DNA of 37,167 nucleotides, taken from positions 1 to 37,167 of the forward strand of contig JAJYOM010000001.1 of NCBI GenBank assembly GCA_021796175.1, written 5' to 3'. Positions within the stretch are counted from its first letter, which is position 1; each line of letters starts with the position of its first letter. Position numbers and translations under genes: made by a program. The notes below the pieces were generated by a model. It was not told the origin of the DNA, ran no database searches, and saw nothing but the letters and a program-made list of their open reading frames with translations. Source of the stretch: Thermoplasmata archaeon (lineage in GTDB: Archaea; Thermoplasmatota; Thermoplasmata; Sysuiplasmatales; Sysuiplasmataceae). Shown here piece after piece: positions 1-37,167 of this stretch.

Positions 1-507
1 TTCCGAACTGGTACTTCAGCTGAAAAGTCATCTGGTTTTGCCAAAAGGATTTCAGAGAAGTTTGGTCTTAATACGGTGTTTTCCACCCCGACCGGGGAAC
101 TTGGGAATTTTGATATACTTGTCACTGCCACGACATCCAAGGAACCAGTAATAGCGGACAGGCAGGTTCCAGCAGACTGCCATATCAATGCTATTGGTGC
201 GAACAGAATCGCGGCTTCGGAAATTGAGTCTCAGACATTCTCATCTGCGAAAACAGTTGTTGTCGACTCGATAGATCAGGCGATGATTGAATCAGGCGAC
301 CTGGTAAAGTCAATTGAGTCGGGAGCGATCAAGAAGGACTTCGTCAACGAGGCATGGGAGGTGGTTGGCGGAAGGATAAAGCATAATCCGGACGCCACAA
401 CAGACAGGACCGTATTCAAGTCACTGGGCATAGGTCTCGAGGACATAGTCACTGCAAGATATGTGTACGAAAAAGCACTGAAAGAGGGCATTGGCAGGGA
501 GGTCTGA
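1..507 (+). CDS. Ornithine cyclodeaminase / mu-crystallin family protein (archaeal alanine-dehydrogenase-like), C-terminal part; 5' end outside window
   Basis: Frame 1 is open from nt 1, so the track start at 76 is internal. The C-terminal sequence (CHINAIGANR...TVVVDS...DRTVFKSLGIGLEDIVTARYVYEKA) is typical of the OCD/mu-crystallin family. Stop TGA at 505-507. Confidence 0.75.
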   Translation, partial: FRTGTSAEKSSGFAKRISEKFGLNTVFSTPTGELGNFDILVTATTSKEPVIADRQVPADCHINAIGANRIAASEIESQTFSSAKTVVVDSIDQAMIESGDLVKSIESGAIKKDFVNEAWEVVGGRIKHNPDATTDRTVFKSLGIGLEDIVTARYVYEKALKEGIGREV

Positions 508-595
508 CCACACCTGACAGAAAGCGCATCAGAACCCTTTCCGTTCAGGTTATGACAAAATTGAAGCTCAGAAGCTGAATTGTTTTGCGCTTCGA

Positions 596-3500
596 ATGTG
601 GACTCAATTGAGTCCGAACTGGCAGGCGGCAATGACAATGACAGGCAGTGTAGAATTCAGATTTGGTGATGTCGCGGATGTAGTGGAGAAGGCATATGGT
701 GATGCTGAATCAGGGAAGCTGCTTTTCGTACTTTCTGACTCGGTCGCTGTTTCTCAGGCGAAAGAGATGCTCCTCAAAAGCAGGGAGGTGGTTGACGGGG
801 GTCCGTTCCTAACATTCGAGGACATAGAAAACAGGATAATGCTCAGCGCCGCCTGCATCAGGCCCTTGTTAATTCCAGATTATGTAAGAAGGGTAATTGC
901 CTCGGAAATTGTGGGAGAGATGGCTGGAAGACACAGGGACAGATTCCATCTTGAGCGTCAGTTCTCCTCGGTTCTGCTTGAAGAATTCGATTCGGTGTGG
1001 CCCTCAGTTATCCACGCAGGCTCTGCGGTTGAAAAAATGCTGAAGGGAGTCGCTCAAAATGAATCCGAGAAGAGGAGGTACTCAACCATACTTGAGTTCG
1101 CAGCACTTTATCAAAGTCGCATGTCTGCACTCAGTAACAGCGGCATCTACGACAGGGTAATACTGGCACATGAGGCCGCCACCCATGCATCGGCACTGAG
1201 AAATCAGGGAGTTGAGAGGGTGATGGTTGTAGGGATGGTCTTTGCAGACGGCGTACTTCTGGATCTTCTGAAAGCAATGTCAGAAAGCATCAGTGTAACA
1301 ATTGTATTGATGCCATCCGACCGAGGCAGGAAATCAGTTCAGCTCATGATGAGAAGGCTGGGAGCGGACGGATTCGGGACAGACAAAGGTGCAGGTGATG
1401 CAAGGGCATCAAGCCTGGGAATATTCGGTGCGCCGGACAGGAGAAGGGAGCTCAGAGAGGTAGCGAGGCGCATTCTGCAGGAAATAAATGATAAAACGCT
1501 TTCACTGGGCGACTTCGCCGTGGTCGCCAGATCCATTTCGGAATATGACGATATTGCGAGGGAAGTTTTCAGTGAATATGGCATTGCACTGGAGGGCGGC
1601 GGCAGGAAGAGGCTGCGGGACACCAGGATGTATTCATTCCTTAGAAAAATACTAGATCTGATCGCAGGCGATATCACAAAGTCCAAGTTAATGAGCCTGC
1701 TCGAGCACGACTTCTTCCCAGTTGCCAACAGCAGACTGGGAGAGCTGGCAGTTTCCGTTGCGCATCTGCCCGAATTGATAGACATTGAAACCGGAGAATC
1801 GCCGCTTGGAGATATCAGCTTGCCATGGGGCGAGACTCTAATTTCCTGGCTGAAAAAGTCTCATATGAGGGCCGCTTCACCTATGAGACTGGAGGAGTGG
1901 GTAGGATTTGCCCTTGAACTCATTTCCGGTGCATCCACAGAACTGCTTGCAGATGAGGAATACCTGGCAAATGGAGAATTCATCAGATCGCTTATTGAAG
2001 TGTCATCGGCGTCTGCAGCATACAGGACCGCTTTGCCTGAGATGAAGCTCGATCTCCGCAGTTTCATTGAGATTCTTGAGGATTTTGCGTATGATAAGAC
2101 TTATGCGGCGGGTGAGGAGGGACAGGGACTTCTGTTCACGGATGCCGGTCTTCTGTATTTCAGAAAATTCGCTCACATTTTCGCAGTTGGTATGAGTGAG
2201 GAGGTCTTCCCGTTCAGGCAAAGAGACGGTATGTTCCTGAGGACAACAATGGTAGATTCAATCTCGAGGATGACATCGGCAGCGAGGACATCTACCGATG
2301 CTGTCGACTCCATCGAAGGACATATTTTTGATTCCATACTGGACAGCTCAGCTGCAGTGACATTCTCATACGTCTACAGCGATGAAAGGGGAAGACGGCT
2401 GCTGCCGTCGACCTTTGTGCTGAACACACTCGAGAAGTGCATGGGACGCAGCCGATTGCTCGAAAGGATAGAGGAGAGAAACCTCGATTTTTCTGCATTT
2501 TATCCGGAAGACGGAGCAGTATGGTCAGTGCACGAGCTGGACAGGCTTCGGGCATCATCAGTCTCGGGGGAGGGGGCCATTATTGACGAGAGTGGAGAGA
2601 ACGGAGCAGTAAAAGCTGAATTCACCGATGTAGTTGAGAGGGGGCGTATCGCCGATGCTGATCCGCTCGAGTGGCGTATTCCTCCCGAAAAGTTGATGAA
2701 ACTGGTAGGTGACAGAACGCTCTCGGCCACCGATCTGTCAGAATATGCAAAATGCCCTTTCAGGTATGTTGCGACCAGAATACTCTCGGCTGTGCCCTCA
2801 ATGCCGCCCATGAATCCGCTTGACAGGGGAGCTCAAATGCACGAGATACTGAAGCGCTTCTACGAGCAGCATGGGCTGGAATACTTGCGGTGCAAGCCAT
2901 TAAATGAAGTGCAGGCTGAGATGGAGAGATGCACGGATGAATACTTCGTCTCTAAATACGGCAGCACATCCTCAATGGGACTTATGTTCTCCATACATGT
3001 GGCGGATATCAAGTCAGCACTCCTTGAATTCATTGGCAGGGATGCCGGAGACGAGACGCTCATGAAAGGAGAATTGGTAGGGCTGGAGCAGAGGTTTGGC
3101 TACTCAGACCAGAAGGAGTTCTTGATCGGCGGACACAGATTCCGCGGGATCATCGACAGGGTAGAGACAGTGGACATAGAGAATGGGAACCTCCTGGTAT
3201 ATGACTACAAATCCGGAAACCCTGACAACCTCACAAGGAAGTACTTCAGGGCGGATGGTCCGCTGCTTGATTTCGGCGTTCCGCTCTATGCACTTTACCT
3301 GAATGATGTTGAAAATAAAAAACTGGCTGGCGCTTTCTACTATATGCTTCTCAAGGCAGATGACAGGCCCGACAGGGCAGGGATCGCAAGGGAGGAGGCA
3401 CTTGAGAACCTCCCAGGCGTTGACAGGAGAAAGCGGTCCTACTTTTCAATAAAACCTGGTCAGGAGTTTGATGAGGAAATCAGCAGACTCAGGGAGGCAG

Positions 3501-3613
3501 TTTGTGAAGTTTCGGACAGTATCACAAGCGGCATATTCAGGGTGGAGCCAAGAGAAGGTGAGTGTGAATACTGCCAGCATTTTGCAATATGCAGGTACGG
3601 TGGTCAGGTGTAA
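596..3613 (+). CDS. AddB/RexB-like PD-(D/E)XK nuclease subunit with helicase-like but Walker-A-less N-terminal region and C-terminal Cys4 (Fe-S) signature
   Basis: 1005-aa ORF with no GxGKT motif seen. C-terminal RecB-type nuclease motifs GIIDRVE...LLVYDYKSG. One Cys codon at 2753-2755 plus CEYCQHFAIC (CxxCx5C, 3563-3592). The stop overlaps the next start as TAATG. The start could also be ATG 632 or 638. Confidence 0.7.
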   Translation: MWTQLSPNWQAAMTMTGSVEFRFGDVADVVEKAYGDAESGKLLFVLSDSVAVSQAKEMLLKSREVVDGGPFLTFEDIENRIMLSAACIRPLLIPDYVRRVIASEIVGEMAGRHRDRFHLERQFSSVLLEEFDSVWPSVIHAGSAVEKMLKGVAQNESEKRRYSTILEFAALYQSRMSALSNSGIYDRVILAHEAATHASALRNQGVERVMVVGMVFADGVLLDLLKAMSESISVTIVLMPSDRGRKSVQLMMRRLGADGFGTDKGAGDARASSLGIFGAPDRRRELREVARRILQEINDKTLSLGDFAVVARSISEYDDIAREVFSEYGIALEGGGRKRLRDTRMYSFLRKILDLIAGDITKSKLMSLLEHDFFPVANSRLGELAVSVAHLPELIDIETGESPLGDISLPWGETLISWLKKSHMRAASPMRLEEWVGFALELISGASTELLADEEYLANGEFIRSLIEVSSASAAYRTALPEMKLDLRSFIEILEDFAYDKTYAAGEEGQGLLFTDAGLLYFRKFAHIFAVGMSEEVFPFRQRDGMFLRTTMVDSISRMTSAARTSTDAVDSIEGHIFDSILDSSAAVTFSYVYSDERGRRLLPSTFVLNTLEKCMGRSRLLERIEERNLDFSAFYPEDGAVWSVHELDRLRASSVSGEGAIIDESGENGAVKAEFTDVVERGRIADADPLEWRIPPEKLMKLVGDRTLSATDLSEYAKCPFRYVATRILSAVPSMPPMNPLDRGAQMHEILKRFYEQHGLEYLRCKPLNEVQAEMERCTDEYFVSKYGSTSSMGLMFSIHVADIKSALLEFIGRDAGDETLMKGELVGLEQRFGYSDQKEFLIGGHRFRGIIDRVETVDIENGNLLVYDYKSGNPDNLTRKYFRADGPLLDFGVPLYALYLNDVENKKLAGAFYYMLLKADDRPDRAGIAREEALENLPGVDRRKRSYFSIKPGQEFDEEISRLREAVCEVSDSITSGIFRVEPREGECEYCQHFAICRYGGQV

Positions 3614-6600
3614 TGGAAGAGCATGGGAAATGCGGGCTCACGGATGAGCAGCTTGCCGTCGTTGAAGCAATAACTGCTGGCAAAATGGTCCTCGCAAAAG
3701 CAGGGGCTGGAAGCGGCAAGACGAAGACTCTTGTGGAGGCATATGCACGACTTGTCGAAAAGGCGAAGGATGCGGCAAACCCATTCGACAGAATACTGGC
3801 GATCACATTCACCAATGAGGCCGCTTACAAACTGAAGAAGGCAGTGTTCGACAGAACAGACAGCGATGTCAGGGCGTTGTTAACAGACAACATCTCAACT
3901 ATACACTCTTTCTGCAATTCTGTGCTTTCCGCACATCTTGTTGAGCTATCCATCAAACCTTCATACGTCATAGCGGACGAGGGCAGTGTGACTGAAGCGG
4001 CATTTGGCATCATCGACAGGATCGCATCTGCCGCCTACGGTGCTGATGAGGAGCTTAGGCGCCTCATTGCAGCGTACGGCTATGATGCAATCGGCCGGTC
4101 GGGTTTCAGGCAGGCACTTTACGGTATTTACTCTGCCATGAGAATGCAAGGAATCAGGGAAAGGGAGCTGGAGAGCCTGCTGGCAATCGGGTCCGGCAAG
4201 CTGCTTGAATTCACCTCTTCCGAGTCTGTCCTGCAGAAGGACGTGCCGATTGACAATGCAACACGTGATTTTGTTGGCAGGGCTGCAGGTACCTTCGGCA
4301 GATATCTGATACGCTTCTGGAGGGAGTTTGAAAATTACAAAAAACTGGAAGGTATGCTGACCTTCGACGACGTGCTTTACTACACATACCAGCTGCTCTC
4401 AGACCACGATTATATACGTGATTTCTACAGGAAGGAATTCGATTACATTCTGGTTGATGAATTCCAGGACACGGACAGGCTGCAATATGAAATCATAACC
4501 ATGATTTCCGATGGGAACAGGCTCGCGTTCGTAGGCGATCAGAAGCAGTCGATCTACGAGTGGAGAAACGCCGATCCAGCTATTATCAACAGCGTGGAAA
4601 GGGAGATAACATCCAGCGGAAGGGGAATATCGCTGGAAATGTCAGACAATTTCAGGAGCACTCCGCAGCTCATCTCGTTTTTCAATCTGGTATTTGCCAG
4701 GGTGTTTGAGAAAGGAAGCATAAGTTACACCGCCATGAGGCATGCGAACAGCTCGATGACAGACCTGGATGAACCTGCAGTGAGGATCATGCTCCCCGGT
4801 GGAGCGAACATAGGCGAAAGAAGGGAAAGGGAGGCTTCGCTGATTTGCGAGGAGGCCAGGAGGCTTGTTTCATCCGACATTCATGTAGAGGGTGAGGAAA
4901 ACGGACAGCTCAGACCTCTGGCGCTCAGGGACATGGCAATACTCTTCCGATCAAGGACGCCTGTGGAAATATATGCAAGGGCGCTCAGAGAAAACGGCAT
5001 TCCTTTCATCCATGTGCAGAGCGAGTCCTTCTTCGAAAAGAGGGAGGTGATTGATATCATGAATTACCTGAACCATCTAGCAGACCCGGCTGACAGATTC
5101 TACACGTTTGCTTCGCTCAGATCGCCGCTCTTCGGTTTGAGCGACGAGACTCTGATTTCACTGTCTGCAAACAGGTTTGATGTTGTCAAAACAGCAGGCG
5201 AGGCTAATGGCAGGGGCAGGGAGAAACTGCTGCTGTTTGCCTCAATTGATGAAGAGTGTTCAAGGAACAGGAATGCGTTTGCACACAGGATGCTTTCCGT
5301 CGCAATAGAAAAGACAAGAATCGATCTTGTCTACCTGTCAGCAAGAGGCGGAAAGCAGGCGTACGCGAATATACTCAAGCTCCTTGACATGATAAGGTCC
5401 ATGGAAAAGGACGGACCCGTGGGCCTGCTGGAGGCAGTCAGGTCATTGAACAGAATGGCTGAAGAGGGAACAGGAGAGTCGGAATATCCGCTCAATGATG
5501 AGAGAAGCGATGCAATAAGGTTAATGACTGTGCATGCCAGCAAGGGACTCGAATTCCCTGTGGTTTTTGTTGCAGACAGCTCACGGGAAAACAGGAATGG
5601 AAAGTCAGACAGTTTCTACCATCCTGAACTTGGTGTAGTTCCCGGTGTTCCCAGGAAGGGAAGGGAAACAACTAGGGATGGTGTGAGGGCTGTAAACAGC
5701 GCAGCATCCATCAGAAGGAATGAGAGCGCGCAGCAGGAGGACAGGAGGATCTTCTATGTCTCTCTCACAAGGGCAAGACAACTCCTGTACCTGTCACAAT
5801 TCGAGTCAAGGAAGAAGAACGATCCCAGCTGGAATGGGACGATAAACTCAATCATTCCGCTTAACCCGGGCGGCAGGGTGCTGCAGCTGACACCCGATTG
5901 CAGCGTCCTGTTCATCAGGCCCGGATCACAGAAGCAGGCTCGTGGCGCCATGACAGGAAGAGTTCGCATTAAGCCTGTGGTCAATACACTTCCCGCTCGA
6001 CTGGTGCGGCAGGAAGGAATTAGGACAATCGCGACTGAGCTAGCTGATTTCATGGTCTGCCCTCTCAGAAAGAAACTGGGGAAGGCTGCTCCTTCCGCCA
6101 GTGGCATCAGGGACAGAATAATCGCGGCAGAAAGGGGCAACGCTGTTCATTCCCTGCTCGAGGACTATAACTATGTTACAGGAGTATTTCCCTTCAGTCC
6201 TGCGCTGGCGGACACCGCCGGAGATGAAATCAGGAAACTTGCAAGTGGATTCATCAAATCAGTTTACGGTGAAATCGTTCACTCCGCAATTTTATCCGGG
6301 AAACTCAGGAGGGAGTTTCCATTCACGATGAAGAGGGGAGCTCATACGATCTCAGGCAAGATTGACCTTGTGGCCGAAGAGGGAGGGAATGTCTGTATTG
6401 TCGACTACAAGACGGGAGACATATCGAGGCATACACCCGAATATACGAACCAGCTGATGCTCTACGCAATTATGCTCAGGGAGCTGGGCGGGAAGAACAG
6501 ATTCAGGCTTGTAAACTTCGCGGTGGACAATCCGTCGCTGACGAGGGATTTTTCTGTCGGGAAGGAGGAGCTGGACTCGTTTGGAATGAGACTTGATGCC

Positions 6601-6738
6601 GCACTTGCAGATATGGTCAAAGGGGTAGAGGGAGCAAGTCCTTCTCCTGAAAACTGCGGCGGCTGCGACTTCAAATCAACATGCGAATTTGCTGACCCAC
6701 CTGAAAGAAAGAGGGCGGGGAACATGGTTAGTCTGTAA
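3613..6738 (+). CDS. AddA-like UvrD/Rep-family SF1 helicase fused to a RecB-type nuclease domain (also carrying a Cys4 signature)
   Basis: Helicase motifs: Walker A AGAGSGKTKT, motif II ILVDEFQDT, VGDQKQSIYEWRNA, DNFRS, VHASKGLEFPVVFV, FYVSLTRARQLLYL. C-terminal nuclease motifs GKIDLV...CIVDYKTG...NQLMLY. Cys at 6058-6060 plus CGGCDFKSTC (6655-6684). I prefer ATG 3613 (TAATG coupling) over the in-frame ATG 3589 given in the track. Confidence 0.85.
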   Translation: MEEHGKCGLTDEQLAVVEAITAGKMVLAKAGAGSGKTKTLVEAYARLVEKAKDAANPFDRILAITFTNEAAYKLKKAVFDRTDSDVRALLTDNISTIHSFCNSVLSAHLVELSIKPSYVIADEGSVTEAAFGIIDRIASAAYGADEELRRLIAAYGYDAIGRSGFRQALYGIYSAMRMQGIRERELESLLAIGSGKLLEFTSSESVLQKDVPIDNATRDFVGRAAGTFGRYLIRFWREFENYKKLEGMLTFDDVLYYTYQLLSDHDYIRDFYRKEFDYILVDEFQDTDRLQYEIITMISDGNRLAFVGDQKQSIYEWRNADPAIINSVEREITSSGRGISLEMSDNFRSTPQLISFFNLVFARVFEKGSISYTAMRHANSSMTDLDEPAVRIMLPGGANIGERREREASLICEEARRLVSSDIHVEGEENGQLRPLALRDMAILFRSRTPVEIYARALRENGIPFIHVQSESFFEKREVIDIMNYLNHLADPADRFYTFASLRSPLFGLSDETLISLSANRFDVVKTAGEANGRGREKLLLFASIDEECSRNRNAFAHRMLSVAIEKTRIDLVYLSARGGKQAYANILKLLDMIRSMEKDGPVGLLEAVRSLNRMAEEGTGESEYPLNDERSDAIRLMTVHASKGLEFPVVFVADSSRENRNGKSDSFYHPELGVVPGVPRKGRETTRDGVRAVNSAASIRRNESAQQEDRRIFYVSLTRARQLLYLSQFESRKKNDPSWNGTINSIIPLNPGGRVLQLTPDCSVLFIRPGSQKQARGAMTGRVRIKPVVNTLPARLVRQEGIRTIATELADFMVCPLRKKLGKAAPSASGIRDRIIAAERGNAVHSLLEDYNYVTGVFPFSPALADTAGDEIRKLASGFIKSVYGEIVHSAILSGKLRREFPFTMKRGAHTISGKIDLVAEEGGNVCIVDYKTGDISRHTPEYTNQLMLYAIMLRELGGKNRFRLVNFAVDNPSLTRDFSVGKEELDSFGMRLDAALADMVKGVEGASPSPENCGGCDFKSTCEFADPPERKRAGNMVSL

Positions 6739-6800
6739 TGCACGCAGCACGCGAGTCATACCATAATAAATAAGGCAGTGACTGTGGATATTAGAGTAAT

Positions 6801-7547
6801 GTGTTGGAAAGCATGCTAGATGGAGGGAATGCATCTTCGTCATGTATTGTGCTGGACAGCGTGAAGAAGGCTTACGGGAACACACCTGCACTGGACGGCC
6901 TCAGCATCGACATCCCACAGGGGGAGAAGTTCGCACTCATAGGGCCTAACGGCGCCGGTAAGAGCACCACGCTCAAGCTGCTTGTAGGATTGCTGAGGCC
7001 GGACTCTGGCACTGTGTCTATAATGGGATACAATCCCACATCAATCCAGGCAAAGAAACTGATAGGTTACCTGCCCGAGGATGCATCACCGTACGCGACA
7101 CTAAGCGTCCGTGAGAACCTGGAATACATTGGCGCGTTGAGGGGAGTGGATGATGCAGGTGAAAGGATTGATTTGCTGCTCGGCGAGCTGTCACTCTCCG
7201 AATACGAAAGGTCAAAGGTAGGAAAACTGTCCAGGGGAAACAGGCAGAAGCTGGCTGTTGCACTTGCACTTATACACAGACCGAAAGTGATACTTCTGGA
7301 TGAGCCGCTCAACTACCTTGACATACCTACACAGGAGAGGGTTGTCAGCATGCTCGAACAGCTCAATGCGACAGTGCTTGTGTCAACGCACATAATGTCA
7401 ATTGCGGAGCGGCTGACTGACGGTGCAATAGTCATATCAAGAGGAAGAAAGGTCTGGAGCGGGAGCATGAAGGAGCTTCAGGCGCAGGCGAGAGGTACCG
7501 AATCAATAGAAAGTGTTGTCGTGAGGCTGATGACAGGTGCTGAGTAG
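6801..7547 (+). CDS. ABC transporter ATP-binding protein (ABC-2 exporter type)
   Basis: Walker [13 protein letters not shown], signature [14 protein letters not shown], Walker B ILLDEP. GTG 6801 or ATG 6813 could be the start. The 3' end overlaps the next ORF by 11 nt. Confidence 0.9.
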
Positions 7548-8949
7548 ACTTGTCAAGTTCCTGATAATCACAAGGTTTTCCAGGGGTCTCGTCGCGTTCA
7601 TACTCGTTTTCCTGGGCTATTCCGTCATACTGGGAACAGTCTACAACAATTTCGAGACGACATCCAACCCTTTTTTCAATTACTACCTTGTGGGCATACT
7701 TGTATTCCTGACGGTCTTCATGGTGTTTCTGGGCGGTGTCGCTCTGATGAAATCAGATCTGGACTATCTCTTCACACTACCGCTCAACAGGGGCGAGCTT
7801 GTGGTGAGCCTGTACCTGGCGCAGTTTATGGCAACAGGTGTGTCTTTCCTGTTCGCCGTCGGTTATGTGCTGCCGTACGTATCTGGTGGACTCGCAGTCA
7901 AGGCGGTGATGGCAGGCGACATTGCGCTGCTTGCATTGCTTGTCACATCACTGAGCATAATCTCATTCAGACTCTCACAGAAGCAGAAGGCGTTTCTTGC
8001 ATCTGCACTGGGTATCTGGGCACTTCTGCCGATATTTGGATTCAATTACTCCTACACGTCCATCTTCATGGGCAATACCGTCGCCGGAACGATCATAATC
8101 GCTGCGCTGGACGTGCCATTCAACTTCTACGCGGTAAGGCAGCTGTTTGACATTGAGATAGGTTTCCTCAAGACCACTGCAAGAAGAGCTGGTTCTGAGT
8201 TCAGGAGGCCCGAAAGCTTCTCCGGCCTCAGCCCGGTAAGAGCGATATTTGCACATCATCTTTCCGAGCTGAGCCTCACCGGCAGGTTCGGCATTGGAGG
8301 CAGCGTGAGCGTGAGGATTTCGAGAATAAGGCTCTATTACCTTCTCATACCCGCACTCTTCCTCGGGGGGATTTATCTTTATCTTGCACTGAAAGAGGGC
8401 AATTCCGGGCCACTGAACGTCGCAATGCTGCTCGCCTCTCTATATATTGGTATATTCACTTCGATACTCTTCGCGCAGGAAGTGCTGTCGCACGAAAGGG
8501 CCTGGCTTGCATTTGTCTCCCTGCCGGTGGAGGTCTACTGGAGGAGTCTTGCTGTCTCCAAGATACTCCAGACCTACGTCATGATGGTGCCGTTCATCGG
8601 TGCAGACATTGTCCTCCTGGCGCTTGGTTTTCATGGAGCGCTAAACACACTGCTATTCATGGGAATAGTTGTGCCGCTGTCCCCTGTGGTGACGATATAC
8701 TTCGGTTCCAGGCTTTCTGTCAATCAGATAGTCGACACTGAGATAATGTCAGGGCAGCAGAACCTGAGACAGATGCTCTCGCTTGGACCGATACTCATTC
8801 TTGCAATAATGTCAATCATTTCAATCGTCTCGCTGATTGGAGCAGTGGTCGTTGTGTTCATAGCGGTTGCTTCAGACTGCTACCTCGTCTTCAGCAGCAC
8901 TGTTTCTGAGAACATGGTTTTCGGACTGACTGAAAAAGGCTTTGTCTGA
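7537..8949 (+). CDS. Polytopic membrane protein, probable internally duplicated permease partner of the upstream ABC ATPase
   Basis: 470 aa with roughly 10-12 hydrophobic segments. It overlaps the ATPase stop. Each half has a similar loop motif ([18 protein letters not shown] and [20 protein letters not shown]). I recognise no specific family beyond putative ABC exporter permease. Confidence 0.6.
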
Positions 8950-8966
8950 GGATAATATCCTCAGAC
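8944..8966. terminator. Perfect 23-nt palindrome (11-bp arms, 1-nt centre) between two convergent ABC operons; candidate bidirectional terminator hairpin or protein-binding site
   Basis: GTCTGAGGATA-A-TATCCTCAGAC. The left arm contains the TGA stop (8947-8949) of the + gene. The - gene stop is at 8981-8983. No clear oligo-T tract follows on either strand. Confidence 0.4.
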
Positions 8967-8980
8967 ACTCAACTTCAGTC

Positions 8981-9916
8981 TCACCTTGAGAGGTATCTCC
9001 ATGACAGGAAGATGCCGAAACCTGAGAACAGAGCGGCGAATGCAACAAGGAAGAGGAAGTCAAAGCCGAGTGGCGCAAATCCCGGCGAACCCAGAAGCAG
9101 CTGCCTGCCCGCATCAGTTGCATAGCTCACTGGGTTGAGCTTTGTCACAACCTGGAGCCAAGCGGGCATCAACTTTGAGGGGAAGAGCGCATTGCTGGCA
9201 AACAGCAGCGGAAGGTTCAGAAGGTTCATGATGGCCATCTGGCTCTGCCAGTCAGTAGACCTGAGCGCCAGCATGAGGAAGAGCGCTGACAGTCCCATCG
9301 CCATCAGGAACATGGCGGCGAAGGTACCAGCGAGGCCGGCAACAGTCAACTTGCTTGTGTCCATCCCCAGAAGCACTGCCACTATCAGGACTATCGCCGC
9401 CTGGGCCAGTGAGCGTATCACGCTGGAGAGTACCTTTCCCATTATTATGGAGCCCCTCGCAACCGGCGTGCTGAGCAGCTTGTCGAGAAAACCGAATCTC
9501 CTGTCCCAGACAATCGACATACCGCTGAACATCGCAGTGAACAGTATGATGAATGATAGCATGCCGACAGCCAGGAATGAGAAGTAATCTGTGGTGCCGA
9601 ATGTGCTCAGCATTGCCTGTTTCGCGATGAGATCAAGTGTCGACTTGGGTATATTCAGTCCGGGTATGTTGAATGAAGTACCGGTAAAAAGTGCACCGAA
9701 GTTCATCGCCTTTCCGAACAGTCCAAGCCAGATGATCGGCTGTATTATGGACAGGAAGAGCAGCACCGGCACCTTATACCATTTCTTGAGTTCCCTGTTC
9801 GTCAGTGCCCAGAGGCCATGCAACATCCCTCTGTTTATGGGGACATCTCGCTCTTCCTCCACCAGATATCTTCTAGTCACATTGTTTGTGTTGGCAGTTT
9901 GCACCATTGAAATCAC
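8981..9916 (-). CDS. ABC-2 type transporter permease (DrrB/NodJ-like)
   Basis: 311 aa, about 6 TM segments, with typical ABC-2 layout. The GTG start overlaps the upstream ATPase stop (GTGA at 9913-9916). Confidence 0.85.
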   Translation of the reverse strand: MISMVQTANTNNVTRRYLVEEERDVPINRGMLHGLWALTNRELKKWYKVPVLLFLSIIQPIIWLGLFGKAMNFGALFTGTSFNIPGLNIPKSTLDLIAKQAMLSTFGTTDYFSFLAVGMLSFIILFTAMFSGMSIVWDRRFGFLDKLLSTPVARGSIIMGKVLSSVIRSLAQAAIVLIVAVLLGMDTSKLTVAGLAGTFAAMFLMAMGLSALFLMLALRSTDWQSQMAIMNLLNLPLLFASNALFPSKLMPAWLQVVTKLNPVSYATDAGRQLLLGSPGFAPLGFDFLFLVAFAALFSGFGIFLSWRYLSR

Positions 9917-10956
9917 GCCCTGGCCCTCCGCACAGTTCTCTGCTGTGCCATCACATGCTGGTTGCCTGACTCTTCGTCCCTCAGTTTGTGTCCTGTGAAT
10001 TCAAGATAAACCTCGTCCAGCGTGGGCTTAGTCAGCGATATCCTGTCCACGTGGTAACCTGCTGACCTGACAGCATCCATAATTGCAGGAGCCGTCTCCT
10101 CCCCCATATCGGCCTTAATCCTGTAATGGTCATCCTCCTTCCTTACCGAAATCACCTTGTCCACTCCGGATATCAGGGAAGTAAGATCCACATCTTTCTC
10201 CTTGATACCGAGCTCAATTGCATCTCCGCCCACGCTTGCCTTCAGTTCCGAAGTCGTGCCGATCCTCACTATCTTCCCGTTGTCGATTATTCCTACACGA
10301 TCACAAAGGCCATCCGCCTCCTCAAGGTAGTGTGTTGTCACGAACAGCGTCATCCTGTACTCCTCCTTCAGAAGCCGGATGTATCGCCAGACAGCAGTTC
10401 TGGTCTGTACATCAAGTCCGAGTGTAGGTTCGTCCAGGAACAGGACTCTCGGGTGATTGACAAGCCCACAGGCGAGCTCAAGTCTGCGCCTCATCCCGCC
10501 TGAATATGTGGATACTTTCCGGCCGGATGCATCCTGCAGCTCCACCAGTGCAAGCAGTTCGTCCGCCCTCTTCCTTCCGATTTCCTTCGGAATTCCGTAC
10601 AGGTTGGCAAAGAGCATTATGTTCTCTATGCCTGTCATGTCCTCATCAGCTGTGTATTCCTGCGGAACCACACCGACAGACCATCTGACCTGCTGAGGAC
10701 TCTTTCTGAGATCATGGCCGCAAATTACCGCATCTCCGGATGTTGGCTTGAGCAGCGTTGTAAGCATCTTTATTGTTGTTGTCTTGCCTGCACCGTTGGG
10801 ACCAAGAAAACCGAATATCTCCCCTTCGTAGACTTTGAAGGATATCGAATCCACAGCTCTCAGTTTGTTGTCAAAAACCCTCGTCAGTTTTTCCACGTCT
10901 ATTATTGACGTCCTTCCATTCTCCCCTGATGTTTGAGCATCTATTGACTGTTCCAT
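9913..10956 (-). CDS. ABC transporter ATP-binding protein (DrrA/daunorubicin-resistance-like)
   Basis: Walker A GPNGAGKTTTIKML, Q-loop VGVVPQ, signature YSGGMRRRLELACGL, Walker B LFLDEPTLGLD, plus a C-terminal regulatory-type extension. Confidence 0.9.
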   Translation of the reverse strand: MEQSIDAQTSGENGRTSIIDVEKLTRVFDNKLRAVDSISFKVYEGEIFGFLGPNGAGKTTTIKMLTTLLKPTSGDAVICGHDLRKSPQQVRWSVGVVPQEYTADEDMTGIENIMLFANLYGIPKEIGRKRADELLALVELQDASGRKVSTYSGGMRRRLELACGLVNHPRVLFLDEPTLGLDVQTRTAVWRYIRLLKEEYRMTLFVTTHYLEEADGLCDRVGIIDNGKIVRIGTTSELKASVGGDAIELGIKEKDVDLTSLISGVDKVISVRKEDDHYRIKADMGEETAPAIMDAVRSAGYHVDRISLTKPTLDEVYLEFTGHKLRDEESGNQHVMAQQRTVRRARA

Positions 10957-10971
10957 ACACCGTGCCTCCCT

Positions 10972-11526
10972 TCATTCCTGTTCTGTCGAGGAAATGCCTT
11001 CAATCTTCACTGTTTCAGACTGTTTCAGCTCGAGCTTCCCGACTGCGCGCCTCAGCTCCCCGAGTGCCTGTGTGATAAGGTACTCCGACTCAGACGATGA
11101 AAGCCTGAACTGCTTGCCGCCCGCTGCCGCCTCGATTGTGGAAAGGTTCATTCTCAGCCTCCTCAGGAGGTGCTCCGCAATGTTATCCGGCTTCATTATG
11201 CCAAGCCAGATCCTTCCAAAATCCAGTCCAAGTCCGCGGCTGACCGATGCCTGCTCCTGCATTACTTCCAGGACAGACCTTCCTTTCCTTGTAATCGAGT
11301 AGACTGTCCTTCCGCGTTCCTTCCTGGCAACAGCAAGCCCCTCCTGTGCTAGCTTGTGAAGTGCAGGGTATATAGCACCGGCTCCCGGTTTCCACTGGTG
11401 ATCGCTCAGCTCGAAAAGTTCTGCAGCAACCATATTGCCGTAAACGGGACCATTCCGCATCATGCTCAGCGCGCATATACGGATAAACCCCCTGCTCCAC
11501 GAAGTTTGATAGCCGGCATGCCTCAT
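10972..11526 (-). CDS. PadR-family transcriptional regulator
   Basis: Winged-helix core GPVYGNMVAAELFELSDHQWKPGAGAIYPALHKLAQEGLAVARKERGRTVYSITRKG. I place the start at ATG 11526 (MRHAGYQ...) because a TATA-like box sits 25-31 nt upstream. The longer track ORF (to 11697) reads through the promoter repeat. Confidence 0.8.
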   Translation of the reverse strand: MRHAGYQTSWSRGFIRICALSMMRNGPVYGNMVAAELFELSDHQWKPGAGAIYPALHKLAQEGLAVARKERGRTVYSITRKGRSVLEVMQEQASVSRGLGLDFGRIWLGIMKPDNIAEHLLRRLRMNLSTIEAAAGGKQFRLSSSESEYLITQALGELRRAVGKLELKQSETVKIEGISSTEQE

Positions 11527-11550
11527 GGTGCGTTTATAGCCCGAGTCTGA

Positions 11551-11574
11551 TATATAACGATATCGATATCGATA
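11551..11574 (-). promoter_or_regulatory. TATA-like box (TTATATA on - strand, 11551-11557) abutting a palindromic (CGATAT)n repeat, 11558-11574; probable PadR promoter/operator
   Basis: CGATATCGATATCGATA contains the overlapping perfect palindromes CGATATCGATATCG and TATCGATATCGATA. It lies 32-48 nt upstream of ATG 11526, in the divergent intergenic region. Confidence 0.45.
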
Positions 11575-11714
11575 CTTTACCGTTGCCGTCGGACTGAAAA
11601 ATCGGGCCGCGAAACTGACGGTCCCGAAAAGCAGGGATACACAATGTGATAACAACATGATGAAGTCTTTATACGAGGCTGCCAGTTTGTTGCACACGCA
11701 CAGGGTGGTTGGAA

Positions 11715-12173
11715 ATGCGTGCGGGCAGAATAGCTGGTACGGTGACAGGTATTGCCATGCTTGTCGCTTTGTTCCTGATTCCCTTTGGTACGATTCCCGG
11801 TTTCATAGCGCACAATTCCACCCTGTACTCAGCTTTCAGGAATGCTACGACTGGACTGCCGCAGATGCAGTCAGCAGGGAATGCCGAGATTGCAGCCACT
11901 TTTATAACTATCGCGGCAGGCATCCTGATACTGATTGCGGGACTATTGGGCGCCTTTCCACTTGGCTCTGGGATAATAGGCATACTGGGAATGACGGTCC
12001 TTACCGCAGGAGCCTATTCCACACTGGGTATTTCCTCAAGTTCAGGGATGACATTCGGGCCCGGCTACTACATCATTTGGGTAGCATCTGCGGCTGCCTT
12101 TTGTTTCTCTTTTTTGCTGAGAGGGCACGGTACAGAAAGCTCCGGTAGTCTGGATGACCTGGAAACTGCATGA
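11715..12173 (+). CDS. Hypothetical small membrane protein (about 4 TM segments)
   Basis: Hydrophobic Gly/Ala/Ile-rich ORF (GIAMLVALFLIPFG..., FITIAAGILILIAGLLGAFPLGSGIIGILGMTVL...). ATG 11715 (TTG 11709 in the track). The overlapping frame 11657-12148 is Cys/Trp/His/Arg-rich and looks non-coding. Confidence 0.45.
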   Translation: MRAGRIAGTVTGIAMLVALFLIPFGTIPGFIAHNSTLYSAFRNATTGLPQMQSAGNAEIAATFITIAAGILILIAGLLGAFPLGSGIIGILGMTVLTAGAYSTLGISSSSGMTFGPGYYIIWVASAAAFCFSFLLRGHGTESSGSLDDLETA

Positions 12174-12342
12174 CGACATAATGCTGCAGGAAGAGCTGAT
12201 TTCATCTGAAACGCCCAGTCTTAAAACACAGTCTGCAGCAGAGTAAATTGGCCCAATTGCATGTCCGCCTGATGGCTATCATTTTCCACACTTGTCAAAT
12301 AAGCCAGATTACCTTCATGTGGTTCATAAAGACGGGAAATGA

Positions 12343-12726
12343 ATGCTGAATGTTCTGTATGTGGATGAAGATGCCTCGCCACTGGAGCCCATAAAGCTCC
12401 TGCTTGAGATGACTGCAGAAATGAAAGTTGAAGTTGCTCAGAACATACCAGACGGATTCGCCAGGGCCATGTTTGGCGGAATGGACGTCATAGTGTTCGG
12501 CTGCAGAAAGGGAGACACGAGGTGCGTTGATTTTATCAGAAGCCTGAGGAGGAATGGAAGCAGTGTGCCGCTCGTAATGTTCGCAGACGCATTCAGTGAG
12601 AAGCTGAAGAACGAAGTGCTGAAGTGGACGGGAAGTGCATTTCTTTACAGGGAAAACAATCCGACAAGGGAGCTGCTGCTTCTGACAGATGAGATCAACC
12701 GTCTCACAGGAAACAAGACTATCTGA
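12343..12726 (+). CDS. Stand-alone receiver (CheY-like) domain protein lacking the phospho-acceptor Asp (pseudo-receiver)
   Basis: Beta1 VLYVDED, beta3 DVIVFGC (Gly codon 12499-12501 where CheY has Asp57), beta4 PLVMFAD (Thr87 position is Ala), FLYRENN (Lys109 position is Arg). No output domain. Confidence 0.6.
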   Translation: MLNVLYVDEDASPLEPIKLLLEMTAEMKVEVAQNIPDGFARAMFGGMDVIVFGCRKGDTRCVDFIRSLRRNGSSVPLVMFADAFSEKLKNEVLKWTGSAFLYRENNPTRELLLLTDEINRLTGNKTI

Positions 12727-12832
12727 GATCTTGCGCTGCGGAAACAACACAATTGTGCCACAGCAACCGTGATTGACGGTGAACGGAAGAGTATTGAACT
12801 GCCCGGGGGATGGGGATAACCGGGTTTGTCAC

Positions 12833-14008
12833 ATGAACATTCGTGAACTCCCTGACACCGGAACTTTTGATATCATCAATGCGGTGCTTGGGAAACTGGA
12901 GCGCGGAGAGAAAATGATTTCCCTGGCAGTTGGAGAGCCTCTTTATGACACACCGCAGGAAGTGGTTGAGGAGGCATACCGCAGCATGAAGGAGGGCAAT
13001 ACGCACTATGCTGCCCCTGCAGGACTGCTGTCGTTCAGAAAGACGGCGGCAGCCAAGGTGCAGGACAAGAATGGCATAGAATGTTCCGAGTCTAATTGCA
13101 TGTTCATGACTGAGAAAATGGCGATATACTCGTCTTTCCTGGCAGTATCTGGCGGCCAGAGAAATGAAATACTGCTCCCTGACCCGGGGTTCTTCTACAC
13201 AGAACCAGCTCTGCTGGCAGGCCTCACTCCGGTCTACTACAACACGGCGGGAAGCTCCCGCAAACTGTCTGAGGAAATTGTATCAAATATCGGAAACAGG
13301 ACCGCTGCTGCAGTTGTCAATGATCCAAACAATCCAACCGGTGGTGTGATGGATGAGGCAGATGTTCGGAGAATATATGAGTCATGCAGCAAGGAGGGGT
13401 GCATACTGATCAGCGATGAGGCGTACGAGGATCTTGTCTATGGCAAAAGACATATTTCGCCAGGCAGTTTTGAGAGTCGACCCTCGACTGTAGTCTCGCT
13501 CTTTACACTGTCCAAAAGCTATTCGATGACTGGATGGAGGGCCGGTTACGCTGTCGCGCCGCCTGATTTGCTGAAAAGAATGATCACATTTGTGGAGCAC
13601 ACTTGCACTTGTTTTCCGCCCTTCATACAGAAAGCTGCGGAATTTGCAATTCAGAATTGCGACCGGCACATCGCCAGATTCAGGCAAGAATTCAGTCAGA
13701 AGAGAGATATTGTCCAGAAAGGGCTAAGGGACATAAGAGAAATTCACCTGCCGGACATCGACGGTGCCTTCTACGCATTTCCGGAATATGAACTGGATAT
13801 GAGTTCAGCAGAATTGAGCAGGAGACTCCTTGAAGAGCGTGGCGTCGCGGTCCTGCCTGGCAGCGCATTCGGCAAAAACGGTGAAAGGCATTTCAGGCTC
13901 TCTTTTTCGGGAAATGTGGAGGATATTGAGACTGGAATACGATTGGTGAGTGAGTTCTTCGATGATTCAACGGCTGTTAACCGGGCTAAAAGTGAAAGAA
14001 ACGCCTGA
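12833..14008 (+). CDS. Class I/II pyridoxal-phosphate aminotransferase (aspartate/aromatic aminotransferase-like)
   Basis: ISLAVGEPLYDTP, NDPNNPTGG, ISDEAYEDLVY and the PLP-lysine motif SKSYSMTGWRAGY. ATG 12833 gives a normal N-terminus. The track starts at TTG 12773. Confidence 0.9.
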   Translation: MNIRELPDTGTFDIINAVLGKLERGEKMISLAVGEPLYDTPQEVVEEAYRSMKEGNTHYAAPAGLLSFRKTAAAKVQDKNGIECSESNCMFMTEKMAIYSSFLAVSGGQRNEILLPDPGFFYTEPALLAGLTPVYYNTAGSSRKLSEEIVSNIGNRTAAAVVNDPNNPTGGVMDEADVRRIYESCSKEGCILISDEAYEDLVYGKRHISPGSFESRPSTVVSLFTLSKSYSMTGWRAGYAVAPPDLLKRMITFVEHTCTCFPPFIQKAAEFAIQNCDRHIARFRQEFSQKRDIVQKGLRDIREIHLPDIDGAFYAFPEYELDMSSAELSRRLLEERGVAVLPGSAFGKNGERHFRLSFSGNVEDIETGIRLVSEFFDDSTAVNRAKSERNA

Positions 14009-14044
14009 AATCGGTAATGCTAAAATACAGTACTTGATAGGCCA

Positions 14045-14503
14045 TTGCTGGTTTCGATGGAATCGTACAAGCTGACGGCTCTTTCAGTAATGATCGTGAC
14101 CTGGATAGAATTCGTCATAGCGGCAATGGTCGTATTTCTTGATCCGCACTACAATGACTTTCCATACTCAACGATTGTGTTCACATGGCCCGGCATCCTG
14201 GAAGAGATACACAGAATATGGGCGGTCGTCCTCATAGTAGTCTTCATTGTCAATCTTGCAGTCGTCTACGTGCGCGGTAAAGAAGCGAAGCGCCTGAGGA
14301 TGCTTTCCTGGGCAGCCTTTATTCTGCTCATCCTGCAGGCATTACTGGGCGGAATAACGATTTACAGCGCAGATCATCCAGCTAATGTTATAATGCATGA
14401 GGGAAACGCGGGGGTGCTAATGCTGGTCAGTTCTCTCCTGGCTGCTTATGCTCTTTATTCATTCCAGCAGAAGAGTCCGAAAGCCACGCAAGCATCACAG
14501 TGA
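14045..14503 (+). CDS. Half-size (4-TM) CtaA/COX15-like membrane protein, putative compact heme A synthase subunit (copy A)
   Basis: Four hydrophobic helices with conserved His positions: EEIHRIWAVVLIV (ExxHR-like) and VIMHEGNAG. It is a paralogue of the convergent ORF 14427-14876. The start may be ATG 14057. The functional assignment is tentative. Confidence 0.5.
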   Translation: MLVSMESYKLTALSVMIVTWIEFVIAAMVVFLDPHYNDFPYSTIVFTWPGILEEIHRIWAVVLIVVFIVNLAVVYVRGKEAKRLRMLSWAAFILLILQALLGGITIYSADHPANVIMHEGNAGVLMLVSSLLAAYALYSFQQKSPKATQASQ

Positions 14504-14876
14504 AACCAGCTGCGGCTATAATCAGGCCGCTGACTGAAAAGTGAACAATCACCACATAATTGCTGATCTGGCTTCCCAGCGTGTAGGGTATGAAGAGGCC
14601 GATAATCGACTGGAGAACAATGAGACCAAGTGTGATGTGCGAAGCAATGAATGCCCGCGTGCCTCTAAGCCATACGGGAAGGATAATCCATGATGCTATC
14701 AGCACCAGTGCAAAGATTCTGTGCACGAGAGGAAGGTAAGCAGGATAAGTGGTGGGGAATGAGGAAATGCTGAATCCCGCATTGGAAGGATCGCTGAATG
14801 TCACAAGGGCACCAAGCGTGTATTCCACCAGTACAAGGAGTCCAAGCACTATTCCTGTCTTCTTCTCGGTGTTCAC
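14427..14876 (-). CDS. Half-size (4-TM) CtaA/COX15-like membrane protein (copy B)
   Basis: PLVHRIFALVLIA, LIVLQSIIGL and VVIVHFSVSG align with IHRIWAVVLIV, LLILQALLGG and NVIMHEGNAG of copy A. GTG start at 14876 has a TATA-like box 21-28 nt upstream. The 3' end overlaps copy A by 77 nt. Confidence 0.5.
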   Translation of the reverse strand: MNTEKKTGIVLGLLVLVEYTLGALVTFSDPSNAGFSISSFPTTYPAYLPLVHRIFALVLIASWIILPVWLRGTRAFIASHITLGLIVLQSIIGLFIPYTLGSQISNYVVIVHFSVSGLIIAAAGFTVMLAWLSDSSAGMNKEHKQPGEN

Positions 14877-14896
14877 GATGTCAGATTTCCTTCTAG

Positions 14897-14904
14897 TTTA
14901 AAAA
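14897..14904 (-). promoter_or_regulatory. TATA-like box (TTTTTAAA on - strand) for ORF 14427-14876
   Basis: Located 21-28 nt upstream of GTG 14876. Confidence 0.4.
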
Positions 14905-14919
14905 CAGTTCCAAATCAGG

Positions 14920-15038
14920 ATGCACAGCAGCGTGCTGGGCAGCTGGAATCCCTCACTCCCCTGCCATCCCTTTTTCGAAACAGAACGCTGAGAACAATTT
15001 GACTCACAAATGCAGGACAGCGTGCTGGAAGTGGAGTC
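14920..15038. repeat. Two ~30-nt imperfect direct repeats spaced 90 bp apart in the intergenic region
   Basis: Copies at 14920-14950 and 15010-15038 share ATGCA-N3-CAGCGTGCTGG-N3/5-TGGA-N-TC. The perfect 11-mer CAGCGTGCTGG is at 14928-14938 and 15018-15028. Confidence 0.5.
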
Positions 15039-15109
15039 GACGGCAATTCAGCAAGCCAATACAGCTGAGTCCTGCCTGTGTGGCAGCATAGCTGCAATTC
15101 CGTGCCGGA

Positions 15110-16162
15110 TCACTCGAACACAATGAGTGGTTTGATGACACCCTCAAGCTTCTTGTCCATTGTACCGAATGCCTCTTCAATTCTGTCAAAACTGAATTTG
15201 TGCGTCGTCATTCTTGTCGGATCGATCCTCTTCATTTCAAGAAGCCTCAACAGTCTTTCCATTCTCAAACGGCCGCCGGGGCAAAGGCCTGTAACAATTG
15301 TCTTTTCCGCCATCCCCACTCCCCACTCTTCCCTGGGAATGTTAATAAATTCCCCCTCTCCGTGATATCCGATATTGGATATGTAGCCTCCAGGCTTGGT
15401 TACCTTCACGCAGTTCTGAAAGGCAGCGTCCGAGCCTAAGGCCTCTATAAATGCATCGACACCCCGGTCATCAGTCAGCTCCATTATGCGTTTGACCACA
15501 TCCTCACGGGAGTAGTCCACGATATAATCTGCCCCATACTCTCGCGCAAGCTTCTGCCTCTCGAAAATATCTTCAACACCGATTATAAGCCCAGCTCCCA
15601 TCAGTCTTGCACCTGCAGTGGCCATCAGCCCTACAGGACCCTCGCCGAAAATGGCGACTGTCCCACCAACAGGTATGTGTGCGCTTTCAGCACCCATGAA
15701 ACCAGTGGACATCATTTCGGAGCAGTATACAGCAGCATCATCGCTCACGGCTTCGGGTATTTTTGCCATGTTGGCATCCGCCTGATTCACATGGAAAAAT
15801 TCGGCAAAAACACCGTCTTTGGTATTGGAAAACTTCCAGCCGCCCAGGGGGGCACCTGATTGGGAAGGATGGCCATCCTGCGAAGCCTGATCCATCCAGT
15901 CGGGCGTAATTGCACCTACTACGACCCTGTCGCCCTGTTTGAACAGCCTGACATTTGAACCAACCTCGTGAACAATTCCCACTGCCTCATGACCCAGTGT
16001 CATGTTCACCCTCCGACCGATCGCACCCCTTACTGTGTGCAAGTCCGAAGTGCAAATGAGTGCCCTTGTTGTCTTCACTATTGCATCATCCGGCCCGGGC
16101 ACAGGTATAAGCTTCTCCGTCATGCCTGTTTCACCGATCGTCCTCATTACGAATGCCTTCAT
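15110..16162 (-). CDS. Zinc-dependent medium-chain alcohol dehydrogenase, TbADH/secondary-ADH-like
   Basis: Collinear with my recollection of Thermoanaerobacter brockii ADH: MKAFVM..., ICTSDLH (Cys37), LGHEAVG (His59/Glu60), GWKFSNTKDGVFAEFFHVN, GEGPVGLMA (Rossmann), LCPGGRLRMERL. Start taken at MKAFVM (16162). The track ORF extends to 16213. Confidence 0.9.
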   Translation of the reverse strand: MKAFVMRTIGETGMTEKLIPVPGPDDAIVKTTRALICTSDLHTVRGAIGRRVNMTLGHEAVGIVHEVGSNVRLFKQGDRVVVGAITPDWMDQASQDGHPSQSGAPLGGWKFSNTKDGVFAEFFHVNQADANMAKIPEAVSDDAAVYCSEMMSTGFMGAESAHIPVGGTVAIFGEGPVGLMATAGARLMGAGLIIGVEDIFERQKLAREYGADYIVDYSREDVVKRIMELTDDRGVDAFIEALGSDAAFQNCVKVTKPGGYISNIGYHGEGEFINIPREEWGVGMAEKTIVTGLCPGGRLRMERLLRLLEMKRIDPTRMTTHKFSFDRIEEAFGTMDKKLEGVIKPLIVFE

Positions 16163-16364
16163 CATTTTCCTTTTTGATGCCGCGCTGCCTATACTCTTGC
16201 TGAGAAGCTGCATCGGTAGTTCCTCTGGGTGTTTGTAGAATTTCTGTTCTAGATATATGGAATACCGAACATGTTATGCATTTGGTTTAAAGCCGCGCTA
16301 AAATCAGTCACGGTAGCAATTTGTCCCCTGCGTGTCCCCTATCGATCCCACATAAGATGAAAGG

Positions 16365-16372
16365 ATAATTAA
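16365..16372 (+). promoter_or_regulatory. TATA-like box (ATAATTAA) for the tricorn protease gene
   Basis: Located 23-30 nt upstream of ATG 16395. A GTCCCCT x2 direct repeat lies at about 16323-16340, further upstream. Confidence 0.4.
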
Positions 16373-16394
16373 GTGGAATCCATTTGACTGAGCC

Positions 16395-19300
16395 ATGTAT
16401 CCCTACTGCCTGTACCCCGCCATTTCTGGCAACCAGATTGCCTTCGTTTCAGAGGATGACCTGTGGACCTACAGCCTCGAGGACAGGACTGTCATGAGGC
16501 TTGTATCCAACATTGGCGTTATCAGCAGACCGTCATTTTCACGTGACGGCAAATGGCTTGCGTTCAGATCGCTCAGACGTGGCGGTCCTCCGGTGACTGA
16601 GGTCTTTGTGATACCTTCAGACGGAGGTTTGTTGAAGCAGCTGACGTATCTTGGCTCAGCCAACACAGATATTGCAGGCTGGACTCCTGATGGCAGGATT
16701 GTGATAAGCACCGATGTGGAAACACCATTTCGGGCTGAGACTGAACTCTACACAGTGGGCCTGGAAGGCGGATATCTGGAACCTATGAACCTTGGTCCGG
16801 CCTCATCTATTCTGTACGCAGACCATACGCTGTTTCTGGGCAGGAACACCCACGAACTGATGAACTGGAAGAGATACCGTGGAGGAACAAGGGGGAAGAT
16901 CTGGGTATCCGGCGATGGAAAAACATTCTCGAAGTTCCTTGAGCTGGAAACAGGAGTAACCTCTCCGATGATTGCAGAAGGGAGGTTCTATTTCATTTCC
17001 GATCACGAGGGAACTGGCAACATCTACTCAGTCGACTTTCATGGCGGCGACATGAAGAGGCACACCGATTTCAATGATTACTATGTCAGGAACGCAAGCA
17101 GCGACGGCAAGAAGATTGTGTTCCATTCCGGAGGGGATCTCTACATATTGGACATAGCGACTTCAAAGGTGTCCAAGCTGGAACTTGAACTGCCGAATTC
17201 CGGATTGAAGAGAAATGAGAGATTCGTTGAAAACGGCAAGTTCATGACCGAATTTGCGATTGACAGGGAGGGTGACATGGTCGCGTTCGTTATACGCGGC
17301 AGGCTGTTCGCAATGGGAAACTGGGAAGGCCCTGTTTTTCCGGTAGAATTCGGAGGACCGGGGAGGGCAAGGCTCTGCAGCTTCCTTGGCGATGGCGACA
17401 GAATGATCGGCGTCACCGATTTCGGAGGCAGCGATTCAATCTTTGTTCACACTCTCCGAAATGGAAATAGTGAACTTGTGAAACACGATTTCGGACTTAT
17501 AGAGGCACTCACCCCGGAACCCGGCGGAAAGAGGGCGCTGGCGGCCAACAACAGGTTCGAGCTATTCCTCATAGACCTGGAAAAGAGAAGTGTAACGCAG
17601 ATCGACAGAAGCGAGGCGGGTATTATCAGCGATTTGACCTGGCACCCGGACGGCAGGCATGCTGCGTATACGTTTCCAACAATGAGCAGAAGGAGTGTGG
17701 TTGTCATCGCCGACACCGAGTCAGGCAACAAGAGGAATGTCACCACGGAGGGTTCAATTGACACCAGTCCTGTATTTGACCCGAAAGGCAAATATCTTTA
17801 CTACCTCTCTCAGCGGACGCTTGATCCGGTTTATGACAAATTCGTCTTCGACCTCGGATATCCTGCCGCAGCAAAGCCTTATGCAGTGCGGCTGAGGAGA
17901 GACTTACCAAGCCTTTTCAGACCAGTCCCGAAAATGCTGAGGGAAAAAGAAAGCGAGGAGAAGGGAGTGGAGATGGATGGAATGGAGGAGAGATCTGAGC
18001 CATTTCCTGTACAGGCGGGAGACTATACCAAGATACTTGCGGCCGAAGACCGTGTACTTTTCCTCAAGTTTCCTGTAGAAGGATCGATGAAATACTGGTC
18101 CCTGTCAAAGACAACCAGGGAAAACGGGGAACTGGATGGATACAATCTGGATGAGAGGAAGACTTACACAGCCGTTTCTGGAATATCCGATGCTCAACTG
18201 AGCGGCAATGCCAAAAGGATCCTTGTGACAGGGGATGCACGGTTCAGGATAATCGATTCGACTAAAGCCGATGAGAAACTCGCTCCAGGCGAGGAGCCGT
18301 CCAAGGCGACCGGTTACATAGACACTGAGCGAATAAAGTGCCTTATTGAACCGGAAAAGGAGTGGAAGCAGATGTTCAGGGAGGCATGGGTTCTTATGAA
18401 GGAGAATTACTGGAACCCGAACCGGGTTGGAAAGGAGTGGGATGCTGTTTTCACAAGATACGGCAAGCTGCTCGATCGCCTGGGCTCTCGCCGGGAACTG
18501 TCTGATCTGATTTCTGAGGTTCAGGGAGAGCTGGGAACTTCACATGCATATGAGATAGGAGCCGATGTATCACAGGACAACAGCTACAGGGTCGGGAGAC
18601 TTGGTGCGAAACTGAAGTTCAATGGCACAGGATATGAGATTCTGAAAATATACAGGGGCGACCCTTCAAATGAGGATGAGAAGTCGCCGCTTCTGGCCTG
18701 TTCGGTTCCACTGGCCGTGGGAGATGTCATAACGTCCATTGCGGGCAGAAGACTCTCAGAAACAATGACTCCTGAAAGGGCCCTTCTCAACATACTCCAT
18801 GAAGACGTTCTCCTGGTTGTCAGAACCAGGGATGGGGAGAAGGTTGCATCTGTGATGACACTCGCGGATGACGGCAGTCTGAGATACAGGAGCTGGGTTG
18901 AGGAAAAGAGAAAATTTGTCCACGAACGGACAGAAGGAAGAGTTGGGTACATACATGTGCCTGACATGGGCCCCTCAGGGTTCAACGAGTTCCACAGAAT
19001 GCTTGCAGAGGAGTCGTCGAAGGAAGGGCTCATAGTTGATGTGCGCCACAACGGCGGAGGTCACGTTTCGGAGCTCCTGCTTGAGAAGCTCGTCAGAAGA
19101 ATAATAGGCTTCGACAGACCAAGAAAGGGCAGGTTGGAACGGTATCCCCAGTATTCGGTAAATGGACCAATAGTGGCAGTGACTGACGAAAATGCCGGAT
19201 CGGACGGAGACATCTTCAGCCATTCGTTCAAACTGTATAGAATCGGACCGCTGATAGGAACCAGAACCTGGGGAGGAGTTGTTGGTATTGATCCAAGGCA

Positions 19301-19526
19301 TGATCTTGTTGATGGCACTGTAATCACTCAGCCGCAATTTGCATTCTGGTTCAAAGATGTGGGCTGGGGGGTTGAGAATTATGGAACCGATCCGACAATT
19401 CAGGTGGAATTTCCACCGCACGATCACACTCTGGGCAATGATCCGCAGCTTCAGAGGGCAATCGACGAGTGTCTTTCGCTGATTGCGAACAACGGCCGTT
19501 TCCTGGAGGAGCCGAAGCTGCCCTGA
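16395..19526 (+). CDS. tri: Tricorn protease
   Basis: 1043 aa, collinear with T. acidophilum tricorn: N-terminus YPAISGNQIAFVSEDDLW, YRGGTRGKIW, GTSHAYE (catalytic His codon 18543-18545), AGSDGDIFS (catalytic Ser codon 19200-19202), GTRTWGGVVGI. Confidence 0.93.
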   Translation: MYPYCLYPAISGNQIAFVSEDDLWTYSLEDRTVMRLVSNIGVISRPSFSRDGKWLAFRSLRRGGPPVTEVFVIPSDGGLLKQLTYLGSANTDIAGWTPDGRIVISTDVETPFRAETELYTVGLEGGYLEPMNLGPASSILYADHTLFLGRNTHELMNWKRYRGGTRGKIWVSGDGKTFSKFLELETGVTSPMIAEGRFYFISDHEGTGNIYSVDFHGGDMKRHTDFNDYYVRNASSDGKKIVFHSGGDLYILDIATSKVSKLELELPNSGLKRNERFVENGKFMTEFAIDREGDMVAFVIRGRLFAMGNWEGPVFPVEFGGPGRARLCSFLGDGDRMIGVTDFGGSDSIFVHTLRNGNSELVKHDFGLIEALTPEPGGKRALAANNRFELFLIDLEKRSVTQIDRSEAGIISDLTWHPDGRHAAYTFPTMSRRSVVVIADTESGNKRNVTTEGSIDTSPVFDPKGKYLYYLSQRTLDPVYDKFVFDLGYPAAAKPYAVRLRRDLPSLFRPVPKMLREKESEEKGVEMDGMEERSEPFPVQAGDYTKILAAEDRVLFLKFPVEGSMKYWSLSKTTRENGELDGYNLDERKTYTAVSGISDAQLSGNAKRILVTGDARFRIIDSTKADEKLAPGEEPSKATGYIDTERIKCLIEPEKEWKQMFREAWVLMKENYWNPNRVGKEWDAVFTRYGKLLDRLGSRRELSDLISEVQGELGTSHAYEIGADVSQDNSYRVGRLGAKLKFNGTGYEILKIYRGDPSNEDEKSPLLACSVPLAVGDVITSIAGRRLSETMTPERALLNILHEDVLLVVRTRDGEKVASVMTLADDGSLRYRSWVEEKRKFVHERTEGRVGYIHVPDMGPSGFNEFHRMLAEESSKEGLIVDVRHNGGGHVSELLLEKLVRRIIGFDRPRKGRLERYPQYSVNGPIVAVTDENAGSDGDIFSHSFKLYRIGPLIGTRTWGGVVGIDPRHDLVDGTVITQPQFAFWFKDVGWGVENYGTDPTIQVEFPPHDHTLGNDPQLQRAIDECLSLIANNGRFLEEPKLP

Positions 19527-19605
19527 TTCTACGAACCAGTGCAATCATGGAGGATGTCGCTGCTGAACGCAGAAGCAGACTGAAGCGGTTGGGATAACAG
19601 CGTAC

Positions 19606-19612
19606 TTAATAA
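19606..19612 (+). promoter_or_regulatory. TATA-like box (TTAATAA)
   Basis: Located 24-30 nt upstream of ATG 19636. Confidence 0.35.
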
Positions 19613-19635
19613 GTGCAGTTCGCACTTTCCCTCCG

Positions 19636-19998
19636 ATGAGTTGGCAGGACGGAATGATAGAGTATTCTATCGTATGGACTATTCCGACGGGCAAAACAGA
19701 TGAATTCAAAACGCTGGCCTCAGAGGCGATTGAGATTTCAAGAAATGAGTCGCCCGTCAAGGAGTACAGGTGGTTTTTCAATGAGGACGAAACCAGATGC
19801 GGACTGATCGAGAGATATCCCGGCCCGGAGGCGATTGTAGAACATCTGAAGCTGGTAGGCGGTGTACTGGCAAAGATGCTTGAGATTGGCAGGATAAGCA
19901 GATTCGATGTTCTCGGCAGCCTCGATGAAAAGACCAGGAACATGGTGGAGAAGATGGGCGCACGCGTTTACACTCCCTGGGACGGCTTCAAGAAGTGA
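19636..19998 (+). CDS. Small ABM-like (dimeric alpha/beta-barrel) protein, function unknown
   Basis: 120 aa. The pattern IEYSIVWTIPTGKTDEFKTLASEAIEISRNESPVKEYRWFFNEDETRCGLIERYPGPEAIVEHLK resembles antibiotic-biosynthesis-monooxygenase-type domains. Assignment from motif memory only. Confidence 0.5.
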   Translation: MSWQDGMIEYSIVWTIPTGKTDEFKTLASEAIEISRNESPVKEYRWFFNEDETRCGLIERYPGPEAIVEHLKLVGGVLAKMLEIGRISRFDVLGSLDEKTRNMVEKMGARVYTPWDGFKK

Positions 19999-20005
19999 AT
20001 GCGTC

Positions 20006-20012
20006 TTAAAAT
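20006..20012 (+). promoter_or_regulatory. TATA-like box (TTAAAAT)
   Basis: Located 22-28 nt upstream of ATG 20034. Confidence 0.35.
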
Positions 20013-20033
20013 CAATTAGAACCGGATGCTCAT

Positions 20034-20867
20034 ATGATATCACAGGAGAGAAGGGCCAAGGAGTTCAGGAAAATGCACAGCGGCAGGCACATCCTCCTCC
20101 TGCCGAATGCATGGGACGTGCCGAGCGCGAGGGTATTTGAAGATGAGGGGTTCAGAGCTGTGGCCACCTCGAGCGCCGGCATGATGGCCTCCCTTGGCTA
20201 TCCGGATGGTGAGGACATCAGCATGGATGATTTCACCGCTGCAATAAGAAGGATAGCTGCGGCACTTTCAGTACCGCTCAGTGCCGATATAGTGGGAGGG
20301 TTCGGCAGTACGCCGCATGAAGTGAAGAGGACTGTGCTCGCTGTGCTGAGAACGGGCGCAATAGGCGTTAACCTGGAGGATTTCAGGCACGGGACAGGGA
20401 AGCTTGTCAGTCTTGAAAAACAGCTTGAGAGGCTGGAAGCAGTGAGGGAGGCAGGCGATTCAAGTGGAATTCCCGTTGTCATCAACGCAAGAACAGATGC
20501 ACTGAGGTTTGCCTCAGGGGGCAGAGAGGAGAAGCTGAAGGAGGCCATAAGGCGGTCAAGAGCCTACAGGGACTGGGGTGCGGACTGCGTCTACCCGATG
20601 GGACTTTCCGATAGTGGGGAAATTGAAAGGTTTGTGTCAGCGCTGGAATTCACTACAAATGTCATGGTCAGGAAGGGGTTACCGCATGTGAGTGAGCTGG
20701 AGCGCTTGGGTGTTGCCAGACTCAGTTTCGGCCCAGCTGCATCTTACGCGGCAATGGGATTGCTTAAGAGGGCCTCAAGAGAGGTAATCGATGAAGGCAC
20801 ATACAGCAAACTCACAGATGGTGCGATAACATTCGATGAACTCAACAGGCTGGCGGTGAGAAAGTGA
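20034..20867 (+). CDS. Isocitrate lyase / PEP mutase superfamily enzyme (methylisocitrate lyase / carboxy-PEP mutase-like)
   Basis: N-terminal FRKMHSGRHILLLPNAWDVPSARVFEDEGFRAVATSSAG, GVNLED, VVINARTDA; 277 aa. Confidence 0.85.
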   Translation: MISQERRAKEFRKMHSGRHILLLPNAWDVPSARVFEDEGFRAVATSSAGMMASLGYPDGEDISMDDFTAAIRRIAAALSVPLSADIVGGFGSTPHEVKRTVLAVLRTGAIGVNLEDFRHGTGKLVSLEKQLERLEAVREAGDSSGIPVVINARTDALRFASGGREEKLKEAIRRSRAYRDWGADCVYPMGLSDSGEIERFVSALEFTTNVMVRKGLPHVSELERLGVARLSFGPAASYAAMGLLKRASREVIDEGTYSKLTDGAITFDELNRLAVRK

Positions 20868-21012
20868 GGCATGAGAGTATAGAGACAGTGATGGCATTCC
20901 CAAAAAATCTGCGTTTGTGTTCCAGAAGATGAGCAGATGCTCTCCCAGGTTATGTTGTGGTCAGGTGATGTCTTCACTTACACCATGCTTTAAATTAGCG
21001 TCTGAGCGAAAT

Positions 21013-21726
21013 TCAGAACTGCCCTCCAGGCATTGGCGGAGTTGCTCCGGGAGCCCGCAGGGTGGTCAAACTTCTCCTCACCATGAGATATGCCCAAGCG
21101 AACAGTGCGAACGGCACTCCAAGCAGTAACAGCGCGAATTCATAGGGCATAGACGGTGGGATTAACACGAATGCATGATTGTAGGCAAAACCCGCAACGG
21201 TCACGCCGACCGCGCCACCCAGACCGCCGAAAAATACCTGACCCGCCTGAAATACAGCGAGATAGCCGCCGAAAAGCAGCCAGGCGCCATATGCAATCCA
21301 TAGCAGATTCCTGCCGTTCTCTGCCATGAGTTCCTGCACGGAAAACACGAACGTGAGCCCGGCCACTGCTCCCGCAACAATGTCCAGAGCAAGCAATATG
21401 AAGAAACTGGATACAAGGGAACGCATTGCAGATGAACGGATGGCTGGAACTTCAATTGCATACAGCTGAGAATAAAGACTGTAAATCACGACTGCTGACA
21501 AGATCATGCCCATAACAAAGCACCAAAGAGAAATCAGGACACTTCTTGAGTGCTTCGGGCTGAATGCGGTCCGCCCGGTAATGAGCAGAATCAGGGCAGC
21601 CACTTCCATAACGTAACCTGCAAATTGCAGGTAGGGAATCCACATAAGCAGAACCGATGCGAGGAGAAGTGTGATGCCGTTGATAGTCAGTCTGATATTC
21701 CTCTGATTATAAACCGTGGGGGACAT
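21013..21726 (-). CDS. Hypothetical polytopic membrane protein
   Basis: About 7 hydrophobic segments with a Pro/Gly-rich C-terminal tail. I favour ATG 21726 (A/T-rich box 26-32 nt upstream). The track ORF extends to GTG 21783. Confidence 0.6.
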   Translation of the reverse strand: MSPTVYNQRNIRLTINGITLLLASVLLMWIPYLQFAGYVMEVAALILLITGRTAFSPKHSRSVLISLWCFVMGMILSAVVIYSLYSQLYAIEVPAIRSSAMRSLVSSFFILLALDIVAGAVAGLTFVFSVQELMAENGRNLLWIAYGAWLLFGGYLAVFQAGQVFFGGLGGAVGVTVAGFAYNHAFVLIPPSMPYEFALLLLGVPFALFAWAYLMVRRSLTTLRAPGATPPMPGGQF

Positions 21727-22165
21727 GCAGTAAAATAAGACCTTATACACGAATAAAGAACTTCCTGTCATTGTCTCAACCACACTGAATGCGCAAGAAC
21801 TTCAGGCATTGCTGAGCCGATTCCAGACTGGTAGATGCTGAATGAAAAAACCGCACTTGCTCAGGCTACTTGCATAATCGAACAATCGTTCAACAGTCTG
21901 TTGGCGCACCTGAGCCTGAAAATTTCGTAACCCTCTATACCCTCCTGCCGAGCTCCTGGAGATTTCTTTCTGCACTGTCCCAGAGCTCATTATCTTTCAT
22001 TCGACCCAAAAAGTGTCCCTTATTACCTAGGTCATCAGACGTCTTCGTTTACAGGGTATCGTGACAACTATGATGTCTGAAGGAGACCTTTACAGTTCTT
22101 CTTAATCTGGCGCGGCGCATCATTGTGCAGCTGCGAATCGATTGCAATTTACTCTTTTTAGTCCT

Positions 22166-22202
22166 TAAGTCAGCTCAAGTTCTACGCGTAGAGGCTGACT
22201 TA
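22166..22202. repeat. Nested inverted repeat (9-bp outer stem TAAGTCAGC/GCTGACTTA enclosing the 10-nt palindrome CTACGCGTAG) in a gene-poor gap
   Basis: Outer arms at 22166-22174 and 22194-22202; inner palindrome at 22182-22191. No convincing ORF covers it. Confidence 0.4.
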
Positions 22203-22410
22203 GCCCTCTCGTCCGGCAATTTCCAGGATGTCAGGATTGTGATATTCAGTACAGTTGAGTCGGGGACATTCAGAACAATCTGCAATTGGCGTGAACACAG
22301 ATGGTCACGACTATTGTAATTATTATTCCCGAATGGCGCGGACTGCAGGTAGAAAGCAATCCCAGAAACAATTTTATCTTAGAAAGTGACTCCGACATTG
22401 GGGTCCTGAT

Positions 22411-22590
22411 ATGAAGGCAACATTTGCATGCAAAGACATTGGCATGAAGTGCAATTTCGAAACGGAGGCTGCCACAAAAGAAAGTCTGATGCCTAAAATT
22501 GCGGAACACGCGAAGAAGGCACACGGTATATCAACAATTCCCGATGACCTTAGGAGCAAAGTCTCAGCCGCAATCAAGATAAAGCCCTGA
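22411..22590 (+). CDS. DUF1059-type small protein (59 aa), not present in the supplied ORF track
   Basis: Hand translation: MKATFACKDIGMKCNFETEAATKESLMPKIAEHAKKAHGISTIPDDLRSKVSAAIKIKP. This matches the DUF1059 pattern MKxFxCxDxGxxCxF...HAxxxHG...KVxxAIK. ATG 22411, TGA 22588-22590. Confidence 0.8.
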   Translation: MKATFACKDIGMKCNFETEAATKESLMPKIAEHAKKAHGISTIPDDLRSKVSAAIKIKP

Positions 22591-22658
22591 ACTACGGCAG
22601 GCCACCTGGATTACAGGCGCTGTGCAGCGAGCCAATCTTTCCATCATATGACCGGAAA

Positions 22659-22794
22659 ATAGCGCCATAGCGCCAAGTCTAAGACTCTGCATTTGGACAC
22701 GGCTAGTTATTGACTTGGCCCGTGAATTTGGATTTTATTAACAACTGATAACTGATTCATCAACGTTTGACGCAGCTGTCATGCATGTCATGCA
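22659..22794. repeat. Cluster of three adjacent-copy micro-duplications upstream of the Rieske/cyt b operon
   Basis: ATAGCGCC x2 (22659-22674), AACTGAT x2 (22743-22756), TGTCATGCA x2 (22777-22794). Confidence 0.5.
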
Positions 22795-22901
22795 GTCGAA
22801 TTATGGCAAGCTAAAAATCCAAATATACTGAGACAATACAACTCTCAGAGGGAGTTGCAATGCGTGCGAATCAAGACACAGTCGTGCGATTGTTACACGC
22901 C

Positions 22902-22909
22902 ATAATATA
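22902..22909 (+). promoter_or_regulatory. TATA-like box (ATAATATA) for the Rieske/cyt b operon
   Basis: Located 19-26 nt upstream of GTG 22928. Confidence 0.4.
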
Positions 22910-22927
22910 CCTTCAGGATATGAGGAT

Positions 22928-23785
22928 GTGACTGAACCTTCCAAGGTAAATGAAAAGAAAGACAAAACAGAGTTAGAGAGGAGAACGTTCATAAAGGCTC
23001 TTGCTGCATCTTCGGCGGCCCTGCTTTTTGGCGGACTGTCTTTTGAGAGTTACATAAATCCTGAAGCACGTAAAACAGCACTGTTGCAGGGATATCCCGT
23101 TGCTGTTCTTGTTGACAGTTCAGGCAAACCAATCACTGTGGACAAAATACCGACAGCCACACAAAACAGCTCTTCGTATCCGATCATGATGTTCAACTAC
23201 CCTCTCCAGGACGAGCCGAACATACTTGTGAAACTGAAGGGCCCCAGTCAGCCGATTCCCGGCGCAGTTGCCCTTCCCACGGGTGAGTACCTGACAGCAT
23301 TCAGTGGGATATGTCAGCATCTTGGATGTGTCGTGCCGCTCCTTGACTATCACCCCCATGACAGCATCCCTTTTGAAGCTCAGCTAATCGGTTACAACGC
23401 GACAAACTGGCCGACGTACGGACTGCTGTTCTGCAAATGCCATGGCAGCCAGTACGACCCGACAAAGGGCCCGCACAACCTGTACAATTCGGGCCCTGCG
23501 CCAAGTCCTGCAAATCACTCACTTCCACAGGTCCTGCTGTCTGTGGATTCAAGCGGTTATGTGTATGCAACCGGACTCAATCCGGTAAATGCGGTGATAA
23601 GGACGCACCTGTGGCAGCCGGGAGGAGAAGAATACGGTAGCGGAGTTGAAGCGGAGAATCTCTCCGGGGGCACACTTTTGCCCACCTATGACGGCCCCGC
23701 TCTGAGTCCTTCAGTGCAGGTGACTGGAACGATTTACAAATCGATAGTGATCAGCAGTGCGAACGGCCCATGGCCCCAGCAATAG
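22928..23785 (+). CDS. Rieske [2Fe-2S] protein with twin-arginine signal/anchor
   Basis: ERRTFIKALAASSAALLF (RR codons 22979-22984). Box I CQHLGC (23312-23329), box II CKCHGS (23432-23449). GTG is the first possible start in this frame. Confidence 0.9.
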   Translation: MTEPSKVNEKKDKTELERRTFIKALAASSAALLFGGLSFESYINPEARKTALLQGYPVAVLVDSSGKPITVDKIPTATQNSSSYPIMMFNYPLQDEPNILVKLKGPSQPIPGAVALPTGEYLTAFSGICQHLGCVVPLLDYHPHDSIPFEAQLIGYNATNWPTYGLLFCKCHGSQYDPTKGPHNLYNSGPAPSPANHSLPQVLLSVDSSGYVYATGLNPVNAVIRTHLWQPGGEEYGSGVEAENLSGGTLLPTYDGPALSPSVQVTGTIYKSIVISSANGPWPQQ

Positions 23786-23797
23786 GGGTGAGGAGAT

Positions 23798-24988
23798 TTG
23801 GGAGAACAGAACGAATACAATCCCTTGAGCCTGATGAAACAGGAGGAGGTTCCTGAAGGCTCTTACACGATTTCATTTCTCCCCCTAACAAAGAGGCAGC
23901 TCCGGCTTGATTACTGGACTGGGGCATTCCTGGCAGCGGCTGTCGTCTACCAGATAGTCACTGGCATCCTGCTTGCGTACTACTATCAATCCGGAAACGG
24001 ATATGGCTCGACTACAGCCATCATCTCCAGTGTCCCTTTCGGACATGTGCTCCTTACTTCTCACCTTTACATGGCTTATGCGATGGTCGCGATGGTCTAC
24101 TTCCATATGTTCAGGCAGTATTTTGTGGGGGCGTACAGAGGCAGATGGAGATGGCTGCAATGGATTATCGGTGTTATTCTTTTCCTGCTTGTCAATGCAA
24201 TCGCTTCGATTGGATACATGCTTACCGTGTCTGTACAGAGTATTCTGGGACTTCACGTTTCTGAGCTCCTTATCCAGAGGAGCATTATCGGCAGACTCTC
24301 GCCAGGTATAGCCGGATGGCTCACTGCGGTTCTCGTCGGGAACGGTACTACAGCCGAGTCCCTCAGTCATCTCCTTGTCCTGCATGCGGCAATACTCAGC
24401 GTAATAGTCCTGGCTCTTGTCGGAGTCCATTTCTTCCTGTATGAGAAATCAGGACCATACGATCCCGAGCCGCCAAAGGAAAAGGAGAAGAAGATTCCCT
24501 GGTTCCCGGTCAACCTGCTGTACACCGTATTCATTTCACTCATATTCATAGCGGGGGTCCTGGTAGCCTCCGCCCTCATACCGCAAGTACTCCCTCCGGA
24601 CTATGGTCAGCTTGTATACGGTACGACACCGTTTCCTGACTGGTACGAAATGCCTGTTTACAAACTGATGGACGTCGCTGGACTTGGGCTCTCAACAGGC
24701 GGTGTTCCGCTTGTCTTTGCCCTGTTGATCTATCTGGTCCTGGTTCCATTTATTGACAGGTACAAGGGAAACGGACCACTGGAAAGACCAATGATTACAT
24801 TCATGGGAGTTTTCATCATCCTATTCTGGCTCGTGGTTGGTTTGTGGGGATACGCTCAGCCTGGCCTGTCTCAGACCCGGCCCTTGACTTTGTACATGCT
24901 CTATGCACTTACTTTCTGCGCAATAGTTCCTGTATATGCGATGAAACATGCCAAGAAGGATTTGAGCAAACAGGTGGTGAAGTCATGA
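23798..24988 (+). CDS. Cytochrome b (b + subunit-IV-like fused, archaeal SoxC/SoxN-like)
   Basis: 396 aa, about 9-10 TM segments. Bis-His pairs HLYMAYAMVAMVYFH (Hx13H) and HAAILSVIVLALVGVH (Hx14H). TTG 23798 (or ATG 23834), 12 nt after the Rieske stop. Confidence 0.85.
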   Translation: MGEQNEYNPLSLMKQEEVPEGSYTISFLPLTKRQLRLDYWTGAFLAAAVVYQIVTGILLAYYYQSGNGYGSTTAIISSVPFGHVLLTSHLYMAYAMVAMVYFHMFRQYFVGAYRGRWRWLQWIIGVILFLLVNAIASIGYMLTVSVQSILGLHVSELLIQRSIIGRLSPGIAGWLTAVLVGNGTTAESLSHLLVLHAAILSVIVLALVGVHFFLYEKSGPYDPEPPKEKEKKIPWFPVNLLYTVFISLIFIAGVLVASALIPQVLPPDYGQLVYGTTPFPDWYEMPVYKLMDVAGLGLSTGGVPLVFALLIYLVLVPFIDRYKGNGPLERPMITFMGVFIILFWLVVGLWGYAQPGLSQTRPLTLYMLYALTFCAIVPVYAMKHAKKDLSKQVVKS

Positions 24989-25179
24989 AGGCGGTCTACC
25001 TGTATCCTGTTGTTGCGGTTCAGTTTGTCATCGCCCTTGCAATGTGGTACATTTCACTTACAAACCCGGTAGGGTATCAGTCAGAATGGGCGATTCTTCT
25101 GGCCGTCGAGCTCTTTTTGCTCGCAATTGTCATCCTTTCAGCCATCAGATATTTCGTGGGTGATAAGCTTGGAAGATAA
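24985..25179 (+). CDS. Small 2-TM membrane protein (64 aa), candidate accessory subunit
   Basis: The ATG overlaps the cytochrome b stop (ATGA 24985-24988). MKAVYLYPVVAVQFVIALAMWYISL...WAILLAVELFLLAIVILSAI. The track shows a longer shadow start at 24844 inside cyt b. Confidence 0.55.
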   Translation: MKAVYLYPVVAVQFVIALAMWYISLTNPVGYQSEWAILLAVELFLLAIVILSAIRYFVGDKLGR

Positions 25180-25204
25180 GGCTCTTAAGGCATATTATGC
25201 CTCG

Positions 25205-25507
25205 ATGATATTGTTTCTGCTTGGCTCGATATTTGTAATACTTTTTGGAGTGGTCATAGAACCGGTTGTCGGACTGTATCATGAGAACACACGTTCGATG
25301 ATATCACCAATCTTCGGCAACTTTTACAACTTCATAATGGCACTCGCGTTGATCGCATCGATAATTACAACGATGTCGCTTGCTCTGTTCGTCATTTCAT
25401 ATCTGCTGGCAAGAAAATCCAGTTTGAAGATGTCCAGAGTGACACTGCTCTTTCCACTACTGCTTTACACATTCTCTTATGCCCTGATAGTGGTGAGCCT
25501 TAAATGA
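25205..25507 (+). CDS. Small 3-TM membrane protein (~100 aa), candidate accessory subunit
   Basis: MILFLLGSIFVILFGVVIEPV...NFIMALALIASIITTMSLALFVISYLL...LLFPLLLYTFSYALIVVSL. The start is uncertain (ATG 25205; GTG 25160 and TTG 25169 are also in frame). Confidence 0.5.
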   Translation: MILFLLGSIFVILFGVVIEPVVGLYHENTRSMISPIFGNFYNFIMALALIASIITTMSLALFVISYLLARKSSLKMSRVTLLFPLLLYTFSYALIVVSLK

Positions 25508-25710
25508 ACTACGGGAAGATGAATCTACTGATAATCATAGGAGGAATGCTGCTCCTGGCAATTGCCTCACCTCTGTTCGCCTTTTACAATCTGTTCCCCA
25601 GGATTAATAATCAGATTGGACCCCACCAGTTGTCGAGCTGGGTTGCACTCCTTATTGGTTTCATAGGATTTGTAATGATAATTTACGGCTCCGCCAGACA
25701 CAACATCTGA
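25504..25710 (+). CDS. Small 2-TM membrane protein (68 aa), candidate accessory subunit
   Basis: The ATG overlaps the previous stop (ATGA 25504-25507). NLLIIIGGMLLLAIASPLFAF...WVALLIGFIGFVMIIYG. Confidence 0.55.
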   Translation: MNYGKMNLLIIIGGMLLLAIASPLFAFYNLFPRINNQIGPHQLSSWVALLIGFIGFVMIIYGSARHNI

Positions 25711-25835
25711 AACGTATCCGAAACTGTCAATGATGAATCCCCCTCCAAGTTCATGAACAACCTGATTTCTTCTCAGGATTGCGAGCGTCAGCAGCACGTC
25801 TCAGCTGACAGGCAGTCGCCACTCTCCCGTAAATC

Positions 25836-25844
25836 TTTAATAAA
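25836..25844 (+). promoter_or_regulatory. TATA-like box (TTTAATAAA) for the M20 hydrolase gene
   Basis: Located 21-29 nt upstream of ATG 25865. Confidence 0.4.
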
Positions 25845-25864
25845 CTCACCCCTTCTCCATCAGT

Positions 25865-27037
25865 ATGGCTGTGGAGGAGAAAAAAATGAAATTTGAACCG
25901 TGGCCAGTAGCACTGAAGATCCATGAGCTGGCGGAAGTGGGCAGCAGCGAATTCAAATCTTCCGAATTCCTGAAGGAGGTGCTGAAGTCGAATGGTTTCT
26001 CTGTTGTCGACAGTTACCTCGGCATACCGACTTCTTTCAGGGCTGAAAAGTCTGTGGGAAATGGAGGACCGACTATCGCCTTCCTTGCAGAATACGATGC
26101 GCTGCTCGGCATTGGCCACGCCTGCGGCCACAATCTGATCGCGTCAGCAGCTGTCTTTTCGGCTGTTGAATCTACTAAGAAAATCAAGAACGGCAAGATT
26201 GTTGTTATCGGTACTCCTGATGAGGAGGGAACAGGCGAATTCGCCGGATCTAAGATCCTGATTGCAAATAAGAAAGGATTCAAAAACATCGATCTCGTAC
26301 TAGGCTCACATCCTTCAGCCGAATGGAGCGTTGGCAAGAACTCACTTGCAGTGCAGGATGTAGAGGTCGTTTTCCACGGTGTCTCAGCGCATGCAGCGGC
26401 CACTCCCGAGAAGGGGAAGAGCGCACTTGACGCTGCCATCCTCACCTTCATGGCCGTGGACATGATGCGAAAGCATTTCAGGCGTGATGCAAACGCTGTG
26501 ATACACGGGGTTATGCGCGAGGGAGGGCAGGCATCCAACGTGACACCAGACAGGGCAGTACTTGTTTATGGAATCAGATCTTCCGATCTCAAATACCACG
26601 CAAAGATGCTTGAGCGATTCAAGAAGATTGTTAAAGGATGCGCTATAGCCACGGATACAACATACGAGCTGAAATTCATTGGGCCGCTCTTCACCCCCGG
26701 CAAGGTGAACAGGCCCCTCGCAAACAGCATCAGGCAGAGGTTGCTCACCAGGGGGGTGAAAATGATCAGTGTCGAGGAGGCGGAGAGAACCATACCCAGG
26801 GGTTCTACAGACTTCGCGAATGTTTCACAGGTCGTTCCAGCTCTGGAGCTTTCCTTCAAGATCGCTCCGAAAGACACACCGTGGCACTCCCAGCTTTCGC
26901 TTGAGGCAGCGGTGTCGGAAGATGCGAAGAAGGCATTGGTCACGGTCATTGAGGTGCTCTCGGACACTGCACGTGACTTTGCAGAAGACAGGAATTTCAG
27001 AGATAGCATACTCGGGGACTTCAACAGAAAAGAATGA
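25865..27037 (+). CDS. M20-family metallo-amidohydrolase/peptidase (AbgB/amidohydrolase-like)
   Basis: Metal-site motif GIGHACGHNLIA, GTPDEEGTGE, VFHGVSAHAAATPEKGKSALDA; 390 aa. Confidence 0.85.
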   Translation: MAVEEKKMKFEPWPVALKIHELAEVGSSEFKSSEFLKEVLKSNGFSVVDSYLGIPTSFRAEKSVGNGGPTIAFLAEYDALLGIGHACGHNLIASAAVFSAVESTKKIKNGKIVVIGTPDEEGTGEFAGSKILIANKKGFKNIDLVLGSHPSAEWSVGKNSLAVQDVEVVFHGVSAHAAATPEKGKSALDAAILTFMAVDMMRKHFRRDANAVIHGVMREGGQASNVTPDRAVLVYGIRSSDLKYHAKMLERFKKIVKGCAIATDTTYELKFIGPLFTPGKVNRPLANSIRQRLLTRGVKMISVEEAERTIPRGSTDFANVSQVVPALELSFKIAPKDTPWHSQLSLEAAVSEDAKKALVTVIEVLSDTARDFAEDRNFRDSILGDFNRKE

Positions 27038-27056
27038 CAACTGACCGAACCGACAC

Positions 27057-28007
27057 TCAGTAGAGGTGACACGCGACAAAATGGCCCTTCTCCGCTTCGT
27101 GAAGTTCAGGCTCCTCCTCCTCGCACTTCTGCATGGCGAAGATGCACCTGTCCCTGAACTGGCATCCTCTTAGCTGGCCCGTGGCGCTCCTCATAGTGCC
27201 CTTGATATCCACCTTCTTCTCGACAACTTTTCCGAGGGACGGGATTGCCTGTATGAGCGCCTTTGTGTACGGGTGAAGAGGTTTCTCAACAATCCTGTCC
27301 GTCCTCCCCTCCTCAACTATCTTGCCGAGATAGAGAACGCCTGTCCGGTCGCTCGCGTAATATGCAGTCGATATATCGTGAGAGATGAGCATCATTGATA
27401 TGCCGCGCTCCTTCCTGAGCGCGGCGATCATGTCAAGGAATGAAGCACGCATCGAGGCGTCAAGCATTGACACTGGTTCGTCCGCAACGATAAATTCGGG
27501 CTTCATCACGATTGATCTTGCAATTGCTACCCTCTGCCTCTGCCCCCCGCTCATCTCATGCGGATACCTTGGCAGGAAGTCCTCAGCCGGGATCAGCCCC
27601 ACGGTCCTCAGAGAGTCCAGCACATCATCCATTGTGAAAGGTATCCTGTTGAGCTTGAGCGGCTCTTCTACAATCTGCTTCACATTGAACCTGGGGTTCA
27701 GAGACGAATACGGATCCTGGAAGATTATCTGTACCGTCCTCCTCATGTTCCGCAAAACACTGTTGCCGGATGCAAATATGTCCGAGCCGTCTATCTTGAC
27801 AGAACCCTCAGTTGGTTCCAGCAGGCCCACGACGATTCTGCCGAGTGTTGACTTGCCGCTTCCTGTTTCACCGACGACTGCGTATATCTCACCCCTGTCC
27901 ACTGACATTGTAACGCCGTCGAGTGCCCTGACTACACTGACTCCCCGGCCGGCTCTCCCTTTTTTCCTGTAATGCTTCCTTAAACCGTCTACCTTCAGGA
28001 TTTCCAT
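27057..28007 (-). CDS. Opp/Dpp-type peptide ABC transporter ATP-binding protein (OppF-like)
   Basis: Walker A GETGSGKSTLG, IIFQDPYSSLNP, signature MSGGQRQRVAIARS, Walker B IVADEPVSMLD. C-terminal tail GCQFRDRCIFAMQKC...ACH. Start taken at MEILKVDGL (28007), directly after the OppD-like stop. Confidence 0.9.
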   Translation of the reverse strand: MEILKVDGLRKHYRKKGRAGRGVSVVRALDGVTMSVDRGEIYAVVGETGSGKSTLGRIVVGLLEPTEGSVKIDGSDIFASGNSVLRNMRRTVQIIFQDPYSSLNPRFNVKQIVEEPLKLNRIPFTMDDVLDSLRTVGLIPAEDFLPRYPHEMSGGQRQRVAIARSIVMKPEFIVADEPVSMLDASMRASFLDMIAALRKERGISMMLISHDISTAYYASDRTGVLYLGKIVEEGRTDRIVEKPLHPYTKALIQAIPSLGKVVEKKVDIKGTMRSATGQLRGCQFRDRCIFAMQKCEEEEPELHEAEKGHFVACHLY

Positions 28008-28008
28008 T

Positions 28009-28956
28009 TCAATTACCGTAAAGAGTGCAATATACGTCGTGCTCGCTCTCCACATTCGTCACCGCGTAGCCGTAACTTGCGCACTTTTCAGTGGCCCCGG
28101 AGCAGCGGGGCCTGAATCTGCACCCGGAAGGCGGATTCCTCATATCCACCGGATCTCCAGGTATTGCAGACAGCTTTCTCTTATTGCCGATCGAGGCGAC
28201 CGAATTTATCAGCCCCACAGTGTACGGATGCATTGGCCTGTGCATGATCTGATCGTTCCTTCCGGTTTCGCAGAGCTTTCCGCCGTACATTATGGCTATG
28301 CGATCAGACATTTCGCTCACAAGCGGGAAATCGTGGCTGATGAAAATGACAGTCATATAGAGTCGGCGCTGCAGGGACCTGAGCAGGTTCATGATCTGTA
28401 CCTGTGTTATCACATCCAGCGCGGTGCTCGGCTCGTCGGCTATCAGCACCTTTGGCTGTGTGATTATTGCGGAGGCTATCACAGTCCTCTGCTTCATTCC
28501 GCCGCTGAGTTCATGGGGGTACTTCCTCCATGTCGACGCGTCAAGGCCGACGAGCTCCAGCGTTTCGTGCGCTTTTTGGAGCGCAGCGTCCTTTTCACTC
28601 ATACCGTGGAGCACGAGCGGCTCGGCAACCTGGATGTCTATTCGCATCAGTGGATTGAGCGTATTCATGGCTCCCTGAAACACTAGTGAGAGTTTTGAAC
28701 CCCTCAGCTTTCTGAATTCTCTGTCCGGCATAGAGAGGATATCCTGTCCGTCGAGCAGAACCTGTCCCCCTTCCACAGATCCAGATTTGGGCAGAAGTCT
28801 CATGAGCGCCATAGCAAGGGTGCTCTTGCCGCTTCCCGACTCTCCCACAATGCCGAATATGGAACCGTCCTCAATCCTCAGATTCACGCCCTCGAGCGCC
28901 CTGACTCCACCTTCCTTGCTCCCGTATCTGATACTGAGGTTCGAGATCTCCAGCAT
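28009..28956 (-). CDS. Opp/Dpp-type peptide ABC transporter ATP-binding protein (OppD-like)
   Basis: Walker A GESGSGKSTLA, signature LSGGMKQRTVIASA, Walker B LIADEPSTALD. C-terminal tail GCRFRPRCSGATEKC...YCT. Confidence 0.9.
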   Translation of the reverse strand: MLEISNLSIRYGSKEGGVRALEGVNLRIEDGSIFGIVGESGSGKSTLAMALMRLLPKSGSVEGGQVLLDGQDILSMPDREFRKLRGSKLSLVFQGAMNTLNPLMRIDIQVAEPLVLHGMSEKDAALQKAHETLELVGLDASTWRKYPHELSGGMKQRTVIASAIITQPKVLIADEPSTALDVITQVQIMNLLRSLQRRLYMTVIFISHDFPLVSEMSDRIAIMYGGKLCETGRNDQIMHRPMHPYTVGLINSVASIGNKRKLSAIPGDPVDMRNPPSGCRFRPRCSGATEKCASYGYAVTNVESEHDVYCTLYGN

Positions 28957-28960
28957 TGAC

Positions 28961-29818
28961 TCACTGCCTCTTGAGAATCCTTAGCCTCGGATTGAGTATC
29001 TCCTCAACAGCATATCCTATCAATATGAACCCGAAGATGAGTATGAATATGAAAAAGCCAGGAGGGATGACATAGCTGAGATCACCCGCGTCAAGGGCAC
29101 CTGTGGCGTAGGCTTCGTGTATTATTCCTCCCCAGCTTATGTCGGTAACGTTCCCGACGCCCAGAAAAACAAGCGCTGCCTGTGTGAAAATTGCTGAAGC
29201 AACAGCGAGCATTGCGTTGCCGTAAAGTACTGAAGAAACATTCGGGAATATGTGCCTGAACATGATGTAGAGCGAGCCTGCATTATTCGCCTTCGCCGAT
29301 TCTACAAAGGGCCACTCGCGAATAGAAAGCACCATTGATCTTATTATCCGCGCCGTTGGTGCCCAGCTCAGCATTCCAATCACAAGAATCACGTTGACGG
29401 TGCTTGGACCGAGCAGAGCGGCAATTATTATCATGAAGACAAGTGCTGGTATGACGATGAAGAAGTCCACCACTCTCATTAAGATCTCGTCGATGACGCC
29501 ACCGTAATAACCGCTGAACAATCCCACAATAAGTCCCAGTCCAACCGCAATTGCAGCCGCTGAGATACCCACGATGAGCGATATACGTGCTCCGTAGAAG
29601 TCGAGAGTGAGCAGATCCTGCCCGAGTACATTTGTCCCGAATGGATGTTTGGAACTTGGCGGCAGAAGGAATGCATTCGGGTTTGTGTAAGAAGGGCTGT
29701 ACGGGGTGACATAAGGAGCAAGTATGCCCATAGCCACAAAGATGAGCACAATAATCAGACCGGCCATGCCTTTCTTGTTGTGGAGGAATATCTTCAGGAA
29801 ATGCTGTTCTTCGGTCAT
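28961..29818 (-). CDS. Opp/Dpp-type ABC transporter permease (OppC-like)
   Basis: 285 aa, 6 TM segments, BPD-transporter EAA-like loop FVESAKANNAGSLYIMFRHIFPN. Overlaps the upstream permease gene by 4 nt. Confidence 0.9.
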   Translation of the reverse strand: MTEEQHFLKIFLHNKKGMAGLIIVLIFVAMGILAPYVTPYSPSYTNPNAFLLPPSSKHPFGTNVLGQDLLTLDFYGARISLIVGISAAAIAVGLGLIVGLFSGYYGGVIDEILMRVVDFFIVIPALVFMIIIAALLGPSTVNVILVIGMLSWAPTARIIRSMVLSIREWPFVESAKANNAGSLYIMFRHIFPNVSSVLYGNAMLAVASAIFTQAALVFLGVGNVTDISWGGIIHEAYATGALDAGDLSYVIPPGFFIFILIFGFILIGYAVEEILNPRLRILKRQ

Positions 29819-30789
29819 GAGTATCGTATCCTGGGGTCCAGGAAGCTGTAAAGAACATCGGCAACAACATTTGCCAGCACGATGGCAATTGCAACGACAA
29901 TGAATGCCGCCTGCAGGACAGGATAGTCGCGCGCGTTTATGGAGTCATAGATCAGAAGTCCTACGCCGGGCCAGTTGAAAACCACTTCCGTGAGTACGGC
30001 GCCACCAACAGTCAGGCCAAGGTTGACCGCTATAAGGCTGATCATTGGCAATTCCGCGTTCGGCATTGCATGCCTTCTCATTATGTACGAATCTGTCGCT
30101 CCCTTGCTCCTTGCAAAACTGATGTAGTCCTCATCCAGGACATCAATCAGTGAGTTTCTCATTATGATGGTGAACTGACCGTAGAGCACAAGGGTGAGCG
30201 TTGCAAGCGGAAGTACCATGTGCCTCATCAGATCGAAGAACTGGAAAATGAAATTGCTGTAAGTCTGGCCGAGTGTATACATTCCTGAAACGGGGAGTGA
30301 TGATGAAGCTATTGCCAGCAGTATCAGCATTTCACCGAGCCAGAATGTGGGTATTGAATAGAGAGCCATGGACGTGCCCGTGAGGAAGCCGTCGGTCGCA
30401 GTTCCCCTCCTCCAGGCAGCAATCCTGCCTGTCACAATACCAAGCAGTATTGCGAGCACAGTGGCAGGGACCAGCAGAACAAGGCTGTTAACGAGGGCCG
30501 GGAAAAGCACCTGCGATACAGGAATGCGGTAATTGATCGAGATGCCATAGTTGGCCGTCAGTGAGTTCTTGATGAAAAGAAAGTACTGCTGGTAAAGAGG
30601 CAGGTTGAGGCCGAATTCCCTGTTGAGCGTTGCGACCTGGGCAGGAGTGAGGGCAGGACTGCGATAAAGTATCTCAATCGGGTTACCAGGCATCAGTCGG
30701 AACAGGAAAAAGTCAAAAGTGACGATAATAAAAATGGAAAGGATTGCAAAAGCTACCCTTTTCGCAAGGTAGCTTCTGTACTCATTCAT
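29815..30789 (-). CDS. Opp/Dpp-type ABC transporter permease (OppB-like)
   Basis: 324 aa, N-terminal YLAKRVAFAILSIFIIVTFDFFLFRLMPGNP, EAA-like loop DYISFARSKGATDSYIMRRHAMPNA. Confidence 0.9.
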   Translation of the reverse strand: MNEYRSYLAKRVAFAILSIFIIVTFDFFLFRLMPGNPIEILYRSPALTPAQVATLNREFGLNLPLYQQYFLFIKNSLTANYGISINYRIPVSQVLFPALVNSLVLLVPATVLAILLGIVTGRIAAWRRGTATDGFLTGTSMALYSIPTFWLGEMLILLAIASSSLPVSGMYTLGQTYSNFIFQFFDLMRHMVLPLATLTLVLYGQFTIIMRNSLIDVLDEDYISFARSKGATDSYIMRRHAMPNAELPMISLIAVNLGLTVGGAVLTEVVFNWPGVGLLIYDSINARDYPVLQAAFIVVAIAIVLANVVADVLYSFLDPRIRYS

Positions 30790-30812
30790 AAGGGAGTTTC
30801 ACCACTGTGAGC

Positions 30813-32594
30813 TTACGTCTTCTTCCGTCTCTGCAGGGTGACCACTGTCGCAACAGCGACAATCACAATGACAGCTGCAACTCCTCCAATCAGGTAATAC
30901 GTTGTGCTGCTTGAATTGCTGGAGGCTGGTTTGATGGCCAGCTGCGTGAATGTCATGTAGTCAAGGCCCCCGAACGGCCCGCCAGGATAGTTGGAAGACA
31001 CGTTGGTCAACGTTGAGCTGTACACGTTGATTGCCGACGGCGAGAACAGAGGTATGTATGGCAGCTGCTGTGCAAGTATCTCCTGCATCTGGCCGGAGAT
31101 GGCCTGTGCCTGGGCAACCGATGTCGCGTTAAGGAGCTGAGCCCACAGGTTGTCATAGACTGCATTTGTGAACCCGCTGTCTGAGGTGCCAGTCACTACC
31201 TGGTTGGAGAGGAACACGCTTAGCAATTGCGGAGCACTTTGTATGTTGTCAAACCAGTCCCACAAGTCCATGTCCTGCGTCAGGTTCGGCCAGATGGTTG
31301 AAGCCATGCTGCCAGTGGTCTCAGCCAGGACATTTAACTTTATGCCCACTGCGCTGAGGTTGGTAGCCATGATGTTTGCTGCATCGATCTCAAGGCTGTC
31401 GCCGCTTGGCACGAGCACTGTGTAGGAGAGCTTCTGTGAAGTATTGCTCGCATTCTCCCTTATGCCGTTTGCGTAAGTTGTGAATCCTGAATCGTTGAGC
31501 AGTTTGTTGGCAAGCGGGACATTATAGGAATACTTTGTCAGATTGGAAAGATAGTAACTGTTGGTGGGACTAAGGACTGAATCCAGCGTTGTTGCATATC
31601 CGTGATAGACTGTCTGGGCTATATACGTGAGATTCAAAGCATGAGCAATAGCCTGCCGCACAGCAAGGTTTCTCAAAGTAGGGTTTCCATGTCCGTATGG
31701 AGCGACGTTAATTGACAGATAGAAGTACTCTATGCTTGGACTGGTCGTGACAATGAATTTGCTGTTGCCCTGGAAGCTTGCGACGTCCGCTGGAAGGATT
31801 CCAGTGAGACCGCCGATCTGGCCGGACTCAAGCGACGACACAGCTGAACTCTGACTAGTGAACTCCTGGAAAATTACTGAACTTATCGAGGGCATCTCCG
31901 ACTTGATGAAGAACTTCGGATTCTTGTCTATCTGGGCGTACTGGTTGGGCACGTAATTTGTCAGAACGAAGGGACCGTCCCCCACAAAGTACTGGCTGCC
32001 AGTCTGGTTGTAACCGGCATAAGTGCTTGCATTCACAGTGTCCCACACATGTGAAGGCACCACGAAGATGTAAGCGGCCCACATGGTCCACAGAACACCC
32101 GAGAAAGTGAACATCACAGTGTGGGCGCCGAGTGCCTTAACACTGCTGATTGCTGACACATAGGATGCCACGAAACTGTAATTCTGGGCTGCTATGTTGT
32201 AGGAATAAACCACATCCGCAGAAGTTACAGGAACACCGTCGGACCACACCGCTGAAGGGTTCAAGTGGAAAATTACAGTTTGGTTCGCATAGTTGACATC
32301 CCAGGAGCTTGCAAGAGCGGGCTGGATCGATTTGTTGGCCGCATTGTAGATTACCAGTGTCAGATACACGTTCATGTTAATCCAGCCGGTCAACTCTGAA
32401 TAGGACAGGTATGGGTTCAATGTGTCTATGTAAGTTCCGAACCAGCCGACCTTCACGGTCTGGTTGGTTGCCACACTGGCGGTCGCCGTTCGGGTTGATG
32501 ATCCCATCACCGACTGGCCAATCACTGCCATCGAAGAAAAGATCATTATTGTCGCCAGCATCATGCTTATAAAAATTACTCTCCCCTTCACCAT
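30813..32594 (-). CDS. Family-5 (Opp/Dpp-type) solute-binding protein with N-terminal signal and C-terminal Ser/Thr linker + TM anchor
   Basis: WSDGVPVTSADVVYSYN-type family-5 core. C-terminus ...PASSNSSSTTYYLIGGVAAVIVIVAVATVVTLQRRKKT. I prefer ATG 32594 (MVKGRVIF...) because TTATATA lies 25-31 nt upstream. The track start 32612 is only 7 nt from that box. Confidence 0.85.
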   Translation of the reverse strand: MVKGRVIFISMMLATIMIFSSMAVIGQSVMGSSTRTATASVATNQTVKVGWFGTYIDTLNPYLSYSELTGWINMNVYLTLVIYNAANKSIQPALASSWDVNYANQTVIFHLNPSAVWSDGVPVTSADVVYSYNIAAQNYSFVASYVSAISSVKALGAHTVMFTFSGVLWTMWAAYIFVVPSHVWDTVNASTYAGYNQTGSQYFVGDGPFVLTNYVPNQYAQIDKNPKFFIKSEMPSISSVIFQEFTSQSSAVSSLESGQIGGLTGILPADVASFQGNSKFIVTTSPSIEYFYLSINVAPYGHGNPTLRNLAVRQAIAHALNLTYIAQTVYHGYATTLDSVLSPTNSYYLSNLTKYSYNVPLANKLLNDSGFTTYANGIRENASNTSQKLSYTVLVPSGDSLEIDAANIMATNLSAVGIKLNVLAETTGSMASTIWPNLTQDMDLWDWFDNIQSAPQLLSVFLSNQVVTGTSDSGFTNAVYDNLWAQLLNATSVAQAQAISGQMQEILAQQLPYIPLFSPSAINVYSSTLTNVSSNYPGGPFGGLDYMTFTQLAIKPASSNSSSTTYYLIGGVAAVIVIVAVATVVTLQRRKKT

Positions 32595-32618
32595 ATTTGC
32601 CTGCACTGGCATAATCGC

Positions 32619-32625
32619 TATATAA
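32619..32625 (-). promoter_or_regulatory. TATA box (TTATATA on - strand) of the Opp operon
   Basis: Located 25-31 nt upstream of ATG 32594. Confidence 0.45.
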
Positions 32626-33352
32626 CACTTTTTGTCAGTGAGGAAAATTTGTAATCGGCCAGCCTGCTGAAAACAGATAATATCTGCCGAATAATGATCG
32701 GCACAGCCTCCATTAACAGCGGCTATTCCATACGGATGATACCCTGCGCAGTTTTCGATAGTCTTTGATCATATCAATCTTCTTCACCATCATCGATCTT
32801 ATTGTCCCTCGCGTCGTCTTGTTGGTGCCATCTATTTCCCTCCTGCCTAACAGGAATAATTTGTCTGTGACTGCGAAAAGCGATCTGACAGATAATGGGC
32901 ACTCCCCACGCTTGATCTCGAAAAACTTTAACCCGTGTTTTACCCCAAACCCGGCTTGATTCGATAAAGTAAATCGATATACACGCAGCACATCACGGCT
33001 TCAGGGTTATCCAGAACCTCATTCTTTCCTCCCTATCCGAGTGGTTCGGGTTCTCTTCGCTGGAAACTCTAATCAGTGCATCGCTTGTACAGGCATAATG
33101 TGCTGTGTGGCTGCCGTTTAGTTCCGGCGCTTTCTCACGGGAAGTTTATGGAGGTAAAGACGGAGACGAGAAACAGACAGCGACAGCTTACTTCGGAGGT
33201 TCAGATGCTCAAGACTAAAATATCGGTTAAGCAAATCTTGGCATTGGAAAAAGGGCAGTATTGATTATCATAAGAAGAGAAACAGAAGAAGGAATTGATG
33301 CATTTAACGTATGCAGGCTGCAGAAGTCGGATTATACCGTTTTCCCGGGCTA

Positions 33353-33886
33353 ATGACAATGTCTATGCTAAATAACTTCAGGTACGACATGCTCATTGTC
33401 GCTGTTGTTTTACTCGTGGCTGCCACCGCGCTGTACTTTGTACCAGTATCGACAAAAACGGCGCTCGCGGGAACTCAGTTTGCCACCACCAGTCGACCGG
33501 ACTGGCTGAGTGCTGGCGAGCTGTATCTTCCTGCTGGTGACTCGCTCATATGTACATACAGCTCGGACCTGCCGGTGCAGATTGGATTTGCGCAGTCATC
33601 TGTGTGGGTCGCTTTTCAGAATGGATCGTCGGGATCCCCTGGCCTCGTTGCTTCCGGGAACGGGGAGTACGGGACTTTCAGCATATCAGCCAACACGGGC
33701 GAATCGCTGTTCCTCGTGGGCAACTGGTCTCCCTCCATCACCCCGGTGCTGACCATCACCATAACCGCTCTGGACGCCCATGGCTATTCTTCATACGCCG
33801 CACTGCTCTTCGTTGCCGGAGGCGGAGTGTTTGCAGCCTCGCTTACATACGAAACAGTGAGGAAGAGGTTCAGAAAGCAAATATGA
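33353..33886 (+). CDS. Hypothetical bitopic protein: N-terminal TM, Ser/Gly/Thr-rich probable extracellular beta domain, C-terminal TM + basic tail
   Basis: DMLIVAVVLLVAATALYF ... YAALLFVAGGGVFAASLTYETVRKRFRKQI. In-frame ATGs at 33311, 33353, 33359 and 33365. An ATTATAC box at 33331-33337 favours 33359 or 33365. Confidence 0.5.
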   Translation: MTMSMLNNFRYDMLIVAVVLLVAATALYFVPVSTKTALAGTQFATTSRPDWLSAGELYLPAGDSLICTYSSDLPVQIGFAQSSVWVAFQNGSSGSPGLVASGNGEYGTFSISANTGESLFLVGNWSPSITPVLTITITALDAHGYSSYAALLFVAGGGVFAASLTYETVRKRFRKQI

Positions 33887-34262
33887 TGACCCCGCACACT
33901 ACATACAGGAGGCCCAGCCCGATATATATGCCCATGAGTTTCACCTGCTGCTTGTATATGTGGTTCATGTCAATTTCGGTTATGCGGAAATGGTTGTCAA
34001 TCAACTCCATGACGTACCCTTTCGCACCGAAGTCGTAGAACGCGCCGAAGAACATTACCGAAATGCCCGAAATTACGAGAACATCTGGCATAACAGTCGA
34101 ATAGTGGAAGATGCCAAGGTACGAGAAAGGAAGCGGGAGAACAAGCAACGCACCGAGCAGCAGGAGAGGGTAGGCGGCGTAGGTGAATATCGCTTCCCTG
34201 CTGAGCCTGAGATTGCGTGCCTGAGCCATTTCATCTTCGGCAGGCTCCTCACTGACTTCCAT
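33870..34262 (-). CDS. Hypothetical membrane protein (130 aa, about 3-4 TM segments) with acidic N-terminus
   Basis: MEVSEEPAEDEMAQ..., then hydrophobic segments PLLLLGALLVLPLPF, VLVISGISVMFFGAF, LMGIYIGLGLLYVVCGVIIFAF. The 3' end overlaps ORF 33353-33886 by 17 nt. Confidence 0.5.
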   Translation of the reverse strand: MEVSEEPAEDEMAQARNLRLSREAIFTYAAYPLLLLGALLVLPLPFSYLGIFHYSTVMPDVLVISGISVMFFGAFYDFGAKGYVMELIDNHFRITEIDMNHIYKQQVKLMGIYIGLGLLYVVCGVIIFAF

Positions 34263-34282
34263 GCAATTGTATATCAGCCTGC

Positions 34283-34290
34283 AATATTAA
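34283..34290 (-). promoter_or_regulatory. TATA-like box (TTAATATT) for ORF 33870-34262
   Basis: Located 21-28 nt upstream of ATG 34262. Confidence 0.35.
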
Positions 34291-34331
34291 CATCATGCAT
34301 ATCGCCGTGACCCACAGGCGTGCAGGGCGGT

Positions 34332-36557
34332 TCAGCCTGATCTTGGGGTAATGCCTGCAAGCTGCTCCTGGGTGAAATGGCAGAGGTACCAGTGGGCACC
34401 ATCGGTCTGAACCGGAGGTGGTGTTACCCTGCACATGTCCTGGGCGTATACACATCTTTCGTAAAACCTGCATCCTTTGGGCACGTTAACCGCATTCCCT
34501 ATATCGCCAACAATCTTCAGTTCCCGTGGATTCCAGTTTGGTGTGGGATTGGGAACCGCGTCGATCAGCGCCCTGGTGTATGGATGATGGGGATACCTGA
34601 CAATATCCTCAGAGCTGCCCATTTCAACTGCGATACCGAGATAGAGGACCACAATCCGGTCAGAAACATATCGTGCGGACGCAATGTCGTGTGTGATATA
34701 AATGATGGTGACACCGAACCTGTTTCTCAGTTCAAGGAGAAGGTTCATAAAGCCGGCGCGGAGGGAAACATCGAGCATGGAAATAGGTTCATCCGCAACA
34801 AGAACCTCGGGCCTCAGCACAAGTGCCCTTGCGGCGGCAACCCTCTGCCTTTCACCCCCGGAAAGTTCGTGCGGATATCTGTACAGGAAATTCTCAGGCG
34901 GGGTAAGCTTGACGCTTGCAAGGGTATCTCTCACCATCATAAGCACCTGCTCAGGGTCTCTGGTGGTCCTGTGGGCAATTATGGGTTCCCTTATAACGTC
35001 AAACACTGTCATCTTCGGGTCAAGAGAATCATAGGGATCCTGGAATATTATCTGCGTCTTCTTCCTCAGCAGTTTGTAATTTCTTTGGCCACGGCGAAGG
35101 GCAGTGACATCCATGTACTCCTCATTTCCAACTGTGATTCCGATCGCATGACCATCCGATTCACTTACACTTTTGCTGAGTTCGTTTGTCCCGACCTTGA
35201 GCTTCACATCACCACCGCTTGATGGTATGAGCGCGATGGCTGTCCTGCCAAAGGTGGTCTTGCCGCTTCCACTTTCTCCGACTATGCCAAGGATCTCAGA
35301 TGTCCTGATATCAAGGGAAACGTGGTCAACAGCCCTTACTATCCTCCGCTGACTTGCCCTGCTGAACAGTCTCCCTGCGAGTGAAGTCCGCAGATCATAG
35401 AATTTGCTCAGATTTTCCACTATCAGCACCTTGTCGTCTGCCGACACCCCAGAACCGAATTGTTCGTCTTTCACTTCCACCTTGCCCCTGCCACCGCTCG
35501 AAATCACTTCCGCTGCGAAGTGGCACTTGCTGAAATGACCCGGTTCCACCTGTGCAAAAGGAGGTTCCTCCCTGCTGCATATCTCCCTCGCAAAGAAGCA
35601 TCTTGGCGCGAAACGGCATCCCGGCGGCGGGTTGATTGGATCCGGCGGCGTGCCGGGGATACCTTTCATGAATATCTTCTCGGAAGCGATCGACGGATAG
35701 CTCTCGAGCGACGCCTTTGTATAAGGGTTGGATGGGCGCAGGTAGATATCCTCAATGCTGCCGCTCTCCATTATCCAGCCTGAATAGAGGACAACCACCC
35801 TGGTCGCAAGCTGGGCAACGACACCTATGTCGTGCGAGATTATCATCATAGAGTTTACACGCTTTATCACTATGTTCTTCAATTCGGTGATTATTCTCGC
35901 CTGGGTAACCACATCCAGACCGGTTGTCGGTTCATCCGCGATCACAAGGGACGGGTTGAGCGCCAGCGCCATTGCAATCACTGCCCTCTGCTTCATTCCC
36001 CCGCTCAGTTCGTGAGGAAATGAATTCAGTATCACAGGATTCAAACCGGCCCTCTTTACGGTCTCGGTGACCTTCTTCCTTATTCTTTCCTCGTCATAGT
36101 CGGTATGTATCCTGTATACCTCCGCTATCTGCTTGTAAATGGTGTATACAGGGTTGAACGCATTCATCGATCCCTGAAATACCATTGAGACATCCTTCCA
36201 CCTTATATTCCTGAGCTTTTCCGAAAGAATCTTCGCCTTCTTCCTCTTCATCTTCAGAAGTGCTTCCCCGGATATGTCCGTAGCCGCGACTGTCTTGCCG
36301 AATAACCTCACCCTCCCTTCCACCTTCCCGTTTTCGGGTATCATCCCCATCAGGGAGAGCGCAAGCGTCGACTTGCCGGAACCGCTCTCACCGATTATGC
36401 CCAGTATCTCCCCGTTTTTCAGTTCCAGGTTTATCCTGTCCAGCGCGTTGAGCTCGCCTCTGAATGTCTTGAACTTCACCGAGAAGTCTTTCACCTCTAG
36501 TATCGTTTCGGTGCCCTTTTGTGCACTGCTCTTTTTCTGAATGAGTTCAGCAGCCAA
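34332..36557 (-). CDS. Fused double-cassette Opp/Dpp-type ABC ATPase (OppD-like + OppF-like halves in one 741-aa polypeptide)
   Basis: Two complete cassettes: GESGSGKSTLA / LSGGMKQRAVIAMA / VIADEPTTGLD and GESGSGKTTFG / LSGGERQRVAAARA / LVADEPISMLD. Each is followed by a Cx5Cx6C...C tail. TTG start 1 nt after the upstream permease stop. Confidence 0.9.
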   Translation of the reverse strand: MAAELIQKKSSAQKGTETILEVKDFSVKFKTFRGELNALDRINLELKNGEILGIIGESGSGKSTLALSLMGMIPENGKVEGRVRLFGKTVAATDISGEALLKMKRKKAKILSEKLRNIRWKDVSMVFQGSMNAFNPVYTIYKQIAEVYRIHTDYDEERIRKKVTETVKRAGLNPVILNSFPHELSGGMKQRAVIAMALALNPSLVIADEPTTGLDVVTQARIITELKNIVIKRVNSMMIISHDIGVVAQLATRVVVLYSGWIMESGSIEDIYLRPSNPYTKASLESYPSIASEKIFMKGIPGTPPDPINPPPGCRFAPRCFFAREICSREEPPFAQVEPGHFSKCHFAAEVISSGGRGKVEVKDEQFGSGVSADDKVLIVENLSKFYDLRTSLAGRLFSRASQRRIVRAVDHVSLDIRTSEILGIVGESGSGKTTFGRTAIALIPSSGGDVKLKVGTNELSKSVSESDGHAIGITVGNEEYMDVTALRRGQRNYKLLRKKTQIIFQDPYDSLDPKMTVFDVIREPIIAHRTTRDPEQVLMMVRDTLASVKLTPPENFLYRYPHELSGGERQRVAAARALVLRPEVLVADEPISMLDVSLRAGFMNLLLELRNRFGVTIIYITHDIASARYVSDRIVVLYLGIAVEMGSSEDIVRYPHHPYTRALIDAVPNPTPNWNPRELKIVGDIGNAVNVPKGCRFYERCVYAQDMCRVTPPPVQTDGAHWYLCHFTQEQLAGITPRSG

Positions 36558-36558
36558 A

Positions 36559-37167
36559 TCATCTACCCCTGAGCCTAGGATTCACAACATCATCCAGACC
36601 TCTGGAAATGAAGACAAATGCAAAGACGAAAGCTGTGAGCGTGACGGTCGGCGGTATAATCCACCACCAGGCCCTTGCAACCAGGAAGAAGTTTGTATAA
36701 AATGGGTTGAGCATTGAACCCCATGTTGCGATGTTTAGCGGCCCTATGCCAAGGACCTGTAAGCCGGAAATGCCGCCGACAGCAGCACCAATGCCAAGTG
36801 CAGACAGATAAGCCAGAAGCGGCGTCATGTTCGCCAGCATATGCCGTCGCAGAATCTGCATTGTGCCGGCGCCTGACGCCCTGGCGGCCTCAATGAAAGT
36901 CCTGGATCGGATAGACTTGACAACACCTATGAGGGTGAAAGTTGTAAACGGCCATCCGACTATTATGAAAACGAGCACTATGTTCAGTATGGACTTGCTG
37001 CCCAGTATTGTTGCCATGACAATAATAAGAGGAATAGTGGGTATCAGGAAAATGATTAGGGAAAGAGTTTCCAGAGTCACACCGACAAATCCCCCCAGAT
37101 ATCCAACTAACATGGCTACCAGAACAGAAATCAGTATTGTCCCGAGTGCCACCAGTGTGCTTGTTTC
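36559..37167 (-). CDS. Opp/Dpp-type ABC transporter permease (OppC-like), 5' end outside window
   Basis: The frame is open to the window edge. EAA-like loop FIEAARASGAGTMQILRRHMLANM, C-terminal DDVVNPRLRGR. Confidence 0.85.
   Translation of the reverse strand, partial: ETSTLVALGTILISVLVAMLVGYLGGFVGVTLETLSLIIFLIPTIPLIIVMATILGSKSILNIVLVFIIVGWPFTTFTLIGVVKSIRSRTFIEAARASGAGTMQILRRHMLANMTPLLAYLSALGIGAAVGGISGLQVLGIGPLNIATWGSMLNPFYTNFFLVARAWWWIIPPTVTLTAFVFAFVFISRGLDDVVNPRLRGR

What the first reader, a model, noticed from the sequence alone, without database searches (positions are those of the whole stretch)
596..6738. Bacterial-style AddAB/AdnAB-like helicase-nuclease pair in an archaeal setting, with Cys4 iron-staple signatures in both subunits
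Seen: ORF 3613-6738 has the full SF1/UvrD motif set (AGAGSGKTKT, ILVDEFQDT, VGDQKQSIYEWRNA, DNFRS, VHASKGLEFPVVFV, FYVSLTRARQLLYL). A RecB-type PD-(D/E)XK module follows it (GKIDLV...CIVDYKTG...NQLMLY). ORF 596-3613 has no recognisable Walker A but ends in the same module (GIIDRVE...LVYDYKSG). Each protein has one upstream Cys (codons 2753 and 6058) plus a terminal CxxCx5C (CEYCQHFAIC 3563-3592; CGGCDFKSTC 6655-6684). The genes are coupled by a TAATG overlap (3611-3615). Established: an inactive-helicase nuclease subunit plus a UvrD-nuclease subunit defines bacterial AddAB. In the Bacillus paradigm the 4Fe-4S iron staple belongs to AddB. Archaeal end resection is normally ascribed to Mre11-Rad50/HerA-NurA. 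Inference: this is either a horizontally acquired bacterial DSB-resection machine or an uncharacterised archaeal variant with one motor and two Fe-S nucleases. Such a variant could also act against foreign DNA.
Basis: partly seen in the sequence, partly recalled or inferred. Interest (0 to 1): 0.7.

Follow-up and report, generated by a model that had tools for sequence, protein, structure and literature searches.

The report
Archaeal AddAB-type helicase-nuclease gene pair
Two overlapping genes in a Thermoplasmata-like archaeon encode a bacterial-type AddAB enzyme that trims broken DNA ends; both of its nuclease domains carry four conserved cysteines, but many bacterial relatives do too, so it is an uncharacterised variant of a well-known machine, not a new kind of system.

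Summary
ORF 596-3613 is an AddB-type subunit: a helicase-like fold with no ATP-binding motif, followed by a RecB nuclease domain with Cys4. ORF 3613-6738 is an AddA-type subunit: a complete UvrD-type motor followed by a RecB nuclease domain with Cys4. The genes overlap in TAATG.

Sequence profiles, PDB sequence searches and confident AlphaFold models (pLDDT 88) match Bacillus AddB and AddA over their full length and in the right pairing.

The contig is archaeal (Thermoplasmatota-like). The pair sits in the same housekeeping neighbourhood (peroxiredoxin, OCD/mu-crystallin, addB, addA, ABC transporter) in relatives whose AddA is only 31-55% identical. This points to long vertical inheritance after an old bacterial acquisition. 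It is not a mobile or defence island.

The four Cys are the only invariant Cys in either nuclease domain. However, the Cys4 set on the AddA subunit is not special to archaea. About a third to a half of the closest bacterial AddA homologues have it, and the four Cys are gained or lost together. Loss of Walker A in AddB is also common. Methanoculleus and Haloarcula carry classic AddAB, and transfer of AddAB into archaea has been proposed before.

Verdict: a real, probably functional single-motor, dual-nuclease end-resection enzyme, a "double iron-staple" variant of AddAB. Interest is moderate to low.

The parts
596..3613 (+). addB-like gene (1005 aa as the ORF is drawn; the real start is probably ATG 632 or 638)
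   Evidence: ORF. Pfam PDDEXK_1 1.3e-30 and NCBIfam addB_Gpos 9e-20. PDB sequence best hit is AddB 3u44_B. AlphaFold model pLDDT 88.2, with Foldseek top hit AddB 3u4q_B at E 1e-32 over the full length. Start codon doubt.
644..2695 (+). AddB-like N-terminal helicase-like region (about aa 17-700). It has no Walker A, and motif II is degenerate (VVGMVFAD where bacterial AddB has DGF..Q). Predicted to be catalytically dead and a possible DNA-sequence (Chi-like) scanning domain.
   Evidence: No GxxxxGK[ST] in any of the 11 clade members. The fold aligns with the AddB, AdnA and RecC helicase-like domains and with UvrD/PcrA. The only sequence-level AddB match lies here, at residues 269-381.
2717..3595 (+). 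AddB-like RecB-family PD-(D/E)XK nuclease domain (aa 708-1000). Catalytic D854 (nt 3155-3157), D870 (3203-3205) and K872 (3209-3211). Predicted nuclease for the 5'-ended strand.
   Evidence: Pfam PDDEXK_1 covers 708-1000. D854 and R855 are invariant, and D870, Y871, K872 and H749 are at least 90% conserved in 53 sequences.
2753..2755 (+). AddB-like Cys720, the first ligand of the predicted iron staple
   Evidence: Invariant in 53/53 AddB-type sequences.
3563..3592 (+). AddB-like CxxCx5C (C990, C993, C999: CEYCQHFAIC), ligands 2-4 of the predicted iron staple
   Evidence: Invariant in 53/53. Aligns with the B. subtilis AddB C-terminal CTYCAFKSVC.
3611..3615 (+). TAATG stop/start overlap coupling addB-like to addA-like
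   Evidence: In orthologous loci L082-L085 the called gene pairs overlap by 4-49 nt.
3613..6738 (+). addA-like gene (1041 aa)
   Evidence: ORF. UvrD-helicase 2.8e-55, UvrD_C 1.2e-31, PDDEXK_1 1e-16. addA_Gpos 1.6e-92. PDB best hit AddA 3u44_A at 2.6e-56. AlphaFold pLDDT 88.6, Foldseek top hit AddA 4ceh_A at 1.3e-44, TM 0.62.
3637..5805 (+). AddA-like SF1A (UvrD/PcrA-type) motor, aa 9-731. Walker A GAGSGKT is nt 3703-3723 and motif II DEFQDTD is nt 4456-4476. Motifs III (VGDQKQSIYEWRNA), IV (NFRS), V (TVHASKGLEFPVVF) and VI (YVSLTRAR) are all intact.
   Evidence: Motif residues are invariant in the 10-sequence clade alignment and in the 55-sequence alignment with bacterial homologues.
6034..6687 (+). 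AddA-like RecB-family nuclease domain (aa 808-1025). D918 (nt 6364-6366), D931 (6403-6405), K933 (6409-6411), Q947/Y951. Predicted nuclease for the 3'-ended strand.
   Evidence: Pfam PDDEXK_1 covers 808-1025. Catalytic residues are invariant. The domain profile best matches the AdnB nuclease at 6e-8, then Cas4-family proteins.
6058..6060 (+). AddA-like Cys816, the first ligand of a predicted second iron staple
   Evidence: Invariant in 10/10 clade members. Present in 62/64 AddA homologues that have the C-terminal Cys triad, against 15/138 that lack it.
6655..6684 (+). AddA-like CxxCx5C (C1015, C1018, C1024: CGGCDFKSTC)
   Evidence: Invariant in 10/10 clade members. The same spacing occurs in 57/120 of the best AddA homologues.

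Best explanation
The two genes encode a heterodimeric AddAB-type helicase-nuclease that processes double-stranded DNA ends.

By analogy with Bacillus AddAB, the complex binds a broken duplex end. The AddA-like subunit is the only ATP-driven motor. It tracks 3'-to-5' along one strand and unwinds the duplex. Its C-terminal RecB nuclease cuts the 3'-ended strand. The RecB nuclease of the AddB-like subunit cuts the 5'-ended strand. The AddB-like N-terminal region is a dead helicase fold that probably scans the passing 3' strand for a regulatory (Chi-like) sequence. The product would be a 3' single-stranded tail for the archaeal recombinase RadA.

Each nuclease domain is probably pinned by its own Fe-S cluster, held by one Cys before the domain and a CxxCx5C after it (an 'iron staple'). 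The complex would then carry two clusters, not the single AddB cluster of the Bacillus and mycobacterial paradigms.

The pair is of bacterial ancestry but has been a stable, vertically inherited chromosomal operon in a Thermoplasmatota lineage that includes Sysuiplasma-like archaea.

Shown here: domain composition, intact catalytic and motor motifs, loss of ATP-binding motifs in AddB, full-length fold matches, Cys conservation and co-variation, operon coupling, conserved synteny, archaeal host. Inferred: heterodimer formation, strand assignment of the nucleases, Fe-S occupancy and cluster type, Chi regulation, hand-off to RadA.
For: - Profiles and domains.
- Best solved relatives by sequence are AddA (2.6e-56) and AddB (9.5e-8).
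- Models are confident (pLDDT 88.2 and 88.6; pTM 0.70 and 0.71). AddB-like matches AddB chains at E 1e-32 (TM 0.55, about 1150 aligned columns), ahead of AdnA and RecC. AddA-like matches AddA chains at E 1.3e-44 (TM 0.62), ahead of RecB.
- Motor motifs and nuclease D...DxK residues are invariant.
- Cys4 is invariant in both subunits while the other Cys vary.
- The four Cys of AddA are gained or lost as a unit across 202 homologues.
- The AddB-like clade lacks Walker A (11/11).
- The genes overlap, and the addB-then-addA order is the same in bacterial loci.
- Archaeal host: L44e, diphthamide synthase and tricorn protease are on the same contig. The best named tricorn relative is a Thermoplasmataceae archaeon at 57% identity. 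The best genome hit for AddA is Ca. Sysuiplasma superficiale, with the same OCD-addB-addA order.
- Synteny is conserved in L082-L085 although AddA identity falls to 31%.
- In a neighbour-joining tree the 15 Thermoplasmatota-type AddA form one clade nested among bacterial sequences.
- Function of the paradigm: PMC3321194, PMC3378879.
Against: - Both proteins score far below NCBI's curated equivalog cut-offs: addA_Gpos 311 against 707.65 bits, addB_Gpos 69.9 against 903.7 bits. They belong to a divergent lineage for which no biochemistry exists.
- No tool here can show complex formation, Fe-S binding, nuclease polarity or a Chi sequence.
- The motif III glutamine (QxxxY) of bacterial AddB nucleases is not matched in the archaeal AddB-like clade (DFGVPLYALY). 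This may alter nuclease activity.
- Some Cas4 relatives with the same Cys pattern bind [2Fe-2S], not [4Fe-4S] (PMC4176176).
- The tree is a neighbour-joining tree without support values.
Confidence: 0.85

Rival explanations
1. The pair is mainly an anti-foreign-DNA (defence) nuclease-helicase, like the UvrD-Cas4-like fusions found next to restriction-modification or Dcm-Vsr genes. Its main job would be to destroy linear invader DNA, not to repair the chromosome.
For: UvrD-Cas4-like fusions occur in bacteria and mesophilic archaea and are linked to defence contexts (PMC5704561). The AddA-like protein hits GajB and DRT helicase models in PADLOC and weakly hits Cas4 (TIGR00372, 34.8 bits). From established knowledge, RecBCD/AddAB enzymes do degrade phage DNA as a side activity.
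Against: The PADLOC hits are generic UvrD-core matches of at most 180 bits, weaker than addA_Gpos at 311 bits. The AddB-like protein has no PADLOC hit. No restriction, methylase, CRISPR or mobile-element genes lie in the window or in the related loci, and the neighbours are housekeeping genes. The position is syntenic across relatives down to 31% identity, unlike defence islands. Viral contigs hold no full-length relatives, only helicase cores. The fusions described in PMC5704561 are stand-alone or in non-conserved contexts; no AddB partner is described.
Confidence: 0.08
2. It is an AdnAB-type enzyme, in which both subunits bind or hydrolyse ATP and both contribute motor function.
For: AdnA is the second-best structural match for the AddB-like model (7sjr_A, E 1.5e-20). 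The AddA-like nuclease-domain profile best matches the AdnB nuclease.
Against: AdnA keeps Walker A and B motifs (PMC3321194). The AddB-like protein and all 10 clade relatives lack Walker A, and motif II is degenerate. AddB and AddA chains beat AdnA and AdnB by 12 or more orders of magnitude in Foldseek E-value.
Confidence: 0.03
3. The four Cys in one or both nuclease domains bind something other than a [4Fe-4S] cluster, such as [2Fe-2S] or Zn, or they form disulfides. 'Double iron staple' would then be the wrong description, although the enzyme would still be AddAB-like.
For: Pyrobaculum Cas4 Pcal_0546 has the same Cys arrangement and binds [2Fe-2S] (PMC4176176).
Against: The C-x(n)-C-x2-C-x5-C spacing is identical to that of AddB, Dna2 and Cas4 iron-staple domains, which were shown or reported to hold 4Fe-4S (PMC3378879, PMC7430649). 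The four Cys co-vary as a unit.
Confidence: 0.15
4. The genes are bacterial contamination or a very recent transfer and are not a functional part of the archaeal genome.
For: The nearest relatives outside the small clade are all bacterial.
Against: Archaeal marker genes flank the pair on the same 82-kb contig. GC content is uniform across the region, about 0.50-0.51. The same insertion point is found in six independent assemblies from different sources (ENA, NCBI, JGI, Logan), with 31-55% AddA identity. All catalytic residues are conserved.
Confidence: 0.02

Closest known systems
Bacillus subtilis AddAB (PDB 3U44/3U4Q/4CEH-4CEJ); NCBIfam TIGR02785 addA_Gpos and TIGR02773 addB_Gpos
   Same: Two-gene operon in the order addB then addA. 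AddA is a UvrD-type SF1A motor plus a C-terminal RecB nuclease. AddB is an inactivated helicase fold plus a RecB nuclease stapled by C-x(n)-CxxCx5C. It is the best sequence and fold match for both subunits. Single-motor, dual-nuclease logic.
   Different: The window's proteins are about 15% shorter (1041 and 1005 aa against 1232 and 1166). Aligned identity is only 15-20%, and scores are far below the equivalog cut-offs. The AddB-like subunit has no Walker A. The AddA-like nuclease also carries the Cys4 set, which Bacillus AddA is not reported to have (PMC3378879 places the Fe-S nuclease domain in AddB). The host is an archaeon whose recombinase would be RadA.
Uncharacterised bacterial AddAB pairs whose AddA has a C-terminal CxxCx5C (for example P0067, named 'Firmicutes bacterium' MAG, locus L086; P0013, locus L087; Blastocatellia L036)
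   Same: Same gene order and same domain set. Cys4 on the AddA nuclease. In L086 AddB also lacks Walker A. In the neighbour-joining tree, the 35-sequence clade that contains the archaeal clade is 83% Cys4-bearing overall and 70% (14/20) among its bacterial members.
   Different: Bacterial hosts, 25-30% identity to the window's AddA, and different neighbourhoods. None is experimentally characterised as far as the searchable literature shows.
Mycobacterial AdnAB (PDB 6PPJ/6PPR/6PPU/7SJR)
   Same: Heterodimeric motor-nuclease. AdnB is the lead 3'-5' motor with a RecB nuclease. AdnA is the AddB-like subunit with an Fe-S subdomain at the fork (PMC8789073). It is the second-best fold match for the AddB-like subunit.
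   Different: AdnA retains ATP-binding motifs (PMC3321194); here they are absent. Fe-S is reported only in AdnA, whereas here Cys4 is present in both subunits.
RecBCD (E. coli)
   Same: Same end-resection job. RecB is related to AddA and RecC to AddB in fold.
   Different: The window has no RecD-type second motor gene. RecC has no active nuclease and no Cys4, whereas the AddB-like subunit has both.
UvrD-Cas4-like fusion proteins of bacteria and mesophilic archaea (Hudaiberdiev et al. 2017, PMC5704561)
   Same: A UvrD SF1 helicase fused to a PF12705 nuclease with Cas4-type Cys. Present in mesophilic archaea.
   Different: Those proteins are described as stand-alone or next to type III R-M or Dcm-Vsr genes. 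Here the protein is translationally coupled to an AddB-type partner in a conserved housekeeping context. Whether the two groups overlap phylogenetically was not tested.
Archaeal Mre11-Rad50 / HerA-NurA end-resection system
   Same: Same presumed cellular task: making 3' tails at DNA breaks (PMC12977600).
   Different: Unrelated protein families and mechanism. Their presence or absence in this genome could not be checked.

Membership tests
AddAB, AddA subunit | N-terminal SF1A UvrD/PcrA-type helicase core with intact motifs Q, I, Ia, II, III, IV, V, VI | tested here: met
   Pfam UvrD-helicase 2.8e-55 and UvrD_C 1.2e-31. Motif residues are invariant in 10- and 55-sequence alignments.
AddAB, AddA subunit | C-terminal RecB-family PD-(D/E)XK nuclease with D...DxK and QxxxY | tested here: met
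   PDDEXK_1 1e-16 over residues 808-1025. D918, D931, K933 and Y951 are invariant, and Q947 is at least 90% conserved.
AddAB, AddA subunit | Overall fold closest to solved AddA | tested here: met
   Model pLDDT 88.6. Foldseek top four hits are AddA chains, E 1.3e-44 to 7.5e-40, TM 0.60-0.62. RecB follows at 4.7e-33.
AddAB, AddA subunit | Score above the curated equivalog cut-off (TIGR02785 at 707.65 bits; TIGR02784 at 860.75 bits) | tested here: not met
   311.1 and 234.4 bits. The protein is not a member of the Gram-positive or alphaproteobacterial equivalog families. It belongs to a separate AddA-type lineage.
AddAB, AddB subunit | N-terminal helicase-like (SF1) fold that is catalytically inactive | tested here: met
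   Model pLDDT 88.2. Full-length Foldseek match to AddB chains at E 1e-32, and also to UvrD/PcrA/Rep cores. No Walker A and a degenerate motif II.
AddAB, AddB subunit | C-terminal RecB nuclease spanned by four Cys (C-x(n)-C-x2-C-x5-C, the 'iron staple') | tested here: met
   PDDEXK_1 1.3e-30. C720, C990, C993 and C999 are invariant in 53/53 sequences. D854 is invariant, and D870 and K872 are at least 90% conserved. This is the sequence signature only.
AddAB, AddB subunit | Actual binding of a 4Fe-4S cluster that is needed for DNA-end binding | not testable with these tools
   Needs purified protein (UV-visible, EPR, Fe/S analysis, Cys mutants).
AddAB, AddB subunit | Score above the curated equivalog cut-off (TIGR02773 at 903.7 bits; TIGR02786 at 486.5 bits) | tested here: not met
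   69.9 and 18.7 bits.
AddAB holoenzyme | Adjacent, co-oriented addB-addA genes encoding a heterodimer | tested here: met
   TAATG overlap. The same order is seen in 5 archaeal orthologous loci and in most bacterial loci examined. Heterodimer formation itself was not tested.
AddAB holoenzyme | Chi-sequence recognition that attenuates 3'-strand cleavage | not testable with these tools
   Only about 43 kb of the genome is available, too little for an oligomer-skew search. Biochemistry is needed.
AdnAB | Both subunits keep ATP-binding (Walker A/B) motor-like domains | tested here: not met
   The AddB-like subunit and all clade relatives lack Walker A. AdnA retains these motifs (PMC3321194).
RecBCD | Third subunit RecD (SF1B motor), and a RecC without nuclease activity | tested here: not met
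   No third helicase gene flanks the pair in the window or in the orthologous loci. The AddB-like subunit has an intact nuclease triad.
Cas4 (CRISPR-associated) | Small stand-alone Cas4 protein above the TIGR00372 cut-off, located in a cas locus | tested here: not met
   34.8 bits against a cut-off of 65. No cas genes or repeats were seen in the neighbourhood.
Defence-associated UvrD-Cas4-like fusion (PMC5704561) | Stand-alone, or linked to type III R-M or Dcm-Vsr genes | tested here: not met
   The protein is coupled to an AddB-like gene in a conserved housekeeping neighbourhood. Phylogenetic relation to that clade was not tested.

The most novel reading that the evidence does not exclude
In this Thermoplasmatota lineage a bacterial-derived AddAB has been kept for a very long time as a main double-strand-break resection machine feeding the archaeal RadA recombinase. 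It may supplement or replace HerA-NurA. Its second Fe-S cluster, on the motor subunit's nuclease, would give a mode of DNA-end or 3'-strand handling that differs mechanistically from Bacillus AddAB. Because the Cys4 set is common in bacterial AddA too, this would define a large, overlooked 'double iron-staple' class of AddAB enzymes.
Probability: 0.25. Interest if true: 0.55.

Novelty: new variant of a known kind. Interest (0 to 1): 0.33.

Why it matters
If the biochemistry holds, three things follow.

1. At least one archaeal lineage has stably adopted the bacterial single-motor, dual-nuclease way of resecting DNA breaks. That raises the question of how it hands over to RadA and how it coexists with Mre11-Rad50/HerA-NurA.

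2. Iron-staple nuclease domains have been described as rare (PMC7430649), and in AddAB/AdnAB they are assigned only to the AddB/AdnA subunit. Here they also sit on the motor subunit in a sizeable fraction of AddA-type proteins. That offers natural with-and-without pairs for asking what the cluster does: structural staple, DNA-end sensor, or redox switch.

3. The finding does not reveal a new kind of system, and the annotation 'AddAB-type helicase-nuclease' is adequate for both genes.

Tried and rejected
- The single-protein scan of genome contigs with the AddA-like protein found nothing. The closest NCBI genomes (for example GCA_021835305.1) were therefore not returned with organism names.
- ARAGORN and Rfam found no RNA genes in the window that could help identify the organism.
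- PADLOC gave only generic UvrD-core hits for AddA-like and none for AddB-like, so a defence-system assignment was rejected.
- The viral contig scan gave only helicase-core matches ending by about residue 795, with no nuclease domain and no AddB partner. A mobile-element origin was rejected.
- Yeeles et al. 2009 (PMC2658068) and Cromie 2009 are not held, so they are cited only through papers that cite them.
- Searches for AddAB with Thermoplasma or haloarchaea gave no relevant paper. One hit was the word 'addable'.
- No held paper explicitly describes an iron staple on AddA. This is absence in a limited library, not proof of novelty.
- The AdnAB label and the RecBCD label were both considered and rejected (see membership tests).
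- A Chi-motif search was considered and not run, because about 43 kb of sequence is too little.

Full report
**1. Observation.** The window has two long, same-strand ORFs at 596-3613 (1005 aa) and 3589/3613-6738 (1041 aa from ATG 3613). The codon coordinates for the Cys residues are arithmetically correct. The stop of the first gene and the start of the second overlap as TAATG at 3611-3615. No Walker A motif exists in the first protein. GC content is even (0.50-0.51) across the region. The only correction concerns the first gene's start. Orthologues begin at the position of residue 13-16, and the structure model is disordered before residue 17. ATG 632 or 638 is therefore more likely than 596.

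**2. What the proteins are.**

The 3613-6738 product:
- It carries Pfam UvrD-helicase (2.8e-55), UvrD_C (1.2e-31) and PDDEXK_1 (1e-16).
- Its best NCBIfam model is AddA of Gram-positives (1.6e-92, 311 bits), ahead of alphaproteobacterial AddA, RecB, PcrA, Rep and UvrD.
- Its best solved relative by sequence is B. subtilis AddA (2.6e-56).

The 596-3613 product:
- It carries only PDDEXK_1 (1.3e-30, residues 708-1000).
- It has a local match to AddB of Gram-positives (9e-20, residues 269-381).
- Its only significant PDB sequence hit is B. subtilis AddB (9.5e-8), and the C-terminal CxxCx5C also aligns.

Both proteins fall well below NCBI's equivalog cut-offs. They are not members of the curated Gram-positive or alphaproteobacterial families. 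They belong to a divergent lineage.

AlphaFold2 models built on 53- and 55-sequence alignments are confident (pLDDT 88.2 and 88.6; pTM 0.70 and 0.71). Foldseek against the PDB gave these results:
- The AddB-like model matches AddB chains over the full length (E 1e-32, TM 0.55). AdnA (1.5e-20) and RecC (4e-20) follow.
- The AddA-like model matches AddA chains (E 1.3e-44, TM 0.62). RecB (4.7e-33) follows.

The two subunits therefore match the two AddAB subunits in the right pairing.

**3. Catalytic competence.** In the AddA-like clade alignment (10 sequences, 31-55% identity), the following are invariant:
- the Q motif;
- the conserved core residues of Walker A (GxGKT);
- TFTNE, DEFQDTD, GD.KQ.IY.WR.A, N.RS and the motif V and VI residues;
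- the nuclease residues H846, D918, D931, K933, Q947 and Y951.

Most of these remain invariant when 45 bacterial homologues are added.

In a 53-sequence AddB-type alignment, S605, C720, D854, R855, C990, C993 and C999 are invariant. H749, D870, Y871 and K872 are at least 90% conserved. All 11 members of the archaeal AddB-like clade lack Walker A, as do many bacterial AddBs in the same alignment. This is the single-motor, dual-nuclease layout of AddAB. It is not the layout of AdnAB, whose AdnA keeps Walker A and B (PMC3321194).

**4. The cysteines.** The AddA-like protein has 10 Cys and the AddB-like has 9. Only the four nuclease-domain Cys in each, plus C101 of the helicase HSFC motif, are invariant among orthologues. 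The spacing, C-x(n)-C-x2-C-x5-C, is that of the AddB, Dna2 and Cas4 iron staple (PMC3378879, PMC7430649).

In the paradigms the cluster is assigned to AddB (PMC3378879) and to AdnA (PMC8789073). A Cys4 set on the motor subunit therefore departs from the characterised enzymes. It is not peculiar to this archaeon, however:
- 57 of the 120 best AddA homologues, mostly bacterial, have a C-terminal CxxCx4-6C.
- In a 202-sequence alignment, 62 of 64 proteins with that tail also have Cys at the C816 column, against 15 of 138 without it. The four Cys come and go as a unit.
- Two bacterial examples were inspected (L086 and L087). Both are addB-addA pairs.

I found no paper in the held library that describes an iron staple on AddA. 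That library lacks the primary 2009 papers.

**5. Host and evolutionary history.** The window comes from an 82-kb metagenomic contig. It also carries ribosomal protein L44e, diphthamide synthase, a radical-SAM protein and tricorn protease. The tricorn protease's best named relative is from a Thermoplasmataceae archaeon (57% identity). The best species-level genome hit for AddA is Candidatus Sysuiplasma superficiale (35% identity, E 1e-157). That genome has the same OCD-addB-addA arrangement and Cys4 in both subunits.

Four further contigs from NCBI, ENA, JGI and Logan have AddA 51, 36, 34 and 31% identical to the window's. All place the pair directly after the AhpC/TSA and OCD/mu-crystallin genes. 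In L083-L085 the diphthamide synthase and radical-SAM genes also lie upstream. L082 and L085 share the downstream ABC transporter. Conserved position at such divergence indicates long vertical inheritance.

A neighbour-joining tree of 202 AddA-type proteins groups the 15 Thermoplasmatota-type sequences in one clade. That clade is nested among bacterial sequences, many of which bear Cys4. Methanoculleus and Haloarcula AddA lie elsewhere and lack the Cys tail. The tree has no support values and is only indicative. The picture is one old transfer from bacteria into this lineage, with independent transfers into other mesophilic archaea. This fits the earlier suggestion that addAB genes moved 'even into the archaea' (Cromie 2009, quoted in PMC2887965).

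An exhaustive HMMER search finds only 11 representatives of the AddB-like clade at E no higher than 1e-30. The next tier is bacterial AddB, at about 1e-24 and weaker. The clade is small and divergent.

**6. Context and rivals.** The rest of the window is housekeeping: ABC transporters, a PadR regulator, an aminotransferase, an alcohol dehydrogenase, tricorn protease, a PEP-mutase family protein, a cytochrome b complex and an Opp-type peptide transporter.
- There are no restriction, methylase, cas, integrase or transposase genes.
- PADLOC gives nothing for AddB-like and only generic UvrD-core hits for AddA-like.
- Viral contigs hold only helicase-core relatives.
- A dedicated defence role is therefore unsupported, although AddAB/RecBCD-type enzymes do degrade linear foreign DNA as a by-product of their normal activity (established knowledge).
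- Contamination is excluded by the flanking archaeal genes and the repeated synteny.

**7. Mechanism (inferred by homology).** The heterodimer binds a dsDNA end. The AddA-like SF1A motor translocates 3'-to-5' and unwinds. The AddA nuclease cuts the 3' strand and the AddB nuclease cuts the 5' strand. The dead helicase domain of AddB may scan for a Chi-like sequence. The product is a 3' tail for RadA. Two Fe-S clusters are predicted, one stapling each nuclease domain. What remains unverified:
- complex formation;
- metal content and cluster type;
- strand polarity of the two nucleases;
- any Chi sequence;
- the relationship to Mre11-Rad50/HerA-NurA, the usual archaeal resection system (PMC12977600), whose presence in this genome could not be checked.

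**8. Verdict.** The finding is real and correctly interpreted in its essentials. It is a divergent, archaeal, vertically inherited AddAB-type operon of the 'Cys4 in both subunits, no Walker A in AddB' sub-type. That sub-type is uncharacterised biochemically but widespread in bacterial sequence data. I class it as a new variant of a known kind, of moderate to low interest (0.33).

Noticed in passing
window 76-8949; L082, L083, L084, L085, L002: A conserved gene block recurs in distantly related Thermoplasmatota-type contigs: AhpC/TSA peroxiredoxin, OCD/mu-crystallin, addB, addA, then often an ABC ATPase plus a membrane protein of about 470 aa with no Pfam hit. The steady pairing of a peroxiredoxin with a break-repair operon may or may not be functional.
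   Followed up: partly
window 7537-8949 (+): A 470-aa polytopic membrane ORF with no Pfam hit. Its GTG start overlaps the end of the ABC ATPase gene 6801-7547. Equivalent Pfam-less genes of 467-470 aa follow the ABC ATPase in L082 and L085. It is probably the permease of an uncharacterised ABC system.
   Followed up: no
window 596-640: The addB-like start codon is uncertain. Orthologues align from residue 13-16, and the model is disordered over residues 1-16. ATG 632 or 638 may be the true start.
   Followed up: partly
L003 6372-13246 (Methanoculleus frigidifontis); L065 6785-13636 (Haloarcula onubensis): Both archaea carry addB-addA pairs in which AddA lacks the C-terminal Cys triad. Haloarcula AddB ends in CRYCDYRRAC. 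Methanoculleus AddB has Cys near its C terminus, but the CxxCx5C pattern was not matched by the search. These pairs look like separate acquisitions. In Haloarcula the addB-like gene is split into two overlapping ORFs (6785-8398 and 8260-10002), which suggests a frameshift or an assembly error.
   Followed up: partly
L086 3552-9216; L087 2834-9468: These are bacterial addB-addA pairs whose AddA has the Cys4 tail. The L086 AddB is short (819 aa) and lacks Walker A. The L087 AddB keeps Walker A and has a variant Cys tail (CGPGECDAADIC).
   Followed up: partly
window 22411-24988 (+): A 59-aa Cys-containing ORF (MKATFACKDIGMKCNFE...) resembles DUF1059-type small proteins; this comparison is from memory only and was not tested. 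It lies upstream of a TAT-signal protein (22928-23785) and a cytochrome b (23798-24988), so this is probably a small respiratory module. The surrounding 21-26 kb has dips in GC content (0.474-0.489).
   Followed up: no
window 16395-19526 (+): A full-length tricorn protease. It served here as a taxonomic marker: its best named relative is from a Thermoplasmataceae archaeon at 57% identity, and next come Marsarchaeota and Thermoprotei at about 48-50%.
   Followed up: partly
L083 12799-16021: In one related contig, the ABC transporter downstream of addA is replaced by two ATPase_2/DUF234 genes (archaeal ATPase family). The downstream edge of the syntenic block is variable.
   Followed up: no

Follow-up and report, generated by a model that had tools for sequence, protein, structure and literature searches.

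Two small genes for membrane proteins, which we call A and B, converge on each other in a 37,167-nucleotide stretch of DNA from a Thermoplasmata archaeon (contig JAJYOM010000001.1; the whole stretch is referred to here as the window), and the locus raises the question of whether a heme A synthase can be divided over two separate polypeptides. Heme A synthase is thought to stem from the duplication and fusion of an ancestor with four transmembrane segments (4-TM), and to our knowledge only homo-oligomeric 4-TM and fused 8-TM forms have been described so far. The features of the locus are the following:

14057..14503, forward strand: gene A, a 148-aa, four-helix, Cys-free COX15/CtaA-like protein; the ORF opens at TTG 14045 (152 aa)
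14427..14876, reverse strand: gene B, a 149-aa, four-helix, Cys-free paralogue of A
14427..14503, shared by both strands: the overlap of the convergent 3' ends, 77 nt, from direct reading of the sequence

Our ORF listing reproduced the frames given in the initial annotation of this DNA, namely a 152-aa ORF on the forward strand and a 149-aa ORF on the reverse strand that overlap by 77 nt at 14427-14503. Because all A orthologues open with MESYK, the likely start of A is the ATG at 14057, which gives a protein of 148 aa. Long antisense ORFs are common opposite membrane-protein genes, and one of the two ORFs could accordingly be a spurious antisense frame, yet we consider the probability of this negligible: only 77 nt are shared and most of each ORF lies outside the other, A and B each have a family of their own with protein-conserving substitutions, and each gives a confident four-helix model. 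Moreover, homology searches recovered homologues of both proteins, conserved down to ~40-50% identity. A and B are confirmed as real, conserved genes, and their convergent pairing is more than chance.

The two proteins are also related to each other. BLASTP aligned A with B at 32% identity over 98 aa (E 2e-12), and hhalign matched the A-family to the B-family alignment over 135 columns (probability 98.7%, E 3e-16). The three A/B motif pairs quoted in the initial annotation are in register in the alignment, and its description of both products as 4-TM proteins agrees with their AlphaFold2 models, which have four long helices each (pLDDT 85.3 for A and 84.5 for B, from 15- and 16-row alignments). 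It had further noted two conserved His positions per protein. Across 17 aligned A and B sequences, 11 columns are invariant (E18, D29, F35, P45, L48, H52, R53, L90, Q94, G98, and H114), and since H52 and H114 are among them, each protein has two invariant His. Counted over the orthologues, H52, R53, Q94, G98, and H114 are kept in 15/15 A and 16/16 B sequences, with the exception of Q94, which is found in 14/16 B sequences and replaced by Glu in the rest. Specifically, A carries L-E-E-I-H-R, with Glu three residues before the His (the His-3 position), followed by Q...G in helix 3 and H-E-G-N-A-G in helix 4, and B carries L-P-x-x-H-R, with Pro at His-3, followed by Q...G in helix 3 and H-F in helix 4. 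The translations of A and B contain 0 Cys, and neither family alignment has a conserved Cys column.

Both proteins had initially been placed in the COX15/CtaA family. A comparison with the Pfam profile of this family, PF02628, bore this out for A, which scored 35.7 bits against a gathering cut-off of 29.9 (36 bits in the search of the genome), and failed for B, which had no Pfam match, PF02628 included, at E≤10. The A orthologues scored 23.5-35.3 bits on PF02628, part of them under the cut-off of 29.9, and they align to either half of the profile (positions 66-181 in some and 237-320 in others). Two B orthologues, from genomes G005 and G008, reached 18.8 and 20.4 bits, below the cut-off. B is nonetheless tied to the family, because it is linked to A by the hhalign match at 98.7% and scores 53.4 bits on an HMM of the C-terminal halves of 8-TM proteins, described below. 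In public annotation, A is called 'COX15/CtaA family protein' or 'heme A synthase', and B is mostly 'hypothetical'.

We also searched 1.84 billion representative proteins with a merged A+B profile (threshold E≤1e-3), which matched 384 proteins. Representatives of A and B ranked first, followed by three remoter B-like proteins (134-144 aa) together with some fragments, and then by proteins of ~300-340 aa that were matched in two stretches corresponding to both halves of 8-TM heme A synthases. An A-B fusion would rank first in such a search, and none was present among the best 150 of the 384 matches; A and B have four helices each rather than eight in one chain. Sequence searches of the PDB reached the heme A synthase of Bacillus subtilis (6a2j) with the A profile at an E-value of 0.083 only, and gave no relevant match with the B profile. 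When the models were searched instead, 6a2j was the top Foldseek match of A (TMq 0.77, E 0.073), and VIA-align matched A to residues 158-303 of 6a2j, the C half, at a Z-score of 11.4, with de novo and generic helical bundles at 12-13. For B, 6a2j came at Foldseek rank 13 and was absent from the VIA-align top 50. Four-helix bundles are a generic fold, and, judged from these predicted models, the fold searches assign neither A nor B to the N or the C half.

To see how far the pairing extends, we turned to other genomes. Within a sample of 41 related genomes, each of the 9 further members of the window's family (3 genera) has A, and B adjoins it and is convergent with it in 10/10 family genomes. 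Outside the family, A was not found at comparable strength in the 41-genome sample, in which there was one weak match (G028, E 5e-4). Similarly, of 301 genomes sampled from the class, 10 have the pair, and all 10 belong to the Sysuiplasmataceae-like family of the window. A search of G018, G028, G030, and G032 with the merged profile gave no match at E≤10; this genome search is insensitive, because it missed G018 despite the PF02628 match in that genome. When species genomes were scanned with the alignment of B, 13 loci came up, and A lies convergent and directly downstream of B in 13/13. Seven of these loci are apparently family genomes that had already been counted (their HMM scores are identical) and six are new, coming from a Marsarchaeota G2 MAG, two Thermoprotei MAGs, and three unclassified archaea. 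The proteins of the Marsarchaeota pair are PSN94777.1 and PSN94778.1. Overall, the convergent pair is found in 16/16 distinct genomes that carry either gene. The genes around it vary by lineage (an aminotransferase with a Zn-ADH, a Lon substrate-binding domain, a thiolase, or a Na/H exchanger), so that B is the sole conserved neighbour of A.

The overlap itself is less constant than the pairing:

7/10 family genomes: 77 nt, stop to stop
the other 3/10 family genomes: 71, 74, and 80 nt
2 unclassified archaea: 55 nt
4 loci (the Marsarchaeota G2 MAG, one unclassified archaeon, and the two Thermoprotei MAGs): no overlap, with gaps of 12, 12, 17, and 23 nt

Because its extent is specific to the lineage (71-80 nt, 55 nt, or a gap of 12-23 nt), the overlap is not essential to the pair, and the conserved feature is the convergent adjacency rather than the overlap. 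The initial annotation had taken the overlap to imply antisense interplay between the two halves, which does not hold as a defining property of the pair, given that the overlap is missing in 4/16 genomes. A functional overlap, in which paired transcripts would link the expression of A to that of B or keep the two in balance, could explain why 71-80 nt are kept in 10/10 family genomes across 3 genera and 55 nt in 2 more. We rate this as quite improbable, since the same convergent pair exists with gaps of 12-23 nt, and the arrangement of the codons accounts for a fixed length without any function at the RNA level. In the overlap, the codons of the variable, hydrophilic C-terminal tail of each protein lie opposite the end of the partner's helix 4, and the stop codon of A (14501-14503) lies opposite the conserved G-F-T codons of B. 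The unconstrained tails would thus run into the partner's coding region until its conserved codons provide a stop, which would fix their length within a lineage. Most simply, the overlap would be a lineage-specific by-product rather than a mechanism.

We cut the N and C halves from 80 8-TM representatives by HMM envelope and compared their columns with those of single 4-TM proteins, A, and B. His-Arg, Gln...Gly, and the helix-4 His are retained in all five groups. The residue at His-3 differs between them:

N halves: Glu in 73/80
C halves: Glu in 1/80
single 4-TM representatives: Glu in 10/14
A: Glu in 15/15
B: Pro in 15/16, Ala in 1/16, Glu in 0/16

B is Glu-less like the C halves, because Pro (15/16) occupies His-3; Pro is not, however, the usual residue of the C halves, most of which carry His, Gln, or Asn there. 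The LEEIHR of A aligns with IIEWSHR of 6a2j, and its His-3 Glu corresponds to E57 beside H60 in B. subtilis CtaA. Heme b in the 6A2J structure reportedly sits in the C-terminal bundle, with H216 and H278 as ligands. E57 is among the residues named in Table 1 of PMC8239418, and the legend of Figure 2 in the same article places heme B in the 'cofactor domain'. A preference for one half is also seen when the profiles are run on 94 representatives of 8-TM size, where the A profile scores the N half higher in 66 and the C half in 28, and the B profile scores the C half higher in 50 and the N half in 34.

We also ran HMMs of the N and C halves on 5,930 ORFs of at least 90 aa from the window's genome (G000) and four extra loci. 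Within G000, the only matches were A (N 66.7 and C 72.4 bits) and B (N 31.6 and C 53.4 bits), scores that are partly circular, because the source segments of the HMMs had been picked by their similarity to the A/B profile.

These comparisons also bear on whether B is needed at all. A might not need B, because 4-TM class A synthases are reported to work as homo-oligomers (PMC12808453; PMC7327177); A alone would then be the synthase, as in Aeropyrum pernix, and B a diverged heme-binding accessory that serves, for example, in handing heme over to the oxidase or in regulation. The complete signature of A and its passing of the Pfam cut-off, next to the lack of any Pfam match in B, fit this alternative, as does the presence of Glu at His-3 in 10/14 single 4-TM representatives. 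It is harder to reconcile with B adjoining A in 16/16 genomes while the other neighbours change, with the residues of the heme site (both His, the Arg, and the Gln...Gly) being intact in B, and with the 53 bits of B on the C-half HMM. We therefore regard it as unlikely, although it deserves to be taken seriously.

To place the pair relative to the fused enzymes, we built a quick IQ-TREE tree of 105 half-domains and 149 columns, which includes a random 30 of the 80 8-TM proteins and leaves out the other 50. A and B are each monophyletic (99 each), and they group with one another as sisters (SH-aLRT 88), outside both the N and the C halves. In an AU test, a grouping of B with the C halves was not rejected (p 0.13). 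From the sequences, the pair could stem from an independent duplication with a parallel division of labour, or it could be a relic from before the fusion.

Outside the window's family, the pair shares genomes with another synthase-like protein. The half HMMs detected a 261-aa, 8-TM protein in G032 that is free of Cys pairs, contains E-V-W-H-R, and is encoded beside COX1. Its homologue in the Marsarchaeota genome G041 is 58% identical to it and has the exact sequence of PSN93460.1 (260 aa), the protein that Degli Esposti 2021 and Karavaeva 2026 call 'type 0 CtaA' (PMC12808453, supplementary Tables 3 and 7); Table 1 of PMC8239418 gives type 0 as 8-TM. Type 0 CtaA is present in 4/5 non-Sysuiplasma genomes with the pair and in 0/10 family genomes; a phmmer search with the G032 protein against all ORFs of G000 gave a best E-value of 0.7, and the A/B profiles score the type 0 protein at no more than 3.6 bits. 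Because the two coexist in 4/5 genomes, the pair and type 0 CtaA are separate lineages. The same coexistence makes the pair less than secure as a heme A synthase and weakens the functional claim: outside the window's family, the pair either acts as a second synthase or serves some other purpose. The latter could hold throughout, with the pair as a synthase-related heme-binding module of different function (oxidation of other heme or porphyrin side chains, electron transfer, or oxidase assembly), type 0 CtaA as the true synthase where it is present, and the Sysuiplasmataceae oxidases running on heme O or B. Although the coexistence speaks for this alternative, type 0 CtaA is itself described as being without biochemical proof (Results, PMC12808453).

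The respiratory context bears on the same alternative from both sides. The initial annotation had seen aerobic respiratory genes nearby, which is true of the genome, a 1.65-Mb assembly of 195 contigs that is 69% complete, rather than of the surroundings of the pair. Heme A/aa3-type oxidase genes, on whose presence the reading as a heme A synthase had been made to depend, are there in the form of two COX1 and three ctaB genes over the cut-off, but all lie on contigs other than the window's; in the window, the respiratory genes are a weak Rieske-like ORF and cytochrome b only, ~9 kb from the pair. Across genomes, COX1 is found in 8/10 of the family and in 5/5 of other lineages, and in three genomes of other lineages the pair lies 7-9 kb from a COX1 gene. 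Two observations would fit a function other than heme A synthesis: COX1 was not found in G001 and G008 (each ~95% complete), both of which keep the pair and ctaB, and the pair is never directly beside ctaB or cox genes in the loci examined. However, ctaB is present over the cut-off in 8/8 genomes tested, A keeps every residue named as crucial for the synthase, Glu included, and the 10 family genomes contain no other synthase candidate. Specifically, PF02628 matched only the A orthologues in these genomes, apart from the two weak B matches and a marginal 14.7-bit match in G006, and no synthase was found beside ctaB in the neighbourhoods of G001, G008, and G041. By sequence, the window's family has thus yielded no heme A synthase-like candidate other than the pair. 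Weighing these points, we judge a function other than heme A synthesis to be improbable, with perhaps one chance in several of being right.

A regular-expression scan for the motifs, run on the ORF set of G000 and the extra loci, gave 15 matches. Besides A, B, and a type 1A-like ORF of G018, seven of them were inspected and were unlike heme A synthase; one of these was an apparently soluble, kinase-like protein. None of the remaining matches was recovered by the half-HMM scan.

Together, homology, the complementarity of the motifs, the conserved pairing, and the finding of no other synthase-like gene in the family back a reading in which an enzyme akin to heme A synthase is made of two unfused subunits, A and B. 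A split heterodimeric heme A synthase had already been suggested in the initial annotation, and it stands as our best reading, strengthened by the complementary Glu/Pro signature and by a pairing that is conserved across phyla, and weakened by the coexistence with type 0 CtaA in 4/5 other genomes. We put the chances of a two-subunit, synthase-like enzyme at about even; what we infer from this evidence is that A and B associate physically, that they split the work between them, and that they make heme A. We propose that A and B would each form a single bis-His, heme-binding bundle of four helices, alike in membrane topology, and that the two would jointly rebuild the pseudo-dimer of the single-chain 8-TM CtaA/Cox15. 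A, with Glu-x-x-His-Arg in helix 2, Gln...Gly in helix 3, and His in helix 4, would be the substrate or catalytic subunit, which would bind heme O and oxidise its C8 methyl group to a formyl group. B, with two His, Arg, and Gln...Gly, and with Pro in place of Glu, would be the subunit that holds the electron-feeding heme b cofactor. In the Sysuiplasmataceae-like family, the pair may act downstream of ctaB and supply heme A to A-family heme-copper oxidases.

More tentatively, and with a probability that we place somewhat below even, the pair could represent a third, overlooked lineage of heme A synthase: an obligate heterodimer with labour divided between a substrate half and a cofactor half, never fused, that would either survive from a stage of CtaA/Cox15 evolution before the fusion or have replayed that stage independently, and that would have passed as a cassette of two convergent genes from one archaeal phylum of acidic and hot habitats to another. 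In the literature searched, as far as its contents were accessible, we found no description of a split, heterodimeric, or two-subunit heme A synthase, and the two-gene form is not listed in the accessible portions of published surveys of the enzyme. In the 2026 survey (PMC12808453), the word 'heterodimer' has 0 occurrences in the accessible text, PSN94777.1 and PSN94778.1 are absent from eight supplementary files in which PSN93460 is present, and Table 5 scores the pair-bearing Marsarchaeota genomes as type 0 only. If the two-subunit reading is true, the pair would account for these uncounted synthase-like genes in Marsarchaeota, and would fill in the missing heme A synthase of Sysuiplasmataceae-like archaea from acid mine drainage. 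The substrate and cofactor sites could then be expressed, mutated, and loaded with heme separately, an approach that the fused enzyme, with its mechanism still unsettled, hardly allows. In the archaea that also have type 0 CtaA, either this protein or the pair could be the actual maker of heme A.

The pair resembles several known systems and departs from each of them. Like CtaM/DUF420, a 4-TM oxidase assembly factor, A and B are small 4-TM membrane proteins that would be tied to the assembly of a heme A oxidase. Neither A nor B drew DUF420 as a Pfam match at E≤10, in a search in which the HMMER filters drop many weak matches, and DUF420 is reported to be dispensable for heme A synthesis (PMC8239418). 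The class A or type 1A synthases of the Aeropyrum pernix type share with the pair a length of ~150 aa, four transmembrane segments, an archaeal origin, and, in the case of A, Glu-x-x-His-Arg. These synthases are encoded by single genes and have a conserved Cys pair in the first outer loop (Introduction of PMC12808453; PMC7327177), whereas A and B are without any Cys and always occur as two diverged paralogues (16/16 genomes). Unlike A and B, P0054 and P0035 have Cys motifs of the CPDWPxC type, and a type 1A-like gene lies beside COX1 in another family of the class (G018). Type 0 CtaA is similar to the pair in being Cys-free, in occurring in acidophilic and thermophilic archaea (Marsarchaeota, Thermoplasmatota, and Thermoproteota), and in being poorly caught by PF02628, but it is one 8-TM chain, whereas the pair consists of two four-helix chains. 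Finally, the canonical 8-TM CtaA/Cox15, as in B. subtilis (6A2J), differs from the pair in that its bundles are joined, whereas those of A and B lie on separate polypeptides from two convergent genes, have no Cys pairs, and form sisters on the tree that are not nested with the N and C halves. It has in common with the pair the signature of each bundle (His-Arg, Gln...Gly, and His) and a Glu at His-3 in one bundle only, and it would also share the chemistry and the cofactor arrangement that we propose for A and B.

The A/B pair of convergent, half-size COX15/CtaA-like genes occurs together with the published type 0 CtaA, a single-chain 8-TM putative heme A synthase, in four of the five non-Sysuiplasma genomes. 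Type 0 CtaA was detected by HMMs made from heme A synthase halves and was not detected with PF02628:

L060:14242-15027, minus strand, type 0 CtaA of G032, found with the half-derived HMMs
L062:1477-2259, minus strand, type 0 CtaA of G041 (Marsarchaeota), identical to PSN93460.1

We also found COX1 at a distance of 7-9 kb from the A/B pair in three non-Sysuiplasma genomes. The open frame that carries it (~900 aa; G041:C19, G042:C11 and G045:C26) is possibly a COX1-COX3 fusion. COX1 immediately adjoins a half-size gene in G018, a genome from another family of the class:

L021, G018:C8:170606-171016, minus strand, type 1A-like half-size heme A synthase in a 216-aa open frame with the Cys pair

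COX1 was not found in G001, a genome from the window's own family. This genome encodes a cytochrome b-domain protein that adjoins ctaB and a copper P-type ATPase and that may also use modified heme:

L031:462-2594, minus strand, 710 aa, cytochrome b domain at the N terminus

Cytochrome b is also encoded in the window, immediately downstream of a Rieske-like ORF whose TAT-signal and Rieske matches fall below threshold, and these genes probably specify a Rieske/cytochrome b complex. The window's further genes include an ABC cluster comprising SBP_bac_5, two permeases and two ATPases; after this cluster come a single 741-aa protein that carries two ABC ATPase domains and another permease:

22928-24988, plus strand, 285-aa ORF, then 396-aa cytochrome b
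16395-19526, plus strand, tricorn protease, 1043 aa
20034-20867, plus strand, PEP mutase family protein, after the tricorn protease
27057-37152, minus strand, oligopeptide/dipeptide ABC transporter cluster and further ABC genes
596-6738, plus strand, adjacent AddAB-like gene pair

In this last pair, one gene encodes 1005 aa with a PD-(D/E)XK domain and the other 1049 aa with UvrD helicase and PD-(D/E)XK domains, and together they resemble an AddAB-type helicase-nuclease.

What the first reader, a model, noticed from the sequence alone, without database searches (positions are those of the whole stretch)
22928..25710. Rieske-cytochrome b operon followed by three chained mini membrane ORFs: candidate uncharacterised subunits of an archaeal complex-III analogue
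Seen: a Tat-signal Rieske protein (CQHLGC/CKCHGS). Twelve nt later comes a 396-aa cytochrome b with Hx13H and Hx14H heme-ligand pairs. Then come three hydrophobic ORFs of 64, ~100 and 68 aa (2, 3 and 2 predicted helices). They are linked by ATGA overlaps at 24985-24988 and 25504-25507 and a 25-nt gap. I saw no CxxCH (cytochrome c1-type) motif and no blue-copper protein in the operon. Established: archaeal Rieske/cyt b complexes (for example in Sulfolobales) lack c1 and use lineage-specific partners. Small TM subunits are routinely missed in annotation. Inference: the three mini-proteins are stoichiometric subunits or assembly factors of a quinol-oxidising complex whose electron-output module is unknown.
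Basis: partly seen in the sequence, partly recalled or inferred. Interest (0 to 1): 0.65.

Follow-up and report, generated by a model that had tools for sequence, protein, structure and literature searches.

The report
Five-gene Rieske/cytochrome b operon, Thermoplasmata
Behind the Rieske and cytochrome b genes of this acid-mine archaeon lie three small membrane-protein genes that are kept, in the same order, in every relative examined and belong to no described family, so they are most likely unrecognised subunits of a quinol-oxidising respiratory complex whose electron acceptor is still unknown.

Summary
Window 22928-25710 (+) carries a Tat-signal Rieske protein, a 396-aa cytochrome b (H89/H103, H196/H211, PDWY) and three small hydrophobic ORFs.

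One correction: the middle ORF starts at TTG 25169, giving 112 aa. It overlaps the first small ORF by 11 nt. It does not start at ATG 25205 after a 25-nt gap.

All 23 loci of this cytochrome b clade with downstream DNA carry the same three ORFs in the same order, while the flanking genes differ. The loci include Thermoplasma, Picrophilus, Acidiplasma and MAGs.

The small ORFs are under purifying selection (dN/dS about 0.04-0.3, one near-identical pair higher). Most have Shine-Dalgarno-like sites and overlapping stop/start junctions. They sit in different frames, so they are not one frameshifted gene.

In published Acidiplasma RNA-seq their transcripts track cytochrome b (r 0.78-0.91).

The three are unrelated to each other. 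They match no Pfam or NCBIfam family and no PDB sequence; AF2 models of the second and third found no PDB fold. An exhaustive profile search of 1.84 billion proteins found the 112-aa family only in this cassette.

They have no Cys and no CxxCH. Their conserved loops are predicted to lie on the outer face.

Best reading: lineage-specific accessory subunits of the complex. Physical association is not shown.

The parts
22902..22909 (+). ATAATATA, a possible archaeal TATA box about 22 nt upstream of the Rieske start codon. It would give a leaderless or short-leader operon mRNA.
   Evidence: Sequence read directly. The function is inferred only; the promoter scanner covers bacterial sigma-70 sites and is not applicable.
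22928..23785 (+). Rieske [2Fe-2S] protein, 285 aa, GTG start. Twin-arginine signal or anchor (RRTFIK), CQHLGC and CKCHGS boxes 34 residues apart, GPAP loop, and a C-terminal extension of about 90 aa.
   Evidence: best NCBIfam match SoxL2, E 1.5e-20, below the equivalog cut-off. Found directly upstream of cyt b in all 23 other loci.
23787..23791 (+). GGTGA Shine-Dalgarno-like site 6 nt before the cyt b start.
23798..24988 (+). Cytochrome b, 396 aa, TTG start, 8 TM helices. Haem ligand pairs H89/H103 and H196/H211; Qo motif PDWY at 280-283.
   Evidence: Pfam Cytochrom_B_N_2 E 2e-37. Best NCBIfam match SoxC, E 2.5e-53, below cut-off. Ligands and PDWY are invariant in 18 homologues. The TTG 23798 start is supported by the conserved N-terminus (NEY..L) and the SD site; the database gene call P0001 starts later, at ATG 23834.
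24976..24980 (+). GGTGA SD-like site 4 nt before the s1 start, inside the end of cyt b.
24985..25179 (+). s1: 64-aa, 2-TM protein. Its ATG overlaps the cyt b stop (ATGA). The conserved outer loop is NPxxYQxxW, with Q13, W21 and W35 invariant.
25159..25164 (+). GGTGAT SD-like site 4 nt before the s2 start.
25169..25507 (+). s2: 112-aa, 3-TM protein, TTG start, overlapping s1 by 11 nt. The invariant outer-loop motif is Y37-x-E39-x4-M44-x-S46-P47-x-F49(>=90%)-G50-N51.
   Evidence: AF2 model pLDDT 92.9 with helices 3-37, 52-83 and 90-111. Family of 82 clusters, all unnamed. The exhaustive search found nothing outside the family.
25492..25496 (+). GGTGA SD-like site 7 nt before the s3 start. It also encodes the conserved GVS end of s2.
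25504..25710 (+). s3: 68-aa, 2-TM hairpin. Its ATG overlaps the s2 stop (ATGA). The conserved outer loop is FPxINxQIG-P-H41-Q42-xx-S45-W46.
   Evidence: AF2 model pLDDT 91.2 with helices 3-26 and 43-66.

Best explanation
The region is a single five-gene operon encoding the core Rieske/cytochrome b quinol-oxidising complex of a Thermoplasmata archaeon from mine drainage.

The three small genes encode real membrane proteins: s1 (64 aa, 2 TM), s2 (112 aa, 3 TM) and s3 (68 aa, 2 TM). They are made together with cytochrome b through overlapping stop/start junctions and their own ribosome-binding sites. Most likely they assemble around the 8-helix cytochrome b and the Rieske anchor as lineage-specific accessory subunits. 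That would add 7 helices per monomer, comparable in role to PetG/L/M/N of b6f or the small supernumerary subunits of bc1.

Their N-termini and K/R-rich loops are predicted to face the cytoplasm. Their only strongly conserved stretches would then lie on the outer (P) face, where the Qo site and the mobile Rieske head operate. I infer that they shape or stabilise that face, or the docking site for the still unidentified electron acceptor. They would not carry electrons themselves, because they have no Cys, no CxxCH and no strictly invariant His.

Shown: the genes, their conservation, selection, coupling signals and co-expression, and the absence of relatives. Inferred: membership of the complex, stoichiometry, topology and the role at the P face.
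For: - Synteny: s1-s2-s3 follow cyt b in 23 of 23 loci, with the Rieske gene upstream in all and unrelated flanks.
- Distribution: the families occur only with this cassette. s2 has 82 clusters and s3 has 80, in the same taxa, with adjacent locus tags. A profile search of 1.84e9 representatives found only 7 true s2 members and one spurious repeat protein. A paralogous 537-aa cyt b in L004 is not followed by the small ORFs.
- Selection: dN/dS is 0.04-0.30 wherever dS is estimable, except 0.48 for s3 in one near-identical pair. Codon-position variation is 3>1>2, and dN is 2-3 times that of cyt b, as expected for peripheral subunits.
- Coupling: junctions are -4, -11 and -4 nt in the window. SD matches of 5 or more bases lie upstream of s1 in 17/23 loci, s2 in 12/23 and s3 in 15/23, against 5% background.
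- Expression: in Acidiplasma sp. YE-1 RNA-seq (PMC12524180, Table S2) the three hypothetical genes after cyt b are transcribed. s2 and s3 reach 55-70% of the cyt b read density. Over 12 samples they correlate with cyt b at r = 0.83, 0.78 and 0.91, but not with the flanking genes.
- Structure and topology: AF2 models are confident (pLDDT 92.9 and 91.2) and purely helical. The positive-inside rule places the conserved loops outside.
Against: - No direct evidence of physical association. The Cuniculiplasma proteome look-up under guessed locus tags was uninformative.
- No RNA from this organism itself was found in the metatranscriptome contigs.
- The s1 read density in Acidiplasma is only about 10% of cyt b. 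This may be a counting artefact for a 200-nt gene overlapped at both ends, or it may mean non-stoichiometric expression.
- The 150-kDa complex purified from Ferroplasma acidiphilum is described in secondary sources as Rieske plus dihaem cytochrome only. The primary paper (Castelle et al. 2015) could not be read.
- Co-transcription fits assembly factors equally well.
Confidence: 0.6

Rival explanations
1. The three proteins are assembly or maturation factors, not parts of the finished complex. They could hold cytochrome b while its haems are inserted, or receive the Tat-exported Rieske protein and help its anchor to insert.
For: They share the same synteny and co-expression. TatA and TatC lie divergently next to the operon in Thermoplasma, Picrophilus and two Acidiplasma-type loci, which points to local clustering of biogenesis functions. 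Transcript density of s1 is lower than that of cyt b. Secondary sources describe the purified Ferroplasma complex as two components.
Against: Tight translational coupling of three unrelated small proteins, and their strict 1:1:1 co-occurrence, are more typical of structural subunits. The best-conserved residues are predicted on the outer face, not where haem insertion or Tat docking on the cytoplasmic side would need them. No similarity was found to any assembly-factor family in Pfam or NCBIfam.
Confidence: 0.2
2. The three proteins are themselves the missing electron-exit module. Together they would bind a cofactor, for example a His/Met-ligated haem held between small subunits as in cytochrome b559. 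Alternatively they would form the obligatory membrane dock for an acceptor encoded elsewhere, taking the place of cytochrome c1 or f.
For: The operon has no c1/f-type, CbsA-type or cupredoxin gene. Thermoplasmatales papers state that the acceptor is unknown. The conserved outer-face residues include s2 Met44 (invariant in 40 sequences) and s3 His41 (at least 90%). In Acidiplasma the cassette is not co-regulated with the sulfocyanin/oxidase cluster.
Against: s3 His41 is Asn in cluster P0212, which is seen on 29 contigs. s2 His38 is Asn in many members, s1 has no His, and none of the three has Cys. No known cofactor-binding motif or fold was found.
Confidence: 0.12
3. The small ORFs are not real separate genes. 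They would be either chance ORFs in a hydrophobic, AT-richer tail or one longer gene broken by a frameshift.
For: The ORFs are short, and two of them use overlapping starts. The window's database call for s2 used a different start (P0131, 100 aa).
Against: All three are conserved in 23 of 23 loci down to about 30% identity, with invariant motifs. They show purifying selection, distinct frames, junction geometry that varies between lineages, SD-like sites and transcript evidence. An independent contig shows no indel.
Confidence: 0.01

Closest known systems
Small subunits PetG, PetL, PetM and PetN of the cytochrome b6f complex (also Qcr8/9/10-type supernumerary subunits of mitochondrial bc1)
   Same: They are small hydrophobic proteins without cofactors that pack against the cytochrome b core of a Rieske/cyt b complex. 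They are lineage-specific, evolve fast and are easily overlooked. This is the functional analogy I favour (own knowledge of these complexes).
   Different: The known subunits have a single helix of about 30-40 aa (Pet) or are eukaryotic supernumerary subunits. Here the proteins have 2, 3 and 2 helices. No Pfam match to any Pet family or other family was found, no PDB sequence or fold match, and here all three are encoded in the operon directly behind cyt b.
Sulfolobales Rieske/cyt b systems: SoxM supercomplex (SoxEFGHIM) and SoxL2N-CbsAB-OdsN
   Same: These hold the closest catalytic relatives. The Rieske protein's best NCBIfam match is SoxL2 and cyt b's best is SoxC. Published phylogeny places Thermoplasma cyt b with SoxG in an archaeal clade with a PDWY motif (PMC4122944). 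Neither system has cytochrome c1.
   Different: Both scores are far below the equivalog cut-offs (73 vs 582 bits; 182 vs 740 bits). No sulfocyanin, CbsA/CbsB, OdsN or oxidase subunit lies in or beside the operon. s1-s3 match no NCBIfam model, and the exhaustive s2 search found no Sulfolobales relative.
The 150-kDa 'ba complex' (Rieske protein plus dihaem cytochrome) purified from Ferroplasma acidiphilum (Castelle et al. 2015, known here only through PMC8280799 and PMC10354927)
   Same: It comes from the same order of archaea. Ferroplasma genomes carry the s2 and s3 families, so this may be the very complex encoded by the cassette.
   Different: Ferroplasma and Acidiplasma also have a second Rieske/cyt b pair inside the sulfocyanin-oxidase cluster. 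Which pair was purified, and whether small subunits were looked for, could not be checked because the paper is not held.
Small accessory subunits found late in other respiratory complexes (CydX/CydS of cytochrome bd; small subunits of the actinobacterial III2IV2 supercomplex)
   Same: They set the general precedent: proteins under 120 aa, encoded in or next to the operon, turned out to be bona fide subunits once structures were solved (own knowledge). Corynebacterium III2IV2 small chains appear among the non-significant fold hits for s3.
   Different: There is no sequence or significant fold relationship (all Foldseek E > 1).

Membership tests
Rieske/cytochrome b (bc-type) quinol-oxidising complex | Cytochrome b with two bis-His haem ligand pairs on helices B and D | tested here: met
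   H89-x13-H103 and H196-x14-H211. All four His are invariant in 18 homologues. Pfam Cytochrom_B_N_2 E 2e-37.
Rieske/cytochrome b (bc-type) quinol-oxidising complex | Qo-site P(E/D)WY motif in the ef loop | tested here: met
   PDWY at 280-283, invariant.
Rieske/cytochrome b (bc-type) quinol-oxidising complex | Rieske protein with CxHxGC and CxCHxS cluster boxes, exported by Tat, encoded next to cyt b | tested here: met
   CQHLGC at 129, CKCHGS at 169, RRTFIK at 18; 12 nt upstream of cyt b. The TAT signal passes the NCBIfam cut-off. The Pfam Rieske score is just below its cut-off (18.7 vs 20.3 bits), so the domain is divergent.
Rieske/cytochrome b (bc-type) quinol-oxidising complex | A third redox subunit that accepts electrons from the Rieske cluster (cytochrome c1/f, dihaem c, CbsA or cupredoxin) | tested here: not met
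   No CxxCH in any of the five proteins. No cytochrome c or cupredoxin domain was found in the operon or in the other window ORFs scanned. One may be encoded elsewhere in the genome.
Sulfolobales SoxL2 / SoxC equivalogs (NCBIfam TIGR03171, NF041076) | Score above the curated equivalog cut-off | tested here: not met
   73.4 bits against a cut-off of 582.1, and 181.8 bits against 740. These are related proteins but not the same subunits.
b6f small subunits PetG/PetL/PetM/PetN | Sequence membership of the Pfam Pet families; single TM helix of about 30-40 aa | tested here: not met
   No Pfam hit to these families at E <= 1. The proteins have 2, 3 and 2 helices. They are analogous at most.
Haem-bridging small subunits (cytochrome b559 type) | Strictly conserved haem-ligating His in each partner helix | tested here: not met
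   s1 has no His. s2 His38 is Asn in many members. s3 His41 is Asn in P0212.
Accessory subunit of the complex (functional class, not a sequence family) | Co-purifies with, or is seen in a structure of, the complex | not testable with these tools
No proteomic or structural data are available.
Accessory subunit of the complex (functional class, not a sequence family) | Obligate co-occurrence and co-expression with the catalytic genes | tested here: met
   Present in 23 of 23 loci. The s2 family was found nowhere else. RNA-seq correlation with cyt b is r 0.78-0.91.

The most novel reading that the evidence does not exclude
The three small proteins together form a new kind of electron-exit or docking module on the outer face of an archaeal Rieske/cyt b complex, replacing cytochrome c1/f. 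They would do this either by holding an unrecognised cofactor (for example a haem ligated by s3 His41 and s2 Met44) or by forming the specific site through which the Rieske cluster reduces a non-canonical acceptor. This would explain how Thermoplasmatales that lack c-type cytochromes, and in some cases cupredoxins, use a bc-type complex.
Probability: 0.12. Interest if true: 0.8.

Novelty: new variant of a known kind. Interest (0 to 1): 0.5.

Why it matters
Published genome papers treat the Thermoplasmatales 'complex III' as two genes, and they say openly that its electron acceptor is unknown (PMC5155288, PMC3750248). This analysis shows that the conserved unit is five genes.

The three extra proteins have no detectable relatives anywhere else. 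They would add 7 helices to each monomer of the complex.

This changes what must be expressed to reconstitute the enzyme. It also tells people what to look for in mass spectrometry and cryo-EM of these membranes. Finally, it offers conserved residues, predicted on the outer face, as handles for finding the acceptor.

It is also a clean example of small membrane proteins that are called in genomes but left unnamed.

Tried and rejected
1. Complex prediction. I built a paired alignment of 18 loci with cyt b, s1, s3 and s2 joined by linkers, to get a pseudo-multimer AF2 model.

2. Fold searches. The AF2 models of s2 and s3 gave only non-significant helical-hairpin hits against the PDB, all with E > 1.

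3. Profile searches against PDB sequences gave only chance hits for all three proteins.

4. Paralogy. hhalign of s1, s2, s3 and cyt b against each other gave probabilities of 10% or less, so these are three unrelated families and not detached cyt b helices.

5. RNA evidence for this organism. Metatranscriptome contigs from the same study hold nothing from the region. RNA runs for the Acidiplasma and Picrophilus loci could not be queried.

6. Proteomics. Locus tags guessed for Cuniculiplasma turned out to be unrelated genes or were absent. T. acidophilum tags Ta1218-Ta1223 are not mentioned in the library.

7. The primary Ferroplasma complex paper is not held.

8. The one extra hit of the exhaustive search (P0230, 351 aa) is a tandem-repeat protein and not a relative.

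9. The sigma-70 promoter and terminator scan does not apply to an archaeon.

10. The ATG 25205 start for s2 was rejected. It has no SD-like site, and it would remove the conserved N-terminus (M-x-x-x-A-L-x-x-Y-Y).
Full report
**What is there**

The + strand of 22928-25710 holds five tightly packed genes.

- Gene 1, 22928-23785 (GTG start, 285 aa), is a Rieske protein. It has a twin-arginine motif (RRTFIK at residue 18) and the cluster boxes CQHLGC (129) and CKCHGS (169). It is divergent. The Pfam Rieske and TAT_signal scores fall just under their cut-offs. NCBIfam gives SoxL2 as the best match (E 1.5e-20), and the TAT signal domain passes its cut-off.
- Gene 2 begins 12 nt later, at 23798-24988 (TTG start, 396 aa). 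It is a cytochrome b (Pfam E 2e-37). It has exactly one Hx13H (H89/H103), one Hx14H (H196/H211) and a PDWY Qo motif. All of these are invariant in 18 homologues.
- The public gene call for this protein (P0001, 384 aa) starts at ATG 23834. The N-terminus is conserved in relatives, and a GGTGA lies 6 nt before TTG 23798. Both favour the longer form.
- Then come s1 (24985-25179, 64 aa), s2 and s3 (25504-25710, 68 aa).

**Correction to the middle ORF**

Homologues are 112-116 aa and begin with a conserved M-x-x-x-(A/S)-L-x-x-Y-Y. In the three closest relatives an ATG sits at the position of the window's TTG 25169, with the same 11-nt overlap onto s1. TTG 25169 is preceded by GGTGAT at a 4-nt spacing, whereas ATG 25205 has no such site. 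So s2 is 25169-25507, 112 aa.

**Organism and context**

The closest loci are Thermoplasmata MAGs with 77-82% cyt b identity. The sequence occurs in mine-drainage metagenomes, and the window also encodes a tricorn protease. An independent assembly contig covers the whole operon with no indel. Among the 20 other large window ORFs scanned there is no oxidase, cytochrome c or cupredoxin gene.

**Are the small ORFs real genes?**

- I collected 23 further loci of this cytochrome b clade from species-representative genomes, NCBI/ENA/Logan assemblies and JGI metagenomes. They include Thermoplasma sp., Picrophilus oshimae and Acidiplasma sp..
- Profile HMMs of s1, s2 and s3 hit ORFs directly downstream of cyt b, in the same order and strand, in all 22 loci that extend beyond cyt b. 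The 23rd ends inside cyt b.
- The Rieske gene is upstream in all 23.
- None of the window's flanking genes is conserved, even in the closest relatives. The neighbours in the other loci are all different. The five genes are therefore the conserved unit.
- Lengths are stable at 61-67, 112-116 and 64-83 aa. Junctions range from -26 to +20 nt and differ between lineages. s1, s2 and s3 lie in different frames. These facts rule out a single frameshifted gene.
- Mean pairwise variation by codon position is 3>1>2 for each ORF. dN/dS is 0.04-0.30 wherever dS can be estimated, apart from 0.48 for s3 in one near-identical pair (L016/L017). dN is two to three times that of cyt b.
- SD-like matches of 5 or more bases lie upstream of s1 in 17/23 loci, s2 in 12/23 and s3 in 15/23. 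The background inside the cyt b coding sequence is 5%. In the window all four internal genes have GGTGA-type sites 4-7 nt before the start.

**Expression**

No RNA from this organism was found. A published RNA-seq data set of Acidiplasma sp. YE-1 (PMC12524180, Table S2) helps instead.

[quoted passage not shown] This is the gene order of my Acidiplasma locus L006.
- All three hypothetical genes have reads in all 12 samples.
- Read density for s2 and s3 is 55-70% of that of cyt b. For s1 it is about 10%.
- Log counts correlate with cyt b at r = 0.83, 0.78 and 0.91. The corresponding values for the downstream gene and for TatA are 0.40 and -0.40.
- The cassette is essentially unregulated across substrates. 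The sulfocyanin/oxidase cluster of the same organism changes by up to 2.5-2.9 log2 units, depending on the substrate.

**What are the proteins?**

- They match no Pfam family and no NCBIfam family.
- Profile searches against all PDB sequences give only chance hits.
- AF2 models are confident: s2 has pLDDT 92.9 with three long helices, and s3 has pLDDT 91.2 as a helical hairpin. Neither has a significant structural neighbour.
- The three are unrelated to each other and to cyt b.
- The s2 family has 82 clusters at 90% identity and the s3 family has 80. All are labelled 'hypothetical', and both families come from the same set of organisms: Thermoplasma acidophilum and T. volcanium, Picrophilus, Ferroplasma, Acidiplasma, many Thermoplasmata MAGs, and a few MAGs labelled Nitrososphaerota or Conexivisphaerales. 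Locus tags are often adjacent.
- An exhaustive HMM search of 1.84 billion representative proteins with the s2 profile found seven family members and one spurious repeat protein.
- A second, 537-aa cytochrome b about 5 kb upstream of the cassette in the Thermoplasma locus is not followed by the small genes.

**Anatomy**

None of the three has Cys or CxxCH. K/R counts put the N-termini of all three, the second loop of s2 and the C-terminus of s1 on the cytoplasmic side. By that prediction the strongly conserved stretches are all on the outer face:

- s1: NPxxYQxxW.
- s2: Y37-x-E39-xxxx-M44-x-S46-P47-x-F-G50-N51, invariant in 40 sequences apart from the Phe.
- s3: FPxINxQIG-P-H41-Q42-xx-S45-W46.

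s3 His41 is Asn in one well-sampled cluster (P0212). s2 His38 is often Asn.

**Interpretation**

The evidence shows three real, co-expressed membrane proteins whose existence is tied to this Rieske/cyt b pair.

- The most economical reading is that they are lineage-specific accessory subunits (confidence about 0.6). They would work like PetG/L/M/N of b6f or the small bc1 subunits, and would perhaps shape the outer face where the Rieske head and the unknown acceptor meet.
- Assembly factors remain possible (about 0.2).
- A cofactor-bearing or docking module that replaces cytochrome c1 is the most novel reading not excluded (about 0.12). The non-invariant His residues and the lack of Cys weaken it.
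- Chance ORFs or a broken single gene are excluded.

**Comparison with the literature**

Genome papers on Thermoplasmatales describe complex III as the Rieske and cytochrome b genes only, and they say the route from it to an acceptor is unknown (PMC5155288; PMC3750248; PMC5468238). Secondary sources report a 150-kDa Rieske/dihaem-cytochrome 'ba complex' purified from Ferroplasma acidiphilum. I could not read the primary paper. I found no mention of the three small genes in the searchable library. Papers outside the library may exist.

**Verdict**

This is a new variant of a known kind of system, of moderate interest.

Noticed in passing
window 14045-14503 (+): A 152-aa ORF matches only the central part of Pfam COX15-CtaA (E 6.6e-9) and no NCBIfam model. 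It may be a short archaeal-type haem a synthase. A 2026 survey reports short 'type 0' forms in Thermoplasmatota (PMC12808453). If so, the organism makes haem a, which in some acidophilic archaea also sits in the cytochrome of the 'ba complex'.
   Followed up: partly
window 23798 vs 23834: The public gene call for the cytochrome b of this contig (P0001, 384 aa) starts at ATG 23834. The conserved N-terminus and an SD-like GGTGA favour TTG 23798 (396 aa). Likewise, the public call for s2 (P0131, 100 aa) starts at ATG 25205 instead of TTG 25169.
   Followed up: yes
L004 1-1089 (Thermoplasma sp. contig), about 5 kb upstream of the cassette: A second, longer cytochrome b paralogue (537 aa) lies here. 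It is followed by genes on the opposite strand and not by small ORFs. The Acidiplasma paper also describes a second Rieske/cyt b6 pair inside the sulfocyanin-oxidase cluster. These archaea therefore have two different Rieske/cyt b systems.
   Followed up: partly
L004, L005, L006, L009: 3.4-4.8 kb in each locus: TatC and TatA genes lie divergently, directly upstream of the Rieske gene, in Thermoplasma, Picrophilus and two Acidiplasma-type loci. They are absent from that position in the window and its close relatives. In Acidiplasma RNA-seq TatA is very highly expressed but not correlated with the cassette.
   Followed up: partly
L008 and L019 (MAGs labelled Nitrososphaerota; related clusters labelled Conexivisphaerales or Nitrososphaeria): The most divergent copies of the cassette come from MAGs filed under a different phylum. 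In L008 the cassette sits next to a NarI-like cytochrome b plus a CCG-domain Fe-S protein, DsrE and ATP sulfurylase genes. This reflects either mislabelled bins or transfer of the whole five-gene unit between phyla.
   Followed up: no
window 22411-22590 (+): A 59-aa DUF1059 protein (E 3e-20) is encoded 337 nt upstream of the operon on the same strand. It is not conserved next to the operon in any relative, so it is probably unrelated.
   Followed up: yes
window 21013-21783 (-): A 256-aa ORF with many hydrophobic stretches has no Pfam or NCBIfam match. It is not conserved near the operon in relatives.
   Followed up: partly
window 596-6738 (+): Two large adjacent genes (1005 and 1049 aa) have PD-(D/E)XK nuclease and UvrD-helicase plus nuclease domains. 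This resembles a bacterial AddAB-type helicase-nuclease pair, which is unusual in an archaeon.
   Followed up: no
L004 5157-5999: In the Thermoplasma Logan contig the Rieske gene is called as two pieces (190 and 60 aa), although tblastn aligns it in one frame over 5163-5984. The likely cause is an in-frame stop or an assembly error in that contig.
   Followed up: no
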